Assembly (NCBI GenBank): GCA_963678065.2
Contig: CAXXVZ010000003.1
Coordinates: forward strand, 1,504,001 to 1,568,000
Source: Treponemataceae bacterium
GTDB taxonomy: Bacteria; Spirochaetota; Spirochaetia; Treponematales; Rectinemataceae
Direction of reading: 5' to 3'
Length of the DNA: 64,000 nucleotides
Shown here: piece after piece, positions 1-64,000 of the stretch
Layout: the number at the start of each line of letters is the position of its first letter
How positions within the stretch are numbered: the first letter of the stretch is position 1
The notes under the pieces: generated by a model
What the model was told of the DNA's origin: nothing
Seen by the model: only the letters and a program-made list of their open reading frames with translations
The model's database searches: none
Program-made: the position numbers and the translations under genes

Positions 1-335
1 CATCGCGGCCCTGGTCGCCGGGTAGGATGCTGCAACACCCTGAGGATTGCCAGGCACACCTCACACAGCATTGGGATCGATGCTTTCTCAAACCCTTGGA
101 CGAAGATCTGGCTGGTTATGAGCCCGCTCTTCAAATGCGTGTATGCACAGTCAAACTGAAAAGAACAGACACCTCTTTAAATAAAGAAATGCTTATAATA
201 GTAAGCAAAATGTATATTACAATAAAGAAATATAGTATTTCAAAAACAACAAACAAGGATACATAATCGTTTTAGGCAAAGTGCAAACGAACATTGTTTT
301 AGTGGGCCGACAATATCTGTCTACCGGGAGGGAAA

Positions 336-1112
336 ATGCCGTATCGGCGATGGTATTCACTCGTCTTGGCCATCATCTTGGTATCCTTTTTTTCCTGCTC
401 TCAGACCTTTCTTCCGACTGAAGAAGAGTGCGGAACCATAAGTATAGAAATGCCGCCCCTTGCTCCATGGTTAGGCGATAAAAAAACCCCCGCCCTATCG
501 GAAGAACGACAACCAGAAAACATGGATGATTCCGCGCGGGCATGGATGGTAGCGTCCAGCGTCAAGTTCGATCTCTACTCCGGATCCTCCATTGCGCTGT
601 CATGGACCTTCAATCCGGCGTCACCCGGCTGGGGTTCCGGAACTGGAGTAGGGACCTCCACAAAAACTGGAATACCATCAGGGACATACACCAAGCTTGT
701 TGCCTCCATATTCAATAATAATGTGTCAACCTCCACTCCCGTGGTAAGTGGAGAAGTACTGTCGGTCACGGTAAATCCTGGTTCCACCACAACGCGTACC
801 ATTACGTGTTTTCCGGTTAGTTCCGTATTCATCGGAACGTCCGGAACGTATTCGTCGACATACAGTCTGGTCACACGTGCGGAAAAATGGTTCCGAGTGG
901 AATCCCCTTATTCCAATACAAGATTTTATGTGAATTCCGTATCCGGCGACATGGATATCTACATCTTCGGGCCGGATGGCTCGTTGCTAGGATCGCAAGC
1001 GTCTAGTGGAACCGGAGAATCATCCGTCGTCCTCTCTACTCCTTCAAATCCCTACTATGTGGTCATGTTCGCCTATTCGGGCGGTTCGGGAAAAATAAAA
1101 TTCTCAAACTGA
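336..1112 (+). CDS. Lipoprotein, two beta-sandwich domains (C-terminal PPC-like); putative pilin-like subunit 1
   Basis: GGAGGG SD; lipobox FFSC; Ser/Thr/Gly-rich beta sequence; DMDIYIFGPDG resembles pre-peptidase C-terminal (PPC) domain; clear paralog of next ORF. Confidence 0.8.
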   Translation: MPYRRWYSLVLAIILVSFFSCSQTFLPTEEECGTISIEMPPLAPWLGDKKTPALSEERQPENMDDSARAWMVASSVKFDLYSGSSIALSWTFNPASPGWGSGTGVGTSTKTGIPSGTYTKLVASIFNNNVSTSTPVVSGEVLSVTVNPGSTTTRTITCFPVSSVFIGTSGTYSSTYSLVTRAEKWFRVESPYSNTRFYVNSVSGDMDIYIFGPDGSLLGSQASSGTGESSVVLSTPSNPYYVVMFAYSGGSGKIKFSN

Positions 1113-1163
1113 TATGACCCCCTCGGTGGGTTGTATATAGACCGTCGTCATTAGGAGGATGCT

Positions 1164-1958
1164 GTGAAAAAGGTATGCATTCTGTTGTGTGCTGTACTGA
1201 TGGTTTTCGCAGGATGTGACATGCTGGGACTCAAAGAGAAAGAAGAAACAGGATCGATCACGTTTTCGATCAGTCCATTCGCTCCATGGCTCATGATGAA
1301 AACGGCCGGGAGCGAATCCCGGGGATTGGACAGTACAGAAGAATCCAAAGCCTGGATGGCCGCGACGAGTGTCAGACTCGACCTGTATTCCGGAACCTCG
1401 ATCGTGAGGACTTGGACTTTCACCAATTCATCCCCCGGCTGGGGGACAGGCACAGGAACTGTCGGTACGTCTACACAGTCCGGTATCCCGGTCGGAACCT
1501 ATACAAAGCTTGTGGCTTCCGTTTTCAATTCATATACCTCAACGACGACGCCTGTTGTTACCGGTGAAGTTACAAATGTAACAGTCAATGTCAGTGCAAC
1601 CACGAATCTGACAATCACCTGTTTCCCCGTCAGCCCTGCCAGCCTGTCTGAAGGCAGCTACTCTTCCGCATTCAGCTTGGTGCAGTACGCAGAAAAATGG
1701 TTTGTGGCAAGTACCTCCACAAACAGTACAAAATTCTATTGCAAATCAAATTCGGGTGATACGGATATATATGTTTTCAAACCCGATGGGACCTTGCTGG
1801 GTGCTTCGACTGCCACGACGACCGATGAGTATGTAACTCTCGACACACCTTCCAATCCATATTACATCGCCGCTTTCGCGGTAGCCGGCGGCAACGCTCA
1901 AGTGAAATTCATCGCGAATACTCCGGATACAGGTACGATCGGCGTAACAGTGAAGTAA
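1164..1958 (+). CDS. Lipoprotein paralog of 336..1112 with extra C-terminal strand; putative pilin-like subunit 2
   Basis: AGGAGG SD, GTG start; lipobox FAGC; shared blocks APWL, AWM.A.SV, DLYSG, SPGWG.GTG, GTYTKLVAS, EKWF, TPSNPYY. Confidence 0.85.
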   Translation: MKKVCILLCAVLMVFAGCDMLGLKEKEETGSITFSISPFAPWLMMKTAGSESRGLDSTEESKAWMAATSVRLDLYSGTSIVRTWTFTNSSPGWGTGTGTVGTSTQSGIPVGTYTKLVASVFNSYTSTTTPVVTGEVTNVTVNVSATTNLTITCFPVSPASLSEGSYSSAFSLVQYAEKWFVASTSTNSTKFYCKSNSGDTDIYVFKPDGTLLGASTATTTDEYVTLDTPSNPYYIAAFAVAGGNAQVKFIANTPDTGTIGVTVK

Positions 1959-1963
1959 ATAAT

Positions 1964-2037
1964 GGAAACCGCATGACAGGCCTCGAGCCTGCCGTGCGGT
2001 TTTCCTGAAGTCTCCGGAAAGACCGCATGAGGCAGGC
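1964..2037. repeat. Three-part inverted repeat (A, A-reverse, A) able to form alternative hairpins
   Basis: GGAAACCGCATGACAGGC (1964-1981), GCCTGCCGTGCGGTTTTCC (1987-2005), GGAAAGACCGCATGAGGCAGGC (2016-2037). Confidence 0.7.
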
Positions 2038-2074
2038 CGATTGGCAGTTCCATGGAGCATGAAAAAGGATCCAT

Positions 2075-2812
2075 ATGAAAAAGCTTGGTTTACGTCGGAA
2101 ATGGGTCATTCTTTCCGTTGTAGTTATCCCTCTACTAGTCTCGTGCGATTTCCTGATTGGCCTTACGAAATCTCAGGATAAAGGCCGTATCGTAGTATCA
2201 CTGTCTTCCGATATGCACGGTCGAACGATTTCACCGCCAACCGATCTCATCGTTGTCGCATACGATATTGATGGATCGGGTCCCTCAGGAAATTCGTTTC
2301 ACTATGAAAATGCAAGCGGTTCGCTCTTCACTCGCGAGGATGTAGCCGTAGGCACCTGGAGCATCACGGCGAGAGGAAAAAACGCGGCAGGAGGCGAAAT
2401 CACACGTGGTACGGTATCGCTGTCCGTATCACCCGGAACGACGGCAACAGCCACTCTGCTGTGTACACCGATCTCTGGTGCCGGAACGCTGCAACTCTCT
2501 CTTTCTTGGCCTGCCGGTACGCTACCCTCACCGTATGCAGAAGCGACAGTAACCTCGTCTGCCGGAGCGGTTCGGAATATCACGTTCTCGATCGCGGGAA
2601 CAACCGCCTCTTGGTCTGCAGACGATCTTCAGAATGGTTATTACACGCTGGGCGTCAAATTGAGGACTTCGGGCGCGGGAAGTTCTGTGGCATGGTCGAG
2701 GACGGAGACTGTTCTGATTCTGTCCGGATCGGTGACGACTGGCTCGTGGGCACTCGCAGAATCTGATCTCGACCTTCCCGAAGAAGGTGTAATCGGCGTG
2801 ACAATACAATGA
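2075..2812 (+). CDS. Lipoprotein, two Ig/transthyretin-like domains; putative pilin-like subunit 3
   Basis: AAGGA SD; lipobox LVSC; paralogous to N-terminal ~250 aa of next ORF (GSGPSG, WSI.A.GKNAAG.EI, LSWP.GT, NG.YTL, WS.TETVLI). Confidence 0.8.
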   Translation: MKKLGLRRKWVILSVVVIPLLVSCDFLIGLTKSQDKGRIVVSLSSDMHGRTISPPTDLIVVAYDIDGSGPSGNSFHYENASGSLFTREDVAVGTWSITARGKNAAGGEITRGTVSLSVSPGTTATATLLCTPISGAGTLQLSLSWPAGTLPSPYAEATVTSSAGAVRNITFSIAGTTASWSADDLQNGYYTLGVKLRTSGAGSSVAWSRTETVLILSGSVTTGSWALAESDLDLPEEGVIGVTIQ

Positions 2813-2850
2813 TGTCACGGTGTATCGGCCGAATCGATGATGGAGAAATT

Positions 2851-5466
2851 ATGAGAACTAGGCCTGCTTCGAAGTGTCTTGTTTTTTTGGCTGCGCTCAT
2901 CGCGATGGGGTTCTTCTCGGGCTGTCCGATTCTCTCGAGTCTGATTCCAAAACCGGAAACGGGTACTCTGGATTTCAGCATCGCGGACGGCTCCGGTTCG
3001 AAGACACTCGACCCTGGTATAGACAGAACGGTCGCAAAATTTACTGTGACAGGGTCGGGCCCCTCCGGAGCTTCGTTCGCGCTGACCGACATTGCCGGTG
3101 GTGCTCATTCCAAAGGCGATCTTGCTGCGGGGGCTTGGTCGATTCGTGCGACAGGGAAGAATGCGGCGGGAGATGAGATTGTCGAAGACTCCGAGAATAT
3201 CACCATAACGGCGGGCAGTAGTACGGCAGTAACGCTGAACTGCCTTCCTATTACCGGGAACGGTGCACTATCTCTCGAACTGTCGTGGCCGATCGGTACA
3301 ATAGGCAATCCCGCAATCGATGCAAAGCTCACATCCCCTTCCGGAAGCGTACAGACGGTAGCGATGAGTATCTCCGGCACCGCCGCAACTGGAACGCGGT
3401 CCGGAATCGCGAATGGATTCTACACCCTGAGCATCAAATTGAAGGATATGGCGTACGATGGGCATCTCTCCTGGTCGAAGACAGAAACGGTGCTTATCAT
3501 GGCCGGAAAGACGACAACCGGCCGATGGGTCCTGACCGGGTCCGACCTCTCCCTTATCTCCACGGGTGGCATCTCGATCGGCATTACGAGCGACTCGAAG
3601 CAACCTATCGCAGTGAGTCTTTCGGGTACTGTACCGACCATCGATCCTGCAAGCCCTGTTACCGTGACTGCATCAGGTGTTCCGACGCCCGACTCATGGC
3701 AATGGTATCTGGATGGAGACCGGATGACCGGGCAGACCTCAGCCTCGATAACCATTGGTTCGAGTTTCGCTTCGGGCATGCACTCGCTCGATGTCATCGC
3801 AAAAAAAGGCGAGGTCTTTGGATCTTCCGGATTCCGTTTCCGGATCGGCTCGGGCTCGGTCCCGACAGGTTTCGCCTATACTCCTGCGACGCCGGTCTAC
3901 AAGGTTGATTTCGCCGGGCAGTCATCGAAAACGATAAGCGTCTCGGGAGCAGCCGGAAAGGCCCTGTATATGGTCAAGACGAATGCATCTTCATCCGCGG
4001 TGGCGGCATCGGATACCGGCGCGGCTCCGAGTGCCTCTTCCGGATATGCATCCAGAGAAAACATACCAGTAATGCTGACAAGGTTTCCTGATAAACCATA
4101 CAGGATCGATCATGCCGAAGCGACGAGATTCAACGAGAATCCGCCTCCGATTCTAAACCGAAGAGAGATCATGATTCCGGGAGCGAATCCGGTGATTCAT
4201 TACGGCGCAGGAGATCCTGCGTACACGGTCGATTCGACGATCAAGAATTTCTGGGTGGAAAATGCGAGCGGGGGATGGATCAGCATACCGGCAACCCTCA
4301 GAGCGATAGGCAGCTACTGCTACATCTGGGTCGCGAATGACAATTTCGCCAACTCTTCGACCGTCGCGAACGACAACAAGCTCACTTCCTCACAGATATC
4401 TTTCCTGAAGGAGAAGTTCGACGGTACACCGGCATCATCGTACAACAACGGAATATTCAAGAATGTGACGGGCATCTTTGGGTATGAATTCGGTGGTGGA
4501 GCTTCAGGAGGCGGGGGAAGAGACGCCGACCAGCACGTTGCAATCCTTGTATATGACATAGACTATGATTATTCGCCCTCTCAGAACAGCGGTGTCGTCG
4601 GGTATTTCTGGTCCAAGGATTATTTTTCTCAGGAAGAGCTTGCAGGCTGGGGATATTCGATCAAGACGAATTATTCCGAGATATGCTATATCGACTCGCA
4701 CTTCTCCGACAGGTATACAAACTACATCGTTTCCACGCTCGCCCATGAATATCAGCACATGATCAACTTCAACGAGAAGAGTGTGAAATGGGATCGGGAT
4801 TCTCCGGCATGGTCCAACGAAATGTGCTCGATGGTGGCGGAGGACCTGACCCTCGCAAACGTCGGCCTCGACCCAGCCGTGTATGGCGCACAGGATAGAC
4901 TTCCCGGATTCACCTATCACTACGCCGAATCCGGAGTCATCGACTGGTTGCCTGGATACGATGTAATGAAGAGCTATGCCGGAGCTTTCGCGTTCGGCGC
5001 TTATCTTGAGCGAAACTACGGCGGCGCGGATCTCTTCTCCCGCATCGCATTGAATAACTCCGTAGGACAGGCATCTATTACGGCAGCGCTGTCATCTGCC
5101 GGTTATTCCGAGACCTTCGAGACGGCTTTCAAAAAATATGGAGAAGCCCTGGTCTTCACGGACAGACCCGCCGGATCGAGCGTAAAAACCCTAAAAACCG
5201 GAGACACCAGCACCGTCGGAGGCATTTCCTATACCGTTGCTCCGATCGATCTCGCCACTATCCAGAACTACGATCTCGCATCGTCGAGATGGGTGCCCGG
5301 ATCCTTCGGAACGCGAATCTACGACATGGGCACTGCGGTTTCGCTACGGCCATTCGGATGCTCCATCCACTCGGGGGCTTCGTGGCAATCGCTTCCCGCG
5401 ACCGCATCCATCACCCTGAATGCCCCGACCGACACCAGTGTAGCGATGTACTTGATGGTCAAGTGA
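2851..5466 (+). CDS. Lipoprotein with N-terminal beta-sandwich domains and C-terminal peptidase M30 (hyicolysin-like) zinc metalloprotease
   Basis: GGAG SD before ATG 2851; lipobox FSGC; STLAHEYQHMINF zinc motif plus downstream W.NE; GVVGYFWSKD motif. Confidence 0.85.
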   Translation: MRTRPASKCLVFLAALIAMGFFSGCPILSSLIPKPETGTLDFSIADGSGSKTLDPGIDRTVAKFTVTGSGPSGASFALTDIAGGAHSKGDLAAGAWSIRATGKNAAGDEIVEDSENITITAGSSTAVTLNCLPITGNGALSLELSWPIGTIGNPAIDAKLTSPSGSVQTVAMSISGTAATGTRSGIANGFYTLSIKLKDMAYDGHLSWSKTETVLIMAGKTTTGRWVLTGSDLSLISTGGISIGITSDSKQPIAVSLSGTVPTIDPASPVTVTASGVPTPDSWQWYLDGDRMTGQTSASITIGSSFASGMHSLDVIAKKGEVFGSSGFRFRIGSGSVPTGFAYTPATPVYKVDFAGQSSKTISVSGAAGKALYMVKTNASSSAVAASDTGAAPSASSGYASRENIPVMLTRFPDKPYRIDHAEATRFNENPPPILNRREIMIPGANPVIHYGAGDPAYTVDSTIKNFWVENASGGWISIPATLRAIGSYCYIWVANDNFANSSTVANDNKLTSSQISFLKEKFDGTPASSYNNGIFKNVTGIFGYEFGGGASGGGGRDADQHVAILVYDIDYDYSPSQNSGVVGYFWSKDYFSQEELAGWGYSIKTNYSEICYIDSHFSDRYTNYIVSTLAHEYQHMINFNEKSVKWDRDSPAWSNEMCSMVAEDLTLANVGLDPAVYGAQDRLPGFTYHYAESGVIDWLPGYDVMKSYAGAFAFGAYLERNYGGADLFSRIALNNSVGQASITAALSSAGYSETFETAFKKYGEALVFTDRPAGSSVKTLKTGDTSTVGGISYTVAPIDLATIQNYDLASSRWVPGSFGTRIYDMGTAVSLRPFGCSIHSGASWQSLPATASITLNAPTDTSVAMYLMVK

Positions 5467-5777
5467 TCCCGCGGAGGAGTTTCCGTTCTCGGGTCATAAT
5501 ACTGTTTTTCAAGGAGTTGCAGGCTTAGGGAGAGAAGGAGCTTTCAGTCAAGCATATTGAGGAAGATAAAGGGGTATTCAGTGGGTGACGCTCATCGGAG
5601 CCCATGTCTCCTCGAAGACTGATGAACTCGTATGGGTGGGTACTCTGAGCGCTGCTGGCCCGGTGGACAACACATCGACATCAAGTTTTCTCGACGTGTT
5701 GGCCGCCGGTCTCTGATCAACTGCAACTGTGCTCCGTCCGGATAGGCCGGAACATTCTGAAAGGATACAGGAAAATT

Positions 5778-6929
5778 ATGAATAATTCGATTCGGTTTAA
5801 AATCGCGCTGGAGCGCTCCATTTTTTCAGCAATAGCAATAATCATTTTTCCCCTTTCGTTTGTGAGCTGTGACATGATCACCGGAGTAATGAATCCCCAC
5901 TCGACCACTACCACAAGTACGACAACTACGACCAGCACAACCACAACAATTCCAATCGTACATGCAACCGGTGCAGTCTGGCATGATTTTGATGATTATT
6001 CTCCAAAACCAAGCATGTGGACCGAGTCTTCCCTCTCGCTGTTGCCGCCGCCGTCCAGTATCCCTGGGTATGGGTGGGCATTCGATACCCATTTTTCATC
6101 TTCTGAAACCATAATTGTCGGCTTCAATACGGTTAACAATGGAGGCTACTGGCAGGATGGTGTATGGGTTTCGTTGGGCGACTTCTCTGTCATACCGAAC
6201 GGCGGTTCATTGAATGGACCTTACTGTGCTGTTGCCGCTTCTGAGATATATTTTGTCGGCCGAAAAGGTACAGGCGAAGGCGGTTATTTCAGAAATGCTG
6301 CTTGGCATTCGCTACCAACACTGCCGGGCACAATATCCGTCTCACCTTTAGGCGTTGTTCTCGTTGGAAGCGATCTGTACATCTCTGGCAATTGCTTTGA
6401 TGAAAGGGGAATGAAACATCCCTGTTATTGGAAAAACGATTCGGTTCATAGGCTGCCGGTCCTGGCTGATGCAAAAGAATCAAGTGCAGGAAGTATCTTT
6501 ATTGCAGATGGTATAATTTACAGTGCAGGCTGGCATCGTATTGAAGGTGAAATTATTGAAGTCGGTTATTGGAAGAATAACACCTGGATAAAAATGGACA
6601 GACAGACGAACCAAGTCGATTTTGAGACTTCGTCAATAGCTGTCTCCAGAGGTAAAGTATATCTGGGCATCTCAAGTCAAAGTCTCGTAAGTGGTGGATG
6701 TGGATATTTTGAGGACTCCTTCTGGAATCCATTGTCGATGAATGATGGGAAAATCCCCCATCTCATGTCGCTTTCGGTTTTCGGCAGCGATGTATATGTC
6801 GCCGGGTGCTACATCTCGGATGATTTCGCATCCGCGCTGCCGGGGTATTGGAAAAACAGAGAGTGGCACGAAGCTGTTTGTCCGGAAGAGTATCCTTTTG
6901 GTATAGTGTGCTCAGTCTCGTTGAAATAA
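5778..6929 (+). CDS. Lipoprotein with Thr-rich linker and repeated GYWKN-type beta-propeller
   Basis: Lipobox FVSC; STTTTSTTTTTSTTTT linker; six G/C-Y-W/F-x-N/D repeats. Confidence 0.75.
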   Translation: MNNSIRFKIALERSIFSAIAIIIFPLSFVSCDMITGVMNPHSTTTTSTTTTTSTTTTIPIVHATGAVWHDFDDYSPKPSMWTESSLSLLPPPSSIPGYGWAFDTHFSSSETIIVGFNTVNNGGYWQDGVWVSLGDFSVIPNGGSLNGPYCAVAASEIYFVGRKGTGEGGYFRNAAWHSLPTLPGTISVSPLGVVLVGSDLYISGNCFDERGMKHPCYWKNDSVHRLPVLADAKESSAGSIFIADGIIYSAGWHRIEGEIIEVGYWKNNTWIKMDRQTNQVDFETSSIAVSRGKVYLGISSQSLVSGGCGYFEDSFWNPLSMNDGKIPHLMSLSVFGSDVYVAGCYISDDFASALPGYWKNREWHEAVCPEEYPFGIVCSVSLK

Positions 6930-6931
6930 CT

Positions 6932-6972
6932 GCCTTCCGCGTGCTGCCACGCGGAAGGCTTCTGTCGTTTTT
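6932..6972 (+). terminator. Intrinsic terminator
   Basis: 12-bp stem GCCTTCCGCGTG/CACGCGGAAGGC, 4-nt loop, T-rich tail, right after stop codon. Confidence 0.75.
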
Positions 6973-7045
6973 GATCGGATTGTGATAGAAATTGTCAGGA
7001 GAGACGCACCTTAGTCCCGCACTTTTGGCACTTCCAGTGCCCGAC

Positions 7046-7495
7046 TTATTCTTTTCCTGGCGGTAGTCCCTTCCCTTCCGAAAAGAAGCTCACTCCTATA
7101 ATCCCCGCGATCAGTCCAACGATTTCCGGTATGATGCCGAATTCAAACCGGAATCCGACCTCCTTGAGTGGGATTTTCTCTCCCATGAAATCGATTCCCG
7201 ATGATTCGGCGTACACGTATGACACGACTATCGTTCCGATTGCGATGATACCACCCCACGAAAAAAGATCTTTCCGCTCATACAGTTTTTTTGTGCTGTT
7301 GAAATAGAAAAATGCCACGGTGAGAAAAACAGCAATTGCAAGAACTATCCACAACACAGGGAATCGGTTCGAGAGTTGCACTCCGGAATATCGCTCGAGA
7401 GTCTGCCCTGAGCATTGTATGCCAGCCCAGGGAAGGGAAAATGATATTACGGCGATTCCAAAACCGGCAGGACTGATGAATTTTTTGTTTTCCAT
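7046..7495 (-). CDS. Hypothetical membrane protein (about 4 TM segments)
   Basis: GAGG SD; hydrophobic segments; FSLPW motif near N-terminus. Confidence 0.7.
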   Translation of the reverse strand: MENKKFISPAGFGIAVISFSLPWAGIQCSGQTLERYSGVQLSNRFPVLWIVLAIAVFLTVAFFYFNSTKKLYERKDLFSWGGIIAIGTIVVSYVYAESSGIDFMGEKIPLKEVGFRFEFGIIPEIVGLIAGIIGVSFFSEGKGLPPGKE

Positions 7496-7615
7496 GGTAT
7501 CCTCGGTAATACATACACTGCGTATAAAAGTGATGCAGCCGTTGATGGAGACTCAATGGCTGCATCATTATGAAAAATTGGATCAATCGTTTTTGAATAC
7601 ACATCGTGTGGCATG

Positions 7616-8449
7616 TCAGATATCCCGTGTAACCTTCTGTACTTTAAAGATGAACTCTCCTTTTTTGAGAATGGTATTGGCTTGATCGACCTGAACGGGA
7701 ACCTCGAAAATCCCGAGAGTCCCTTTTTCAAGATAGGTCACCTTATTGCTGACGCTGTCATAGGCAACTCCCCCATCGAAGAATGCGAAGCCCTTGAAAG
7801 TCTCTCCTGGAAGAATGAATGAATCAGGGTCGTTGATCACCTTGAATTTCTTGTTCATCCCATATTTGGTCATCGCAAGACCATTGTAGATATTCATATA
7901 GACTTTCCAGGGGGTAACTGTCGGTATCAGCTTGGTCCTGTGCTTGATGATCTCCGCTTCAGCTGCGTTATTCATGAAATCGAATGTTCCCTGCTTGTCA
8001 AGACTGGTGAAGCGCTCCCCATCGGGCGTGATGAATCCGGCCCGGAGATCACGCATCTGGATTGTCCCTTTAGTATTGTTCGTGATAGAGATCTTGAATG
8101 TGTTCAGTCCGGCAGAGATCGGGAAAAAATAGTATTTCTTGTTGTTGTAAAAAAACATGTCCTGCATCCAGTATTGATAGACATTGTCACGCTTCATCTG
8201 CGCTTCGAGCTTGTCCTGGGGAATGCCGAGCATGGCTTCGAGATCGCTGTCCGCAAAGAAACGTTTCCAGCTATCGGTGGCAACATATTTTGCCGTAATG
8301 GTCACACCGTCGACGGTTATCGATGCGACCTCGCCAGAATCGAATTCATAGGTTTCGACTTTTTGTGGGACAACAGGCTTTGTGGCACACGATGCGAGGA
8401 GGACGACAAAAAAAAGCGAAAAAATGCAGATCCGTGCAGCACGTTTCAT
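7616..8449 (-). CDS. Hypothetical lipoprotein
   Basis: GAGGT SD before ATG 8449; lipobox LASC. Confidence 0.75.
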   Translation of the reverse strand: MKRAARICIFSLFFVVLLASCATKPVVPQKVETYEFDSGEVASITVDGVTITAKYVATDSWKRFFADSDLEAMLGIPQDKLEAQMKRDNVYQYWMQDMFFYNNKKYYFFPISAGLNTFKISITNNTKGTIQMRDLRAGFITPDGERFTSLDKQGTFDFMNNAAEAEIIKHRTKLIPTVTPWKVYMNIYNGLAMTKYGMNKKFKVINDPDSFILPGETFKGFAFFDGGVAYDSVSNKVTYLEKGTLGIFEVPVQVDQANTILKKGEFIFKVQKVTRDI

Positions 8450-8501
8450 TGAGTGTACCTCTTTATGGTGGGAATTGGGTCTGATCATGGTATCAAGCCG
8501 A

Positions 8502-8924
8502 TTATTCGGTCATCTTTGTGAATGTGAATTTGGTCTTCCCGATGCTTCCGCCCGCATTCATGGCAAGCGTAAGGGTCGAACCAACGATCTTCGCTTCATA
8601 GGGATATGTACTGTAAAGGGTATTCTGAAGGGAGAACACCATACCGAGGTTCGTAATCGTGACTTTGTTTTTCTCAACCGAGTATTTGAAATTGTCAGTA
8701 AAGAGATCATTCTTGGCCACCGCGGAACCGTCGGCATTAAATGTATATTTCTCGGGAGAAGTTGTTGGTAGCGTCGTTTTCTCGCTGTCTATTTCATATT
8801 CCACCAGTTTCCACGTACCGGTGATGTCGATATCCTTCGTCAGCCCCAAGAGATCACAGCCAGTAATGGCAAGACAGCCAAAAAGAAAAAAGAAAATTCT
8901 CCAAAATTTGATGTCGTTTTTCAT
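8502..8924 (-). CDS. Lipocalin-like (DUF5004-type) lipoprotein
   Basis: AAGGAGG SD; lipobox ITGC; ITGTWKLV and YTFNADGS motifs. Confidence 0.75.
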   Translation of the reverse strand: MKNDIKFWRIFFFLFGCLAITGCDLLGLTKDIDITGTWKLVEYEIDSEKTTLPTTSPEKYTFNADGSAVAKNDLFTDNFKYSVEKNKVTITNLGMVFSLQNTLYSTYPYEAKIVGSTLTLAMNAGGSIGKTKFTFTKMTE

Positions 8925-9295
8925 GTATTCCTCCTTGTGATGGTGTGAATGCAGCGAAACCACAGTCGTGAAACGGCTTTTCCGTCCTCCTTCAATAGTC
9001 AGATATCAATCGATTGGTGATATCGATAGTGCAAGTATTTAATACCGTGCCTCGTAGTGAGTGGTATCGGTGAAGATGGAATAGTGAACGGCCTGTATGG
9101 GAAGTGTCATAGGAAAATCTTTACATACCCCGGACACGTGTCACAGGTGTACAAGGAAGGGCATCGGCAGGCAGACGGAAATCTACATACGAAGTAATAA
9201 AAAAAGGTAATCATGGTTTCTTTTGAATCACGACCGCAGTACAATCGGAATGAGCATTTCGCAATCCGATGTCAGGTAGTCGTAAGGGAAAATCC

Positions 9296-12094
9296 ATGGT
9301 GAAATCAATCAAAACCGTGCATGAGCTTATAAACGAAGGCCGCATCCTCATCGAGGCGCGAAAATTCAGGGATGCCCACTTGTGCTTCATGGAGGCACGG
9401 GAGCGGGCGCTATCCGATACGGAGAGGGCGTATGCGGTGCTGGGCGTGGAAGAATGTGAACTGCACCTTCGCCTCGCAGTGGAGGACGGAGGGGAAGAAC
9501 TCGAATCGGCTCTTTCTGTTTTCACAGAGCGGGGAGACCATAAGGCTGAAGCTTGGGCACATATCTGCCTCGGAATCAGGAAACAGGCCACGCAAGATCT
9601 TGTCGGAGTGATAGATCTGCTCGAGGCAGGCCGCGCTGCCGCATGTGCGGGGAATGACAGGGAGGCGGAGGCAAGGGCACTTCTCGACATCGCCGCCATC
9701 CTCACTTTCAGGCGGCTTCCAGGCGATGCGGATCGCATGATGAAAGCCTTTGAACGCGGCTACGATCTGGCCGCGAAAGGTGACGCCTATGAGAGGACTG
9801 TTTCCGAAGCCGCACGGGGCATAGTCCGGTACACCTCCGGAGATCTCGCAAGCTCGGCCTCCGGTTACAGAGCCGCCACGGAAGGCTTCTCGAGCCTCGG
9901 CATGCCGGAGCAGGCCCTCGAGACCTCCGTTGCCCTTGGCGTGACCCTCCTGCGATCAGGCGCACGAGAGGAGGCGGAGCGGACCTTCCGGAAAACCGCG
10001 GAACTTGGGAGCTCACTCGACAGGAACATCGAGACGGGCGTGGCGCTCATGTACCTCGGACAGATGGCGGAGGGTTCCGGGCGCTTTTCCGAGGCATTCT
10101 CAAACTATTCCAGAGCAGAAGATAAATTGGCAAACGAGAACCACTACGGGGCGACGTTGAGGCTCGGACAGGCGCGCGCGCTGTGCGCCATGGGGCGATA
10201 CGCCGAAGTTGCCGGCAAACTCGATAGCGTCGCAGGATCGGCGACCGCGGCCGCCCGGATCTCGATTCCCATGATTCGGGCCATGGCGCTGTCGGGCGCC
10301 GGAAAGTACACGCAGGCGATTCGCGAGGCCGATATCGCGGTTGAGGAAGCCTCGGTTCAGGGAATGCCCCGACAGGAGGCCGAAGCCCGCGCCGTCCGTA
10401 TGGATTGCCTCCAAGCCTGCGGCGATTCAGTACGCGGCATGATGGACGCGGATGCCATTCTGGGCGTTCTTTCCGGATCCGCCCCGGCAACGACCCGGAG
10501 CGCCGCTCTGAGAGTCCGGGCCTCTGCATTCAGGACGAACGGAGATGTTGAATCAGCGATAGATCTCGCGAAAAAAGCCTGCTCCCTGCTTGTGGATGTG
10601 GATGCCCCGCTCGAATACGCGAGGGATAGCGCCGAACTCGGGCGCGCGCTTGCGGATTCCGGAGACAGCGAAGGGGCGGGAGAGGCCTTCCGCGTGGCCT
10701 GCACACGGGTTATGGAGGTGCGAAAAGATGCGCCTGAGTCCTATCGCCGGGATTTTCTCGATTCCATCCAGGAAATTTTCGCGGAACGCATCCGTTTTCT
10801 CGTGGACTCTGGCGATACTGCGGCGGCGTACAGAGAAGCTCTGCGCCTTCTTGCGCGCACCATGACCGAGCGTTTTGGCCTTACCGGAGAAGAAGAAGCC
10901 CCTGATCCCGGAACGAAGGCCGAGTTTGTCTTCCTGCCCTTGGGAAAGCGCTTCGCAACATTTGTCCGGACTGCGCGGGGATTGACCGCACGACTCATCG
11001 ATTCTGCCGAACTACTAGCGCTGGGTCCTACTGTGGCTACCATGTCCGATCACGGGGCTTTCAGGGGATTTTCGATCAAACAAACGGAAAAATCGCGAGA
11101 AACGATCGATCAGATTGCGGAAGCTGTTGCGCAATTCCGGGAAGCCCTGAGGATGAGAAAGACAAATATACCTGCTCTCGCCGCGGGCTTGTATGAAAAA
11201 CTTATCGCGCCTGCGGAATTTATCGCGGCAGACTGCCCAGTCTGGGTGATTTGCCCAGGGGGGGCATTCGCGGGTTTCCCGTTCGAAGCTCTTGAAGATT
11301 CCTTCGGCAAACGCATCATCGAACACAGGGAAATAGTCTACACAAAATCACCGCTGTTGGCATGCCGTGCGGAATCCGTACATGCAAACTCCGTACATGG
11401 GGCGGTTCTCGCCGTCGGAGACCCTTTGTCCGATGTGCATTCTGCGGCGAAGCCGCTAGAAGCGAAGGATACTGAAGCCGGTGGAGACTTTCCGACAGCG
11501 GCGGCGCGATTCATCGAACGGGCAGCGGATGCGGGACTCCCTCCCTTGCCTGGAGCGGCCCGAGAAGCAGAGGCCGCGTGCATGGGTGCGACCAAGTCAG
11601 AATTGCTCATTGGAGCCAACGCGACCAAGCGGCATTTCCTCGATTGCCTTCGTTCCGGGGAATGGGATACCCTCCACATTGCTGCCCACGCGCTTTACGC
11701 GGAATCGGGTAAGGAGGGAGCTATCCTCTTTCATCCGGATGGGGACAATATTTTGTCCACTCAGGAAATAGCCTCATTGTCGATCAACGTGCGGAGAGTC
11801 GTGCTATCTGCCTGCGCTTCCGCTTTGGGAAAGCCGTCCTGGAGCGAGGGGGCTTTCGGGCTCGTTGGAGCCTTCTTGGAGGCAGGGGCCAAAACGGTCT
11901 ACGCAACCCTCTGGCGCGTGCGCGACCTCCAAACAGCGGGATTCATGGAAAGGATGTACACGCTGGCTCGGGAATCGGGGCTCGGATTCGACGATGCATT
12001 TGCCGAATGCAAAAGACTGGCGGCATCCGGGGTGTGGGGGGCCGAATACGCTGATCCTGCGCTCTGGGCATCCTTCGTCCGTTATGGATTGTGA
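9296..12094 (+). CDS. TPR-repeat CHAT-domain caspase-like protease (clan CD)
   Basis: Long Ala-rich TPR-like helical N-terminus; C-terminal CHAT motifs FPFEAL, LPGAAREA, LHIAAH (His), VVLSAC (Cys), TLWRVRD, PALWASF; no signal peptide; start could be 9269. Confidence 0.9.
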   Translation: MVKSIKTVHELINEGRILIEARKFRDAHLCFMEARERALSDTERAYAVLGVEECELHLRLAVEDGGEELESALSVFTERGDHKAEAWAHICLGIRKQATQDLVGVIDLLEAGRAAACAGNDREAEARALLDIAAILTFRRLPGDADRMMKAFERGYDLAAKGDAYERTVSEAARGIVRYTSGDLASSASGYRAATEGFSSLGMPEQALETSVALGVTLLRSGAREEAERTFRKTAELGSSLDRNIETGVALMYLGQMAEGSGRFSEAFSNYSRAEDKLANENHYGATLRLGQARALCAMGRYAEVAGKLDSVAGSATAAARISIPMIRAMALSGAGKYTQAIREADIAVEEASVQGMPRQEAEARAVRMDCLQACGDSVRGMMDADAILGVLSGSAPATTRSAALRVRASAFRTNGDVESAIDLAKKACSLLVDVDAPLEYARDSAELGRALADSGDSEGAGEAFRVACTRVMEVRKDAPESYRRDFLDSIQEIFAERIRFLVDSGDTAAAYREALRLLARTMTERFGLTGEEEAPDPGTKAEFVFLPLGKRFATFVRTARGLTARLIDSAELLALGPTVATMSDHGAFRGFSIKQTEKSRETIDQIAEAVAQFREALRMRKTNIPALAAGLYEKLIAPAEFIAADCPVWVICPGGAFAGFPFEALEDSFGKRIIEHREIVYTKSPLLACRAESVHANSVHGAVLAVGDPLSDVHSAAKPLEAKDTEAGGDFPTAAARFIERAADAGLPPLPGAAREAEAACMGATKSELLIGANATKRHFLDCLRSGEWDTLHIAAHALYAESGKEGAILFHPDGDNILSTQEIASLSINVRRVVLSACASALGKPSWSEGAFGLVGAFLEAGAKTVYATLWRVRDLQTAGFMERMYTLARESGLGFDDAFAECKRLAASGVWGAEYADPALWASFVRYGL

Positions 12095-12645
12095 TCGGCG
12101 CTGGAACGCACAAGACCGAGAGATTTCGGATCGAGGGCGAGGGGACGTTCTGACCGGCAATACCCTTCCGCTCCACGCCATTTTTCGTCGGGCAGAGTGT
12201 TCTCGGCAAGATCTCCCGCCGCAATGATGACGAGATGCGAATCGTCGATCCCATCCCAGACTAGATCCCCTGATCCCGGGACGCGCACATCCTTACCCGC
12301 AAGGGCCTGCCACTCCGTGAGGATCTCGGCCGGTCCTTCTTTCCCGGAACGGATGAGAAAACAGCGACAATCGCAGTCGGTGATAATATGAAGAGCGAAA
12401 TGTTTTTCGGCTTCCGCTGAATCGGACACCTCTACTCTCCACAAGAAAGGCAGGGGAAGGTCCTGTCCTCCTACGCGATCAGCAGCTGCAAAAAGGGCCA
12501 GAGCTGTCGCCCGCACAGAAGCGGAGAGTGATCGGGATGGATCCGGAGTGATGGGAGCGTTGGGCATAAACATAGTGTAAAGCCCTCCCTCATGCATGTA
12601 AAGCTGGACCCGGGACCTGGCCATGAGGCTGGATGGCGGATTCAT
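12082..12645 (-). CDS. Hypothetical protein with DUF4384-like C-terminal beta domain
   Basis: ATGA overlap with upstream regulator stop; FALHIITDCDCRCFLIRSGKEG...LAGKDVRVP resembles DUF4384 pattern (by eye). Confidence 0.5.
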   Translation of the reverse strand: MNPPSSLMARSRVQLYMHEGGLYTMFMPNAPITPDPSRSLSASVRATALALFAAADRVGGQDLPLPFLWRVEVSDSAEAEKHFALHIITDCDCRCFLIRSGKEGPAEILTEWQALAGKDVRVPGSGDLVWDGIDDSHLVIIAAGDLAENTLPDEKWRGAEGYCRSERPLALDPKSLGLVRSSADHNP

Positions 12646-13313
12646 GCTTTATCCTGACTCCTCGCAAGGGGTAAATCGGCATCGATGGCCAGTCTGACGA
12701 GACCGATGTCCGATTCGACACCAAGTTTCTTCTTGATATTCCGCTTGTGGATGTCGACGGTTTTCCGGGATATTCCCAGTTCAGCCGCTATGGCTTTCGG
12801 AGGCTTCTCTTCGCAGAAGAGGCGAAGAATCCTGCGCTCGCGGTCGGTGAGCGAGGAGAACCTCCCCCCTCGGAACAAATCGCAGGAGGTGCTTCCGGCA
12901 AGATATGAAACGACAATCAGGTCAAGAATCTCCGGACTCAGAAACCGATGCCCTGAAAGCACAGTTTTTATGGCACGATCGAGTTCTTCGTAGGCGCTCA
13001 TTTTGAGGACAAAGCCGTCCGCACCGGCTTCCAGCAAGCCCTTCGTGAGGGATTCGTTGCGTTGGTCTGAGAGTATGATGACTCTGGATAATGGAGAAGC
13101 GGACTTGAGCGCGGGCACCAAGTCCAAAGCGGATTCGTTGTGGAGCACAATATCGGTGAGTATGACGTCGGGTAGCAGTTCGCCTGCCAAAGAAAGTGCT
13201 TCTCCTCTGAACGAGGCTTCGCCGGCAACGATCGTGGCGTCCCGCGTGGAAAGCAGCATTTTTAACCCTTCCCTGAAGAGCGTGTGCGCGTCGACAAGAA
13301 GTATTCGCATCAT
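12642..13313 (-). CDS. NarL/LuxR-family response regulator (REC + LuxR HTH)
   Basis: ILLVDAHTLFREGL, DVILTDI, GFVLK, LTDRERRILRL...IAAELGISRKTVDIHKRNI. Confidence 0.9.
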   Translation of the reverse strand: MMRILLVDAHTLFREGLKMLLSTRDATIVAGEASFRGEALSLAGELLPDVILTDIVLHNESALDLVPALKSASPLSRVIILSDQRNESLTKGLLEAGADGFVLKMSAYEELDRAIKTVLSGHRFLSPEILDLIVVSYLAGSTSCDLFRGGRFSSLTDRERRILRLFCEEKPPKAIAAELGISRKTVDIHKRNIKKKLGVESDIGLVRLAIDADLPLARSQDKA

Positions 13314-13571
13314 GCTAGTCTGCCATCCCTGATTTCCCGGATCCCCGGTGGAAGCAAATATGGCGCTCTCCACCCGCCAACTTTGATTTCAACCATTCCG
13401 GGGTGCTCCGTTTCTTCCATGTTATGAGATTTAGCGAGCATATCTTCATCAGACAGGAGCCGGAAATAGGAAATATGGGAAAATGCGGATAAAGAAAACC
13501 ATGCAGAATAAGCATATGCGTAGAAAACTCCTACGGGACGACTGCCATCCGGGTCAGACCTCGATCATTTT

Positions 13572-14222
13572 CTAAAAAGAGAAATCGGCATCGAGGATGA
13601 GCCTGACAAGGCCTATGTCTGATTCTACACCGAGTTTTCTCCGGATGTTCCGCTTGTGAATATCCACCGTCTTGCGGGATATGCCCAACTCCGCCGCTAT
13701 GACATTCGGAGTTTTTTCATCACAAAAAAGGTGGAGTATCCTTCGCTCTCGGCTAGTGAGCGTTGTAAACCTTCCCTCCATGCGGCCATCACAGGACGCC
13801 TTCCTCGACGCCATGGGATCAACAAGCAGATCAGAAACTTCGGGACTCAGGAACCGGCGGCCGGACTGCACCACCCTCAAGGCAAGATCGAGTTCCTTGT
13901 AGGCGCTCGTCTTGAGGACGAAACCCACTATACCCGCCTCGAACAGCTCCCGGATCTGGAATCCCGTACCGATATCGGAGAGGATGATGATTCTGGACGA
14001 GGGCGAGACAGATGCGAATTCGGAAACGATGGTACGAGCGGAGCCCTCATGCGCGGCCATGGAGAAGATAATAATGTTGGGACGCACATCGCGCACCGTG
14101 AGGTATGCATCCTGTGCGCAGGATGCTTCGCCGACAACAGCCGTGGCATCCCGGAACGAGAGCAACATTTTCAAGCCTTCCCGGAAAAGCGCATGTGCAT
14201 CGACGATAAAAATTGTCGCCAT
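13572..14222 (-). CDS. NarL/LuxR-family regulator paralog with pseudo-receiver
   Basis: Close paralog of 12642..13313; phospho-Asp position reads NIIIFS. Confidence 0.85.
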   Translation of the reverse strand: MATIFIVDAHALFREGLKMLLSFRDATAVVGEASCAQDAYLTVRDVRPNIIIFSMAAHEGSARTIVSEFASVSPSSRIIILSDIGTGFQIRELFEAGIVGFVLKTSAYKELDLALRVVQSGRRFLSPEVSDLLVDPMASRKASCDGRMEGRFTTLTSRERRILHLFCDEKTPNVIAAELGISRKTVDIHKRNIRRKLGVESDIGLVRLILDADFSF

Positions 14223-14409
14223 CAGGCCGTACCTTGTGCCATGCTCCGCGGGGTAGTGTGAGGCAGGAGAAAGGCGCCCATCGTTCACTCAGAATTGCAC
14301 TAAAGCAATATGAATAGATATAAGAATAAATCTTCAACGCGTCTGTGTAAATAAGCATTTATTATCTCGCGTGTAAATGTATTGAATGTTTTGAAGTGAA
14401 TGCACAAGA

Positions 14410-14438
14410 TTGCCGCAAAGCGGCGTTTCCGTTACACT
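14410..14438 (+). promoter_or_regulatory. Sigma70-type promoter of manA (likely leaderless)
   Basis: TTGCCG-17 nt-TACACT, ATG 7 nt downstream, no SD. Confidence 0.55.
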
Positions 14439-14445
14439 TCGGTCC

Positions 14446-15798
14446 ATGCGGATATACAGGCTCGAAAACACGGTGCAGCGATACGTCTGGGGCAGCGTCG
14501 ACGGCCTCGCAGAAACCCTCGGTATTCCCAATCCGGAGGGAAAACCGGCGGCCGAACTCTGGATGGGGGCCCATCCCGGAGCGCCGAGCATCGCCGTCAC
14601 GGAAGGTGGCAAGCTGGGCCTCGATCAGCTCATCGCCGCGGATCCGGAGGGCAGTCTGGGCGGGTGCGTTGCCGCCAGATTCGGAAATACCCTGCCCTTC
14701 CTTTTCAAGGGACTCTCCGCAGGGACTCCGCTCTCGATCCAGACCCACCCGGACAAAAAAACCGCCGAGGCGGGATTCGCCCGTGAAAATGCCAGCGGCA
14801 TTCCTCTCTCGTCTCCGCTCCGGACCTACAAAGACAACAATCACAAGCCGGAGATGACTCTCGCCATGACCCGCTTCGAGGGGCTGTGCGGATTCCGAAG
14901 CCCCGGGACGATTGCGCGCAATCTTGAGGCGGTGCTTGGCGCGGAGTTGGCCGCGAAAATCGGGCTTGTCAGTGTCGGTGTCAGCGTCAGGAAACCGGCG
15001 CCGGAAAGCGCGGGTGAATCATTCCTGTACGACCTCGTGGCCGGCCTCCTCGGACTTGAGGGGCAGGACAAGGTAGTTCTTTTGTCCGCGCTCAGGGCCG
15101 GGATCGACTCACTCCTCGCGTCGTGGAGCGCGGGGAACAGCGGCCCCGGCGGGATCGACTCATCTGAGCAGGAGGCCTTCGCCTGGGTCGCGCGTCTCCT
15201 CGACCTGTATCCGGGGGATATGGGCGTCCTCATGCCTCTTGTCCTGAATCATGTCGCGCTACAGCCGGGAGAGGCCATCTTCATAGGAGCCGGCGTCATG
15301 CACGCGTATCTTTCGGGCACGGCTCTCGAGATCATGGCCAACTCCGACAATGTCATCCGCGGGGGACTGACGCCCAAGCACGTCGACCTGCCCGAACTCC
15401 TCAGAGTCGTGAGCTTCGAGCCGGGGCGGCCGGGGATCGAGACGGCGGAAGCAGCTGCGCCGGCCGAATTTCCCGCCCGCACAGCCGACGCGCCCGGCGG
15501 CCGGCTGCCGCGTGAGGAAGCCTGGCCCGTCCGCGCAGCCGAGTTCGCGCTTTCCCGCATCGAGCTTCCGCCGACGGAGAGCGCCGTGGGTGGAGCCGAC
15601 GCTCCGGACTCATGCTTCGGGATTCTGACGGAGGGGCCGGAGATACTTCTGTGCACGAAGGGCCGGGTCCGGATTGCAGACGGGGAAGGCTCCCTCGACC
15701 TCGCGAAAGGCGAATCGGCCTTCCTCCGCGCGGACGCGGGACAGTGCCTGATCCGCGGCGACGGAATGGTCTACCGCGCGCGGGTACCCTCCGCATGA
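14446..15798 (+). CDS. manA: Mannose-6-phosphate isomerase, class I
   Basis: YVWGS, AELWMGAHP, PLSIQTHP, NHKPEM, HAYLSG, EIMANSDNVIRGGLTPKH. Confidence 0.95.
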   Translation: MRIYRLENTVQRYVWGSVDGLAETLGIPNPEGKPAAELWMGAHPGAPSIAVTEGGKLGLDQLIAADPEGSLGGCVAARFGNTLPFLFKGLSAGTPLSIQTHPDKKTAEAGFARENASGIPLSSPLRTYKDNNHKPEMTLAMTRFEGLCGFRSPGTIARNLEAVLGAELAAKIGLVSVGVSVRKPAPESAGESFLYDLVAGLLGLEGQDKVVLLSALRAGIDSLLASWSAGNSGPGGIDSSEQEAFAWVARLLDLYPGDMGVLMPLVLNHVALQPGEAIFIGAGVMHAYLSGTALEIMANSDNVIRGGLTPKHVDLPELLRVVSFEPGRPGIETAEAAAPAEFPARTADAPGGRLPREEAWPVRAAEFALSRIELPPTESAVGGADAPDSCFGILTEGPEILLCTKGRVRIADGEGSLDLAKGESAFLRADAGQCLIRGDGMVYRARVPSA

Positions 15799-16280
15799 CC
15801 CTCTGGGCAGACGCCGACAGTCTCCAGCCGGAGATCCGCGCCCTCCTGGAACGCCGCGCCGCTTCCGAAGCCGCACGGCGGGCGGGAACAGGCCTCGCCC
15901 CCCGCTTCGACCTCGTCTTTGTCGCCTCGAAAAAGCTCAAAGTCGGCCCCGCGGTCCGCTTCGAGCTCGTCGAGAAGGGAGCCGACGCAGCCGACGACCG
16001 CATAGCCGGCGGGGCCCGACCCGGAGATCTCGTCGTGACCCGCGACCTTCCTTTCGCCGAAAGACTGGCTCTCGCCGGCGTCGCCGTGCTCAACGACAGG
16101 GGGGACAGCTTCACCGCCGACAATGTCCGTGAACGGCGTTCCCTGCGCGACCGCGCGGCCGAACTGCGCGCCTTAGGGCTCGCTCCGGAGTCGTCGAAAC
16201 GCCGCAGCTGGGGGAAGAAAGAGTTCAAGGATTTCGCGGACGCGCTGGATAGGACCATCACACAATTACTTATTTTATAA
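15795..16280 (+). CDS. YaiI/YqxD (DUF188) family protein
   Basis: ATGA overlap with manA; WADADS, DAADDRI, GDLVVTRDLPFA. Confidence 0.85.
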   Translation: MTLWADADSLQPEIRALLERRAASEAARRAGTGLAPRFDLVFVASKKLKVGPAVRFELVEKGADAADDRIAGGARPGDLVVTRDLPFAERLALAGVAVLNDRGDSFTADNVRERRSLRDRAAELRALGLAPESSKRRSWGKKEFKDFADALDRTITQLLIL

Positions 16281-16420
16281 ATAATTGTTTTTTATTCGCG
16301 CGTATGTTTTGAAGGGACCGGTGGCGGCGCGATCGTGGCCGCCCCGGCCTCCTTTCCCGGCTCATCTTCGGCTCATCCTTGACAGAAAAGCCCGTCGCTC
16401 CTCTCGTCCCGAATCGCCCG

Positions 16421-18160
16421 CTAGCGGAGTCCCGAAACGGTCCTGAGGAGCTCGAGATCCTTCAGGAGATTCGCTTCGCCCGGGAATATCGCGAGGGAAG
16501 CGAGCAGCGAATTCTTCGCCTCGGCGTAGCGTTTCGCGTTGAACAGCGAGACGAAGCGGTTGTGCGATTCGACGATGGCATTGCTCCGGTAAACGCCCGT
16601 AAGCTCGCGGAACGTGGCGGTATCGGCCAGCCCGGCGCCGGAGAGAAACTTCCACGCGTCCAGGGCGCTTTGCTTTTTTTCCAGCCGCCCTGCTTCGCGC
16701 GAGGCGAGATACAGGCGGGCATTCTCGAGATCGGCAGGTTTTACGGCCGCGCGGACTTCGGCCGCTGAGAGATCGGCCATTCCCGAGGCGTAGTCGCGAC
16801 TGTCCTGAGCGCGGTTGTACAGGGCCATGCCGATGATGTCCTCGTAGCGGCCATGCTCGGTCGCGGGTATGAGGCCAGAGGCGGTCCGGGAGGCGATAAG
16901 GCGTCGCGCGGCTTCAAAATCCCCCGATTTGGTGAGGGCGAGGACCTGGTTGTGAGTGGCTGTCCTGACGAATTCGGCGGAGCGGGTGCTCTTTTCCGAG
17001 TACGTCGGATTGGCGAGGATGAGATCGAGGCCGCGGTTCCAGTCCCCGGACTCTCCCAGCTCGCCGAGCCAGTTGTCCACGGCGACCCGCGCGATCCGGT
17101 CCAACCCCGGCTCCTCTCCGTACTTCCCGCGCGCCTCGTTCACGAACTCCAGCGCCGACCTGTAGTCCCCCGAATTGGAAAGCTCGCCTGCGGCGTTGCG
17201 GAACCGCGTGAACATGAAATCCTTGGAATCTTTGTCTTTTTCCGAAACGAAATAGTCGACGCCGGGGCCGACGGAAGGCAGGAAGCGGTCGCCCCGGTCG
17301 GCTTCGGAGATCCGGTTCGAGAGGATGAGTGTCACGAGTCGCTTCGCGCTTATCGCTGTCCTTCCCGCGTAGTTCTTGGGCGGGACATAGGCGAAACCCG
17401 TCACTTTGCCAAACGAGTCCGAGAAATTTTTCTTCGATCCGGGATCGAAACCGTAGCGGGTCGTGGTCTCGACATCGATGCTGCCGCCCGGAACGGCCAG
17501 CACGCAGAAGGCGTGGTCGGCTGTCGAGATCCCGGAAACCTCGAGTCCGGCCGCCCGCGCGAAGACGAGAAACATGACGGCGGAGGAGACGCAGTTGAAT
17601 TCGCCGGCCGAAAAGGCGAGGTCGAGGCTGGACTGGTGTCCGGAATACCTGCGGAGATAGGTGTCGTGCATGGACAAAAGAAGCTTCTCGGCCTTTGCCG
17701 CGGGGGCGGCGATACCGGCCACTTTCGAGGCCTCGGAGCGCGCGAGGGACAGTATCTTCGCTGTCCGGAGGCGCAGGGTATCTCCTTCGAGCCCGGAAAA
17801 GGCGAGCGCCGACCGGACGAGGGCCTCGAGTTCGGGGAGGCGCACCTCGTGCGAAAGCGCCGTCGCCTCGGGGAGGGGATCGAGGCGCCAGGGGTGAGTC
17901 GGGGCGGGGCTGGATGGCGAAGGAAAAAATGCGGCGGGAAGCGGTGGCGTGGTCGACGTCGTGGTCGTAGCGACCGTCGTCGCGGGATTTGCGGGGGCGA
18001 GGGTGGTGGCCGTCGACGTTCCCGGTTTGGCCGGCTTTCCTCCCGAAGTCGCGACGATGCCGGGGCGGCTTGCGCAGCTGCCGAGGAGCGCCGCAATGGC
18101 AAAAACCGCGAGAGTGGGTGAGGCTCGGAAAAGGCGGGCGACTCCGGTGCGGTCAGACAT
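16421..18160 (-). CDS. Lipoprotein with transglutaminase-like domain and helical repeats
   Basis: Lipobox LGSC; Thr/Pro linker; FNCVSS (Cys), DHAF (His), DVETT. Confidence 0.75.
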   Translation of the reverse strand: MSDRTGVARLFRASPTLAVFAIAALLGSCASRPGIVATSGGKPAKPGTSTATTLAPANPATTVATTTTSTTPPLPAAFFPSPSSPAPTHPWRLDPLPEATALSHEVRLPELEALVRSALAFSGLEGDTLRLRTAKILSLARSEASKVAGIAAPAAKAEKLLLSMHDTYLRRYSGHQSSLDLAFSAGEFNCVSSAVMFLVFARAAGLEVSGISTADHAFCVLAVPGGSIDVETTTRYGFDPGSKKNFSDSFGKVTGFAYVPPKNYAGRTAISAKRLVTLILSNRISEADRGDRFLPSVGPGVDYFVSEKDKDSKDFMFTRFRNAAGELSNSGDYRSALEFVNEARGKYGEEPGLDRIARVAVDNWLGELGESGDWNRGLDLILANPTYSEKSTRSAEFVRTATHNQVLALTKSGDFEAARRLIASRTASGLIPATEHGRYEDIIGMALYNRAQDSRDYASGMADLSAAEVRAAVKPADLENARLYLASREAGRLEKKQSALDAWKFLSGAGLADTATFRELTGVYRSNAIVESHNRFVSLFNAKRYAEAKNSLLASLAIFPGEANLLKDLELLRTVSGLR

Positions 18161-18178
18161 GATTCTCCTCCCTGTGAA

Positions 18179-19282
18179 TTATGGAGATGGCGGAACCGTC
18201 GGGGCGGCGGCTCCATCCTGCCCCGGGGTCGGCTCTCCCTGCGCCGCGGGGACTTGGTTCGCGGCGCCTGGGGAAGCAGCTTCGGCTCCCGTCCCGGAGA
18301 CCGCGCCCACATCGCCAGCAGTGCCGGTGTCGCCGGTACCGCCTTGGGCGGGAGCCTCGTCGTCGAGGGCGGAAGGCTCGATGCCCTGGGGCGGAGGCTG
18401 GAACTGCGTCGCCTGGTCGGGAAGCTGGGCACCGCCACCCGTGTAGCGGCGCGAAAGGTAGGCGTAGCGCTCGCGGAGGATACCCGAGCGAGAGAGGTTG
18501 GAGGGATTGTACTTGATCGGCGAAGACAGGAGGGCGACGAGGCGCGCCGCCTCGTCCCGGTTCAGGGCGGCGACGGTCTTTTTGTAGTATTTCAGGGAGG
18601 CCGGCTCGATCCCGAAAAGCCCCTTGCCCCACTCCGCGTAGCCGAAATAGAGCTCAAGTATCCTGTCCTTGTCGAGGAAAGCTTCCAGTTCGAGGGCCGT
18701 GATGATCTCGAAGTACTTCCTGATATAGCTCTTTTCGGGGACGAGAAAGAGAGTTCTCGCCACCTGCATGGTGAGGGTCGACCCGCCGTAGAGGGGTCTG
18801 CCGACGATGGCGTTGATCTGTCTCGCCCTTTTGAAAGCCTCGAAATCGAGACCGTGGTGCGTGTAGAATTTGCCGTCCTCCACGGAAACCAGCATGGAAC
18901 GGATGTAAACCGGTATTTTCTTGAGGGATCGAGGTTTCGGGGCTTCAACCTTCCAGCCGTAGAGCACCGCACGGTAGACCATGATGACGCTCGCGGGTGG
19001 GTCGTAGGCCTTGTAGACGAGGATGAGGAGACAGGTCGTCACGATGTACCAGGCGTGGATGGCGAGGACGAGGAGGGCCAGAAAACGCAGCGCCCTGACG
19101 ATGAAGACCGGTTTCCCGGTGCGGGAGGCGGGACTCGCCATGACCGCGGCGGCTCCTGCCGGGAAGCTTCCGGACAGTTTGCCCGCGAGGGCTCGCGCCA
19201 TCCGGAGCTGCGCGAGCGCGCTCTCCGCAGCGGTGGATCTGCGCGGGACAAACCGGGCCGATCGGGATGATCCGGATTCCAT
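18179..19282 (-). CDS. mtgA: Monofunctional peptidoglycan transglycosylase (GT51)
   Basis: EDGKFYTHHG, GGSTLTMQVAR, KDRILELY, EWGKGLFGI; start codon uncertain. Confidence 0.85.
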   Translation of the reverse strand: MESGSSRSARFVPRRSTAAESALAQLRMARALAGKLSGSFPAGAAAVMASPASRTGKPVFIVRALRFLALLVLAIHAWYIVTTCLLILVYKAYDPPASVIMVYRAVLYGWKVEAPKPRSLKKIPVYIRSMLVSVEDGKFYTHHGLDFEAFKRARQINAIVGRPLYGGSTLTMQVARTLFLVPEKSYIRKYFEIITALELEAFLDKDRILELYFGYAEWGKGLFGIEPASLKYYKKTVAALNRDEAARLVALLSSPIKYNPSNLSRSGILRERYAYLSRRYTGGGAQLPDQATQFQPPPQGIEPSALDDEAPAQGGTGDTGTAGDVGAVSGTGAEAASPGAANQVPAAQGEPTPGQDGAAAPTVPPSP

Positions 19283-19334
19283 GGGAGTCGCCTGACCATA
19301 GCACGCCGGGCCTCCGAGGGCAAGAATCCTTTCG

Positions 19335-19363
19335 TTGACACTCTTTTTCCATAAGACTAGGAT
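19335..19363 (+). promoter_or_regulatory. Sigma70-type promoter (likely leaderless transcript)
   Basis: TTGACA-17 nt-TAGGAT, ATG 7 nt downstream. Confidence 0.65.
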
Positions 19364-19370
19364 GGCTCCC

Positions 19371-20837
19371 ATGAAACGAAGGACCAGAGTCGGATTCCGG
19401 CTTTTTGCCGCGGTGAGCCTCGCCATGCTGACGGCGGCTGTCCTGCCCCTCCATTCCCAGCAAGCCGCGACGATGGGAGGCTCGAGGTCGGGTCCCCTCT
19501 CCTTCCGGATGGACAATGGGCTGGACATCATCGTTTTTTCTGACGGGTCGACCGACCCGGCGCGGACCGAACTCGTGTTCCGGGGCGGCGCCTCGGCGCA
19601 GACAAAGGACAACGCGGGAGTCTTCAATCTTCTCTCTCAACTGATACTCGGTTCCGCCGCGCCCTTTGAGCAGGCATCCTCTCCTTCCTGTCAGGTCGGG
19701 ACCGACCGCTTCGTCATAGGACTCAGCGCCAGGAAAGAGGAGCTCGACGAAGCTTTCGGCTTCCTCCGGGAGATCTCCGACGCCGACAGGATCGCAGCCG
19801 CGGTCGCCCGGGAGTCCGCCTTGGCCCAGGCGCGCGAGGCTGCCGTCTTTGCCGCGCACGCCGCGTCCGCGGATCCGGCAGCCCTCCTAGACGCCTCGGT
19901 GAACAGGAAACTGTTCGGGAAGTATCCCTGGCGCAGAGAACTCACGGGCCAGGAAAAGACACTGGCGGAACTTCCGGGCGACACGATACTCGCGGCCGCC
20001 CGCGCCTGGTTTGTCCCGAACAATGCCCTCCTCGTCGTGACGGGGGACGTGGACGGCGAAACAGTCAGAGACCTTGCCGAAAAGGCCTTCGGTTCCTGGA
20101 AAAAAGCTCCCGATCCGCTCAAGCAGAAATTGCCGGTCTTCCCGAAGCCGGGCGTGACGAGGCCGACCTGGCTGGCCCGCCAGGACCCATCCATCCCCGT
20201 GGGAACGGCCCTCGTCGATATACGCTACAGGGGACCGGACCCCGATTCCGAACCGCAGGCCTCCCGCGCGGCGCAGCTCTGGGCAGAACTCGCGGACAAT
20301 CCCTCGGGACGACTCGTCGCGGCGCTCGCCAAAAGCGCGCCGGGATTCCTGAAAACCGAGCCAATCGTCGCGCGCTACGTGCCAGAGGCGGACAGCTCAT
20401 GGATCACCCTCTCCGCCTCCCTCAAATCCGATAACGCCGCGAGCCGGGCGCAGCAGTTCAAGGAGGTGGCGCGCAACACTGAGATGTACGCCATGAAGTC
20501 CAACGCATCCTACTTCAAACCCGATGAGTACGCGGACGCGAAAAACCGCCTCATCGAGGCGAGAACGCGAAGCTTCGAAACGCCCGAAGGCGCCGCGAAG
20601 GCCCTCGAAGACGCGTGGATCCTCTGGAGCCTGGAAGAATTCATCGCCTTTCCTTCGGCTCTGGCAAAAATCGGCAGCAAGGATATCATCTCCCTGTCCG
20701 ACAACTACTTCATGAAGAACCTCGAGGTCGTCAGCCTCGGGCTCAACCCCGCCGACTACGCGAAACAGAAAAAAAGTCTCTCAGGCAACGGTTTCGAGGA
20801 AGTCAGCCAGGACAAGGCTTTCTGGTGGCAGAAATAA
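19371..20837 (+). CDS. Secreted M16 (insulinase/PqqL-like) family protein, probably catalytically inactive
   Basis: Signal peptide; MDNGL, FVPNNALLVVTGDVD motifs; HxxEH replaced by NLLSQ. Confidence 0.8.
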   Translation: MKRRTRVGFRLFAAVSLAMLTAAVLPLHSQQAATMGGSRSGPLSFRMDNGLDIIVFSDGSTDPARTELVFRGGASAQTKDNAGVFNLLSQLILGSAAPFEQASSPSCQVGTDRFVIGLSARKEELDEAFGFLREISDADRIAAAVARESALAQAREAAVFAAHAASADPAALLDASVNRKLFGKYPWRRELTGQEKTLAELPGDTILAAARAWFVPNNALLVVTGDVDGETVRDLAEKAFGSWKKAPDPLKQKLPVFPKPGVTRPTWLARQDPSIPVGTALVDIRYRGPDPDSEPQASRAAQLWAELADNPSGRLVAALAKSAPGFLKTEPIVARYVPEADSSWITLSASLKSDNAASRAQQFKEVARNTEMYAMKSNASYFKPDEYADAKNRLIEARTRSFETPEGAAKALEDAWILWSLEEFIAFPSALAKIGSKDIISLSDNYFMKNLEVVSLGLNPADYAKQKKSLSGNGFEEVSQDKAFWWQK

Positions 20838-20927
20838 CCGCCTGAGCACCTGTCATGCCGGCGGGCACCACATTCGCAGGCAGGAGCGCACAACGCAGGC
20901 GGCTTTGGGCGAATGGGGACGATCCGG

Positions 20928-23078
20928 TCACTCCTCTTCGAGGCCGAGGACGGTCGGCAGGCCTCGGAGGGCCTTGGCGATGCGTTTGACGTCGTCCCGC
21001 GAATCCACTTCCATGGTGAAGTAGCCGGAAAGCGTCCCGTCGCCCTGTTCGTCGAGTTTGCCCTCGCGGAGGCGGCCCCGGAACTTGTGCACCGCGGCTT
21101 CCATCTCCGAAAAAATGTCCACGGTTCTGCGGACAGTCACGCGATACCGCGCGGTCACGAAGGGCGCGTCCTGTTCCCAGGCAACCTCGATCCTGCGGTC
21201 GGCGAAATCGGCGATCGCCGCGAGGGACTTGCAGTCCTCCCTGTGGACGATGATTCCCCGCCCGCGCGACACATAGCCGACGATGCGGTCTCCCGTGACG
21301 GGCCTGCAGCAGCCCGCGATGCGGATCATCATGTTCTTGGCTCCGCCTATGGCGACGCCCGCCTTGTCGTTGCGCAGGACCTGTCCGGGCTCGTAGGCGC
21401 GGAATTCCACGGTGGAGGGTGGCTTGGGGGCCGTGCCCTTTGCCTGGGCGGCCGCGAGCGCCGCTGAATCCCTCGTGAACTGGAGGCTCGTGCCCCCCGC
21501 CTTCTGCTCCTCGCCCTCGTGCGCCGCCCTGCCGTGCTCCTCGGCCTTCTCCTTCTCGGCCTTCTTGCCCGCGATGATGCTCTTGTCGATCGCGAGGACC
21601 TGGCCCGAGGCCACGAGAACGGCGCGGATCTTGCTGCGCGCCTTCGAGGTGCGGGCTATCCGGAGCCAGTTGACGTTGGGCCGGGCCTGGGGCGAGGTCA
21701 GTATCTCGACGACCTGCGTGTTCTTGAGCTCGCCGTCGAGGGGAATGATGGCCCCGTCGGCCTTGGCGCCGAGGCAGTGGATGCCGACATCCGAGTGGAT
21801 GGCGAAGGCGAAGTCGAGGGGCGTCGACCCTGACGGGAGTTCGATGACGTCGCCCACCGGCGTGAACACGAAGATCGAATCCTTGAGGAGCTCGCGCTTG
21901 ATGGTCTCGAGGTACTCCGCGCCCTCGGCCAGGAAGCCGTTCCACTCCTTGAGCTTGCTGACTATGGGCAGGTCGTCGATGCGGGGAGCTTCGGCGCTCG
22001 AGCCACCCTTGTAGAGCCAGTGCGAGGCGACGCCGTATTCCGCGACGCGGTGCATGAGCCCCGTCCTGATCTGGACTTCCAGAAGCGTCCCGCCGTAGCA
22101 CATGACCGTCGTGTGGAGGCTGCGGTAGCCGTTGGCCTTGGGCATGGCGATGTAGTCCTTGAAGCGGCCGTCCATGGGCTTCCAGAGACGGTGGACGAGG
22201 CCGAGGAGGGCGTAGCAGTCGTACTCCGTATCGCAGATGAGCCTCAGGCCCAGAAGGTCGTAGAGTTCCTCGGCGCCCTTGGCCTTTTTGCGCATCTTGA
22301 GGTAAATCGAGTAGAAGTGCTTGGCTCTGGCGGAAATCTCGACGGCGATGCCCTCTTTCTTTGCCTCGGCCATGATTTCGGCCTGGACCCTGGCCAGGAA
22401 CTCCTCGCGCTCGCCCCGCTTTATGGCGACGATATCCTTGATCTGGTCGAAGGCCTCGCGGTTGATGACCTTGAGCGAGAGGTCCTCGAGCTCGTCCTTG
22501 AGCCAGGAAATACCGAGGCGGTCGGCCAGCGGCGCGAACACGTCCAGGCACTCCGTGGCGATCTGTTTCTGGCGCTCCTCGGGCAGCCACTTCAGGGTCC
22601 GCATGCTGTCGAGCTTGTCCGCGAGTTTGACGATGATGACGCGCAGGTCCCTCGTCATCGCGAAGAGCATCTTGCGCATGGTTTCGGCCGCGTGGACCGT
22701 CTTGTTCTTGGCCCTGACCGCGGCGATGCGCGAGACTCCGTCGACGATGAAGGCGGTTCCCGGACTGAAACGCTCGCTGATCTCCTTCAGAACCGACTCG
22801 CTGCCCCGCACCGCCTGGGCGCCGGGCCGCGCTGTGGCGGGGGATTCTTCGAATATGTCGTGGAAGAGGGCCGCGAGGACGGATTCCATGTCCATGCCCA
22901 TCTCCACGAGGGTTCTGGCCACGCGGATGTTGTGCATGATTGCGGGCTCGCCAGAGGCGCGCAGGAGCTCTCCGTGCCGGGCAGTGGACCACTCGAGGGC
23001 CCTTCTCACGGTGTCGGAGGCCGATTCTCCGTAGGCAGAGGCAGTTTTTCCGAGAAAGTCCCGGATCAAATCTTCCAC
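20928..23078 (-). CDS. rel: (p)ppGpp synthetase/hydrolase, long RSH
   Basis: HD domain, KLADKLDSMRTL, RFKDYIAMPKANGYRSLHT, TGS, CC zinc finger, ACT. Confidence 0.95.
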   Translation of the reverse strand: MEDLIRDFLGKTASAYGESASDTVRRALEWSTARHGELLRASGEPAIMHNIRVARTLVEMGMDMESVLAALFHDIFEESPATARPGAQAVRGSESVLKEISERFSPGTAFIVDGVSRIAAVRAKNKTVHAAETMRKMLFAMTRDLRVIIVKLADKLDSMRTLKWLPEERQKQIATECLDVFAPLADRLGISWLKDELEDLSLKVINREAFDQIKDIVAIKRGEREEFLARVQAEIMAEAKKEGIAVEISARAKHFYSIYLKMRKKAKGAEELYDLLGLRLICDTEYDCYALLGLVHRLWKPMDGRFKDYIAMPKANGYRSLHTTVMCYGGTLLEVQIRTGLMHRVAEYGVASHWLYKGGSSAEAPRIDDLPIVSKLKEWNGFLAEGAEYLETIKRELLKDSIFVFTPVGDVIELPSGSTPLDFAFAIHSDVGIHCLGAKADGAIIPLDGELKNTQVVEILTSPQARPNVNWLRIARTSKARSKIRAVLVASGQVLAIDKSIIAGKKAEKEKAEEHGRAAHEGEEQKAGGTSLQFTRDSAALAAAQAKGTAPKPPSTVEFRAYEPGQVLRNDKAGVAIGGAKNMMIRIAGCCRPVTGDRIVGYVSRGRGIIVHREDCKSLAAIADFADRRIEVAWEQDAPFVTARYRVTVRRTVDIFSEMEAAVHKFRGRLREGKLDEQGDGTLSGYFTMEVDSRDDVKRIAKALRGLPTVLGLEEE

Positions 23079-23988
23079 GGCTTTCTTCCCCCCGTGACGC
23101 GGGCGAGGCCTGCGAGATCCTCGACGCAGCGGATATCGGTGTAGCCTGCATCCGACAGCATGTGCCTGATCGCGGCGGCCTGGCTCGGATCGGATTCTAC
23201 AAACAGTAACCCACCCGGGCAGAGATGGTGAAGTGCCTCCGGGACGAGGCGCCGGTACAGATCGAGTCCGTCGGCGCCGCCGTCCAGGGCGAGGCGGGGC
23301 TCGGACCAGCCGCGCGAAAGCAGGCCGTCTGTTTCCCGGGACGGGACATAGGGCGGGTTCGCCAGGATAAGGTCGAATTCTCCCCCGACAGACGAGAAGA
23401 GGTCGCTACGGACGAAAGGCAGCTCACGGCCGAGCAGGTCGCGGGAATTGCGGCGCGCGATGGCGAGGACGCCTTCCGAAATGTCGGAGGCGGAAACCTC
23501 CCACCCGGGCCTTTCGGCCGACAGTGTGATGGCGACGGCGCCCGAGCCCGTGCAGAGTTCGTGGACGCGCAGGGGGCGGGATGGCGGCGCGACAAGGGTG
23601 GTACCGCTCGACGAGTCTCCTTCAGGGCCGAAACCTGCGCAGGACACCGCGCCAGACGCGGCGGCGAGGGCCGCCTCCACGAGTATCTCGGTATCAGGAC
23701 GCGGGATGAGGACGTTCTCGTCGACATGAAAATCGCGCCCGTAGAATTCCTTCGTGCCGACAAGGTAGGCGATTGGCCTGCCCTCAGCCCGCGCCGCGAG
23801 GTGGCCGCGGTAGCGACGCAGGGCCGCTTCGTCGACTTCGCGGGAAAGATCGGCGAAAAGCCGCGAGCGTGTCACTCCGATGCAGTGGGCGAGGAGGAGG
23901 GAAGCGTCCAGACGGGCGGTCTCCGATCCTGCGAGGACGGCCGAACCGCCCAGGATCGCGCCGCCCTCCGCGAGCGCTTCCCGGACTG

Positions 23989-23992
<4 letters not shown>
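23066..23992 (-). CDS. prmC: Release factor glutamine methyltransferase
   Basis: GTGA overlap with prf[35 protein letters not shown]. Confidence 0.95.
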
Positions 23993-25059
<1,067 letters not shown>

Positions 25060-25166
25060 GGCAAAATGGTATACGAAAGACTCCCAGAAGGACAAGCATC
25101 GGCATCCGGCCCGCTGTCAAGGAGCTCATCGTCGATGTACATGTCCGCGACGAGCTGTATCGCGGA

Positions 25167-25472
25167 CTACTCGCTGGCCGTGCGATAATCCACCACGAGA
25201 ACATCCTTGATGAGGGGCCGGAGAGAGGCCGAGAATGATGTGTGATCGGGATGGACCAGATAGGCGTCCCGGTCCGCGTCATCGCGGAAGGTCAGAAAAA
25301 AACAGTGCGTGAATCCGTGGCTCTTGCCTTCGGGACTGGAGTCGGTGCCCCATTCCATGGCAACTATACCGCCGATCTTCCCTTTTAAAGCAAGAAAATC
25401 TTCCACCGCGCGGGCGATCGAATCCTCACGCGCAGTTTCGGCAAACGAGAAAAGCACACAGTGCCGTGTCAT
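25167..25472 (-). CDS. Dabb (stress-responsive A/B barrel) protein
   Basis: HCVLF, GFTH, YLVHPDH; GGAGG SD. Confidence 0.9.
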   Translation of the reverse strand: MTRHCVLFSFAETAREDSIARAVEDFLALKGKIGGIVAMEWGTDSSPEGKSHGFTHCFFLTFRDDADRDAYLVHPDHTSFSASLRPLIKDVLVVDYRTASE

Positions 25473-25487
25473 ATGTTCCTCCGAGGC

Positions 25488-26675
25488 CTAAAGGGGGCCC
25501 TGACCGATCTCATCTGCGGATGCAGCCGCGGTCGCCCCGTCCGCCTCCGCCGCGTGGCCGATGGCGAGAAGCTCCGGTTTTTGCGGCGCTCCGGCCAGGA
25601 GCTTCTGGAACTTCTCCGGATCGCGCATGGCCTCCAGCAGCTCGGCCTGGGTTCTGGCGAGAGTTTCCAGGTCCTTCTCGTCCACCTCTATCGGCTGGAA
25701 ATACTCGGAGTGCATGAATTTGTTCAGTTGGCCCTGTATTCCCTTGAAAATCCCGCTTTCCAGAAAGTTCGCGAGCCAGGGGAAGGTTTCCTTGTCAGGG
25801 ATACCCGGTTCTTCGTTCCTGTCTTTGGCCTGCCCCAGAAAATCCAGTCCGGCGTTGATCGCCTCCATCTGGACCGCATCTATCGAAAGCGCCTTTACCT
25901 GGAGGCGGAGACCTTCGATGATCCGGTTTTTTTCCTGGATGGTTTTCCGGTACTCGGTTTCCATCCGTTCCTGCCGGGACTTCATGTAGAGCATGTAGGA
26001 TCCCAGCTCGTCGGCGTTGCCCGAAATGCTGTTCAGTATCGACGAGAGCCGGGCCAGCACGTCGTTGTCGAGATTGTAGGGATAGCGGACCGTGTGGTCG
26101 ATCTCGCCCCAGGCCTCCTCGAACAGGGTCCTGACCTGCATCTCGATGATGAACTTCTGCTTGTTCGGACTCGTCATGAGAGAGTAGTGGACCGATCGGT
26201 AGCCGAATTTGTGGAACTCGATCTTGCACTCGTTCTCGCGGTAAAAATCGAGAATTCGATCCGAGTCGCCCTCCCGCACATAGGCGGTCGGTTTTTCCGC
26301 CATCTCCCAGTGCGAGGTGATGTAGCGGTGAATTTTGATCCAGTCTTCCTTGAACAGATGGAGGGCGCGGATGCCGATGAGATCCGTTATCCTGTCTTTG
26401 TAATTGTCGATCCCGATGTCGTTCGCAGGAGATTCGAGCCGCTTCCTGACGATCTTCGCGAGAAGATGGTCGGGGTCCTTGAGCCGGTAGTTGATCGAGT
26501 GGACTATCTTGTTCTTGAGGATGATGTCGACGACGTAGCGTCCGACGGTTTCAAGATCGGGGAGACTGCGGCCGTAATCGTCGGCGATAGCGAGAAGCTC
26601 ATTCCAGCTGATCCCCGCCTTCTCGAACTGCTCATCGCTGAAACGGAAGGTTTCAAGGAAATTCTGAAGGTCCAT
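25488..26675 (-). CDS. RelA/SpoT synthetase-domain protein (SAS-like) with C-terminal coiled coil
   Basis: RLKD..HL..K, TDLIGIR, GYRSVHY, EMQVRTLFEEAWGEIDH. Confidence 0.85.
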   Translation of the reverse strand: MDLQNFLETFRFSDEQFEKAGISWNELLAIADDYGRSLPDLETVGRYVVDIILKNKIVHSINYRLKDPDHLLAKIVRKRLESPANDIGIDNYKDRITDLIGIRALHLFKEDWIKIHRYITSHWEMAEKPTAYVREGDSDRILDFYRENECKIEFHKFGYRSVHYSLMTSPNKQKFIIEMQVRTLFEEAWGEIDHTVRYPYNLDNDVLARLSSILNSISGNADELGSYMLYMKSRQERMETEYRKTIQEKNRIIEGLRLQVKALSIDAVQMEAINAGLDFLGQAKDRNEEPGIPDKETFPWLANFLESGIFKGIQGQLNKFMHSEYFQPIEVDEKDLETLARTQAELLEAMRDPEKFQKLLAGAPQKPELLAIGHAAEADGATAAASADEIGQGPL

Positions 26676-26850
26676 TGGCGCTAAAGTATTCATCCGGCCC
26701 GGGAAAGTCCAATCCACACATCCACACCCGAATGAGCAGGCTCGCGGTGAACTGCGCGGGTATGAAACCCCCTTTAGAATCAGCTTGTCCCAGGGTGATT
26801 CATCCTGTATTCTGAGACCTGTTCCCACAATCCAGGCAGAGGGAAAACAA

Positions 26851-29800
26851 ATGAAGAAGCGACTGTGGACTTCATCGATTTTGCCGGCCCTCATAGTCGC
26901 CATCGTCGCCATAGTCGCCATCGCCGGCATCATCGCGCTGAGGGCCCCGACGCCGAAGCCCGCGCAGGCCCAGGCTGTCCAAGCGCCGCTCGCCAAGCCT
27001 GCGGGGCCGGCGGCCGAAGCATTCAATGGGACTGAACTTCTTTTTCTCGGCAATAAGAACATAGCTCCGGTGATATACCTAAAAGGGACTACTCCCGGAG
27101 GGGTCGCCGTCGACATAGTCCATGCTCTCGCAAAACATATGCGGAGATCCATTAAAATCAGCGCCATGGATTGGTCGGAAGCGCAGGCTCTTGTCGCCAG
27201 AGGCGAGGCGGATGCCCTGATCCAGATAAACGCGACTGAGGAGCGGAAATATATATATGATTTTTCGGAGCCACTCCTTGAATCCCATTTTTCGATTTTT
27301 TCACGCGCGAATACGCTGGACATCATAGGGATCTCGAGTCTTCGCGGTTTACGGGTTGGAGTCGAATCAGGCGGCCTGCCGCATCAGGTATTGGGAAAAG
27401 ATTCTCGGATCGGCCTGACGATCATTCCCGACTTCCTTGAGGGCTTCAGGCGGCTGAAAGAAGGGTCGATCGATGCCGTTGTCGTCGACTACCGGGTCGG
27501 ATCCTATGTCCTCGCCGAAAATGGCATCAAGAATATCAAAGTAACCGGCGAACCGATCGAATCCTCCTACTCTTCGATCGCCGTGAAAAGGGGAAATACC
27601 GAACTGCTCGGTGCGGTCAACGATGCGCTGCGCAGCATCAAGGCTGACGGCAGTTACCAGAAAATTCTCGACAAATGGAGGCCGACAGAGGTTGTATTCG
27701 AAACCCGACAGCAGATCGCGGAACGGATTTACCTCACGATTACGCTCATCCTCTTCGCGCTGCTCCTGATTACCGTGATATGGGTCCTGACCATCAGGAA
27801 GCAATTGACCGGAAGAAAAGCCGCCGAAGAGAAACTGAAGGAACAGTATTCTACGCTGCACGGCATCATCGACCACGCCAATGCATTCATCTTTTCCGTG
27901 GACAGGCAATACCGCTACACCAGCTTCAATGCGGGACATGCCACCATGATGAAAGCGCTCTATGGCGCGGAAATCGAACAAGGCCACAGTCTGTTGGATT
28001 ACTTGACCGTGCCGGAAGACCGGAAGACCGCCAGGCGCAACATCGATCGGGCCTTGGCCGGCGAGCAACTCGTGGAGGAAGCCTATACCGGAGAGGAGCT
28101 TCGGTTGCGGCACTATTTTCGGGTGTCACACAGCCCCATCAAGGTTGACAAAGAGGTCATCGGCGTAGCCATGCTCGCCCAGGATATGACCGAGCGCAAG
28201 CAGGTAGAAGATGAGCGCGTTGAACACATCCGTTTCCTGGAAAGCCTGGCTCTCATCGACCAGGCTATCCAGAAGGAAACCAATGTCGAGGCAATGGTAA
28301 GGAATGTAGTCAATACGGTGTTTTCGATTTTCGACTGCGATCGTGCCTGGCTGTTCTATCCATGCGACCCCGATGCCCCAACGTTTCGCGTACCCATGAT
28401 AATCTGCAGGCCTGAATATCCCGCCGCCCAAGTCCTGGATGTGGACTTGCCAATACCACCGGACATGTCCGAGAATTTGCGGGAGGCATTGGGGACTGAT
28501 AATGCATTGACATATATTGCTGGAACAGATAGACCCATCAACAAAGTGACTGCCGAACAATTTGGCGTTCAATCGCAAATGTTGATTTCCATGTTTCCAA
28601 AGTTAGGCAAGCCCTGGGTTTTCGGAATGCACCAATGCTCGCACCCGCGGGTATGGACAGAGGAAGAGCGGCAGCTTTTCAAGGAGATCAGCAGACGCGT
28701 CACGGACAGCCTGACAAGCCTGTTGATGTTCCAGGACCTTGTGGAAAGCGAACGCGCAAAAACGGAACTCCTCGGGAAGTTGAATGAAGCCCAGCATATT
28801 GCCATGATCGGAAGTTGGGAGTGGGATCTGTCGACCAGTCGCGTATGGTGGTCGGATGAAACGTATCGGATTTTCGGCGTAGCACCGCAGGATTTCGTAC
28901 CTGACTTCGAAACAAACGGCAAGTTCATTCATCCCGATGATGTGCTGACATACAACAAGTCGTTTGAGCATACTATGCAGACAGGCGAACCCTTGGATGT
29001 CGATCTCAGGCTGATCTCAGGCGATGGACTGCAGAAAACCTGTCAAGCCAAAGGGGCGATGGATTATGGCAATTCCGGTAAACCGATCCGCTTTATCGGA
29101 ACGATCATGGACATAACCGAGTATAAACGCACAGAAGAGTCACTGCGCCGTTTGAATCGAGAACTGCGGGCGATCAGCAACTGCAATCAGGCTCTGATGC
29201 GGGCCGAGGATGAGCAGACTCTGCTCGGCCAGATCTGCCACATCATATGCGACGAAGCCGGCTACCGTCTGGCCTGGGTAGGGTTTGCCGAGAACGACGA
29301 GGGCAAGTCCGTACGCCCCGTGGCATGGGCCGGGTCCGACAACGGGTATGTCGAAAACGCCAAGCTCAGCTGGTCCGAAGATTCGGAACGCGGACAAAGT
29401 CCCGGCGGAATAGCCATCCGGAGCGGCAGGACAGTCTATGTTCAGGATTTTACCACCGACCCGCGGATGGCTCCCTGGCGGGAGAGCGCCCTGCAACGCG
29501 GTTATCGCTCTTCCATCGCCCTCCCCCTCAAGGACGAAAACGCGAAGGTATTCGGCATTCTCGTGATCTATTCAGCCGAGATCAACGCTTTTTTCCCGGA
29601 CGAACTCCGGCTCCTCGAGGAAATGTCCGGCGATCTGGCGTTTGGAATCGTCATCCTGCGAGTTCGCGCCGAACATAGATTCGCGGAAGAGGAAATTCGC
29701 AAGCTCAACCAGGAACTCGAACAGCGCGTCGCCGACCGCACCACCCAGCTGGAATTGGCGAACGAAGAATTGAAAGCGTTTGCCTACTCGGTGTCGCACG

Positions 29801-30477
29801 ACCTGCGCGCGCCGCTCAGGCACATTGACGGATTTCTGGATATGCTTCGGGAGAGGACCGCAGGGACGCTGGACGAAAAAAGCCAACACTATATGGAGAC
29901 CATCTCTGGCGCAACCAGGCGGATGGGCCTGCTGATCGATGATCTCTTGTCTTTCTCGCGCATAGGGTATCATGAACTGTCCCGGCGGCCGGTGGACATG
30001 AATAGGCTCGTCCAGGAGGTCATTCAGGAATTCGAGCTGGAAACTCGCGGCCGGACCATCCACTGGTGTCTGGCTGACCTGCCGGCAGTCATCGGCGATC
30101 GGGCCTTGCTGCGTATGGCAGTGGTCAATCTCCTTTCGAACGCCTTGAAGTACACCCAGCCGCGCCAGAAGGCGGAGATCGAAGTCGGCTTTTCCCGTGA
30201 AGCGAACGAAATCATCTTCTTCGTGCGCGACAACGGAGTAGGGTTCGACATGCAGTATGCCGACAAACTTTTTGGGGTGTTTCAACGCCTGCACAGCGCC
30301 AATGAGTTTGAGGGTACCGGCATAGGACTGGCCAACATCCGCCGGATCATCGCCCGTCATGGCGGTCGGACCTGGGCGCAAGGCGAAGTCGACAAGGGTG
30401 CCACATTTTTCTTTTCCCTGCCGCAACTCGCTCAGAAAGACCCGGGATCCGTAGACATACAACCCGATAATACCTGA
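26851..30477 (+). CDS. Sensor histidine kinase (PBP-PAS-GAF-PAS-GAF-HisKA-HATPase)
   Basis: Periplasmic amino-acid-binding domain between TMs; IGSWEWD PAS; SHDLRAPLRH; NALKY, DNGVGF, GTGIGL. Confidence 0.92.
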   Translation: MKKRLWTSSILPALIVAIVAIVAIAGIIALRAPTPKPAQAQAVQAPLAKPAGPAAEAFNGTELLFLGNKNIAPVIYLKGTTPGGVAVDIVHALAKHMRRSIKISAMDWSEAQALVARGEADALIQINATEERKYIYDFSEPLLESHFSIFSRANTLDIIGISSLRGLRVGVESGGLPHQVLGKDSRIGLTIIPDFLEGFRRLKEGSIDAVVVDYRVGSYVLAENGIKNIKVTGEPIESSYSSIAVKRGNTELLGAVNDALRSIKADGSYQKILDKWRPTEVVFETRQQIAERIYLTITLILFALLLITVIWVLTIRKQLTGRKAAEEKLKEQYSTLHGIIDHANAFIFSVDRQYRYTSFNAGHATMMKALYGAEIEQGHSLLDYLTVPEDRKTARRNIDRALAGEQLVEEAYTGEELRLRHYFRVSHSPIKVDKEVIGVAMLAQDMTERKQVEDERVEHIRFLESLALIDQAIQKETNVEAMVRNVVNTVFSIFDCDRAWLFYPCDPDAPTFRVPMIICRPEYPAAQVLDVDLPIPPDMSENLREALGTDNALTYIAGTDRPINKVTAEQFGVQSQMLISMFPKLGKPWVFGMHQCSHPRVWTEEERQLFKEISRRVTDSLTSLLMFQDLVESERAKTELLGKLNEAQHIAMIGSWEWDLSTSRVWWSDETYRIFGVAPQDFVPDFETNGKFIHPDDVLTYNKSFEHTMQTGEPLDVDLRLISGDGLQKTCQAKGAMDYGNSGKPIRFIGTIMDITEYKRTEESLRRLNRELRAISNCNQALMRAEDEQTLLGQICHIICDEAGYRLAWVGFAENDEGKSVRPVAWAGSDNGYVENAKLSWSEDSERGQSPGGIAIRSGRTVYVQDFTTDPRMAPWRESALQRGYRSSIALPLKDENAKVFGILVIYSAEINAFFPDELRLLEEMSGDLAFGIVILRVRAEHRFAEEEIRKLNQELEQRVADRTTQLELANEELKAFAYSVSHDLRAPLRHIDGFLDMLRERTAGTLDEKSQHYMETISGATRRMGLLIDDLLSFSRIGYHELSRRPVDMNRLVQEVIQEFELETRGRTIHWCLADLPAVIGDRALLRMAVVNLLSNALKYTQPRQKAEIEVGFSREANEIIFFVRDNGVGFDMQYADKLFGVFQRLHSANEFEGTGIGLANIRRIIARHGGRTWAQGEVDKGATFFFSLPQLAQKDPGSVDIQPDNT

Positions 30478-30527
30478 AAACCGGACTCTTGCCCCTCTTC
30501 CGTCCAGGCGCTATGATGTCACCCATC

Positions 30528-31805
30528 ATGCTTGACTACAAATACATACGCGACAATCTCGACGCAGTCCGGAAAAACATCGAGGCCCGCTACATGAAAG
30601 CCGAGGCCGATCTCGTGGCCTCCCTTTACGACAGCCGCAACGAGGTTCTCGCGAGGCTCGACGAGGAACGCCGCCGCCGCAACGAGAACGCCGCCGCCAT
30701 GAAGGGCAAGGTCGAGTCCGAACTCCGCACGAAGCTGATCGAGGCCGGCAAGCTTCTCAAGGACTCCATCGCGGCCCTGGAAAAGGAAGCCACCGAGATC
30801 GAGGCCCGGCTCGACGAGGAAGCCCGCCGCATCCCGAACATGGCCCACCCCGAGGCTCCCATCGGCAAAGAGGACAAGGACAACCTCGAAGTCAAGCGCG
30901 TCGGGGAACCCACGAAGTTCGATTTCGAGCCCAAGGACCACGTCCAGCTCGGTCAGGAACTCGACATCATCGACTTCGACACGGCGACCCGCGTCTCGGG
31001 CACGAAGTTCTACTACCTCAAGAACCAGGGCGTCATCCTCGAACTCGCACTTGTGCGCTACGCCCTCGACATACTGATGAAGAAGGGCTTCACCCTCTTC
31101 ACCACCCCCGACATCGCCAAGACCGAGATCCTCGAGGGTATCGGCTTCAACCCGCGCGGCGCCGAATCCAACATCTACTCGGTGGAGGGCGAAGGCACCT
31201 GCCTCATCGGCACCGCCGAGATCACTCTGGGCGGCTACTACTCGGGTACGATTCTGGACAAAGACAAGCTCCCCCTGAGGCTCGCGGGCCTGTCGCACTG
31301 CTTCCGCCGCGAGGCGGGCGCAGCCGGCCAGTTCTCCAAGGGCCTCTACCGTGTCCACCAGTTCACCAAGGTCGAGATGTTCGCCTACACGACACCGGAA
31401 GACTCCGACCGCATGCACGAGGAGCTCCGCGCCATCGAGGAAGAGATCTTCGCAGGCCTCGGCATCCCCTTCCGCGTCGTCGACACCTGCACCGGAGACC
31501 TTGGAGCGCCCGCCTACCGCAAGTGGGACCTCGAGGCCTGGATGCCCGGCCGCAACGGCGGCGAGTGGGGCGAAGTCACCTCTACCTCCAACTGCACCGA
31601 CTACCAGGCGCGCCGCCTCAATGTAAAGTACAAGGACGAAGACGGAAAGAATAAATTTGTGCACATGTTGAATGGCACCGCCATCGCCTGCTCGCGCGGC
31701 CTCATCGCCGTCATCGAGAACTTCCAGCAGTCGGACGGCTCCATCAGGATCCCCGCGGCCCTGGTGCCGTATTGCGGATTCGAGGAGATCAGGCGGCTGA
31801 AGTAG
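30528..31805 (+). CDS. serS: Serine--tRNA ligase
   Basis: Coiled-coil arm; GTAEI, FRREAG, GLYRVHQFTKVE, SNCTDYQARR, LNGTA; promoter TTGCCC-17-TATGAT at 30489-30517. Confidence 0.97.
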   Translation: MLDYKYIRDNLDAVRKNIEARYMKAEADLVASLYDSRNEVLARLDEERRRRNENAAAMKGKVESELRTKLIEAGKLLKDSIAALEKEATEIEARLDEEARRIPNMAHPEAPIGKEDKDNLEVKRVGEPTKFDFEPKDHVQLGQELDIIDFDTATRVSGTKFYYLKNQGVILELALVRYALDILMKKGFTLFTTPDIAKTEILEGIGFNPRGAESNIYSVEGEGTCLIGTAEITLGGYYSGTILDKDKLPLRLAGLSHCFRREAGAAGQFSKGLYRVHQFTKVEMFAYTTPEDSDRMHEELRAIEEEIFAGLGIPFRVVDTCTGDLGAPAYRKWDLEAWMPGRNGGEWGEVTSTSNCTDYQARRLNVKYKDEDGKNKFVHMLNGTAIACSRGLIAVIENFQQSDGSIRIPAALVPYCGFEEIRRLK

Positions 31806-31922
31806 GCGTGCATCCCCTTCTCAGCAGGCGCGAAAGGGGGTACGCGGCCGCAGGAAAGATCCGTCGGTCGGTCATGACCCCGACATCGCGCAGGCTGTAA
31901 AAGCTGCGCGGAAAATCTTTGT

Positions 31923-32705
31923 ATGAAAGTATTGAGAAATCCATACCTCGACTTTGTCGAACTGAAAACCGGATCGGATGCGGCCGAGTATTCACGAAGG
32001 CTGCATTCACATCCGGAGCTGTCTATCGGACTGATAGACTCAGGAGGCACGAAGGTCAGGGTCCGGGAGTCGAACTTCTGCCTCGAACCCGGGGACATTC
32101 TCTTCATTCCACCTGAATGGGTTCACCTCTGTGAACCCGAAGACGATTCTGTTTTCCGTTTCAAGATTGTATATATCCGGTCTGAATGGTTTCGGGATGC
32201 TTTCAGGGTCGATCCGGAGACATTCAAACCATTCAAGAAAAACTTATCCGATGTCAATGCGGACAGATTCACCGCATTTCTCCAGGCATTTCCTCAGGCC
32301 GGGAAGCTCGACATCGAAACCGAGCTCATTCTCATCCTTGAGGACCTACTCGCGGGGTACATGGAAAGGCCCGAAGAGCGTGGGACAGAAAAAACGGAGA
32401 ATTCGCTGGAAGACGTGAAAAACCATATCAATACGCGGTACCGGGATACCATCTCCCTCGATGACCTCGCCCGCGTCGGAAACATGAACAAGTATACACT
32501 TGTACGTTTTTTCCGGAAAACCTGCCGGCTTACACCGCACGCCTACCTTCTCAACGTGAGGATCAACAGGGCGAAAGAGTTGATTCTCCGAAACATGATG
32601 ATTGCCGAAATTGCGGCGGAATGCGGATTTTCGGATCAGAGCCATTTCGTGAAAATATTCAAGGCATACGTCGGTATCGCTCCATCGGAATACCGGAAGA
32701 AATAA
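31923..32705 (+). CDS. AraC-family transcriptional regulator (cupin + HTH)
   Basis: HSHPE cupin; GFSDQSHF HTH. Confidence 0.9.
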   Translation: MKVLRNPYLDFVELKTGSDAAEYSRRLHSHPELSIGLIDSGGTKVRVRESNFCLEPGDILFIPPEWVHLCEPEDDSVFRFKIVYIRSEWFRDAFRVDPETFKPFKKNLSDVNADRFTAFLQAFPQAGKLDIETELILILEDLLAGYMERPEERGTEKTENSLEDVKNHINTRYRDTISLDDLARVGNMNKYTLVRFFRKTCRLTPHAYLLNVRINRAKELILRNMMIAEIAAECGFSDQSHFVKIFKAYVGIAPSEYRKK

Positions 32706-32809
32706 GCGCCTGCCGCATCGCGAAAAACGAGGATAAACTTCACCGTCCGTCAATTTTTTACAAGTCAATCTCCGATTGCATCCGCATTCTTGCAAACGGA
32801 GGTTATCCA

Positions 32810-32953
32810 ATGAAACTCTCAATCATCGTCAACGACTCACTCACATTCGGTCTTGCTATGAATGCGGCTGCGGTACTCGGGCTGAGTATCGGCAACCAGG
32901 TCCCCGCCGCTGCGGTGAAAAAGCTCACGGGAAATCTGGAGCTGTACCGATGA
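32810..32953 (+). pseudogene. DUF2000-family gene with large in-frame internal deletion
   Basis: GGAGG SD; N-terminus GLAMNAAAVLGLSIG joined directly to C-terminus VKKLTGNLELYR; only 47 aa. Confidence 0.7.
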
Positions 32954-33849
32954 GGCGGGTAATCTCTGAGGGGCGGAAAATCCCTGCAAAAACCGTCGCT
33001 GCAAACGCGGCGGCATTTATCACTATCACCATCTGGGCTTCCACGTACATCTCTTCGAAAATACTGGTGCAGCGCTTCTCGCCTCTGGAGGTTTCGCTTG
33101 TGCGGTTTTTTATAGGCGCCGTATTTCTTTCCATGCTTTCCCCTCCCCGCAGCCTCCGCATTTCGTGGAAATCCGAGCGCCCCTTCGCGGTAGCCGGATT
33201 TTTGGGGATATTTCTGTATTTTCTTCTCGAAAACCTGGCCTTGAAGTACACGTATGCGTCGAACGTCTCGATAATCGTCGCGACGATTCCATTGCTGACA
33301 ACGCTTTTCGGAATCGCGGCCTTCGGAAAAAACCCATCAGGTTTGAGATTCTTCGCGTCCACGGCTCTGTCTTTGTCGGGCGTCTGTTTCATCATTTTCG
33401 GGAAGGGGAGATTCTCGGGTCTTTCGCCCAAAGGCGACCTCCTCGCGCTCGGAGCGGCTTCCGTTTTCGCGCTCTACACGATCCTTCTGCAAAAAATGAG
33501 CACGAAAGCGAGCGCACTCGTGACGGCGCGGAAGACGGTCACATGGGGTCTCGTATTCATTGCGCCCACAGCTTTCTTTTCGGGCTCTCTGCGCTCCCTG
33601 AGCCCGATTGCCGCCGAACCCTATCTCTGGCATTTTCTTTTTCTGGGTCTGCTTCCTTCAGGTCTTTGTTTTGTTCTCTGGAGCGCAGCCATCGCAGATC
33701 TCGGTCCAGTGAAAACGAGCAGGTATATCTACTTTGTCCCCGTGATCACGAGTCTACTCTCATGGATAGTCCTCAATGAGGGTATTACCTTCCTCAAGAT
33801 CACGGGAATCGTGTTGATCATCGCGGGTGCGCAGCTGAAACCGGAGTGA
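32950..33849 (+). CDS. DMT/EamA-family transporter
   Basis: ATGA overlap; about 10 TM; IWASTY, GDLLAL. Confidence 0.9.
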   Translation: MRRVISEGRKIPAKTVAANAAAFITITIWASTYISSKILVQRFSPLEVSLVRFFIGAVFLSMLSPPRSLRISWKSERPFAVAGFLGIFLYFLLENLALKYTYASNVSIIVATIPLLTTLFGIAAFGKNPSGLRFFASTALSLSGVCFIIFGKGRFSGLSPKGDLLALGAASVFALYTILLQKMSTKASALVTARKTVTWGLVFIAPTAFFSGSLRSLSPIAAEPYLWHFLFLGLLPSGLCFVLWSAAIADLGPVKTSRYIYFVPVITSLLSWIVLNEGITFLKITGIVLIIAGAQLKPE

Positions 33850-34094
33850 CAGGCCGCCATGCTCGAGTGCCATGAGCGCGGATAGTATTAATTTGTACAC
33901 ATACTAAACAAAACTACAACCACACGCCCCCCGCGACCTCATCGACATCGACAGCTTACAGCGAACCGGCGGTTCGATCGCACGATTGGATCAATTTTAC
34001 TTAATTGCACGTTTTTGCTACCTTAAAATGGATGATCGTCCGAATACGGACCTTCCTTTTGAAGCCTTGAGTGGTGCCCAAAGGAAACCACAGA

Positions 34095-35039
34095 ATGGAA
34101 TACAAGGATTATTACAAGACTCTTGGAGTGGAAAAGACTGCCGGGAAAGAAGAAATCAAAAAACAGTATCGAAAACTGGCGCGTCAATTCCACCCCGACG
34201 TCAATACCACCGACAAGAACGCAGGGCTCAAGTTTGGCGAAATCAGCGAAGCGTATGAAGTCTTGTCTGACGACGAAAAACGTCGAAAATATGACGCCTT
34301 CGGTTCGGATTGGGAGCAGCACCAAAAAACGGGAAAGGCGGATGACTTTGACTGGTCCAAATATGCGTCCCGGGAGAATGGACAGGAAGGGAATTCCGCC
34401 CGGAACCGGGAGGAATTTTTCGGGGAAGATTCTGACATGTCGGATTTTTTCAGGAATATTTTCGGGCAGAGGTTTCAGGGGCAGGAAGGCGCTCCGTTCG
34501 CCCGCAGAGAGCAGGATTTGAGCGCAGAACTCACTATCAGCCTTGAAGAAGCCTATGAAGGCGGCGTCAGGATCCTCAACGTCGGAGACAGCAGGATCCG
34601 TCTCAAACTCAAGCCGGGAATATGGGATCGACAGAAAATCAAGATCGCCGGCAAGGGGGCGCCTGGCACCAACGGCGCCGCACATGGCGATCTCTACATC
34701 ACCTTTCTTCTTCAACCGCATCCGGAATACAGACTTGACGGCGCCGATCTTTTCAGAGACATACCGCTCAGTATTTACTCGGCCATGCTCGGCACCGCTC
34801 TGGAAATAAAAACCATCTCCGGAACGTTCGAACTGAAAATACCCCCGGAGACCAAAAACGGAACGGTTTTCAGATTGAAGGGTAAGGGTTTCCCTGTCTA
34901 CGACAAGCCCGGGACCCACGGAAATCTCTTCCTCAAGGTAGTGCTTCAATTGCCCGAAAAACTGACAGCACAGGAAAAAAAGCTTGTTCGGGAATTGGCG
35001 GCGCTCCGGAATGAAAAGGTTGGGGAGGAAAAGCGATGA
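34095..35039 (+). CDS. cbpA: DnaJ-class chaperone CbpA (J domain, no zinc finger)
   Basis: MEYKDYY, HPD, DnaJ C-terminal domain; followed by cbpM-like gene. Confidence 0.88.
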   Translation: MEYKDYYKTLGVEKTAGKEEIKKQYRKLARQFHPDVNTTDKNAGLKFGEISEAYEVLSDDEKRRKYDAFGSDWEQHQKTGKADDFDWSKYASRENGQEGNSARNREEFFGEDSDMSDFFRNIFGQRFQGQEGAPFARREQDLSAELTISLEEAYEGGVRILNVGDSRIRLKLKPGIWDRQKIKIAGKGAPGTNGAAHGDLYITFLLQPHPEYRLDGADLFRDIPLSIYSAMLGTALEIKTISGTFELKIPPETKNGTVFRLKGKGFPVYDKPGTHGNLFLKVVLQLPEKLTAQEKKLVRELAALRNEKVGEEKR

Positions 35040-35392
35040 ACATGAAAAACGGAATACCCCTCAGCCAAGTCTGCGACTACTTCCACATCGATCTCGTAGT
35101 TGTCCGTGACTTTGCGGATTTCGGCCTGTATCCTACCGTCTTTTCCGATGGCGAAATCGGGGTTGAAACGCAGAACCTGGACAGGCTGAAAAAAATCATC
35201 AGTCTGCACAAGGCGCTCGGGATCAACAAAGAAGGTATTGAGGTCATTCTCGACCTGCGGGAGAAAATCTCCGGGCTTCAGACTGAAGTCGAATTCCTGC
35301 AGAACGAGGTGGAAAAATTGAAGCGCTATGCGGGGAACGAAGAGCCCGAGGCCCTGAAAAATCGCGGCCTTTTGATAGAAATCAGCGATTGA
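35036..35392 (+). CDS. cbpM: Chaperone modulator CbpM (MerR-like)
   Basis: LGINKEGIEVILDL motif; ATGA overlap with cbpA. Confidence 0.85.
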   Translation: MNMKNGIPLSQVCDYFHIDLVVVRDFADFGLYPTVFSDGEIGVETQNLDRLKKIISLHKALGINKEGIEVILDLREKISGLQTEVEFLQNEVEKLKRYAGNEEPEALKNRGLLIEISD

Positions 35393-35456
35393 ACATGGAT
35401 TAACTGCGCGCAGGGCCCCTTTCCGCCACGTCTGCGGGCCGGCTACACTCCCCTGC

Positions 35457-36437
35457 ATGAGCAGCTCAGACAGTCCCGAAAAGCTCCCCGCCAGCGCCAT
35501 CCCGGTGGCGATCCTCATAGCCGCGATCTGGGGATTCAACTTCGTCGTCATCAAGGTGGGGGTCGCGGGCGTCCCGCCCCTCATGCTCGCCGCGCTGCGC
35601 TTTTTCTTCAGCGTCCTGCCGGCGATCTTTTTCGTAAAAAAACCCTCGGCGCCGATCGGGACCGTCGCGGTCTACGGCCTTCTTCTCGGCGTAGGAGAAT
35701 TCGGATTTCTTTTCACGGCGATCAAACTTGGCGCTCCGGCGGGCCTTAGCTCCATTCTCCTGCAGTCTCAGGCCTTTTTCACCGCCATCCTCGGCGCTGT
35801 CTTCCTGAAGGAGAAGCTCCGCGCGCACAACATCGCAGGCATGATCGTCGCCGGCGCAGGGCTCGCGATGTTCGGCTTCGTTTCTGCGCAGGCCGCGTCG
35901 CAGGCAACAGCGAATGTCGCCGGAGCTGCCGCCGGAGCGACGACTGGCGCTGCCATCGCCGCGGTTTCCTCCGGCCTCTCTCCCGCGCTTCTCGCGATGA
36001 TCCTCGCGGCCGCCGCGAGCTGGGCGGGCGCCAATGTAGTGGCGCGCACCATCCCCAAGGCCGGCGGACTCAGTCTCATAGTCTGGTCGAGTCTCTTCTC
36101 CCCCCTGCCCCTCGCGGCCCTCTCCCTCGCCCTGGAGGGCCCCGCGGCGATCGCCGGAGCCTTCAGCTCCGTGAGCCTCACGACAATCGGCGCCCTCGCC
36201 TACCTCGTCATCCTCTCGACCCTGGTCGGCTACGGACTGTGGAACCAGCTCATCATGCGTCACGGAGCGGGCAGGATTGCGCCCTTCTCCCTCATGGTCC
36301 CCGTCTTTGCCCTCGCGGCCTCCACCCTCGTCCTGGGCGAACACTTCGGTCCCACCGAGGCTGCCGCCTCCACCCTCGTCCTCGCAGGGCTCCTCATCCA
36401 CGTCTTCGGGGGCAGGCTTCGAGCCCGGAAAGGCTAA
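35457..36437 (+). CDS. EamA-family exporter (O-acetylserine/cysteine exporter-like)
   Basis: IWGFNFVVIK, PAGLSSILLQSQAFFT, APFSLMVPVF. Confidence 0.9.
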   Translation: MSSSDSPEKLPASAIPVAILIAAIWGFNFVVIKVGVAGVPPLMLAALRFFFSVLPAIFFVKKPSAPIGTVAVYGLLLGVGEFGFLFTAIKLGAPAGLSSILLQSQAFFTAILGAVFLKEKLRAHNIAGMIVAGAGLAMFGFVSAQAASQATANVAGAAAGATTGAAIAAVSSGLSPALLAMILAAAASWAGANVVARTIPKAGGLSLIVWSSLFSPLPLAALSLALEGPAAIAGAFSSVSLTTIGALAYLVILSTLVGYGLWNQLIMRHGAGRIAPFSLMVPVFALAASTLVLGEHFGPTEAAASTLVLAGLLIHVFGGRLRARKG

Positions 36438-36563
36438 AGGCAGAGAGGTCGAATCGACAACCTCGCATCGAGCGAACTGCGGGGTATGAAACCCGCCTGC
36501 GAATCGCGCAAGGCCACGGGAGCCGAGGCTGTACCCGGCTTCAGCTTCATATCGCCATCAGCT

Positions 36564-37667
36564 TCATATAGCCAGGGCCGACGCGAGTTCCAGGATGCGC
36601 AGCTTGTCTGCCCTGTAATCAAAAGGCTGCTTTGTGGGGCCGAAATGGTTTCGGGCCACGGCGACGACGATATTCCCGCGTGGAAGAACCCCGCAGACGC
36701 TGAAGGATGCGCCCGAAGCCACATATCCTCCCGCTTCCGGGAAAATCCACCAGAGAAGCCCATAATCGCTGTTGTCTGAAGTGCGACGCGAGTGAGGACT
36801 CCATATTTCGGAGCGAAGCTCCGGGCTGCACCAGCGCGATCCGGAGGCATCGGTCAGGCTGAGCCATCTTTCGCCGAACGTCAGAAGATCGCGGGCCGTT
36901 CCATACAGGCCGAGCCCGCAGTGTTGCCGGCGCTGCGATGGTACAATCCGAGCCTCGATGCAGGGAAGGGCCCGGGCCGCGGCGCCGGCGGCGATATCGC
37001 TGTCGTAGAAGTAGCAAAGGCCTCCAAGCCCGAAAGGTCCCAGGATCTCGTTGCGCAGGAGCTCTTCGTAGTCGCGCCCCGTGAGCGCCTCCAGGAAACG
37101 CTCGAGGATATGCATGCCCAGAGCGGAGTAGACGAAGACCGAGCCGGGCTTCGTCACGACGACGACCTCGGCTAGGTTGATATCTACATCCGCGTTCACC
37201 CCCGTGCCGGTATTCCCGCCGAGGTGGATGCCGTCCTCGATCCTGCCGGGCAGGGCGCAGCCCGAGCTGTGGCAGAGGAGGCTGCGCAGTGTCACCGTCC
37301 GTTTGTCGAAAGCTCCCGCCCCGTGTTCGCGGAATTCAGGCAAAACCGAAGAGAGTGCCTGGTCCAGAGACAGGAGGCCTGAGCACACAAGGCGCGCGAC
37401 GAGGGCGGCGGTCACGGATTTCGTGACGGACCACCAGGGCCAGAGCGAGCCGCAGTCGATGGGCGCGCTCGGGTCCTGCGCTTCGCGCCCCTTCAGGTAG
37501 CGCTCCGAGAGGAGCACTCCTTCTCTCGACAGAAGAATCCCCGCGGAACAGGGGCTCAAAGCCTCGAGCGTGCCCTCGACATAGTCGACGAGGGCGGAGG
37601 TGGCCTCGCTTTTTCCGGGCCATTCCATCGTATCGGACAGTATTGTGTGGCGCAGCGGCGAATTCAT
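36564..37667 (-). CDS. Beta-lactamase-fold serine hydrolase (cytoplasmic esterase-like)
   Basis: SVTK (SxxK), LLCHSSG, FVYS, YGLLWW; ATGA overlap with permease. Confidence 0.85.
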   Translation of the reverse strand: MNSPLRHTILSDTMEWPGKSEATSALVDYVEGTLEALSPCSAGILLSREGVLLSERYLKGREAQDPSAPIDCGSLWPWWSVTKSVTAALVARLVCSGLLSLDQALSSVLPEFREHGAGAFDKRTVTLRSLLCHSSGCALPGRIEDGIHLGGNTGTGVNADVDINLAEVVVVTKPGSVFVYSALGMHILERFLEALTGRDYEELLRNEILGPFGLGGLCYFYDSDIAAGAAARALPCIEARIVPSQRRQHCGLGLYGTARDLLTFGERWLSLTDASGSRWCSPELRSEIWSPHSRRTSDNSDYGLLWWIFPEAGGYVASGASFSVCGVLPRGNIVVAVARNHFGPTKQPFDYRADKLRILELASALAI

Positions 37668-38494
37668 CCTTTCAGTCCCGTCGTCGCGATTCCCTCGACG
37701 AAATACTTCTGGGCCAGAAAAAAGATGATCACCGAGGGGAGGATGGCCACGATGGACATGGCGGAGATCTCGTTCCAGGGAGGAATGCCCATCGCGTCTA
37801 TAGAGAGGCGCAACCCCAAAGGCACGGGGTATTTGTCGACGCTCGAAATATAGATGAGAGATTGGAAAAAATCATCCCAGGTCCAGATGAACTGGAATAT
37901 CGCCGCGGAAAAGATGGCCGGCTTCAGGAGGGGCAAGAGGATGCTCCAGAGGATGCGGAATGAACCGCATCCGTCGATGTAGGCGGATTCGTCGAGCGAG
38001 CGGGGAATCCCCCGCATGAACTGGGCGAACATGAAGATGAAAAAAGGCACCCCCGCGGCCGCGGTGAGCCAGAAGGGCAGGTAGGAATCGAGCATGCCGA
38101 TATTCCGGAAGATCAGGTAGCGCGGGATGAGGAGCACCGTGTTCGGCAGAAGCAGTGTCCCGATCATGACCGCGAAGAGAGGTTTATTGAGCGCAAACGT
38201 GAAACGGGCAAAGCCGTAGGCGACGAGGACGCCGGAGATGATGGTCAGGAGCACGGTCGGCAGGGTCAGCACGGTGGAATTCCGGAGGAAGAGGCCGAAG
38301 CCCGGTCGACCCTCCCCGCTCCAGCCCTTTATGAAGCCGTCGAGACTGAAGGAGGACGGCAAGAGCGAACTGCTCGAGAGGATCTCCATGGTGTTCTTGA
38401 ATGAGGACGAGAGGAGCCATATCAGGGGATAGACGAGCACGAGGCCGAAGAGCACGAGCCCGGCGTGGGTGAGAGCGCTGTTTCGCTTTTTCAT
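37664..38494 (-). CDS. Carbohydrate ABC transporter permease
   Basis: EAA loop LDESAYIDG; QKYFVEGIATTGLKG. Confidence 0.95.
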   Translation of the reverse strand: MKKRNSALTHAGLVLFGLVLVYPLIWLLSSSFKNTMEILSSSSLLPSSFSLDGFIKGWSGEGRPGFGLFLRNSTVLTLPTVLLTIISGVLVAYGFARFTFALNKPLFAVMIGTLLLPNTVLLIPRYLIFRNIGMLDSYLPFWLTAAAGVPFFIFMFAQFMRGIPRSLDESAYIDGCGSFRILWSILLPLLKPAIFSAAIFQFIWTWDDFFQSLIYISSVDKYPVPLGLRLSIDAMGIPPWNEISAMSIVAILPSVIIFFLAQKYFVEGIATTGLKG

Positions 38495-38496
38495 CT

Positions 38497-39384
38497 TCAG
38501 TTCTCCGAATCCATGTAGTGCAGCCAGCCCGACGAACTCAAGAACAGAAGACCGGTGATCACCATCAGGATGACGAAGAGGACCCAGGAGAGCGCCGAGG
38601 CGTATCCCATCTTGAAGTATTTGAAGGCGTTGTCGTACAGAAGGAGGGCGTAGAGGTAGGTGGAGTGAAGCGGCCCGCCCGCCGTGATGACGAAGGCCGT
38701 CGTGAAGGTCTGGAAGGCGTTCACGGTCTGCATGATGAGGTTGAAGAACAGGATCGGCGTGATGAGGGGAAAGCTGATGGAGAAGAATATGCGCAGTTTT
38801 CCCGCGCCGTCGATGCGGGCCGCTTCGTAGAGAAAGTCGGGCACCTGTTTCAGACCGGCCAAAAAGAGCACCATGGACGATCCGAACTGCCAGACCTGGA
38901 GCAGGCTTATCGTGAGGAGGGAGAAGCGCTGGTCGCCGAGCCAGTCCGGTCCCGTGATGGATACCGCGGCGAGAAGCCGGTTGATGAGGCCGTCACCCGA
39001 GAAGAGCATCCTCCACAAGATGGACAGGGCGATGCTGCCGCCGAAGATCGAAGGCAGATAGTACAGGGTCCGGTAGAACCCGATGCCCTTCAGTTTCTGG
39101 TTGAGTATGACGGCGACGAGGAGGGCGAAGGCGAGCTTGACCGGAACGGAGATCAGCACGTACTTCGTGGTGATCCACAGGGATTTCGGAAACAGATCGT
39201 CTTCCGTGAACATTTTCGCGTAATTCGCGAGGCCCACGAAGCGTGGAGGACGGAGGACGGAGTAGTCGGTCAGAGAGAACACCAGAGTCGATACAAATGG
39301 CACGAGCGTGAGACAGAAAAAGCCGACGAGCCAGGGAGCGATGTAGAGGTAGCCTTTCCGGTTGTATTGCCTGAGGGAACTCAT
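38497..39384 (-). CDS. Carbohydrate ABC transporter permease
   Basis: LYEAARIDGA; MGYASAL. Confidence 0.95.
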   Translation of the reverse strand: MSSLRQYNRKGYLYIAPWLVGFFCLTLVPFVSTLVFSLTDYSVLRPPRFVGLANYAKMFTEDDLFPKSLWITTKYVLISVPVKLAFALLVAVILNQKLKGIGFYRTLYYLPSIFGGSIALSILWRMLFSGDGLINRLLAAVSITGPDWLGDQRFSLLTISLLQVWQFGSSMVLFLAGLKQVPDFLYEAARIDGAGKLRIFFSISFPLITPILFFNLIMQTVNAFQTFTTAFVITAGGPLHSTYLYALLLYDNAFKYFKMGYASALSWVLFVILMVITGLLFLSSSGWLHYMDSEN

Positions 39385-39403
39385 TCACCCACCTTTATGA
39401 TAT

Positions 39404-39427
39404 GGGGGTCGCCGTGCGACGACCCCC
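39404..39427 (-). terminator. Stem-loop after solute-binding-protein gene (partial terminator/mRNA stabiliser)
   Basis: GGGGGTCG/CGACCCCC stem between SBP and permease genes. Confidence 0.5.
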
Positions 39428-39460
39428 GAAAATCCGAATCGACTGCAAGACGGAAATCCA

Positions 39461-40762
39461 CTATTTGAAGTTTTTCAGCACCTTGACCGCTTTCTCGTAG
39501 AACTCTTTCGCGGCGGCTTCGGGGCTGATCCCGCCCTTGAGCCCGATCTGCTGGATGGCGGTGTGCAGAAGGTCGCGCACTTCGACCGGATCATAGTAGG
39601 AGAACTTGCCGGTGTCCGTGTCGTCGATCAGCTGCATCGCTCGCTTCGTGACATCGTCGATCAGATTCCCCTTTACCAGCGCGGCGTATCCTTTCGTATT
39701 GGTGGGAACTCCGCGTTCCAGGGCCATGAGCTTCGCGCCTTCCGGGTCGGTGTAGAGGAAATTCATGAGCTTGACCACGGCGTCAGTTTCTTTCGTCTTG
39801 GCGTTCACGCAGAACATCATGTTTGGGCCGATTTCGACGCCGGTCAGCTTCGCGTCTTCGATGACCGGGTAGCGGGTGAACCCGACTTTGAATTTGTAGT
39901 TCAGCTGCTGCGGAATCTGTGTAGCCGGCGTTTCGCTGAACAGAACCTTGCCATTGAGCCAATCGGGGTCAGACCAGGAGGCCTTGAGCAATACCGTTTT
40001 CCCGAGCGACTGGAAAGTGCCGTCCGCAAACCAGCTCTGGAAGAGCTTGAGTCCCTCGACGAGGTCCTTCTCCGTGAAACCGAACTCGGCGTTGGCGGAA
40101 ATGTAGGGTTTGCCCGTCTTCTGCACGAGGTAGGCGATGAGCGGATAGCCGTACTGATCCATGGTGCCTGTGTATCCGATGATCGAGGGATCCTTCGCCT
40201 TCGCGGCTTTCACCGTGGCCGCCATCGTTTTCCAGGACAGGTATTGATCGATCGAGATGCCCTGCTGATCGAGAAGAGTCTTGTTGTAGACGAGTACGCG
40301 GCCGTTGGCGCCGAGCGGCAGGCCGATGAGCTTTCCGTTCAGGGTCGAGTATTCGAGCGAGGTCCGCGACCATCCGCTCAGGTCAAGACCCGGGACCTTC
40401 CGGATATCCGCGAACATCTCGGGGCTCTTCTGGAAATCGCCGAACCACGCGACGACGAACTGGAAGACATCGGGCCCCGTACCGGCGGCCAGCTGGGTGA
40501 TGAGCTTGTCGTAGTAGCCCTCAAACCCCTGGTACTCGGTCTTCACGGTGATTTCGGGATACTTTTTCATGAATGCCTCGGCGGCGGCCACCGTAGCTTT
40601 GTGGCGGGTCTCTCCTCCCCACCACGCGAGCCTGATAGTCGCCGGTTTGCCGGCGCCCGGGCCCTGCTGCGCGAAAGCCGTTCCGGCTACCATGAAACAC
40701 AGAGTCGCACACAGCACGATTCGTACGAGATTCGATTTCCTGCATGAACGCGGATTGATCAT
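39461..40762 (-). CDS. Carbohydrate ABC transporter solute-binding protein (TogB/YesO-like)
   Basis: Signal peptide; IRLAWWGGETRH, YYDKLITQLAAG, ERGVP. Confidence 0.9.
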   Translation of the reverse strand: MINPRSCRKSNLVRIVLCATLCFMVAGTAFAQQGPGAGKPATIRLAWWGGETRHKATVAAAEAFMKKYPEITVKTEYQGFEGYYDKLITQLAAGTGPDVFQFVVAWFGDFQKSPEMFADIRKVPGLDLSGWSRTSLEYSTLNGKLIGLPLGANGRVLVYNKTLLDQQGISIDQYLSWKTMAATVKAAKAKDPSIIGYTGTMDQYGYPLIAYLVQKTGKPYISANAEFGFTEKDLVEGLKLFQSWFADGTFQSLGKTVLLKASWSDPDWLNGKVLFSETPATQIPQQLNYKFKVGFTRYPVIEDAKLTGVEIGPNMMFCVNAKTKETDAVVKLMNFLYTDPEGAKLMALERGVPTNTKGYAALVKGNLIDDVTKRAMQLIDDTDTGKFSYYDPVEVRDLLHTAIQQIGLKGGISPEAAAKEFYEKAVKVLKNFK

Positions 40763-40975
40763 ACGAGATTCCCTCCTGTCCCCTTTCCGGGGTCGGGAAT
40801 CATTCTAGGTAGGGATTCCCGATCCCGATAGGGACTATCTGATACGAAAAGAGGTAGCCGATTCTCCGATTCAGGCGCCAGGTTGCGCAGGATACGGAAA
40901 AGGTCGCGCAATCTACGATACACGCAGGTCGCGCGCGCAATCTGCGATGCCACACAATCTGCGATTGCAGAGAAT

Positions 40976-42775
40976 CTAGATTTGCACAGAAGGCGCCGAC
41001 AGAGGGAACCGGACTTCGACGAAGGTCCCCCGATCCGGGGCGCTCTCGATGCCCAGGCCGTATTCCGGTCCGAAAACGAGCTGGATGTGGCGGTTCGTGT
41101 TGAAAAGGCCGATGTGATCGCCCGGGTGGCTCTCGTCGCCCAGCGATTCGCGGATTTCGGAGAGTTTCTGCCCGTCCATCCCCGCGCCGTCATCTTCGAC
41201 GCCGATCAGAAGAATGCCCGCCGCTTCGTCGAGCCGGGCCTGTATCCGGATAGTCCCTTTGCCCTTCGCGTCCCTGATTCCATGATAGATCGAATTCTCC
41301 AGAAGTGGCTGCAGGAAGAATTTCACCACCTGGCAGGGCAGCGCCCTCCCGTCGATCTCCCACGCGACCTCGAATTTGTCCTTGTAGCGGAAAAGCTGAA
41401 TCGCCAGATAGCGTTTGGCCATGTCGATCTCGTCGCCCAGCGAGACGAACTCCGATTCCGCAAGGGAGTATTTCAGGAGCATCGACAGGTTCTTTATCAT
41501 ATCGGCCGCCTGAGAGGGTTTCCCTTCGTTGCCGAAAACCATCCAGTACAGGGACTCGAGAGTATTGAACAGAAAATGCGGATTCATCTGCGCGCGCAGG
41601 GCCTTCAGCTCGAGCACCTCGGCGCGCGCCTGACGCTCCGAGAGCTGGAGGGTGGCGTATCGCTGCTTCAGGAAGGTCCGGATAAGGGTCTCGACCATAT
41701 AGTCGTATTCATCGTGCCGCAGGGGCGGATTGTCAGGAAGGACTTCTCCCTCCTCGGCTTTCCGGAAAAGTTCCGTCACGGACGCGGTCCTGTGGGCATT
41801 CCTGCGGGCGAAGGACAGGGTTATCGCCACTCCGATGACGAGGGCGATTCCGAGCATCGCGAGAATCAGTCTCCGGAGCATGATGGAGAGCCCTTCCAGA
41901 CTTGAGGCCGGGATGATCGAGACGACATGCCAGCCATAGCGCGAGGTCGGCGATGAGTACACATAGAATGAATCGCCCTGCCAGGTTTGCCGGGAAAGCG
42001 CGTTTATTTCCCGTTTTTCCAGCGTCTTGCAGATCAGGCTCCGTTCTTTCCGGTTCTGGTTCGCGAGTATGAGATTGTCGTCGCTGTCCAGGAGGTAGAC
42101 TTCCTGACCGCGGAACACCGCGGCCCGGGATATCAGTCCGTCAAAGTGCTCTTTCTCGATATTCATCGCTATGACGCCGGTCCTGCCGTTGCCGGCCGGA
42201 AAGAGGCGTCTGTAGATGGTAAAAATCGACTCGGGCGCCCGCTCGAAGCCGAAGCGCCTGACCTCCCTCGTCTCGGTCCAGAGTAGCCGATCTTTTCTGG
42301 CGCCGGAGTAGGAGGCAAACCAATCCGCGTCGGGGTAGGTTTTTAACTCCACGATGCCCTCGCTCAGCGAGAGGAAACGGTCGGGGTGCTTGTCGAGGTA
42401 GAAATACACGGAGTCGACGTAGGGCCGGGCGTTGCTCTGCGCGCTCAGGATTTCGTTCAGCAGCTTGGAGAGACGGACCTCCTCGAAACTCAGCGATTTT
42501 CCGCCGAGCAGATTGTCCAGAGTGGATATCATCGTCATGTTGACGCTGAATGTAAGGTTGAGGGCGTCCAGCTCGAACATGGTCACGTCCACCATGTCCT
42601 TGAGGTTGTCCATCTGCCTGGTCGTCATGGTGGCGATCTCGCGGCTTATGAAATTGTCGGTGATATAGATGGCCGCCGAGCCGAGCATGAGGAGGGGAAG
42701 GACGACCGGCAAAAGGGAGAGAGCGAGTTTCCGCAGGAAGGACACCGCGGCTTTGTTCCTATGCGCGCGCCGCAC
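40976..42775 (-). CDS. YesM-like sensor histidine kinase
   Basis: AQMNPHFLFNTL, LQPLLENSIYHG, IGLFN. Confidence 0.92.
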   Translation of the reverse strand: MRRAHRNKAAVSFLRKLALSLLPVVLPLLMLGSAAIYITDNFISREIATMTTRQMDNLKDMVDVTMFELDALNLTFSVNMTMISTLDNLLGGKSLSFEEVRLSKLLNEILSAQSNARPYVDSVYFYLDKHPDRFLSLSEGIVELKTYPDADWFASYSGARKDRLLWTETREVRRFGFERAPESIFTIYRRLFPAGNGRTGVIAMNIEKEHFDGLISRAAVFRGQEVYLLDSDDNLILANQNRKERSLICKTLEKREINALSRQTWQGDSFYVYSSPTSRYGWHVVSIIPASSLEGLSIMLRRLILAMLGIALVIGVAITLSFARRNAHRTASVTELFRKAEEGEVLPDNPPLRHDEYDYMVETLIRTFLKQRYATLQLSERQARAEVLELKALRAQMNPHFLFNTLESLYWMVFGNEGKPSQAADMIKNLSMLLKYSLAESEFVSLGDEIDMAKRYLAIQLFRYKDKFEVAWEIDGRALPCQVVKFFLQPLLENSIYHGIRDAKGKGTIRIQARLDEAAGILLIGVEDDGAGMDGQKLSEIRESLGDESHPGDHIGLFNTNRHIQLVFGPEYGLGIESAPDRGTFVEVRFPLSAPSVQI

Positions 42776-43592
42776 CGCGGAGTCCCGTCGGAGAAGTTCC
42801 GAAGTGGCACCTGAAGGCGCGTATGAAACTCTTCGTGCTGGCGTATCCGACCATGGCGCTAATCTCGTGGACGCGCAGATTCCGGTTCCCGAGCAGCGCT
42901 TTCGCCCTGTTCATGCGCACATCGGTCAGAAGCTCAGAGAAGGTTTTGCCGGTCTCCGCGTGCAGACGGGTGCTGAGGTAGTTCGGACTCATTCCCAGAT
43001 GCCTGGCGGCCAGGGTGAGACTGATGTCCCTGAGATCTTTTTCAAAAAGTCCGGCGAGCCGCTCTGAAAGACCTGCCGGGGGCTTTGATGTCACGGAATG
43101 GCCGGCAGGATTCCCATCGCCCGCCTGTCGGTCGGCCTGGGGTCGGTCTGTCGAAAATCGCTCGGCCTGGAATCGGTCGGGACTCTCCGCACTAAGAATC
43201 GCGGAATTTGCGGCCGCCGCTTCCCTCTCCTTCACGAGTTTCGAGAAGACATCGTGAAGTTCCTCGTATCCCGCCGGTTTCACGATGTAATTCCTGATCC
43301 CCAGTTCGATCGCCTTCCTGGCGTAGTCGAAGTCCTTGTGCGCGCTTATGAAGACGATCTCGCAGGGATACTTCCGTTCCCTGACGATTTCCGCGAAGCG
43401 GATCCCGTCCATGCGGGGCATCCTGATGTCGCAGAGCAGGAGATCGAAGTGATTCTTCTCCATGAGTCCCAGGGCTTCCACGCCGTCTTCGCAGGTGGCG
43501 GCCACCTCTATGCCCAGGCTGGCCCAGGGAAAATACGAGGCGATGCCGTTGCGGATTCCGAACTCATCGTCGATTATCAGTATGCGGAGCAT
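42759..43592 (-). CDS. YesN-like response regulator (REC + AraC HTH)
   Basis: ILIIDDE, CDIRMP.MDG, YIVKP; TACAAT 6 nt before ATG. Confidence 0.92.
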   Translation of the reverse strand: MLRILIIDDEFGIRNGIASYFPWASLGIEVAATCEDGVEALGLMEKNHFDLLLCDIRMPRMDGIRFAEIVRERKYPCEIVFISAHKDFDYARKAIELGIRNYIVKPAGYEELHDVFSKLVKEREAAAANSAILSAESPDRFQAERFSTDRPQADRQAGDGNPAGHSVTSKPPAGLSERLAGLFEKDLRDISLTLAARHLGMSPNYLSTRLHAETGKTFSELLTDVRMNRAKALLGNRNLRVHEISAMVGYASTKSFIRAFRCHFGTSPTGLRGAARA

Positions 43593-43773
43593 GGGCGGAT
43601 TGTACTGTAACGACCGGGCGCATGCCACAGGCCGAAAGTCCGACGCGGGATGTATGACTTCATCTAAAAAATCCAGACGGAACAGGCAGTGTTGCCTCAT
43701 CGAGAAATCTGACCGAAGGAAGGGCTGGCATCGGAGGATTTCATGTGTATGATGGCGCACAGAGGAGAACGAC

Positions 43774-44607
43774 GTGATCCACGAATCGATGAAGTTGTGG
43801 GAAAAGGATGAATACCGGGGCGCGAGGGAGGATGGTTTTCTTCCCGCTCTGGAAAGCTATGTGCTCGCCGGGGACAGGCTGCGGGCCGCGGTCATCATCT
43901 GCCCGGGCGGAGGCTACGAGTACACCTCGCCGAGGGAGGCGGAGCCGGCTGCGCTGCAGTTCAACGCCGCGGGTTTCCACGCGTTCGTGCTTCACTACAG
44001 CGTCGCCCCGAGACGGCACCCGATACCGCTCCTCGACCTTTCGCGCGCGGTATGCCTTGTCCGGGAACACGCGGCGGCCTGGAATATCAGGCCGGAGGGC
44101 ATCGTCGTCTGCGGTTTTTCCGCGGGAGCCCACCTCGCGGCGAGTCTCGGCGTTCACTGGAACAGGCCCTTCGCTTTGGATGCGCCCGGAATTTCCCGGG
44201 GACTCAATCGCCCCGATGCCCTCGTACTCTGTTATCCAGTAATTACATCAGGCGAATTTGCCCACCGGGGCTCATTCGAAAACCTTTTGGGCGCAGCCGC
44301 CAGCCAGCACCTTCTCGAAGAAGTCTCGCTGGAGCGCCATGTCGACGAAGCGGTCCCGCCGACCTTTCTCTGGCACACTTTCGGGGACGGGGCCGTGCCG
44401 CTCGAGAACAGCCTGCTCTTTGCCACGGCTCTCAGGAAAAACAAGATTCCCTTCGAGCTGCACGTCTACCCGGAGGGGCAGCACGGCCTGTCTCTGGCGA
44501 CGGAAGAGACCGGCACCGATCAGCTGAAGGCCGATCCCCACGTCGCCACCTGGATGGACCTCTGCATCGAATGGATCGGGAAGACTGTCCCGCAGGCATC
44601 GGCCTGA
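43774..44607 (+). CDS. Alpha/beta hydrolase (acetyl esterase-like)
   Basis: PGGGY oxyanion, GFSAG nucleophile, D..VP, HGLS. Confidence 0.9.
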   Translation: MIHESMKLWEKDEYRGAREDGFLPALESYVLAGDRLRAAVIICPGGGYEYTSPREAEPAALQFNAAGFHAFVLHYSVAPRRHPIPLLDLSRAVCLVREHAAAWNIRPEGIVVCGFSAGAHLAASLGVHWNRPFALDAPGISRGLNRPDALVLCYPVITSGEFAHRGSFENLLGAAASQHLLEEVSLERHVDEAVPPTFLWHTFGDGAVPLENSLLFATALRKNKIPFELHVYPEGQHGLSLATEETGTDQLKADPHVATWMDLCIEWIGKTVPQASA

Positions 44608-44613
44608 ATCGGC

Positions 44614-44640
44614 CCCGGGCGGGCTCCAAGCCCGCCCGGG
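44614..44640. terminator. GC-rich hairpin between convergent genes
   Basis: 12-bp stem CCCGGGCGGGCT/AGCCCGCCCGGG. Confidence 0.55.
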
Positions 44641-44684
44641 AGTCTTGCGCAGGCGTCATATTCCGGGCTTCGATCCACTCTCCC

Positions 44685-45926
44685 TCATTCGACCTTGATC
44701 CACCGCAGAACCTCGCCGAGCTTCACCCGCTTGCCCGACATGAGGATGCCGACGCGGAAGACCTTGGCCGCCAGCGCCGACATCCCGTACACGGAGAATA
44801 GAAGGAGAAAGATGCAGAGCGCGAGCTGCCAGACCGGAGGCGGGGCGATGAGGATGCGGATGAGCATCACGATGGGGCTCGTCATGGGGAAGAGCGAGAA
44901 GGCCACCGCGACGGGCGATCCGGGATTCATGACGAAACCGGAGATCATCACGAGGGGTATGATGAGAAACATGAGGAGCGGCCAGGCGAGCTGCCCCAGA
45001 TTGTGCTCGTCCTCGGAGGCCGCGCCGAGGGCCGCGTAGGCCGCCGCGTACAGGAAAAACGCGAGGACGAAAAAGACAACGAGCCAGAGCAGGTTCGCGG
45101 GCGTTATTGCCGCCGGAACCGCGATGTTCATGGCCGGTCCGACGAGCTTGACGAGGACGAGAGCGACGGAAACCCAGATTCCGTACTGGAGGATTCCCGC
45201 GCAGCCGAGACCGAGAATCTTCCCGAACATGAGCTCGCGGGCCGAAACACTCGAGAGCATCACCTCGACCGTCTTGGATGTCTTCTCCTGCACGACGGAG
45301 CGGCCGATCATCTGTCCGTAGAGGAGCACTGTCATGTAGAGCATCATGACGAAACTCATCGCGGTGAAGAGAATGGACAGGAAGTCGCCATCTCCCGCCG
45401 CCTTTTCGGAGGCGTCGGCGCCGATTTTGAGCACGCGCAGCTCGACACCAGCCGTAAGCCGGGCGGCGAGTTCGGGGGAGATGCCCGAGGCCGCGATCCG
45501 ACTTTCCCGCGCCGCGGCGTCGAGTATCCGTCCGACGATTCCGTAGAGGGCGGCGTCCGTGCCCGTCTTGGTGTAGAGCCGGGCGCCTGCGGTTTCCCAT
45601 CCGCCGTCGAGAGCGACGAGACCGGAGTATTCGCCCGATACGACCTTCTTTTTCGCCTCGGCCTGCCCGGCCTCGCCGATATCGATGAGCGCTGTCTTTC
45701 TGCCTTGCGACTCGAGGACGCCCGCCAGCGTCCCGGCGATCCGCGGATCGGCCGAGGCGATGGCGACGGGGGAAGAGCCGCCCATGCCGCCCTTGGAGGA
45801 CAACAGGCCCGGCAGCACTGTCACGGCCAGAATCAGGAAGGGCCCGAGTATCGTGAGGACGACGAAGGCCTTGTTCGCCGCCGCGAGACGGAACTCGTGC
45901 TTCACTATCGTGGCAAGCTTATTCAT
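44685..45926 (-). CDS. ABC-2 type exporter permease (NatB/YhaP-like)
   Basis: EKTSKTVEVMLSSV, GKILG, SPIVML.R. Confidence 0.9.
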   Translation of the reverse strand: MNKLATIVKHEFRLAAANKAFVVLTILGPFLILAVTVLPGLLSSKGGMGGSSPVAIASADPRIAGTLAGVLESQGRKTALIDIGEAGQAEAKKKVVSGEYSGLVALDGGWETAGARLYTKTGTDAALYGIVGRILDAAARESRIAASGISPELAARLTAGVELRVLKIGADASEKAAGDGDFLSILFTAMSFVMMLYMTVLLYGQMIGRSVVQEKTSKTVEVMLSSVSARELMFGKILGLGCAGILQYGIWVSVALVLVKLVGPAMNIAVPAAITPANLLWLVVFFVLAFFLYAAAYAALGAASEDEHNLGQLAWPLLMFLIIPLVMISGFVMNPGSPVAVAFSLFPMTSPIVMLIRILIAPPPVWQLALCIFLLLFSVYGMSALAAKVFRVGILMSGKRVKLGEVLRWIKVE

Positions 45927-46914
45927 GGTTGGATTCTCCCTCGCCGTTCGCGGCGGTTTCGCGAACGGGCTCCTTCTCCGCATCCCTTCCGCCGACAAGG
46001 GCGACGAAAATTTTGTGCAGCGAGGGCGTCATCGTCTCGAATCTGCGTATTCTGATTTTGTCCGCAATCGCGGCGAGCAGCATTTCGCTGTCGGCGTCGT
46101 TCTTCAACGTCACATCGATCCAGCGCGGGAAAGCCGAAACGCTCTCCACCATCGGAAGCGCCGCGATGAAAGACCCGTCGCCGTCGAACTCGAGCTGGAC
46201 CGCGTTGCGGCCATATCGGTCCTTGACCTCGCCCACGCTGCCCGAAACGACTTCGCGCCCCCTGTCCATAATGAGGATGCGGTCGCAGATTTTTTCGGCG
46301 TGCTCCATCACATGGGTCGAAAAGAGAACCGTCTTGCCCTGCTTTTTGAGCTCGACCATGGATTCGAGGAGAAGGTCCTGCGATACGGGATCGAGGCCCG
46401 AAAACGGCTCGTCGAACAGAATGAGGTCGGGATCGTGAACGATGCTTCCGATGAACTGGACTTTCTGGGCCATGCCCTTGGACAGCTCGTCGATTTTCCG
46501 CTTCTTCCATCCGGCAAGGTCGAATTTTTCGAGCCAGCGATCGGAGGATTCGCGCGCCGCCGACTCCTTCATGCCCTTGAGCGTCGCGAGGTAAAGGAGC
46601 ATCTGGTCGACCCGCACTTTCTTGTATAGGCCGCGCTCCTCGGGCAGATAGCCGATCCGCGACTTCATCTTCTCGGAAAAGGCCGCCCCGTCGAAGCGGA
46701 TTCTGCCTTCATCGGGGGCGATAATGTTCATGATCATGCGGATCGTCGTCGTTTTTCCGGCGCCGTTCGGCCCGATGAGTCCGAAAATCCCGCCGGCGCC
46801 GGTGCTGAAAGAAAGGCCGTTCACGGCAGGCACATTTCTGTAGAATTTCTTTACATTTTCCACTGAGAGCACTGTGTTGTCCTCCTCCGGAGCCATGGGC
46901 AGCGACGCATCCAC
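45919..46914 (-). CDS. ABC exporter ATP-binding protein (YhaQ-like)
   Basis: GPNGAGKTT, YLPEERGLY, LSKGM, DEPFSGLD; start may be slightly downstream. Confidence 0.93.
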   Translation of the reverse strand: MDASLPMAPEEDNTVLSVENVKKFYRNVPAVNGLSFSTGAGGIFGLIGPNGAGKTTTIRMIMNIIAPDEGRIRFDGAAFSEKMKSRIGYLPEERGLYKKVRVDQMLLYLATLKGMKESAARESSDRWLEKFDLAGWKKRKIDELSKGMAQKVQFIGSIVHDPDLILFDEPFSGLDPVSQDLLLESMVELKKQGKTVLFSTHVMEHAEKICDRILIMDRGREVVSGSVGEVKDRYGRNAVQLEFDGDGSFIAALPMVESVSAFPRWIDVTLKNDADSEMLLAAIADKIRIRRFETMTPSLHKIFVALVGGRDAEKEPVRETAANGEGESNHE

Positions 46915-46988
46915 CTGCGCGCCGCCCCGATCCGTCGCGAAACGGGTCCGAGCCCGCTTCAGTGCTCAATTCTATCACACCCGGCGCT

Positions 46989-48293
46989 TCATATCATGGA
47001 CGCGGCAGCGATGCCTCGCTCGATGTCGGCGAGTATATCGTCGATATCCTCGATGCCGATCGAGAGGCGGACGAGGTCGGGGCTGAGGCCCCCCTCGATC
47101 TGCTGTTTTTCGCTGAGCTGGGAGTGCGAAGTGCTCGATGGGTGGAGGGCGAGGGATTTCGCGTCGCCGACATTGGCGAGGTGCGAGAAGAGCCTGAGCC
47201 CTTCGATGAATTTCTCTCCGCCCGCGCGGCCGCTTTTGAGGCCGAAGACGACCATGCCGCCTGATCCGCGCTTGAGCAGCTTTTTGTTCAGGTCGAAGGA
47301 AGGATCTCCCTCGAGCCCTGGGTAGCGCACCCACGCGACTTCTTTCCGCGCGTTGAGGAAGCGCGCGACCGCAAGGGCGTTTTCGCAGTGGCGCGGCATG
47401 CGGACGTGGAGGGTCTCGATGCCCTGGAGGAAGAGCCATGCATTGTCCGGCGAGAGGCAGGCGCCGAGGTTGCGAAGGGGAACAGTGCGGAAGCGCAGGG
47501 CGAAGGCGATTTTCGCGAGCTCGGGCGGCAGATCCAAGGCCCAGCGCAGGCCATGGTAATTCTTGTCCGGCTGCGTAAAGTGCGTAAACTTCGGGTCCGA
47601 CCAGTCGAAGCTCCCCGCGTCGGTGACGATGCCGCCGATGGCCGTGCCGTGGCCGCCTAACCACTTCGTGAGCGAGTTGATCACGACGTCGGCTCCGTGT
47701 TCGATGCTGCGGAGGAGGTAGGGCGTCGTGAAGGTCGCGTCGACGACGAGGGGCAGATGGTGCTTTTTCGCGATGGCCGAGATGGCGTCGATGTCGGCGA
47801 GATCGAGGGCCGGATTCCCGATTGTTTCTATATAGATGAGTCTGGTCTTATCATTGACGGCCGCCTCGAATGAGGCCGGATCGCGGATGTCGGCGAAGCG
47901 CGTCGTGATGCCGAGATCGGGCAGGATCGCTTCAAACATCGTGTAGGATCCGCCATACAGGTTGGAGGCCGACACGATCTCGTCGCCCGCGCGGGCGATC
48001 GTGATGACGGTATTGAAGATTGCGCTCGTTCCCGAGGAGACGGCCACGGACGCGGCGCCGCCCTCGAGTTCGGTCACGCGGGATTCAAGGACTTCGTTGG
48101 TGGGATTGCCGAGGCGGGAGTAGATGTTTCCGAATTCCTGCAAGGCGAAGAGCCGTGCGGCGTGGGCCGTGTCCTTGAACACATAGGAGCTGGTTCTGTA
48201 GAGGGGAACTGCGCGCGAAAGGGTGACGGGATCCGGGTTCTGGCCGGCATGGACGGAAGCTGTGGCGAATCCGGGTTTGGGGCTGGATGACAT
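46989..48293 (-). CDS. metY: O-acetylhomoserine sulfhydrylase
   Basis: GNIYSRLGNPT, SLTKWLGGHG (PLP Lys), HLANVGDAKSL. Confidence 0.92.
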   Translation of the reverse strand: MSSSPKPGFATASVHAGQNPDPVTLSRAVPLYRTSSYVFKDTAHAARLFALQEFGNIYSRLGNPTNEVLESRVTELEGGAASVAVSSGTSAIFNTVITIARAGDEIVSASNLYGGSYTMFEAILPDLGITTRFADIRDPASFEAAVNDKTRLIYIETIGNPALDLADIDAISAIAKKHHLPLVVDATFTTPYLLRSIEHGADVVINSLTKWLGGHGTAIGGIVTDAGSFDWSDPKFTHFTQPDKNYHGLRWALDLPPELAKIAFALRFRTVPLRNLGACLSPDNAWLFLQGIETLHVRMPRHCENALAVARFLNARKEVAWVRYPGLEGDPSFDLNKKLLKRGSGGMVVFGLKSGRAGGEKFIEGLRLFSHLANVGDAKSLALHPSSTSHSQLSEKQQIEGGLSPDLVRLSIGIEDIDDILADIERGIAAASMI

Positions 48294-48554
48294 AGTGATC
48301 TCCTGACTGTTCGGGCTTGCCGCGTGCGCGGTTTCACATCTGCGGGTTCTCTGCCCGGATGTGGTGCAGTCGTGCTGCGCATGCAGCCGGACCGCGTTCG
48401 ATGTATGCCCCTGCCTGCCTGAAGATCGACGATCTCCTCACTGGCGGGGCTTTCCCATGCTCCATACCGACATGGCGACTCCTGTGGCGGTTTCCCCGCC
48501 GATTGACCTGAACAGGTGATATCATGGTATTGACATTGTGTCTAGAGATAAATG

Positions 48555-48577
48555 ATACTAAAAAGGTCTTGATAGGA
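48555..48577 (+). promoter_or_regulatory. Putative Rrf2 operator, copy 1
   Basis: ATACTAAAAAGGTCTTGATAGGA overlapping -10 of TTGACA(48530)-18-GATACT promoter. Confidence 0.65.
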
Positions 48578-48583
48578 GAATTT

Positions 48584-49009
48584 ATGGGAATAATTTCGAC
48601 CAGAAGCAGATATGGCCTGCGTCTCCTCGCGGACATAGCCGGTCAGGCCAAATCGGGGCCCATCGACCTCGGATCGATCGCCCAGAGGCAGTGCATACCC
48701 GAGAAATACCTCGCCAAGCTCGTCATTCCCCTCAAGGGGGCGGGATTGCTGCGTTCGGCGAGGGGCGCCCACGGCGGCTATGAACTCACACGTCGGCCGG
48801 AGACCATCAATCTGCAGAGACTCGTGGAGGTGCTGGAGGGAAGTTCGTCTCTCCTCTCCTGTACGGCCGAACCGGAAACCTGCGGCCGATCATCGACATG
48901 CAAGGCGCGGAGCATCTGGATGGGCCTGGAAAAGGCCATCCGGGATTACCTCTCGGGAGTGAGCGTCGCCGACGCCATCGAGACTCCCGGCGCCGACTAC
49001 ACGATCTGA
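48584..49009 (+). CDS. Rrf2-family regulator (IscR/CymR-like) with three Cys
   Basis: [21 protein letters not shown]-x6-C-x5-C. Confidence 0.93.
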
Positions 49010-49055
49010 CAGGCCCGGGCATCGTCGCGGGCTTCGTCGTATACAAGGAATACAC

Positions 49056-49994
49056 ATGCGATACGCGGAAAAAATTACCGATCTCATCGGGAACACCCCC
49101 CTCGTCAAAATCGACTTCGGCGGGAACGCTTCCCACGCCCTCGTCCTCGCGAAGCTCGAATCCTTCAATCCCTGGTCCAGCGTAAAGGACCGCATCGGAT
49201 TCGCCATGATCGAGGACGCGGAGAAACGCGGCGTCCTCAAGCCGGGAGCCGTCATCGTCGAACCGACGAGCGGAAACACGGGCATAGCCCTCGCGGCCGT
49301 CGCGGCGGCGAAGGGTTACCGGATCATCCTGACCATGCCGGAGACGATGAGCGTCGAGCGGCGCAGGCTCCTTCTCGCCTTCGGCGCCGAACTCGTCCTC
49401 ACGGAAGGTCCCAAGGGCATGAAGGGCGCCATCGCGCGGGCCGAAGAGATAGCGGCCGAGGTGCCGGGTTCCTTCATCCCCTCGCAGTTCGCGAATCCGG
49501 CCAACCCCGAAATCCACCGCCGGACGACCGCCGAGGAGATCTGGAATGACACCGACGGAAAGGTCGACATCGTCGTGGCCGGAGTCGGGACGGGAGGGAC
49601 GATCACCGGTCTGGCCTCGGCCCTCAAAGCCAAGAAAGAGTCGGTGTACGCCGTAGCCGTGGAGCCGGCAGACTCGCCCTTCCTCAAAGAGGGCCGCGCG
49701 GGACCGCACAAGATCCAGGGCATCGGGGCGGGATTCGAGCCGGCCGTGTTCGACCGGAAAGTCGTCGACGAGATCGTCGCCGTGAAGCATGAGGACGCGG
49801 GTGTTGTGGCCAGGCGGCTCGCCAAAGAGGAGGGAATCCTCGTCGGCATCTCATCGGGAGCGGCGCTCTGGGCGGCCCTGCGGCTGGCTGAGCGTCCGGA
49901 AAACGCGGGCAAGGTGATCGTCGTCGTCCTGCCCGATACCGGCGAGCGCTATCTGTCGACCTGGCTCTTCGAGGAGCCGGCGACCGGGGCATAG
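49056..49994 (+). CDS. cysK: Cysteine synthase A
   Basis: [37 protein letters not shown]. Confidence 0.96.
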
Positions 49995-50134
49995 AGTGGA
50001 GCGATGCCGGTTTTTCGAGGCCGGAACCGGAAGAGCGCGATCCGCCCGCGCCGCTTCCGGCCGGGCATCTCCAGGACAGGATGCCGCAGCGTGGCACTTG
50101 AAAGCCCGGACCGACAGCAGCTACCATCCGATCC

Positions 50135-50851
50135 GTGAAAAGCGCTGAAAACACTATAGCAAAGCTCACGGAAGTGGCGCTGCGCCGGTATTCGATGATA
50201 GAAGAGGGCGACCGGATTCTCGTCGCCGTATCGGGCGGAAAGGATTCGACCACCCTGGCCTGGGATCTCGCCATGAAGCGGCGCTGGTGGCCCGTGAAGT
50301 ACGAAGTCCGCGCTATCCACATCGCATCGGATTTCTGCTCCTGCTGCAAGAAAACCTCGCTCGTGCAGCTGCTCGAATCCTGGGACCTGCCCTACGTTTC
50401 CGTGGACGTCCCGATCATCGGCCGGCTCAAGCCGGGCCGCTCCATGAACTGCTACTGGTGCTCCACCCAACGCCGGACTGAACTCATCCAGTACGCCGTC
50501 AGGGAAGGATTCACGAAGATCGCCCTCGGTCACCATCTCGACGACATGGTCGAAACCCTTCTCATGAACATGCTCCACAAGGGGCAGATCTCGGGCATGC
50601 TGCCCAGACTGAAATACGATAAATTCCCCGTGTCGATAATCCGCCCGCTCGCCCTATGCGAGGAGCGCCAGATCGTCGCCTTCGCCGAAGAGAAGGGCTT
50701 CCGCTCCGCCGCCTGCACCTGTCCCTACGGCGTCGATTCGAAGCGCCGCGAGGTGCGCAGGCGCATCGCTACCCTCACCGGAGGATCGAGCGACCAAAAA
50801 CGCCGGCTCTTCGACTCGATGTCGAACATCAACCTGGAGTATCTGGCCTGA
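50135..50851 (+). CDS. ttcA: tRNA 2-thiocytidine biosynthesis protein
   Basis: SGGKDS PP-loop, CYWCS, GHHLDD, IRPL, CTCP. Confidence 0.88.
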   Translation: MKSAENTIAKLTEVALRRYSMIEEGDRILVAVSGGKDSTTLAWDLAMKRRWWPVKYEVRAIHIASDFCSCCKKTSLVQLLESWDLPYVSVDVPIIGRLKPGRSMNCYWCSTQRRTELIQYAVREGFTKIALGHHLDDMVETLLMNMLHKGQISGMLPRLKYDKFPVSIIRPLALCEERQIVAFAEEKGFRSAACTCPYGVDSKRREVRRRIATLTGGSSDQKRRLFDSMSNINLEYLA

Positions 50852-50878
50852 TTCGCCCGTGCTTATGGCGCGGTTCTG

Positions 50879-50925
50879 TTGACAGCTGGCTGCAAGGCTA
50901 TTAGACTAATAAGGTCTTAATAGGA
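50879..50925 (+). promoter_or_regulatory. Sigma70 promoter with putative Rrf2 operator, copy 2
   Basis: TTGACA-17-TAGACT; AGACTAATAAGGTCTTAATAGGA at 50903-50925. Confidence 0.7.
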
Positions 50926-50931
50926 ATAAAC

Positions 50932-51228
50932 ATGAGTCTGATACCAACACGTTCACGCGGCATCGTGCGCTCTGCCCGCGGCGCGCACGGCGGCTACGAG
51001 CTCGCGCGTGGCGCGGGCGAGATATCGCTGCTCCAGGTCGTCGAAGTGCTGGAAGGCCGGACTTCGCTTCTGGAGTGCACCGCCGCCCCGGCCTCCTGCC
51101 CCCGCTCAGGGGAATGCCGCACACTGCCGGTGTGGACGGGGCTCGACAACGCGGTCAAGAACTATCTCGGCGGTCTTTCGGTCGCGGACGCCGCGGCCAC
51201 GAGAGGTAGCGGCGAGTATTCCATCTGA
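50932..51228 (+). pseudogene. Second Rrf2 gene lacking the HTH (in-frame 44-codon deletion relative to paralog)
   Basis: MSLIPTRSR joined to [15 protein letters not shown]; three Cys retained. Confidence 0.8.
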
Positions 51229-51324
51229 GCCGAAACCCGGCAGCCATCTCGCCATCCGCGATGCGACCCGCGCGACACCGATTGCCGCCCTCCTTGGGAC
51301 CGCAGGATTGAGGGCGCACCGCCT

Positions 51325-52437
51325 TCAGAACCCGATGTACTCGGAGTAGACTGACTTGGCCGCGTTGGCGTCCCTCACATTCCTGATGATGGCCCTGCCG
51401 TCGCGGAAAAGCCGGATTTCGAGGGTTTCCGTCCGGAAACTGAGGATAAAGCGGTTGGATTCGACCCGGCCCAGGGGCGCAAGCCTCGCGGCGATCGCGG
51501 CGAAGTCGACCTCGACCGGGTGAGCGGGTATGACCTGGACGGCATCGCGCCCGCACAGGCTCGTCGTGCAGGAAGCCGAGGACGCGTCCAGATACTCGTA
51601 TCTTCCCGCCGCGCAGGCCGGACAGTCGGGGCGGGTCGGGATGCTCACGATATCCGCCCTTCCGCTCCAGACATCGAAGGTGAAAAGCCCAGCCCTGACA
51701 TCGGGGCTGCCGGTCAGAATCTTCAGCGCTTCGGCCGACTGGACGCAGCCGATTATGCCTGTGATCATGGAGAGAACGCCCGCCGTACTGCAGGTCGCCT
51801 GGGTTCCGGGCGGAGGGAGTTCAGGGACAAGGCAGCGGAAGCAGGGCGATCTGCCCGGAATGATGTTCATGCTCATTCCGCTGTCCATGATCGCGCCGCC
51901 GTAGATCCAGGGAATCCCGCGCTTGAGGCAGGCGTCGTTCAGGATGAGCCTTGTCTCCAGATTGTCGGTCCCGTCCAGGACGAGGTCGACATTTCCGGTC
52001 AGCCCCTCGGCGCTCGCGGGGTTGAGGTCGGCCGAGACAGGCTCGATCTCGATCCCGGAATTGAGCCTCCGCAGGCGCGCGGCCGCCGCCTCGACCTTGG
52101 GGAGTCCCTGGCGCGCATCCTCTTCGTCGTAGAGAGTCTGGCGCTGGAGATTGTTGAGTTCGACGTAGTCCCGGTCGACGAGACGGATGAAGCCGACGCC
52201 AGCCCTGCAGAGATTGTCGGCGATCACCGTGCCGAGAGCCCCCATGCCGACGATCGCCACCCTCGAGCGCGCGAGCCTCTCCTGCCCGGCGGCCCCGATG
52301 CCCTTGTACATCGCCTGGCGGGAATATCTGTCCGGGATCATCGGGATGGCCGAGTGAACTGTTTCCGGGGTGGCTGCCCCGGAGGGCGAAATCGCGGCCG
52401 GCGCCGTGGTTCCTATGGTTTCCGAGGGGTCGGTCAT
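51325..52437 (-). CDS. ThiF/MoeB-family adenylyltransferase
   Basis: RYSRQ, GMGALG, DRDYVELNNLQRQ, CFRC, TCSTAG, CPAC. Confidence 0.92.
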   Translation of the reverse strand: MTDPSETIGTTAPAAISPSGAATPETVHSAIPMIPDRYSRQAMYKGIGAAGQERLARSRVAIVGMGALGTVIADNLCRAGVGFIRLVDRDYVELNNLQRQTLYDEEDARQGLPKVEAAAARLRRLNSGIEIEPVSADLNPASAEGLTGNVDLVLDGTDNLETRLILNDACLKRGIPWIYGGAIMDSGMSMNIIPGRSPCFRCLVPELPPPGTQATCSTAGVLSMITGIIGCVQSAEALKILTGSPDVRAGLFTFDVWSGRADIVSIPTRPDCPACAAGRYEYLDASSASCTTSLCGRDAVQVIPAHPVEVDFAAIAARLAPLGRVESNRFILSFRTETLEIRLFRDGRAIIRNVRDANAAKSVYSEYIGF

Positions 52438-53597
52438 CTGGTGCCTCCTCTCGTCGCGAACTCGGAGGCGATCGTCGTGACCGCTTCGACGCAGACGTCG
52501 ATCTCGGTCTGTGTCGTGAAAAGGCCGGGGCTGAAGCGTATCGTTCCGCGGCTGAAGGTGCCCATACTCCTGTGCGCATCGGGGGCGCAGTGGAGCCCCG
52601 CCCGGACGGCGATGTCGAAGTGGCTGTCCAGAATCACGGCGGCTTCAAGAGGGTCGACTCCGGCGATGTCGATCGAGACCACGGGCGCGCGTTCGGCCCC
52701 GGAAGGCGGGCCATACTGCGTGACCCCCTCGACCTTTGCGAATCCCTCCATGAGGCTGGCGACCAGGGCGCTCTCCGTTTCGCGTATCCTCTTGAGTCCC
52801 TCATCGAGGATAAAGCGGATTCCGGCGCCGAGGCCCGCGATTCCGGGGAGATTGAGTGTCCCGCTCTCGTAGCGCTCCGGGCAGGATTCCGGCTGGAGGA
52901 GGGATTCCGACTCGGTGCCGGTTCCCCCTTCGACGAGGGGATCGAGGGCGATGCCCGGCGCAATGCAGAGGCCTCCAGTGCCCTGCGGGCCGAAAAGACT
53001 CTTGTGGCCGGGGAAGGCCAGAAGGTCGATGCCCATCGCGCGAACGTCGATGGGGAGGCATCCGGCCGTCTGGGCCGCGTCGACGAGAAAGGCAATGCCC
53101 CGACGGCGGCACAGCTCCCCTATCTCGGCGATCGGATTGATGGTCCCGGCCACGTTCGAGGCGTGGCAGACGACGACGAGCTTTGTTTCGGGAAGGAGCG
53201 CCGCTTCGACCGCGGCGGGATCGAGGCCCCGTTCGGGCGGAGTCGGGACTTTTGTGACGCCGACGCCGCGCGCGCGCAGCGCCTCCAGAGGACGGGCCAC
53301 GGCGTTGTGCTCCATGGAGCTCGTGACGACGTGGTCGCCGGGAGACAGGAATCCCTTCAGGGCGAGGTTGATCGCCTCGGTCGCGTTGGATGTAAAAATC
53401 ATCCGCTCCGGTCCGGGGGCGTTGAAGAGTTGGGCGAGGAGGCACCGCGTCGCATCGACAGTCCGCCCCGCCTCGAGAGACATCCTGTGGCCCGAACGGC
53501 CGGGGTTGCCTCCGCGCTCTCCCAGGTAGGAGGCCGCCGCGTCGCAAACAGCGCGGGGCTTGGGCCAGGAAGTAGCTGCGTTGTCGAAATACATCAC
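52434..53597 (-). CDS. Class V aminotransferase, cysteine desulfurase family
   Basis: YFDNAATS, DAAQ, PGHK (PLP Lys), RAGLHCAP (catalytic Cys); GAGGAG SD before GTG. Confidence 0.92.
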   Translation of the reverse strand: MMYFDNAATSWPKPRAVCDAAASYLGERGGNPGRSGHRMSLEAGRTVDATRCLLAQLFNAPGPERMIFTSNATEAINLALKGFLSPGDHVVTSSMEHNAVARPLEALRARGVGVTKVPTPPERGLDPAAVEAALLPETKLVVVCHASNVAGTINPIAEIGELCRRRGIAFLVDAAQTAGCLPIDVRAMGIDLLAFPGHKSLFGPQGTGGLCIAPGIALDPLVEGGTGTESESLLQPESCPERYESGTLNLPGIAGLGAGIRFILDEGLKRIRETESALVASLMEGFAKVEGVTQYGPPSGAERAPVVSIDIAGVDPLEAAVILDSHFDIAVRAGLHCAPDAHRSMGTFSRGTIRFSPGLFTTQTEIDVCVEAVTTIASEFATRGGTR

Positions 53598-53697
53598 GGG
53601 CTTGATCTCCTCTGGTCGATTATTGCGGAATCCGGTCGGAAAATCCATCGTCGCGAAGCCCGAAAGTCGCCGACTAGCCGCGTTCATCCTTTATATG

Positions 53698-53720
53698 ATA
53701 CCATTAAGGTCTCATTGGTG
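53698..53720 (+). promoter_or_regulatory. Putative Rrf2 operator, copy 3
   Basis: ATACCATTAAGGTCTCATTGGTG adjacent to TATGAT, in the divergent desulfurase/metC-like interval. Confidence 0.6.
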
Positions 53721-53748
53721 CATTTTATCAATACATGGAGGTGAAAGC

Positions 53749-54730
53749 ATGGAGGGATCGAAAGGATTCGGTACCCGCGCAACCCGTGCGGGTTTGTGTC
53801 GCGACAAGGCAACGGGTGCGGTGAGCATGCCCATCTACCAGACAGCGACATTCAGTCATCCGGGCTATGGCCAGAGCACCGGATACGACTATTCCCGGAC
53901 AGCCAATCCCACGCGCACGGCCGTCGAGGAGGCAGTGGCCGATCTCGAGGGCGGGCACAGAGGCTTCGGGTTTTCGACGGGACTCGCCGCCTGCACCGCC
54001 GTGACTATGCTTTTCTCATCGGGCGACCACGTCATCCTCTCCGAGGATCTCTATGGCGGCACCTTCCGGATTTTCGATTCGATCCTCCGCCGCTTCGGCA
54101 TCGGCGCGAGCTTTGTCGATACGACAGATCCCGACGCCGTGCGCGGCGCGATCGTTCAGGGAAAGACGAAGGCCCTCATCGTCGAGACTCCTTCCAACCC
54201 GATGATCCGCATCACAGACCTTCGGGCGATGGCCGGGATCGCGCGCGAAGCCAACCTGCTCCTCATCGTCGACAACACCTTCATGAGCCCTTACCTGCAG
54301 CGTCCGATCGAACTGGGTGCCGACATCGTCTTCCATTCGGGAACCAAATTCCTCGGAGGGCACAACGACACACTTGCAGGCTTTGTCGTGACCGCCTCGC
54401 AGGAGCTCTCCGAAAAGATCTTCTTCATCCAGAACGCCACGGGCGGTGTGCTCGCCCCCTTCGATTCCTGGCTCATCCTCCGGGGCATCAAAACCCTGCC
54501 GATACGGATGGACAGGCAGCAGAAAACAGCCCGGATCCTGGCCGAATTCCTCGATTCGCATCCGCGCGTCACCGAGGTGTATTTCCCGGAGATAATAGGA
54601 CATCCCGGAGGCGACGCGGAAGAGACTCGGCATCACGGACACGCTGCTCAGGCTCTCGGTCGGGCTGGAAGATCCGGAAGACCTCATCGTCGACCTCGGG
54701 TCGGCGCTCTCGGCATCCCAGGAGAACTGA
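53749..54730 (+). pseudogene. Cystathionine gamma-synthase/beta-lyase (MetB/MetC family) with internal deletion and frameshift
   Basis: YDYSRTANPT, HSGTKFLGGH; after VYFP...GHPG the native C-terminus [25 protein letters not shown] follows at once in another frame, stop at 54730. Confidence 0.85.
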
Positions 54731-54795
54731 TCGATGGCTTTGCGCAGAATGTCGAAAAATTCCGGACCTGTAGCCCGTCTGTCGGACGAAATCGC

Positions 54796-54853
54796 TTGAC
54801 GAGCGATACATATCGCCGTATCATGACTACATGCTCAGTGAGCAATCAGTCAT
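54796..54853 (+). promoter_or_regulatory. TetR gene promoter and palindromic operator
   Basis: TTGACG-17-TATCAT; ATGACT-acat-GCTCA-g-TGAGC-aatc-AGTCAT (54823-54853) over the start. Confidence 0.7.
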
Positions 54854-55481
54854 CAAATCATCTACGCAGAGGACCCGACAGAAAGCCCTGACGCGGCGCC
54901 GCATCCTCGAGACTGCCCTGTCGCTCTTCGCAGAGCGGGGCATCACGGCTACCAGGAGCAACGAGATAGCCGAGGCGGTGGGGATAGCCCACGGCACCCT
55001 CTTCCTCCACTTTCCGACTCAAGAGGCTCTCATCGTCGCCGTCATCGAGGATTTCGGCTCCGGCCTGTGCAGGCGACTCCACGAACTCTCGGTCCAGGGC
55101 GACGGCCTCAAGGCGATGCTCGAGGCGCAACTGCGCGGAATGGCGGAGCGCGAGGCCTTCTACGCCCGTCTTCTTGCGGAGACGAGTCTCCTGCCCGGAG
55201 CCGCCCGGATCGCTCTCATCATGATCCAATCCACGATCTCGTTCCACATCGCGCGTGCCGCGGAGTCAGGCATGCTCGAGGGCAGGATCAAGCGTCAGCC
55301 TGTCCATCTCCTGTTCAATACCTGGATGGGCCTTGTCCACTACTACATCTCGAACCGGGAACTGTTCGCTCCCGGGGGTTCTGTTCTCGAAAACAGGGGC
55401 CCGGAGCTCGTGGAACACTACATGGGGCTCATCGCAGCCCGGGACCGCGCACAAGGAGGAGATATATGGGCAGCAGAGTAA
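54831..55481 (+). CDS. TetR/AcrR-family regulator
   Basis: ILETALSLFAERG, IAEAVGIAHGTLFLHFPT. Confidence 0.92.
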   Translation: MLSEQSVIKSSTQRTRQKALTRRRILETALSLFAERGITATRSNEIAEAVGIAHGTLFLHFPTQEALIVAVIEDFGSGLCRRLHELSVQGDGLKAMLEAQLRGMAEREAFYARLLAETSLLPGAARIALIMIQSTISFHIARAAESGMLEGRIKRQPVHLLFNTWMGLVHYYISNRELFAPGGSVLENRGPELVEHYMGLIAARDRAQGGDIWAAE

Positions 55482-55663
55482 ACCGCCTCGTCGGGAGGCG
55501 TTGCTACGAGCACCTGGGAGGCGAACTCGGCATCCGCGTGCTCGAACTGTTCGTCGCGAAGGGCTGGGTCGAGCTGGATGAGGGAAAAACAAGCGTCTAC
55601 ATTCTCACTGAGGAAGGGCGCGCGGCCCTCGGTTCTCTCGGCCTGGACATGGACATACGATGA
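55466..55663 (+). CDS. Small winged-helix protein (ArsR C-terminal-like, CYEHLGG motif)
   Basis: AAGGAGG SD; RCYEHLGGELG...LTEEG. Confidence 0.75.
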   Translation: MGSRVNRLVGRRCYEHLGGELGIRVLELFVAKGWVELDEGKTSVYILTEEGRAALGSLGLDMDIR

Positions 55664-55699
55664 ACGGCCGCCGGACGGCCAGACATCAGGAGGTATCTT

Positions 55700-55987
55700 G
55701 TGGAAAAGAATGCGATTAGGGGCCATGATTCGTCAGGTGCCGGCATGAAGATGTGCATAGCCTGCGGGATGCCGATGGAGCGGAAGGAAGACTATCCGCT
55801 CGGCGACGAGACGAAAGACTACTGCGTCCACTGCGCCCGCGCCGATGGCACGATGCAGTCCTACGAGGAGAAGGCGGCATCGCTCGCCGGTTTCATCGTG
55901 AGGACACAGGGATTTGACCCGGCCGTGGCGCGGAATGCCGCAGAAGAAATGATGCGCAGCCTGCCTGCGTGGAAGGCGCATTCCTAA
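55700..55987 (+). CDS. Zinc-ribbon domain protein
   Basis: AGGAGGT SD; CIACGMPM...YCVHC...LPAWK. Confidence 0.85.
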   Translation: MEKNAIRGHDSSGAGMKMCIACGMPMERKEDYPLGDETKDYCVHCARADGTMQSYEEKAASLAGFIVRTQGFDPAVARNAAEEMMRSLPAWKAHS

Positions 55988-56127
55988 AGTCTATCGGCGC
56001 AGGATCGACCTGCCTCGTGCCCGCGGGCAGCGCTGCTGCCCGCGCTGCCGGGCCCTATCCCGGAAGCCCGGATCTCCGGCGACATCCGCATATTGAACCG
56101 CCCCGGTGGATCGCGTATCTTTGATCC

Positions 56128-56186
56128 GGTAAGGAGAGATCCACCCGTGAGCAGGGCCGCAAGCGCAGGGTGGCCGTCCGGAAACC
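56128..56186 (+). promoter_or_regulatory. Candidate structured 5' leader RNA upstream of K+/H+ antiporter remnant
   Basis: Starts at predicted TSS of TTGAAC-17-TATCTT promoter; nested pairings GGT/ACC, GGA/TCC, CCACCC/GGGTGG. Confidence 0.4.
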
Positions 56187-56206
56187 AGTCGCTTCAGAGG
56201 TAGTCT

Positions 56207-56298
56207 GTGCTTTTCTTCTTCGCTTCGCTCATCATTCTCGCGATATTCTCGAACAAAATAAGTTCCCGTTTCGGAGTGCCCGTCCTTCTCGCCTTCCC
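56207..56298 (+). pseudogene. N-terminal remnant of potassium/proton antiporter (CvrA/NhaP2 family)
   Basis: AGAGGT SD + GTG; LIILAIFSNKISSRFGVPVLLAF matches the family N-terminus, then similarity ends. Confidence 0.65.
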
Positions 56299-56392
56299 TG
56301 AGGCTGAACAAACCCGAGAGAGATCCCCAATTGATCGAGAATCCGGGTGGTGCCGACTGTCGACAGACGCGATACCACCCAGAGGAGCGTAT

Positions 56393-57745
56393 ATGAGTAC
56401 TTTTTTTCGACAAATAGTGATGAGATTTGCAGGAATTGCTTTCAGTCTCGGCCTCGCCTGTGCGCCCGTCGCCGCACAGGCCCCGGCATGCGGCGTCGAA
56501 GGAACCGACGTACTGTCGCTCGCCGCGGAGCTCTCGGGGCCGGAGTACGCGGGAAGACTGATCGGAACACCCGGAGGAGTCAAGGCGGGGGATCTCCTCG
56601 CAGCCCGCCTTCGCGATGCCGGCTATTCAGTCTCGTTCATCGAGTTCACTGATCGGGTCATTTTCATGAAGGGACAACCTCTACTCGAAATTCTCGATGG
56701 GGCCGGGGTCCGGGAGAGCATGCGGTACAGGGTGGATTTCAAGGAATCCATGAGTGGAGGCTGGGAGGGGGGAACAATCGCGGGTCCCCTCCTCGCTGTC
56801 GATTCGCCTCCCCGCACGATCAGGACGGAGGAGGGGAGCAGGTTGGAGACCTATCCCGAAGGTTCGATCCTTCTTATATCGGCCTCTGTTTACAACAAAA
56901 ACTTCGACGAAAAATACCTCGAAGCGGGCGCAAAAGGCATAATCTACGAGTTGACGACCCAGTCCCTCGCGATCAGGGCCATGGCGATAGGTCAGCCTCT
57001 CGGCACCCTCGTCGCGCCAAAGCGGGGACTCGTCAAAATGGCTGTCTCCACGGAAGCGTTTTCCCGATTGCAGGACGCGGCGAAAAACGGGTATCGGGCA
57101 AAGATCGTGAATCCCGGCACATTCAGGGATGTTGCGGGGAGAACCATCGTCGCGTCCCTGAACGGGGACGGGAAAAAATTTACGCCGAAAATCGCGCTCG
57201 TCGCCCACTACGACCACGTCGGTACCGATCCGGACGGGAGTTACTTTCCCGGAGCCCTCGACAATGCATCGGGCGCTTCCCTCGTCACGGACATCGCCGC
57301 GGCAATAGCCCGCACCGGGATCAAGGCTGATTTTGCGGTCATCCTCACAGACGGAGAGGAAGTGGGCTTATCGGGCGCAGCAGCTTTCTCAGGATCGCCC
57401 TCCTTCAGGCTTCCAGGCACAGCGGTGATCAACCTCGACATGGTTGGATCCTCGGCCGATCTGCCCTTCGATGTATCCTCGACAGGAGACAGGCCAAGCG
57501 TCGCCCTCGCTGAATCGGTGGCGGCCCTTCTGAAATCGGCCGGATTCCGGGCGGAGCTGAACAATCCGAACTGGAACGCCGACCATGCTCCATTCGCGCG
57601 CGCGGGCGCCGCCGCCGTTTCCGTGACCGAACGCGACTTCAGCGCTTACCACACTACGGCCGACAGATCTGAAACTCTCTCCGCCGATGAGCTCGGCCGG
57701 CTCGGAAAGGCTTTCTCGGTCTGGATTCTCGGGCGACTGAGATGA
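56393..57745 (+). CDS. Secreted M28-family aminopeptidase with PA domain
   Basis: AGAGGAG SD; signal peptide; AHYDH, GALDNASG, GEEVGL, NLDMVG, ADHAPF, YHT..D. Confidence 0.9.
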   Translation: MSTFFRQIVMRFAGIAFSLGLACAPVAAQAPACGVEGTDVLSLAAELSGPEYAGRLIGTPGGVKAGDLLAARLRDAGYSVSFIEFTDRVIFMKGQPLLEILDGAGVRESMRYRVDFKESMSGGWEGGTIAGPLLAVDSPPRTIRTEEGSRLETYPEGSILLISASVYNKNFDEKYLEAGAKGIIYELTTQSLAIRAMAIGQPLGTLVAPKRGLVKMAVSTEAFSRLQDAAKNGYRAKIVNPGTFRDVAGRTIVASLNGDGKKFTPKIALVAHYDHVGTDPDGSYFPGALDNASGASLVTDIAAAIARTGIKADFAVILTDGEEVGLSGAAAFSGSPSFRLPGTAVINLDMVGSSADLPFDVSSTGDRPSVALAESVAALLKSAGFRAELNNPNWNADHAPFARAGAAAVSVTERDFSAYHTTADRSETLSADELGRLGKAFSVWILGRLR

Positions 57746-57805
57746 GGCTGCACATCCAGGGGATACTCCAGATCCCGCGAGAATCTGTGCATCGGAAAAA
57801 GTCCG

Positions 57806-58798
57806 CTACCCTGCCCTGCGAAGCAGTGTGGCCATTGCCAACGCCGCTGCGAGGGGAAGGTTCACAAAAAGAAAGTTGGCCACCGACAATCTGAATGTGT
57901 CGCTCTTTGTCTGGAGTCGCCTGAAGCGCGCGACATTGTTCCGCATCGGTACGATGGACGCGAGGGCGACGAGGGCGATGGCGGGCAGGGCCCCTGCCGC
58001 GACGGAGAAGGGTATCGACAGAACAGCCGCCAGATGCAAAAGGCCGAAGACGGTGAGAGAGGTCTTTCGCCCCACGCTGACGGGGAAGGTGCAGCGCCCG
58101 TCCTCGCGGTCGCCATCGATGTCGCAGATATTGTTGGCGAGCATTATGCCGGCGATCCCGGCCATGGCGGGGATAGAGGCCGCGAAGAGTCCCAGGAAGT
58201 TCGGCCAGTCGATGGCTACCTCAAACTGTCTACCCGAGACGGAGGCCGCGAAGAAATAGCCGCTCCCCGCGTGTATCATCGCCGCGATGAGCGGCAAAAC
58301 AAAGCCCATGAAGAACCCCGAAACTACTTCTCCGAGAGGCGTGCGCGATAAAGGAAGAGGACCCGCCGAGTACAGGATGCCCGCGCCGAAACAGGCCGCG
58401 CCGAGGACGAGGACGACGGGACCGCTTTCGGCAGCGAGAAGGAGTCCGGAGAGCGTCGCGACCAAAAAGAGGAGGACGAGCAGCGCGCGCACCTTGTTTT
58501 CGGGCAGATTGTGGGCGACGATGGCGTTGTGCGGATTCACGTCGCGCCCTCCTCGGCCTCTTTCTCCGTCTTGTCTGCGGTCGGCGTAGTTGTTGAGAGC
58601 CGTGGTGAGCATGTCGAAGGAAATCATCGACACGAAGAAGAGGATGAGCCGCAGGGGCAGAATATCGACTCCCTTCCATGAGGCCCAGAATGTTCCGAGC
58701 AGGAAGGGGACGAGACTCGCCGCCTTCGTCCTCAGTTCGACGAGGTCGAGAAAAGCCCTGAGCGACATGGAGTTTTTACCGCCGGACCGCGCGTTCAT
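57806..58798 (-). CDS. menA: UbiA-family prenyltransferase, MenA-like (DHNA polyprenyltransferase)
   Basis: VELRTK.AS, NNYAD, LSRTPLGE, ANNICDIDGD. Confidence 0.8.
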   Translation of the reverse strand: MNARSGGKNSMSLRAFLDLVELRTKAASLVPFLLGTFWASWKGVDILPLRLILFFVSMISFDMLTTALNNYADRRQDGERGRGGRDVNPHNAIVAHNLPENKVRALLVLLFLVATLSGLLLAAESGPVVLVLGAACFGAGILYSAGPLPLSRTPLGEVVSGFFMGFVLPLIAAMIHAGSGYFFAASVSGRQFEVAIDWPNFLGLFAASIPAMAGIAGIMLANNICDIDGDREDGRCTFPVSVGRKTSLTVFGLLHLAAVLSIPFSVAAGALPAIALVALASIVPMRNNVARFRRLQTKSDTFRLSVANFLFVNLPLAAALAMATLLRRAG

Positions 58799-58888
58799 GC
58801 TTTCTTATACCACCGGATACTGCCGGGCTGCCACTCGTAGTGCGCTGCCGCGATTCCCCTCCCTTCCCGTGAGGGATATACTTGGCGC

Positions 58889-60274
58889 ATGTCCGAATTC
58901 CTTGCCAGCTCCGCCGAGCGATCCCGGATATTCAGGGCCATCGCCGAGGCCATACTCGCGAAAAACTTCGACAAGACGATGGCCGAAACCCTATCGCCCT
59001 GGATCGAGGCCGCAACTCCCGCCGACATCGCCCGCCTCGTGGATGGATTCGTCGCGGAAGGGCTCGACTTCTCCCGCCTCAAGCCCCTCGTCTCAGCCCT
59101 CCTCAACCTGTTCCGCCATCCCCTCGAAGCCCACCGCTACCCGGCCGAGCCGGCTCGCGAGCGCTTCCTCTCATCGCTGGTCGCAGAAGAGAGGGCAGCG
59201 CGCAGACTCCTGGATGCGCTGAGGCCCTGTGTGGCCAGCCTCGCGAACCCGGTACCGCCGACGGACCCTGCGTCGCCGGCCTCCGAGGCGCAGGCGCGGG
59301 CTGCGCGGAATGAGGCAGCCCGCGAGGCCGGCGCCATCCTCGAGCGCCTCTGTCGCGTCGAAATTCTCTTCCGGAAAAAAGAGAACATACTCTTTCCCCG
59401 CTTCGAGTCGCGCTTCCCCGAATACCGCTGCGTGCGCCTCATGTGGTCGATCCAGGACGACTTGCGGCGCGAGATCGCCGACTTCGCGCGGCTCCTGTCA
59501 TGTCTCGACCACCCGTCTGTGCGCGGTGAAGGCTCTGATGACGCGCACATGCTGAAGGTCGCGGCGGGCAGACTCTTCTTCGACCTCTCGAGCCTCGTCT
59601 TCAGGGACGAGTGCGTCCTCTACCCTCTCATGGCCAGCCTCTTCGACGAAGGCGAGCTCGAGGAGATGTACGCGGAGGCCCGGGACTTCGGCTTCGCCTT
59701 CCTTTCGGAGCAGGAGGTGGCGGCATACGAGCGCCACGAACCGGGCCTTGAATCGCGGAATGCCACGCCGACAGCGGCGTCGGGTCAGCCTGCAGGGACC
59801 GGGACGGCGACCGGACATGCGGCGACCGTAGCGGCGATGGTTTCCGAACACGCAAAAAAGCCCGGAATACCGTCGAGCTCGGAAGTGAACCTCGGCTCAG
59901 GCTCCCTCTCTCCGGAAATCCTGTCCGCTCTCTTCAGAACCATCCCCCAGGACATGACCTTCGTCGACGCGGACGACAGGGTCGCCTTCTTCACGGATGG
60001 GCCGGAGCGCGTCTTCCCGCGCTCGCGCTCGATCATCGGAAGGAAAGTCGCGGACTGTCACCCCCACGAGAGCGTCGACCGAGTCATGCGCATCGTCGGA
60101 GGCTTCCGCTCGGGCGAGAGCGACCGCGAGAGCTTCTGGCTGACGCTAAAGGGAAGATTCATCCACATCGAGTACCGGGCCCTGCGCACGAAAGAAGGCG
60201 AATACCTCGGCACGCTCGAGATCAGCGAGGACCTGACGGGAAAACGAAACCTCACAGGCGAGAAGAGACTCTAG
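58889..60274 (+). CDS. DUF438 / hemerythrin-like / PAS domain protein
   Basis: KENILFP, LMWS.QD, TFVDADD, FPR..SIIGR.V..CHP, GEKRL. Confidence 0.85.
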   Translation: MSEFLASSAERSRIFRAIAEAILAKNFDKTMAETLSPWIEAATPADIARLVDGFVAEGLDFSRLKPLVSALLNLFRHPLEAHRYPAEPARERFLSSLVAEERAARRLLDALRPCVASLANPVPPTDPASPASEAQARAARNEAAREAGAILERLCRVEILFRKKENILFPRFESRFPEYRCVRLMWSIQDDLRREIADFARLLSCLDHPSVRGEGSDDAHMLKVAAGRLFFDLSSLVFRDECVLYPLMASLFDEGELEEMYAEARDFGFAFLSEQEVAAYERHEPGLESRNATPTAASGQPAGTGTATGHAATVAAMVSEHAKKPGIPSSSEVNLGSGSLSPEILSALFRTIPQDMTFVDADDRVAFFTDGPERVFPRSRSIIGRKVADCHPHESVDRVMRIVGGFRSGESDRESFWLTLKGRFIHIEYRALRTKEGEYLGTLEISEDLTGKRNLTGEKRL

Positions 60275-60282
60275 CCGAACAA

Positions 60283-60439
60283 AAGCTGCGTAATCCCGCG
60301 CGCGACTGACAGGACAGTCAGACCTGAAAGTCCTGCCGGACTAAAGCCCGGCAGATAGCGTCGTAAAGTATGAGTTGCCGATCAGCGTTCAGGTCCCTTT
60401 GCTGGCGATGACCGCAGTCCCCGCGCTGTCAGACAGCTT
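60283..60439. other. Structured intergenic element with nested inverted repeats
   Basis: AAGCTG/CAGCTT, GACTG/CAGTC, GACCTGAA/TTCAGGTC, CTGCCGG/CCGGCAG. Confidence 0.4.
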
Positions 60440-60485
60440 CAATCGCCGGAAGCATTCTTGCGCGATGTAATGGTATAGTGGAGGC

Positions 60486-61088
60486 ATGAAACCGATGGCT
60501 GAACCCGCAAAGGCCCTTTCGGGCACATTCACGTATGGCGATTACCGGACCTGGCCCGATGGCGAGCGATGGGAACTCATCGACGGCGTAGCCTATGACA
60601 TGAGCCCCGCCCCGATAATAAAACATCAGAGAATGCTGGGGAGATTATGGGCTGAAATCAGCAGATTCCTGCACGGTAAGCCCTGTGAGCCCTTTTTCGC
60701 TCCCGTCGACGTCCTTTTTCCCCGTCTTGGCCAGACAGACGACGAGGCGGACACGGTCGTCCAGCCCGACATCGTCGTGGTCTGCGATCCCGCGAAGACA
60801 GAGAATGGCAAATTCGTCCGCGGAGCTCCCGATCTCGTCGTCGAGATACTCTCGCCCTCGACATCGAAGAAGGACCTGAACGAGAAGTACCGCCTGTACG
60901 AGCGCGAGGGCGTCCGGGAGTATTGGGCCCTGGAGCCTCGCTCATGCTGGCTCCACCGCTACGTTCTCGGAGAGGACAGGCGCTACGGCGAGGCTCTGGT
61001 GCGCGAAAAGGGCGACGGACTCGGGGTCGCGTCCTCCGCGGTTCTGGCTGGTTTTTCTTTCGACCCCGACTCCATCTTTTCGGACTAA
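60486..61088 (+). CDS. Uma2-family endonuclease
   Basis: WELIDG, VQPDI.VVCD, GAPDLVVEILSPST, GVREYW. Confidence 0.92.
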   Translation: MKPMAEPAKALSGTFTYGDYRTWPDGERWELIDGVAYDMSPAPIIKHQRMLGRLWAEISRFLHGKPCEPFFAPVDVLFPRLGQTDDEADTVVQPDIVVVCDPAKTENGKFVRGAPDLVVEILSPSTSKKDLNEKYRLYEREGVREYWALEPRSCWLHRYVLGEDRRYGEALVREKGDGLGVASSAVLAGFSFDPDSIFSD

Positions 61089-61097
61089 AGCCTTCTC

Positions 61098-62582
61098 CTA
61101 TGGCAGCTGCGTCTTTCCCATGAGATGAAGATCGACCGCGCGTGCGGCTTTCCGTCCCTCGCCTATCGCCCAGACGACGAGGCTCTGCCCCCTGCGCATG
61201 TCGCCCGCCGCGAAGACGCCCGGCACGGCGGTCGCGAAGCGCCCGTACTCGGCAGCCGCGTTGCCGCGCGCGTCCTTTCCGACGCCGAAGGCTGAAAGCA
61301 CAGCTTCCTCGGGTCCGAGGAAGCCCATGGCGAGCAATACGAGCGAGGCGGGAATAACACGCTCCGAGCCCTTCTTCTCGACGGGTCCGAATCGGCCCGA
61401 CTTGTCCTTCTTCCACTCGATATCGACGGCGAGAATGCCCTCGAGCTTCCCATCCTTCCCGATGAACTCCTTCACCGTCACGCAGTAGCGGCGCGGGTCC
61501 GAGCCCGTCATCGCGATGACTTCCTCCTGGCCGTAGTCTGTCTTGAGGATCTTGGGCCAGCGGGGCCAGGGATTGTCGGCCGCGCGCGTCTCGGGAGGCT
61601 TCGGCAGGATCTCCAGCTGGATGACGCTTTTGCAGCCCTGGCGCAGGGCGGTGCCGACACAGTCCGTTCCCGTGTCGCCGCCGCCTATGATGACGACATC
61701 GCGCCCCCAGGCCTGGATGAAGTTCCCGTCGCGCTGGTTCGAGTCGAGAAGGCTCTTCGTGCTCCTCGACAGGTACTCCATGGCGAAGTGGACCCCGGAG
61801 AGGTCGCGCCCCGGAACCTGAAGGTCGCGCGGACGTGTCGACCCGCAGGCGAGGACAACCGCGTCGAAATTGGCTTTCAGGGTTTCGGCCGCAAGATCCT
61901 TCCCCACTTCGACCCCCGTCACGAAAGAGACGCCCTCCTCCGCCATGAGGTCGAGCCGTTTTTTCACGAGAGCCTTGTCGAGCTTCATGTTCGGGATGCC
62001 GTACATGAGGATGCCGCCCGCCCTGTCGGCCCTCTCGTAGACGGTGACTGCGTGGCCGGCCCTGTTCAGCTGGTCGGCGCATGCGAGGCCCGATGGACCC
62101 GATCCGACGACGGCAACCTTCTTTCCGCTGCGCGAGGCCGGCGCTTCGGGCTTTATCCAGCCCTCTTCCCAGGCTTTATCGACGATCTCGACCTCGTTCA
62201 GCTTGATCGCTATCGCGGGGTCGTTGATGCCCATGGTGCAGGCGCCCTCGCAGGGAGCGGGGCAGACCCTGCCCGTGAACTCGGGGAAATTGTTGGTGAG
62301 GCGGAGCCGCCTCGCCGCTTCCTGCCAGAGCCCGCGGTAGACGAGGTCGTTCCACTCGGGGATGAGATTGTTGATCGGGCAGCCGGAGACCGCCCCGTCG
62401 TAGAGCACTCCGGAGTGGCAGAAAGGCGTGCCGCAATCCATGCAGCGCGCTGCCTGGACTCTGCGCTCTTCCTCGGTCGCGAAGTTTTCGTGGAATTCCT
62501 TCCAGTCGTTGACCCGCACAAGCGGCGCCCGGTCGGCCGGGACTGCGCGCGCATATTCCATGAACCCGGTTGGTTTGGCCAT
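61098..62582 (-). CDS. gltD: Glutamate synthase small subunit
   Basis: RCMDCGTPFC, TGRVCPAPCE, GSGPSG, GGGDTG, RRGQSLVVWAI. Confidence 0.96.
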   Translation of the reverse strand: MAKPTGFMEYARAVPADRAPLVRVNDWKEFHENFATEEERRVQAARCMDCGTPFCHSGVLYDGAVSGCPINNLIPEWNDLVYRGLWQEAARRLRLTNNFPEFTGRVCPAPCEGACTMGINDPAIAIKLNEVEIVDKAWEEGWIKPEAPASRSGKKVAVVGSGPSGLACADQLNRAGHAVTVYERADRAGGILMYGIPNMKLDKALVKKRLDLMAEEGVSFVTGVEVGKDLAAETLKANFDAVVLACGSTRPRDLQVPGRDLSGVHFAMEYLSRSTKSLLDSNQRDGNFIQAWGRDVVIIGGGDTGTDCVGTALRQGCKSVIQLEILPKPPETRAADNPWPRWPKILKTDYGQEEVIAMTGSDPRRYCVTVKEFIGKDGKLEGILAVDIEWKKDKSGRFGPVEKKGSERVIPASLVLLAMGFLGPEEAVLSAFGVGKDARGNAAAEYGRFATAVPGVFAAGDMRRGQSLVVWAIGEGRKAARAVDLHLMGKTQLP

Positions 62583-62592
62583 TCCCCGCCTC

Positions 62593-64000
62593 CTAGTTGC
62601 CCGAGACCCGGGAAAGATCCCGGTTGTTCGCCTGGAAAGCCGCCATCAGCGCGGCTTCGCCCGAGAGGCCCTCTTCGCGAACCTTGCGGATCGACTCCCT
62701 CATGCGCTTGAAGTCCCGCGGCATGACCTTCACGAAGCGCTTCAGCGAGCCTTCCCAGCCTGAAAGGATGCGCCTGCCGAGGGCAGACCCCGTCGCCGCG
62801 ACATGCTTCTCGATGAGGGCCTTCAGCTCGGCCGCGTCCTCGGCGTCGCCGAGATCCTCGAGGTCGATCATCTCGCGGTTGCAGCGCGAGCCGAAGTTGC
62901 CGTCGGCGTCGTAGACGTAGGCTATGCCGCCCGACATTCCGGCGCCGAAGTTCCGCCCCGTCGACCCGAGGACGACGACGCGGCCTCCGGTCATGTACTC
63001 GCAGGCGTGGTCGCCCACGCCCTCGACGACAGCCTTCACGCCCGAGTTTCTGACGCAGAAGCGTTCGCCCGCCATGCCTCGCACGTAGGCCTCGCCAGAG
63101 GTCGCCCCGTAGAATCCTACGTTGCCGACAATGATGTTCTCCTCCGGCTTGAACGCGGCTCCGGCGGGTGGATAGACGACGATCTTGCCGCCCGAGAGTC
63201 CCTTGCCGATGTGGTCGTTCGAGTCGCCCTCTATCGACAAGGTGATGCCAGGCGGCAGGAAGGCCCCGAAGCTCTGTCCCGCCGAGCCGACGAATTTGAG
63301 CCGGATCGTGTCCTCGGGCAGGCCCTTCTCGCCGTAGCGCTTCGTGACCTCGGCGCCGAGTATCGTCCCGACGACGCGGTTGACGTTCCGCACCGGGATC
63401 GTCACCGAGACCTTCTCCCCGCGCTCGAGGGCGGGTTCGCAGAGGCGCAGAAGGACGCGCCGGTCCAGGGAATCGTCGAGACTGTGTTCCTGGGCAGCGG
63501 CCTTGTGCCGCCCCCAGCTTTCGGGAACATCGGGGCGGAAGAGGATACGGGAGTAGTCCAGTTTCGCCGTCTTGGCGTTGCCCTCCGCGGGTTCCATGGC
63601 GAGGAGGTCGGAGCGACCGACCATATCCTCGAGCCTGCGGAAGCCGAGCGCGGCCATGTGCTCGCGCAGCTCCTGCGCGATGAAACGCATGAAGTTCTCG
63701 ACGTACTCCGGTTTTCCGGTAAAACGGGCCCTGAGTGCGGGATTCTGGGTCGCTACGCCGACGGGACAGGTGTCGAGGTTGCACACCCGCATCATGACGC
63801 AGCCGAGAACGACGAGGGGAGCCGTCGCGAAGCCGAACTCCTCGGCGCCGAGGAGGGCGGCGATGGCGACGTCGCGGCCCGTCATGAGCTTGCCGTCCGT
63901 CTCCACCGTTATTCTGGACCTGAGATTGTTGAGAAGGAGAGTCTGGTGGGTCTCGGCCAACCCGAGTTCCCAGGGAAGGCCTGTGTGCCTGAGCGAAGTG
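62593..64000 (-). CDS. gltB: Glutamate synthase large subunit (3' part, runs off window)
   Basis: [16 protein letters not shown] 3Fe-4S motif; GXGXG domain [17 protein letters not shown]. Confidence 0.96.

Follow-up and report, generated by a model that had tools for sequence, protein, structure and literature searches.

The four lipoproteins s1 to s4, encoded in succession near one end of the window (the whole 64,000-nucleotide stretch of spirochaete DNA analysed here), are probably subunits of a protease-triggered strand exchange system that resembles type V pili and stands outside the type V family. A shared first strand (A1), a conserved Arg/Lys site and a look-alike spare strand in three of the four proteins make it probable that these subunits clip together head to tail after a predicted cut.

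Organization of the four lipoprotein genes

In the ORF list, s1 to s4 are co-oriented on the plus strand between positions 336 and 5466 of the window, and each protein carries a signal with a lipobox by sequence. The first strands and basic sites on which the original prediction was built (R68, K62, R50 and K51 in s1 to s4) are all present. The single layout that it proposed describes the arrangement of strand and site in all four proteins, but the proteins belong to two subfamilies: s1 and s2 are 51% identical and s3 and s4 38% identical, while profile comparison joins the two pairs weakly (probability 80%, E = 1.4e-5).

The 258-residue s1 (336..1112) comprises the lipobox Cys21 (nucleotide 396), an acceptor domain and a PPC-like domain, the last matching PF04151 under the cut-off (E = 2e-4). 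Sequence and the s1/s2-family alignment place its anchor strand A1 at residues 33–39 (432..452), and the predicted cleavage motif S-A-R/A-W (531..545; the slash marks the putative cut after R68, the P1 residue) is kept as S-[KR]-A in all five alignment rows that cover the site, out of six rows in total. s1 lacks a donor tail; as had been predicted, it stops at the point where the linker and tail of s2 start, and a check for read-through or frameshifting found no tail beyond the stop in any of the three frames. Of the 16 listed differences between s1 and the strain sequence, 11 are synonymous. The s2 gene (1164..1958; GTG start; 264 residues; Cys18 at nucleotide 1215) encodes an acceptor domain, a PPC-like domain and a C-terminal donor tail, with a predicted cleavage motif S-K/A-W (1344..1355; P1 K62) and a donor-like strand, recognized by its pattern, at residues 257–264 (1932..1955).

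Between s2 and s3, RNA folding predicts a plus-strand hairpin (1959..2075; −46.6 kcal/mol; z = −3.6; 0/200 shuffles as stable) that occurs once in the genome and might determine how much of the upstream subunits is made relative to the downstream ones. Promoter and terminator scans of the locus gave results close to chance, and an RNA look-up listed no RNA holder.

The third gene, s3 (2075..2812; 245 residues; Cys24 at nucleotide 2144), encodes two transthyretin-like domains according to AF2, with A1 at residues 37–43, P1 at R50 and a free C-terminal donor tail. Its predicted cleavage motif G-R/T-I-S-P (2219..2236) follows from conservation in 146 hits, and its donor-like strand spans residues 238–245 (2786..2809; sequence and AF2). 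s4 (2851..5466; 871 residues; Cys25 at nucleotide 2923) starts with an ATG preceded by a purine-rich, RBS-like stretch and has a predicted cleavage motif S-K/T-L-D-P (2998..3015; P1 K51). Its two-domain acceptor module is followed by an internal donor-like strand, GGISIGIT, that is homologous to the s3 tail (residues 239–246; 3565..3588), and by an Ig-like domain (residues 252–333; 3604..3849; PF06832, E = 1e-5, just under the cut-off), which coupling analysis predicts to dock onto domain 2 of the module. The cargo is a zinc peptidase of family M30 (hyicolysin/lugdulysin-like), here fused behind a lipoprotein assembly module; its membership is given by the Pfam cut-off (PF10460, 39 bits versus 25.8) and an HExxH motif (residues 632–636; 4744..4758), and it also matches PDB 7bb8 (E = 2e-10). 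The original prediction cast both s1 and s4 as terminal or tip subunits without a donor. This fits s1, the only one that would be a pure cap, whereas s4 keeps a donor-like strand and an Ig domain and is therefore no plain tip.

The locus contains putative extenders and a putative cap and lacks a donor-only anchor gene. A 383-residue lipoprotein at 5778–6929 was considered as a further part and dropped, as the module is absent from it; L004, a 317-residue protein on contig C5 of the same genome, was dropped as an anchor candidate, with half an Ig match and a strand that is not clear.

The basic site and the spare strand across the family

The s3/s4 module family comprises 7,024 sequence clusters and has no Pfam model. 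At the level of the order, 90 of 151 genomes have a match, with up to 19 matches in one genome, and a phylum-level search (n = 150) gave 25/151; a signal and lipobox are found by sequence in 140 of 150 module hits. Word-based protein searches with s3 returned s3 itself and otherwise unrelated giant Ig proteins, a genome-contig scan gave a single weak match in Calditrichota, a plasmid scan gave no module match, and an ESM Atlas search yielded only unnamed or low-scoring clusters. The literature searched holds no account of such a system in spirochaetes.

Conservation of the basic site in homologs, which the original prediction depended on, is borne out: P1 is Arg or Lys in 89% of the top 146 hits (R 55%, K 34%), with Q, M, N or another residue in about 11%, and is followed by T (73%), I/L (95%) and P (96%). 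In unit-less acceptors with an upstream donor gene, P1 is Arg or Lys in 40 of 41 cases (one gap). The linker preceding the site was expected to be disordered throughout. It is long in s1 and s2, and in the s1/s2-family alignment the loop ahead of the basic residue differs widely in length; in s3 and s4 it is short, with 12–15 residues between the first Gly of A1 and P1 in 140 of 146 s3/s4-type hits and a pLDDT of about 79 in s3. Coupling analysis also links P1 to core positions, so the Arg/Lys site may be structural.

The A1-like C-terminal strands claimed for s2 and s3 are indeed present. In other genomes, s1/s2-family arrays contribute 21 genes, of which 12 have a C-terminus of the form G-x-h-x-h-x-h, a count that comes from genes chosen by hand and a pattern set after viewing them, compared with 1/145 library s3-type hits, 21/5,098 ORFs of the own genome and 86/8,868 pseudo-termini in the same proteins. 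Across the own genome the tail pattern occurs in 4/329 predicted lipoproteins versus 46/17,319 other ORFs (p = 0.014). Four s2 homologs of about 280 residues in other genomes (L104, L105, L108 and L109) are likewise tail-ended.

For the s3 type, a PSSM of A1 strands scores internal strands at a median of 7.0 versus −2.0 bits (n = 130). The same PSSM performs poorly on s1/s2-family tails (1/20 at ≥6 bits), and the tail count is therefore based on the simpler pattern. At inward positions, the donor strands of 126 proteins resemble their own A1 more than shuffled pairings do (7.72 versus 7.20 ± 0.13; 0/5,000 shuffles; kinship ignored). In one array (L100), a tail fits, by eye, the next gene's A1, which unusually lacks Gly. 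Coupling between the donor strand and the A1 groove is weak (z ≤ 4.7) and fits fold-back within the same protein equally well.

Gene order in relatives follows an anchor, shaft and tip logic. Among 44 donor-only lipoprotein genes, 40 are immediately followed by an acceptor gene and 3 come after one, and the series anchor, acceptor plus donor, acceptor only recurs in L112, L113, L160, L172, L180 and L100–L103. A strict strand pattern is found in 14–18 of the 44 donor-only genes against a background of 8–10%. An upstream donor precedes 41 of 87 unit-less acceptors and 12 of 38 unit-bearing ones, which is no clear excess (p = 0.12).

Predicted fold and known strand-exchange systems

The AF2 model of s3 (pLDDT 92; from the single sequence, 38 only) has two transthyretin-like domains of 7 + 7 strands, in which domain 1 opens with A1, R50 sits in a loop and the C-terminal tail is unpaired (pLDDT 66–70). 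The proposed structural likeness to pilins holds in that Bacteroidia pilins align over both s3 domains (Z 7.7–8.6; rmsd 8.5–9.3), among them 4qdg (Z 8.6 over 183 residues) and Mfa2 (Z 7.8 over 174 residues; rmsd 8.5). It is nevertheless unspecific, since isolated domains of the transthyretin-like, FN3 or CnaB type reach equal scores, and Foldseek gives TMq values of at most 0.38. Fimbrillin Pfam families match neither s1 to s4 nor 35 module members, and a PDB profile search found no pilin among 18 weak matches.

Protease-triggered strand exchange is established for FimA and Mfa1 (PMC13655056). As described there, type V pilins (Porphyromonas gingivalis FimA, FimB and FimC–E; Mfa1–5) have in common with s1 to s4 a lipoprotein precursor, an anchor strand followed by an Arg/Lys loop and, s1 apart, a donor-like strand; they share two transthyretin-like domains with s3 and s4 and the anchor, stalk and tip gene logic with the relatives. 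According to that source, only Bacteroidia have type V pili, whereas the host here is a spirochaete. Further differences concern s1 and s2, which have one transthyretin-like domain plus PPC, and the donor strand itself: in type V pilins it is C-terminal, self-complemented in the groove of the C-terminal domain and spans both domains, whereas that of s3 is a single strand of 8 residues, unpaired in the model, and that of s4 and most homologs lies within the protein, with a docking Ig domain and then cargo behind it. The maturation protease of type V pili is Arg/Lys-specific and of the gingipain type. Searches for C11 (clostripain-type) and S8 proteases, positive in control genomes, found neither in the own genome; a search for C25 (gingipain-type) gave no signal in any control genome, and nor did one for FlaA. 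In chaperone–usher pili, a donor strand completes a beta-sandwich that is otherwise incomplete (PMC9046445). The proposed system shares this principle, but chaperone–usher pili work with N-terminal extensions, a chaperone and an usher and involve neither a lipoprotein precursor nor a protease trigger.

The best single-domain matches to s3 are Bacteroides lipoproteins whose N-terminal domain is transthyretin-like, such as BT_1938 (DUF4876; 4q1z; Z 10.0 over 89 residues; rmsd 3.4). BT_0210 (4ecn) is a structural match to s3 (E = 3.6e-8), DUF4493 matches s1 weakly (E = 0.004), and sequence identity between these Bacteroides proteins and the module is just 9–13%. To our knowledge, no donor-strand role has been assigned to BT_1938, BT_0210 or DUF4493.

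Assembly model and competing explanations

The idea of type V-like strand exchange is supported by the conserved Arg/Lys site, the free tail in the AF2 model, the partly shared fold, the gene order and the mimicry of A1, while the roles originally given to the subunits were partly wrong. Each subunit would be exported on its predicted lipid anchor and then cut after the conserved Arg/Lys, a step that would release A1 with its lipid but not the T-[IL]-x-P segment, which would remain docked on domain 2. The vacated A1 groove of the cut subunit would be filled by the look-alike spare strand that a second subunit extends from its distal end. The role of extender (shaft or adaptor) would fall to s2 and s3 and that of cap or terminator to s1, while s4 would be a cargo-bearing extender whose Ig domain, following the internal strand, would lie along domain 2 of an acceptor, so that the M30 peptidase would dangle from the chain. 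Attachment to the membrane would be provided by the final subunit, still uncut, or by an anchor lipoprotein whose gene lies elsewhere. The chains may be short, of 2–4 subunits, instead of long pili, and their likely purpose is to keep hydrolases and binding domains at a distance from the cell surface.

The subunits could also assemble in trans without any cleavage, the strand and Ig docking on a neighbour's domain 2 by edge-strand addition while all proteins keep their lipid and R/K-T-I-x-P acts as a structural clamp. We regard this as unlikely, even though a coupling patch joins domain 2 and the Ig domain (K210–S312, z 7.4; S209–D314, 6.0; K196–D290, 5.5), the L53–T222 coupling (z 9–11) marks the T-I-x-P segment as structural, donor-only genes adjoin acceptors, and no fitting protease (C11, S8) was found in the own genome. 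Against it, A1 and the basic site persist, together with bare tails, in s1/s2 types, which have neither domain 2 nor the Ig; the pre-site loop of these types is highly variable in length, and the spare strand resembles A1 and shows no excess likeness to the homologue of A1 at the start of domain 2 (6.29 versus 6.73 shuffled; 126 proteins). Somewhat less probable again is that these are conventional surface lipoproteins that stay monomeric and have Ig/transthyretin stalks, in which the strand belongs to the Ig domain that follows it in the same protein and the s3 tail is left over from an s4-like duplicate that was cut short. Such domains usually open with a G-x-L-x-L strand, 94 of 146 hits have a donor-like strand immediately ahead of an Ig domain, strand and Ig are repeated in tandem within some proteins (six units in L034), and the s3-type tail end is rare (just 1/145). 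Monomers would leave the 40 versus 3 upstream/downstream asymmetry in want of a cause, however, and bare tails close many unrelated architectures (FN3, PKD, PPC); the strand set of the s4 Ig domain reads as complete without the extra strand, and the s3 stop has no frameshift signs against a strain about 97% identical.

A cut after Arg/Lys that merely sheds cargo from the membrane, without reassembly, is very improbable. It would suit a conserved basic site close to the lipid anchor and the many acceptor genes without an upstream donor (46 of 87 unit-less acceptors), but it would take out a core strand of domain 1, leaving a groove, and would not explain the tails and the gene order.

If strand exchange is the correct reading, the type V assembly principle extends to spirochaetes, where it is carried by a family of roughly 7,000 clusters without a Pfam model, and it would account for a large class of hypothetical lipoproteins, with up to 19 matches per genome. 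An internal donor with a docking Ig domain would then represent a new design that places cargo along the chain and allows multi-socket scaffolds. Tentatively, and as a possibility more than an expectation, we envisage a widespread type V-like plug-and-socket system on the spirochaete surface, in which internal donors and docking Ig domains would give decorated fibres and multi-unit anchors, such as L034 with its six strand-plus-Ig units, would form cellulosome-like scaffolds that capture protease-matured enzymes.

The four lipoproteins and their surroundings

The four co-oriented lipoprotein genes at 336–5466 of the window (s1–s4) fall into two subfamilies, s1/s2 and s3/s4. As originally described, all four ORFs are found in the sequence with their lipobox cysteines, first strands (A1) and basic sites, together with the tails of s2 and s3. 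Identity is 51% between s1 and s2, each built from a single beta-sandwich and a PPC-like domain, and 38% between s3 and s4 across their two-domain module; the only link between the types is a weak match of their profiles (probability 80%). Past its module, s4 continues with further domains, one Ig-like and one an M30 peptidase that scores above the Pfam cut-off. The original description overlooked that s4 also keeps a tail-like strand internally (aa 239–246). A ~97% alike strain covers nearly all of nt 250–3600 with zero coding frameshifts, and 11 of 16 s1 differences (among 40 of 124 differences listed) are synonymous. Paralogs in the source genome (C5:543410–545779, C2:330719–332293, C5:96828–97739 and C3:309048–309776, the last on the window's own contig) comprise two further lipoproteins with an M30-type peptidase, of which one has the module and the other CHB_HEX in its place, a paralog of s1 that lacks the tail, and a fusion of the module to long repeat-like cargo.

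The host is probably a spirochaete: the best match to its ribosomal protein L2 is PDB 8fmw, a Borrelia ribosome. GC content across s1–s4 is 0.46–0.56, against 0.59 for the whole contig, and the long gene just before this stretch reads by eye as a DinG-like helicase. The lower-GC stretch (150–9000), where exported-protein genes are abundant and a lipocalin-like lipoprotein is encoded (8502–8963, minus strand), looks like an acquired island. The s2–s3 intergenic region (1959–2075) contains a strong hairpin (z −3.6), present once in the genome, that could protect upstream mRNA and set subunit ratios. The lipoprotein at 5778–6929, whose linker is rich in Thr and which has a weak Kelch-like match, lies outside the module family. 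Adjoining two response regulator-like genes is a TPR-CHAT protease gene (9269–12094; PF12770, E 6e-44), in whose product we saw no signal peptide.

A widespread module with a basic site

At a threshold of E 1e-3, a profile of the s3 module (35 rows) matches 7,024 clusters; at 1e-30 it still matches 990. The module occurs in 90/151 genomes of the order and 25/151 of the phylum, and our Pfam search found no family covering it; the s1/s2 type is less common (11/151 genomes). Among the 146 best matches (four repeat proteins removed; s3 itself and a close copy of s4 counted in), the residue at the predicted cleavage site (P1) is R in 55% and K in 34%, and is followed by T (73%), then I/L (95%) and P (96%). 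Library matches P0008, P0009 and P0012 have tandem module copies and a strand right after the cysteine.

In the AlphaFold2 model of s3 (144-row alignment; pLDDT 92, pTM 0.78), which comprises two seven-stranded domains, A1 is the opening strand, R50 lies in a loop of pLDDT about 79, and the C-terminal 17 residues stay unpaired (pLDDT 66–70). Domain 1 resembles domains of the transthyretin-like type, such as 4q1z (Z 10.0). Alignments spanning both domains are obtained with Bacteroidia pilins (Z 7.7–8.6, rmsd 8.5–9.3), but also with a surface protein of Gram-positive origin (Z 9.0); FN3 domains score level with others on a single domain, and the top Foldseek hits, 4ecn and 4gpv, reach TMq ≤ 0.38. 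The predicted fold agrees with that of a type V pilin without being diagnostic of one. Coupling analysis (Neff 144–183) docks the T-[IL]-x-P segment on domain 2 (L53–T222, z 9–11).

The spare strand and gene order in relatives

In s1/s2-family arrays, a donor-like spare strand resembling A1 forms the C-terminal end of 12 of 21 hand-picked genes (short spurious ORFs, open and N-broken genes excluded; pattern set after the ends were seen), against ~1% or less in three controls. It ends all four s2-like genes (~280 aa) of other genomes, and also proteins with unrelated architectures, some of them lipoproteins that lack the acceptor module; s1 and its own-genome paralog end without it. Its usual place in the s3/s4 family is internal (106 of 146 matches, 94 of these 106 with an Ig domain following). 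At inward positions, its likeness to A1 of the same protein exceeded that of shuffled partners (0/5,000 shuffles; 126 proteins, kinship uncorrected), in contrast to the first strand of domain 2, where no such likeness was seen in the same uncorrected set.

The Ig unit (spare strand plus Ig domain) also occurs without an acceptor module, in 44 genes at 104 loci picked around acceptor genes; 37 have a lipobox, and in 37 the unit lies ≤17 residues from the C-terminus. Adjacency to acceptors is biased because of this choice of loci. The asymmetry, with 40 of the 44 directly upstream of an acceptor and three downstream, is free of that bias, though kin are not independent. Five loci (L112, L113, L160, L172 and L180) run from a donor-only anchor through acceptor-plus-unit to acceptor-only genes. 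Minimal lipoproteins of roughly cysteine, strand and Ig lie directly upstream of an acceptor at L036:7676–8083 (minus) and L125:7142–7735 (plus). Acceptor-less lipoproteins with six (L034:11347–14058, minus) and three (L134:8625–10472, minus) units, upstream of large acceptor-cargo genes, are possible multi-socket scaffolds. Two acceptor modules upstream of an intact acceptor-plus-unit gene (L031:180–2429 and L032:5971–8268), with P1 not clearly basic or an altered following motif, are possibly uncleavable variants.

Proposed strand exchange and its alternatives

FimA/Mfa1 assemble by protease-triggered strand exchange (PMC13655056), and the reading that most simply unites these observations is that the spirochaetal proteins probably do likewise. 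A coupling patch between domain 2 and Ig (z 5–7.4) places the Ig start at the domain 1/2 junction, the expected end of a strand along the A1 groove; it also matches fold-back inside one chain, and the spare strand's own couplings are weak (z ≤ 4.7). Against strand exchange count the strict strand pattern in only 14–18 of the 44 acceptor-less unit genes (8–10% background) and the 46 of 87 unit-less acceptors lacking an upstream donor. We consider it improbable that the subunits are independent monomers. Docking without cleavage is also unlikely, though slightly less so. Our genome search found no C11 or S8 protease; three trypsin-family genes are present.

Under strand exchange, subunits would be exported as lipoproteins and cut after R/K, losing A1 together with the lipid, and a neighbour's spare strand would be inserted. 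The s1–s4 locus has no anchor gene. We found no comparable spirochaetal system in open-licence PMC and bioRxiv articles. s2 and s3 would act as extenders, s1 as a cap and s4 as an extender bearing a peptidase. We infer that the system works like a type V pilus, but it falls outside the type V pilin families.

Follow-up and report, generated by a model that had tools for sequence, protein, structure and literature searches.

A conserved spirochaete cassette of a predicted TPR-CHAT protease, a small partner protein and a pseudo-receiver regulator: a candidate kinase-independent signalling unit

Genes and proteins of the cassette

The window analyzed here is a stretch of 64,000 nucleotides from a Treponemataceae bacterium (assembly GCA_963678065.2, contig CAXXVZ010000003.1, positions 1,504,001 to 1,568,000 of the forward strand), and all coordinates are positions in the window. 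The features considered are as follows.

1..14400, no strand, lower-GC patch (GC by bins)
5778..6929, plus strand, Kelch-like putative lipoprotein gene (weak Kelch match), a candidate target gene
9296..12094, plus strand, predicted TPR-CHAT caspase-clan protease, 932 aa (Pfam CHAT; alternative start 9269)
11063..11071, plus strand, Arg-Gly-Phe 590-592 in the loop preceding the CHAT domain
11687..11689, plus strand, predicted catalytic His798 codon (alignment and sequence)
11813..11815, plus strand, predicted catalytic Cys840 codon (alignment and sequence)
12082..12573, minus strand, small partner gene, probably 163 aa (open frame to 12645, 187 aa)
12172..12177, minus strand, Arg-Gly closing a variable late loop of the small protein
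12584..12591, minus strand, Shine-Dalgarno-like stretch, 10 nt ahead of the ATG at 12573 (sequence and homologue starts)
12642..13313, minus strand, regulator 1, NarL/LuxR type with pseudo-receiver (alternative GTG start 13373)
13572..14222, minus strand, regulator 2, local paralogue with the same pocket loss as regulator 1

The four open reading frames are present as the preliminary description of this DNA had placed them, and the cassette arrangement is real and conserved. The convergent CHAT and small genes overlap by 13 bp, as described. The small gene follows regulator 1 on the same strand and is not grouped with the protease. The 4-bp stop/start overlap of the small gene and regulator 1 (12642-12645) is also present, but the translational coupling that had been read from it is doubtful. 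A start of the small protein at 12573 is probable from the Shine-Dalgarno-like stretch and from the use of the same start in 4/5 homologues (the annotation of the fifth is shorter), and it makes both the coupling and a long N-terminal segment doubtful. The cassette shares the lower-GC patch (0.46 to 0.59, versus 0.59 to 0.67 in most flanking bins) with a series of genes for putative lipoproteins and membrane proteins. No kinase was found among the 15 neighboring proteins scanned (a selected subset of the ORFs in 1-18200), in agreement with the earlier claim that there is none nearby.

The protease matches Pfam CHAT (PF12770) at residues 628-931 with an E value of 5.6e-44 (151 bits against a cut-off of 24), while its TPR matches fall under the Pfam cut-off. 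The His/Cys dyad is intact, as had been proposed, with His798 and Cys840 retained in 6/6 full-length alignment rows, and we predict from the sequence that the protein is proteolytically active. The residue after the catalytic His is Ala rather than Gly, which is also the case in 15/69 generic proteins scored. The prediction that the protease is cytoplasmic is upheld by a hydropathy scan showing no hydrophobic N terminus in 7/7 subfamily proteins. In the structure model (pLDDT 72), the best fold matches are DdvA and separase. A variable, low-confidence loop at residues 571-608 (pLDDT <50) contains Arg-Gly-Phe, which is invariant in 7/7 rows and is a candidate self-cleavage or autoinhibitory site; a similar motif occurs in 8/61 generic CHAT proteins, which is the chance rate. 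This CHAT gene is the only one in the genome. The CHAT gene of another genome, G028, encodes a different, apparently secreted protein.

The possibility that the small ORF is spurious was rejected, since homologues were found and the gene is under purifying selection (pN/pS 0.16). Its family consists of single-domain proteins of 152-170 aa in 5/6 members and 137 aa in the sixth, and the model of the window protein (pLDDT 77) is a helix plus an Ig-like beta sandwich, nearly all of it one compact domain. The Arg-Gly that closes the variable late loop, present in 5/6 family members, is a candidate cleavage site. The preliminary description had divided the small protein into an N-terminal segment, an exposed linker and a DUF4384-like domain. 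A likeness to Csx30 in which an anti-factor domain and a linker lead the protein is not supported: in length the protein corresponds to the Csx30 substrate domain alone, and the long variable loop is found close to its C terminus.

The proposed DUF4384 likeness of the small protein gains modest support, but not from Pfam: DUF4384 (PF14326) has no match in 6/6 small proteins and none in the whole genome. The language-model neighbors of the orthologue P0104 are DUF4384 proteins (0.91, 25/30 matches), while the same search with the window protein came back blank. Alignment of the family with DUF4384 by hhalign over 112 columns gave a probability of 15, an E value of 0.0018 and a score of 25.5, compared with ≤19.2 in 50 shuffles. 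An HMM made from 29 DUF4384 domains gave ≤2.1 bits on the six small proteins, and no match came from a pairwise comparison of profiles with the DUF4384-like protein at locus L039. No Csx30 chain was among the matches listed by fold searches, none of which reached E ≤ 0.001 or Z ≥ 8; the matches to the Ig-like sandwich were generic only, with a best Z of 6.0. A PDB sequence search gave 2 chance matches only, and single-sequence searches returned the protein itself only or, in the Atlas, nothing. Five long repeat proteins among the search results were dropped as artefacts, P0107 and P0108 on inspection and P0110-P0112 on their length and repeated short stretches.

Conservation of the cassette and degeneration of the receivers

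Orthologues of the CHAT protein are found in six other lineages at 44-52% identity; in 6/6 of these lineages there is a regulator of the same clade, and in 5/6 there is the small gene. Conversely, in a search of 1.84 billion representatives, all five small-protein homologues pair with a CHAT orthologue, so that the small ORF does have homologues, and these go with CHAT genes. One of these lineages was read as DNA, and the others were paired through consecutive accessions or equal-sized contigs (four by the latter only). In the relative that was read as DNA, the cassette has the same order and orientation, with identities of 44%, 31% and 50%, and this recurrence led us to reject a chance juxtaposition. 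The same relative has one regulator and its genes neither overlap nor are coupled, so that neither the twin regulators nor the translational coupling of the preliminary description is a design feature. The flanking genes vary between lineages, while the three cassette genes stay together.

The loci of known taxon are all from one narrow group of spirochaetes, and shared descent therefore accounts for part of the linkage. Co-divergence across the six loci is weak (rho 0.68, 0.58 and 0.37, with 11, 60 and 107 of 720 permutations as high, among kin that are not independent). The small protein is absent from the 72,556 plasmid and 50,697 phage records searched, from 400 genomes of the phylum and from 399/400 genomes of the order, and a first metagenome scan gave no match. 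The association is also incomplete. At locus L020, where the CHAT gene is truncated, the neighboring regulator is intact and the small gene had no match. The clade regulators P0131 and P0132 lie on long contigs (82,903 bp and 9,675 bp), and none of the CHAT orthologues found is on a contig of either length. The P0131 locus was not found among 400 genomes of the class. None of 15 runs listed an RNA holder.

Both regulators are REC plus LuxR HTH proteins and are 58% identical to each other; the second paralogue that had been noted upstream is indeed present, but it is a local, lineage-specific duplicate. The sequence between receiver and LuxR domain is variable. The canonical set of five catalytic receiver residues (DD1, DD2, D, T/S and K) is incomplete in both. 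Regulator 1 has Ala at the metal-binding position (DD2) and Asp at T+1, with the phospho-acceptor Asp54, Ser82 and Lys104 kept, and regulator 2 also has Ala at DD2, plus Ser in place of the phospho-Asp. CHAT-linked regulators fall within one clade that has lost the metal-binding Asp (support 100/96 when the long-branch row P0140 is excluded). Within the clade, the metal-binding position is non-acidic in 16/18 regulators (the other two being one Glu and one truncated protein) and T+1 is Asp or Glu in 17/18, while the phospho-Asp is kept in 15/18 rows and the Lys in 18/18. In contrast, the 10 regulators outside the clade have Asp at the metal-binding position in 9 cases and an acidic T+1 in none. 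Such positions mark pseudo-receivers (PMC12632262), and the loss of an active-site residue places these proteins among the atypical response regulators.

A survey of HisKA_3 (NarL-type) kinases found seven in the genome, and 7/7 adjoin their own canonical regulator; no spare kinase of this class that could serve the cassette was found. Next to a canonical sister of the cassette regulators lie genes for a caspase, a DUF4384-like protein and a CHASE2 kinase. This kinase found no match in the present genome, whose lone CHASE2 protein looks by its motif like a nucleotide cyclase and not like a kinase.

Possible proteolytic control of the regulator

The explanation that we favor, at somewhat less than an even chance of being right, is that the three conserved genes work together as a signalling unit that needs no kinase: the protease would cut the small partner and so switch the pocket-less regulator, and would be the likely stand-in for the usual kinase. 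The TPR solenoid would keep the protease off until some cytoplasmic ligand binds, perhaps with its own Arg-Gly-Phe loop as the latch. The small beta sandwich would dock onto the CHAT domain in the way that Csx29 is bound by the C-terminal domain of Csx30, and would be cut following the Arg of the late-loop Arg-Gly, freeing its last strands. Intact small protein may bind the pseudo-receiver through its N-terminal helix or its sandwich, with cleavage altering that binding. The LuxR domain would then activate neighboring genes, most plausibly the surface-lipoprotein cluster, and regulator 2 may tune the output as a heterodimer. The roles of substrate and anti-activator that the preliminary description gave to the small protein are ones that we also infer, and its interpretation as a whole is partly supported. 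Two of the grounds on which it could have been refuted did not apply, since the small ORF has homologues that go with CHAT genes and no spare HisKA_3 kinase was found.

Co-occurrence, conserved gene order, clade-wide pocket loss and the lack of a spare HisKA_3 kinase in the genome support this explanation, and we also count for it the sister regulator beside caspase and DUF4384-like genes and the precedents of Csx30 and of HetF, which cuts PatU3. Several points count against it. Its proteolytic steps are all drawn by analogy. The convergent orientation puts protease and partner on separate transcripts, the small protein has no Csx30-type sigma-binding N-terminal domain, Arg-Gly is absent from 1/6 small proteins, and Asp54, Ser82 and Lys104 are kept in regulator 1. 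The regulators P0131 and P0132 without a matching CHAT gene and L020 without a match to the small gene also count against it. By a crude measure, both the CHAT domain and the small protein carry a net negative charge in 6/6 pairs, which is unfavorable given that Csx29-Csx30 docking is charge complementary (PMC10028731). Complex prediction with protease residues 85-932 and small-protein residues 10-156, in runs that had no folded controls, speaks neither for nor against it (scores of 0.25 and 0.27, where the mark is 0.32).

It is rather unlikely that the regulator merely controls transcription of the island, with the protease and small protein forming a pair that has its own output in defence, cell death or protein processing. 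The sister regulator beside a caspase/DUF4384-like locus may simply mean that the family is a local controller of caspase-clan genes, L020, P0131 and P0132 suggest that regulators may outlast the protease, and the patchy spread and lower-GC patch are compatible with a conflict island. This view, however, offers no input for regulators whose phosphorylation pocket is lost throughout the clade, and it does not fit well with a small gene that lies behind the regulator, apart from the protease, or with a cassette that has no toxic effector domain. In addition, PADLOC 2.0 anti-phage models gave no match for the protease or the six small proteins, and only an HTH-level CARF3 match for regulator 1.

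We consider it unlikely that the small protein stays uncut, as an adaptor or as a securin-like inhibitor of the protease, with cleavage falling instead between the receiver and LuxR domains of the regulator or in the Arg-Gly-Phe loop of the protease. No conserved candidate cleavage motif is apparent by eye in the regulator linker, variable as it is, and the nearest precedent, Csx30, is cut inside its docking domain (PMC10028731). On the other hand, the small protein is almost wholly one compact domain, the protease Arg-Gly-Phe is invariant (7/7) while the small-protein Arg-Gly is not (5/6), and DUF4384 is described as often protease fused (bioRxiv 2022.08.17.504292). It is highly improbable that phosphorylation in trans or a small ligand still acts on the regulators, with the three genes being co-inherited passengers of one island: the retained phospho-Asp and Lys and the few loci in related hosts (wherever the taxon is known) would allow it, but across the clade the metal-binding Asp is gone and T+1 is acidic, the genome yielded no spare HisKA_3 kinase, and the trio persists while its flanks differ among lineages.

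Returning to the protease-switched regulator, we also propose a history for it, tentatively and with the balance leaning against it: a response regulator may have swapped its input, dropping its kinase and letting its pocket decay, and may now be switched by a cytoplasmic sensor protease of the caspase clan through the cleavage of a separate DUF4384-like partner.

Known systems, significance and candidate output genes

The cassette is not a type III-E system. Cas7-11/RAMP (PF03787) has no match in the 99.9% complete genome G000 (the control was positive in 5/14 genomes), the lone Cas1 locus of the genome lies 375 kb away and looks like type I by its ORFs, and the Csx29 model NF041237 gives the protease 15.8 bits, where the cut-off is 300. 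Compared with the type III-E craspase (Cas7-11, Csx29, Csx30, Csx31 and CASP-sigma), there is no Csx31 or sigma factor nearby (the 15 neighbors were scanned for a sigma factor), the partner lacks an anti-sigma domain and the output would be a REC-LuxR protein.

HetF of Anabaena is a CHAT-family protein. It offers a likeness to the cassette, as a CRISPR-free bacterial protease that cuts a dedicated regulator, PatU3, after Arg (PMC9457339). In contrast to the cassette protease, HetF is a developmental divisome component, for which that account describes no DUF4384-like partner or LuxR regulator.

The likeness to craspase lies in a cytoplasmic TPR-CHAT protein with a His-Cys dyad 42-43 residues apart, an adjoining partner with a beta domain, in craspase of a class that includes DUF4384 and in the cassette weakly DUF4384-like, and a likely transcription-factor output. 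The C-terminal domains of Csx30 proteins fall into classes, of which DUF4384 is one (bioRxiv 2022.08.17.504292), and the smallest Csx30 substrate, with 170 aa, is bound at the CHAT2 domain (PMC10028731). The small protein differs from Pfam DUF4384 proteins in having an N-terminal helix and no signal peptide. The top fold match of the protease is DdvA (8rot, E 1.4e-12) of the Myxococcus xanthus DdvA-DdvS pair of TPR-CHAT anti-sigma and ECF sigma factors, a TPR-CHAT system without a CRISPR effector in which proteolytic gating of transcription has been proposed (PMC11506125). DdvA, however, is a membrane anti-sigma factor with a periplasmic TPR-CHAT region, while hydropathy shows neither a signal nor a membrane segment in the cassette protease, whose partner and regulator are separate proteins. 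The regulators resemble atypical NarL-family proteins such as BldM and WhiI, orphans without receiver catalytic residues among which paralogue heterodimers are known (PMC12632262). The word "proteolysis" is absent from the main text of that review, and the conserved neighbors of the cassette regulator are a protease and its partner. A literature search found no published account of this cassette.

TPR-CHAT proteases are widespread and are described as little known beyond craspases (PMC11506125), and how pseudo-receivers switch has been called a mystery (PMC12632262). The cassette puts candidates for the substrate, the cut site and the transcriptional readout into ~4 kb of soluble proteins, so that both questions could be tested in one reconstitution. 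If the proposed swap of input is correct, it would define a protease-partner-regulator signalling class, make DUF4384-like domains general caspase docking and cleavage modules, and allow the activating ligand to be sought in a TPR-CHAT pathway that is minimal and free of CRISPR, within the reach that a rare cassette and a narrow host range allow.

As to output genes, promoter and terminator scans of the DNA were at chance level, and a k-mer and palindrome search for a shared operator gave only AT-rich 8-9-mers and one 14-mer. In a related lineage, a homologue of the Kelch-like putative lipoprotein gene lies head-to-head with the CHAT gene (tblastn E 7e-32 at L016, L019 and L022 and E 2e-26 at L018).

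Arrangement and conservation of the cassette

The four ORFs of the preliminary description sit at the coordinates it gave; the first three below form the cassette, and regulator 2 is a local paralogue of regulator 1.

9296..12094 (+), TPR-CHAT protease
12082..12573 (-), small partner gene
12642..13313 (-), regulator 1
13572..14222 (-), regulator 2

The 13-bp convergent overlap of the protease and small genes is present in the sequence. The cassette is at the right-hand end of a region of lower GC content occupied by putative lipoprotein genes. Positions 336-5466 hold four such genes in tandem, the last of which (885 aa) has a weak Pfam match and an HEYQH motif that we take to be metallopeptidase-like. 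GC content is host-like again at the phosphomannose isomerase and YaiI/YqxD genes (14443-16280).

A protease search gave 95 matches, including, besides the protease itself, 6 orthologues at 44-52% identity; non-orthologous matches cover ≤38% of its length. The orthologues and their cluster members make up six lineages. Related records with a named taxon come from Rectinema, Treponema, and Spirochaetales, which points to a spirochaete host. One lineage, read as DNA at four near-identical loci (L016, L018, L019, and L022), keeps the window order: the protease (+) is 44% identical, the small-gene homologue (-) 31% (E 2e-21), and the one regulator present (-) 49.5%. Its protease is head-to-head with a gene homologous to the lipoprotein gene at 5778-6929. 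A small-protein profile search of 1.84 billion representatives returned 11 matches; apart from the query, 5 are homologues (137-170 aa) and 5 are long repeat proteins, which were dropped. All 5 homologues pair with a protease orthologue, with linkage partly inferred, so that the small ORF does have homologues near CHAT genes. The pairing is seen in consecutive accessions for the DNA-read lineage (HOV94755.1/HOV94756.1) and for a regulator, small protein, and protease (MEN6477739.1, 740.1, and 741.1, respectively); three further pairs are matched by source and by longest contigs of equal size (8401, 7930, and 24272 bp). Regulators are found on contigs of 8401, 7930, 24272, 5789, and 91101 bp. 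Taking equal contig size as linkage, rather than a DNA reading, for the lineages matched in this way, the regulator accompanies the protease in 6/6 lineages and a listed small protein does so in 5/6; in the sixth (5789 bp), the small protein may be concealed within a 50% cluster. Strong protease matches occur in 2 of the family's 68 other genomes, with one weak match besides; of the order's 400 other genomes, 1 has the small gene. We conclude that the cassette is real, conserved, and rare; its mechanism, discussed below, is a proposal.

The near-identical loci L016 (5631-6425) and L018 (4083-4841) carry differing lipoprotein genes at the same site upstream of the cassette, which suggests a variable slot. 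At L020 (3216-8903), a cassette copy has decayed: its protease gene is internally deleted and truncated, transposase-like ORFs separate the regulator from a lipoprotein gene, and a restriction-modification-like gene is close by. An unrelated, apparently secreted TPR-CHAT gene (L017:7369-16993, G028:C234) is flanked by a 730-aa LuxR-HTH protein, an ankyrin-like protein, and a lipoprotein resembling that at 5778-6929.

The protease and its small partner

The 932-aa protease, the only CHAT protein encoded in the genome, has helical repeats followed by a CHAT domain at 628-931 (Pfam, E 5.6e-44) with the dyad His798 and Cys840. A hydropathy scan found no signal-like N-terminus in 7/7 proteins of the subfamily, in agreement with the cytoplasmic location first proposed. 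Its predicted model (pLDDT 72, pTM 0.51) matches DdvA best and separases next, with a craspase TPR-CHAT at rank 49. Arg-Gly-Phe at 590-592 is invariant within an otherwise variable loop modelled at low confidence; a similar motif at the equivalent place in 8 of 61 generic CHAT proteins is the background rate.

The small gene is real, since a strain variant shows 11 silent changes over codons 25-187 against 5 replacement changes (pN/pS 0.16, p 4e-4). Its 4-bp overlap with regulator 1, previously read as translational coupling, exists for the long form (open frame to 12645, 187 aa). However, homologues start near Met25 in 4 of 5 cases (the fifth has a shorter annotation), the Met25 codon is preceded at 10 nt by a Shine-Dalgarno-like stretch, and in L016 the regulator stop and small-gene start do not overlap; the product is therefore likely 163 aa and the coupling probably incidental.

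A model from a six-row alignment (pLDDT 77, pTM 0.72) has a helix at 18-31 and a beta sandwich that carries a long loop near residues 121-138; the structures closest to it are Ig/FN3-like domains of a generic kind (best Z, 6.0). Despite its variable length, the late loop ends in aromatic/Leu-Arg-Gly in 5 of 6 members. Atlas gave no usable match for the window protein itself; neighbours of its orthologue P0104 fall in DUF4384 clusters in 25 of 30 cases (top score, 0.91). Hhalign of the family against 29 spirochaete DUF4384 domains spans 112 columns (E 0.0018, score 25.5, probability only 15), above column shuffles (≤19.2, n = 50) and the reversed alignment (14.2). "DUF4384-like" thus appears a fair label, but Pfam matches 0/6 members and family membership does not follow.

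Regulators with altered receiver pockets

Regulators 1 and 2 are REC-LuxR proteins, 58% identical (70-75% in DNA), spaced 909 bp apart. In a tree of 28 aligned regulators, 18 lie on one side of a branch (support 100/96) with the long-branch row P0140 omitted; when included, P0140, though canonical, is placed inside this group (99/94). Groups were labelled by receiver pocket, whose few columns are included in the alignment. At the metal-binding position, 16 of the 18 rows carry a non-acidic residue and 1 carries Glu, the remaining row being truncated there, and T+1 is Asp/Glu in 17; the 10 outside have Asp (9) or Asn (1) at the metal-binding position and no acidic T+1. True receivers are described as always acidic at the former position and generally small at the latter (PMC12632262). 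Regulator 1 retains Asp54, Ser82, and Lys104; in regulator 2, Ser takes the place of the phospho-Asp. Judged from these residues, the regulators are pseudo-receivers.

Nine of the 18 rows come from protease loci, 1 matches decayed locus L020, 6 are on contigs of <3.6 kb, and 2 (P0131 and P0132) are on longer contigs without a listed protease; 0/10 outside rows share a contig size with a protease orthologue. No spare cognate kinase was found elsewhere in the HisKA_3 class surveyed, all 7 members in the genome adjoining a canonical regulator. Across the two groups, the recognition helix of the LuxR domain hardly varies, and therefore the DNA target was probably kept while the input changed.

A canonical sister regulator in genome G042 (L039:3879-10009, G042:C23; 49% identity to regulator 1) is head-to-head with a Peptidase_C14-FGE-sulfatase gene, close to another FGE gene, a gene for a DUF4384-like protein (E 2e-4) whose N-terminus is signal-like, and a CHASE2-HATPase kinase with no match in the window's genome at E 1e-4; the locus adjoins tuf. 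This single locus, a candidate periplasmic caspase-gated two-component system, suggests that the family's original role was to regulate a caspase-DUF4384 locus under the control of a kinase.

Proposed input and comparison with known systems

These facts are most simply explained if the protease and small partner supply the regulator's lost input. We tentatively propose that the sensor protease cuts the small partner, switching the pseudo-receiver regulator. Against this counts L020, whose regulator is kept next to insertion sequences and a protease that has been truncated. That the regulator merely transcribes the protease-partner unit is less likely. HetF (PMC9457339) and separase (PMC11506125) are reported to cut after Arg, and therefore the small-protein Arg-Gly would be the foremost candidate cleavage site. 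Its absence from one small-protein lineage, and the net negative charge of both proteins in 6/6 pairs, also count against the proposal; we regard as doubtful the alternative that the small protein is an uncut adaptor and the protease substrate something else. A regulator driven by phosphorylation or ligand, with three genes simply co-inherited, is improbable.

If the protease does gate the regulator, the cassette probably works by protease-gated transcription, like craspase (type III-E CRISPR Csx29 cutting Csx30) or DdvA-DdvS (Myxococcus xanthus TPR-CHAT anti-sigma and ECF sigma). It is a member of neither: the genome has no RAMP gene, the Csx29 model scores the protease far below cut-off, and no defence model matches the protease or the six small proteins; it is not craspase-type. 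The Csx30 C-terminal domain (residues 396-565) is described as a substrate on its own, binding CHAT2 and cut in a loop (PMC10028731), and DUF4384 as one class of this domain (bioRxiv 2022.08.17.504292). The small protein is similar in size and domain but lacks the anti-sigma domain of a Csx30-like build; therefore, any hold on the regulator would come from its helix or sandwich. A full-text literature search listed no paper joining a CHAT protease, DUF4384-like partner, and LuxR pseudo-receiver. Kinase-free receivers are noted in conflict systems (PMC8195603 and PMC7159879), but the portions cited do not describe this cassette, which could be present in the gene-neighbourhood tables of these or the craspase papers.

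In both DNA-read lineages the protease promoter is bordered by lipoprotein genes, which differ between strains; from this proximity, we guess that neighbouring lipoprotein genes are candidate outputs. In front of the operon of lipoprotein genes at 336 is a 6-6-6 palindrome (182-207). A 14-base stretch that overlaps the palindrome occurs again in the L016 lipoprotein-protease intergenic region, and the half-site lies upstream of both regulators; the palindrome, which is AT-rich, is a possible operator. Elsewhere in the genome (L073:4845-19788; G000:C3, about 1,132,800-1,147,800), a CRISPR-Cas locus with Cas1, Cas3-like, and Cas7-like genes and a long array is apparently type I and unrelated to the cassette.
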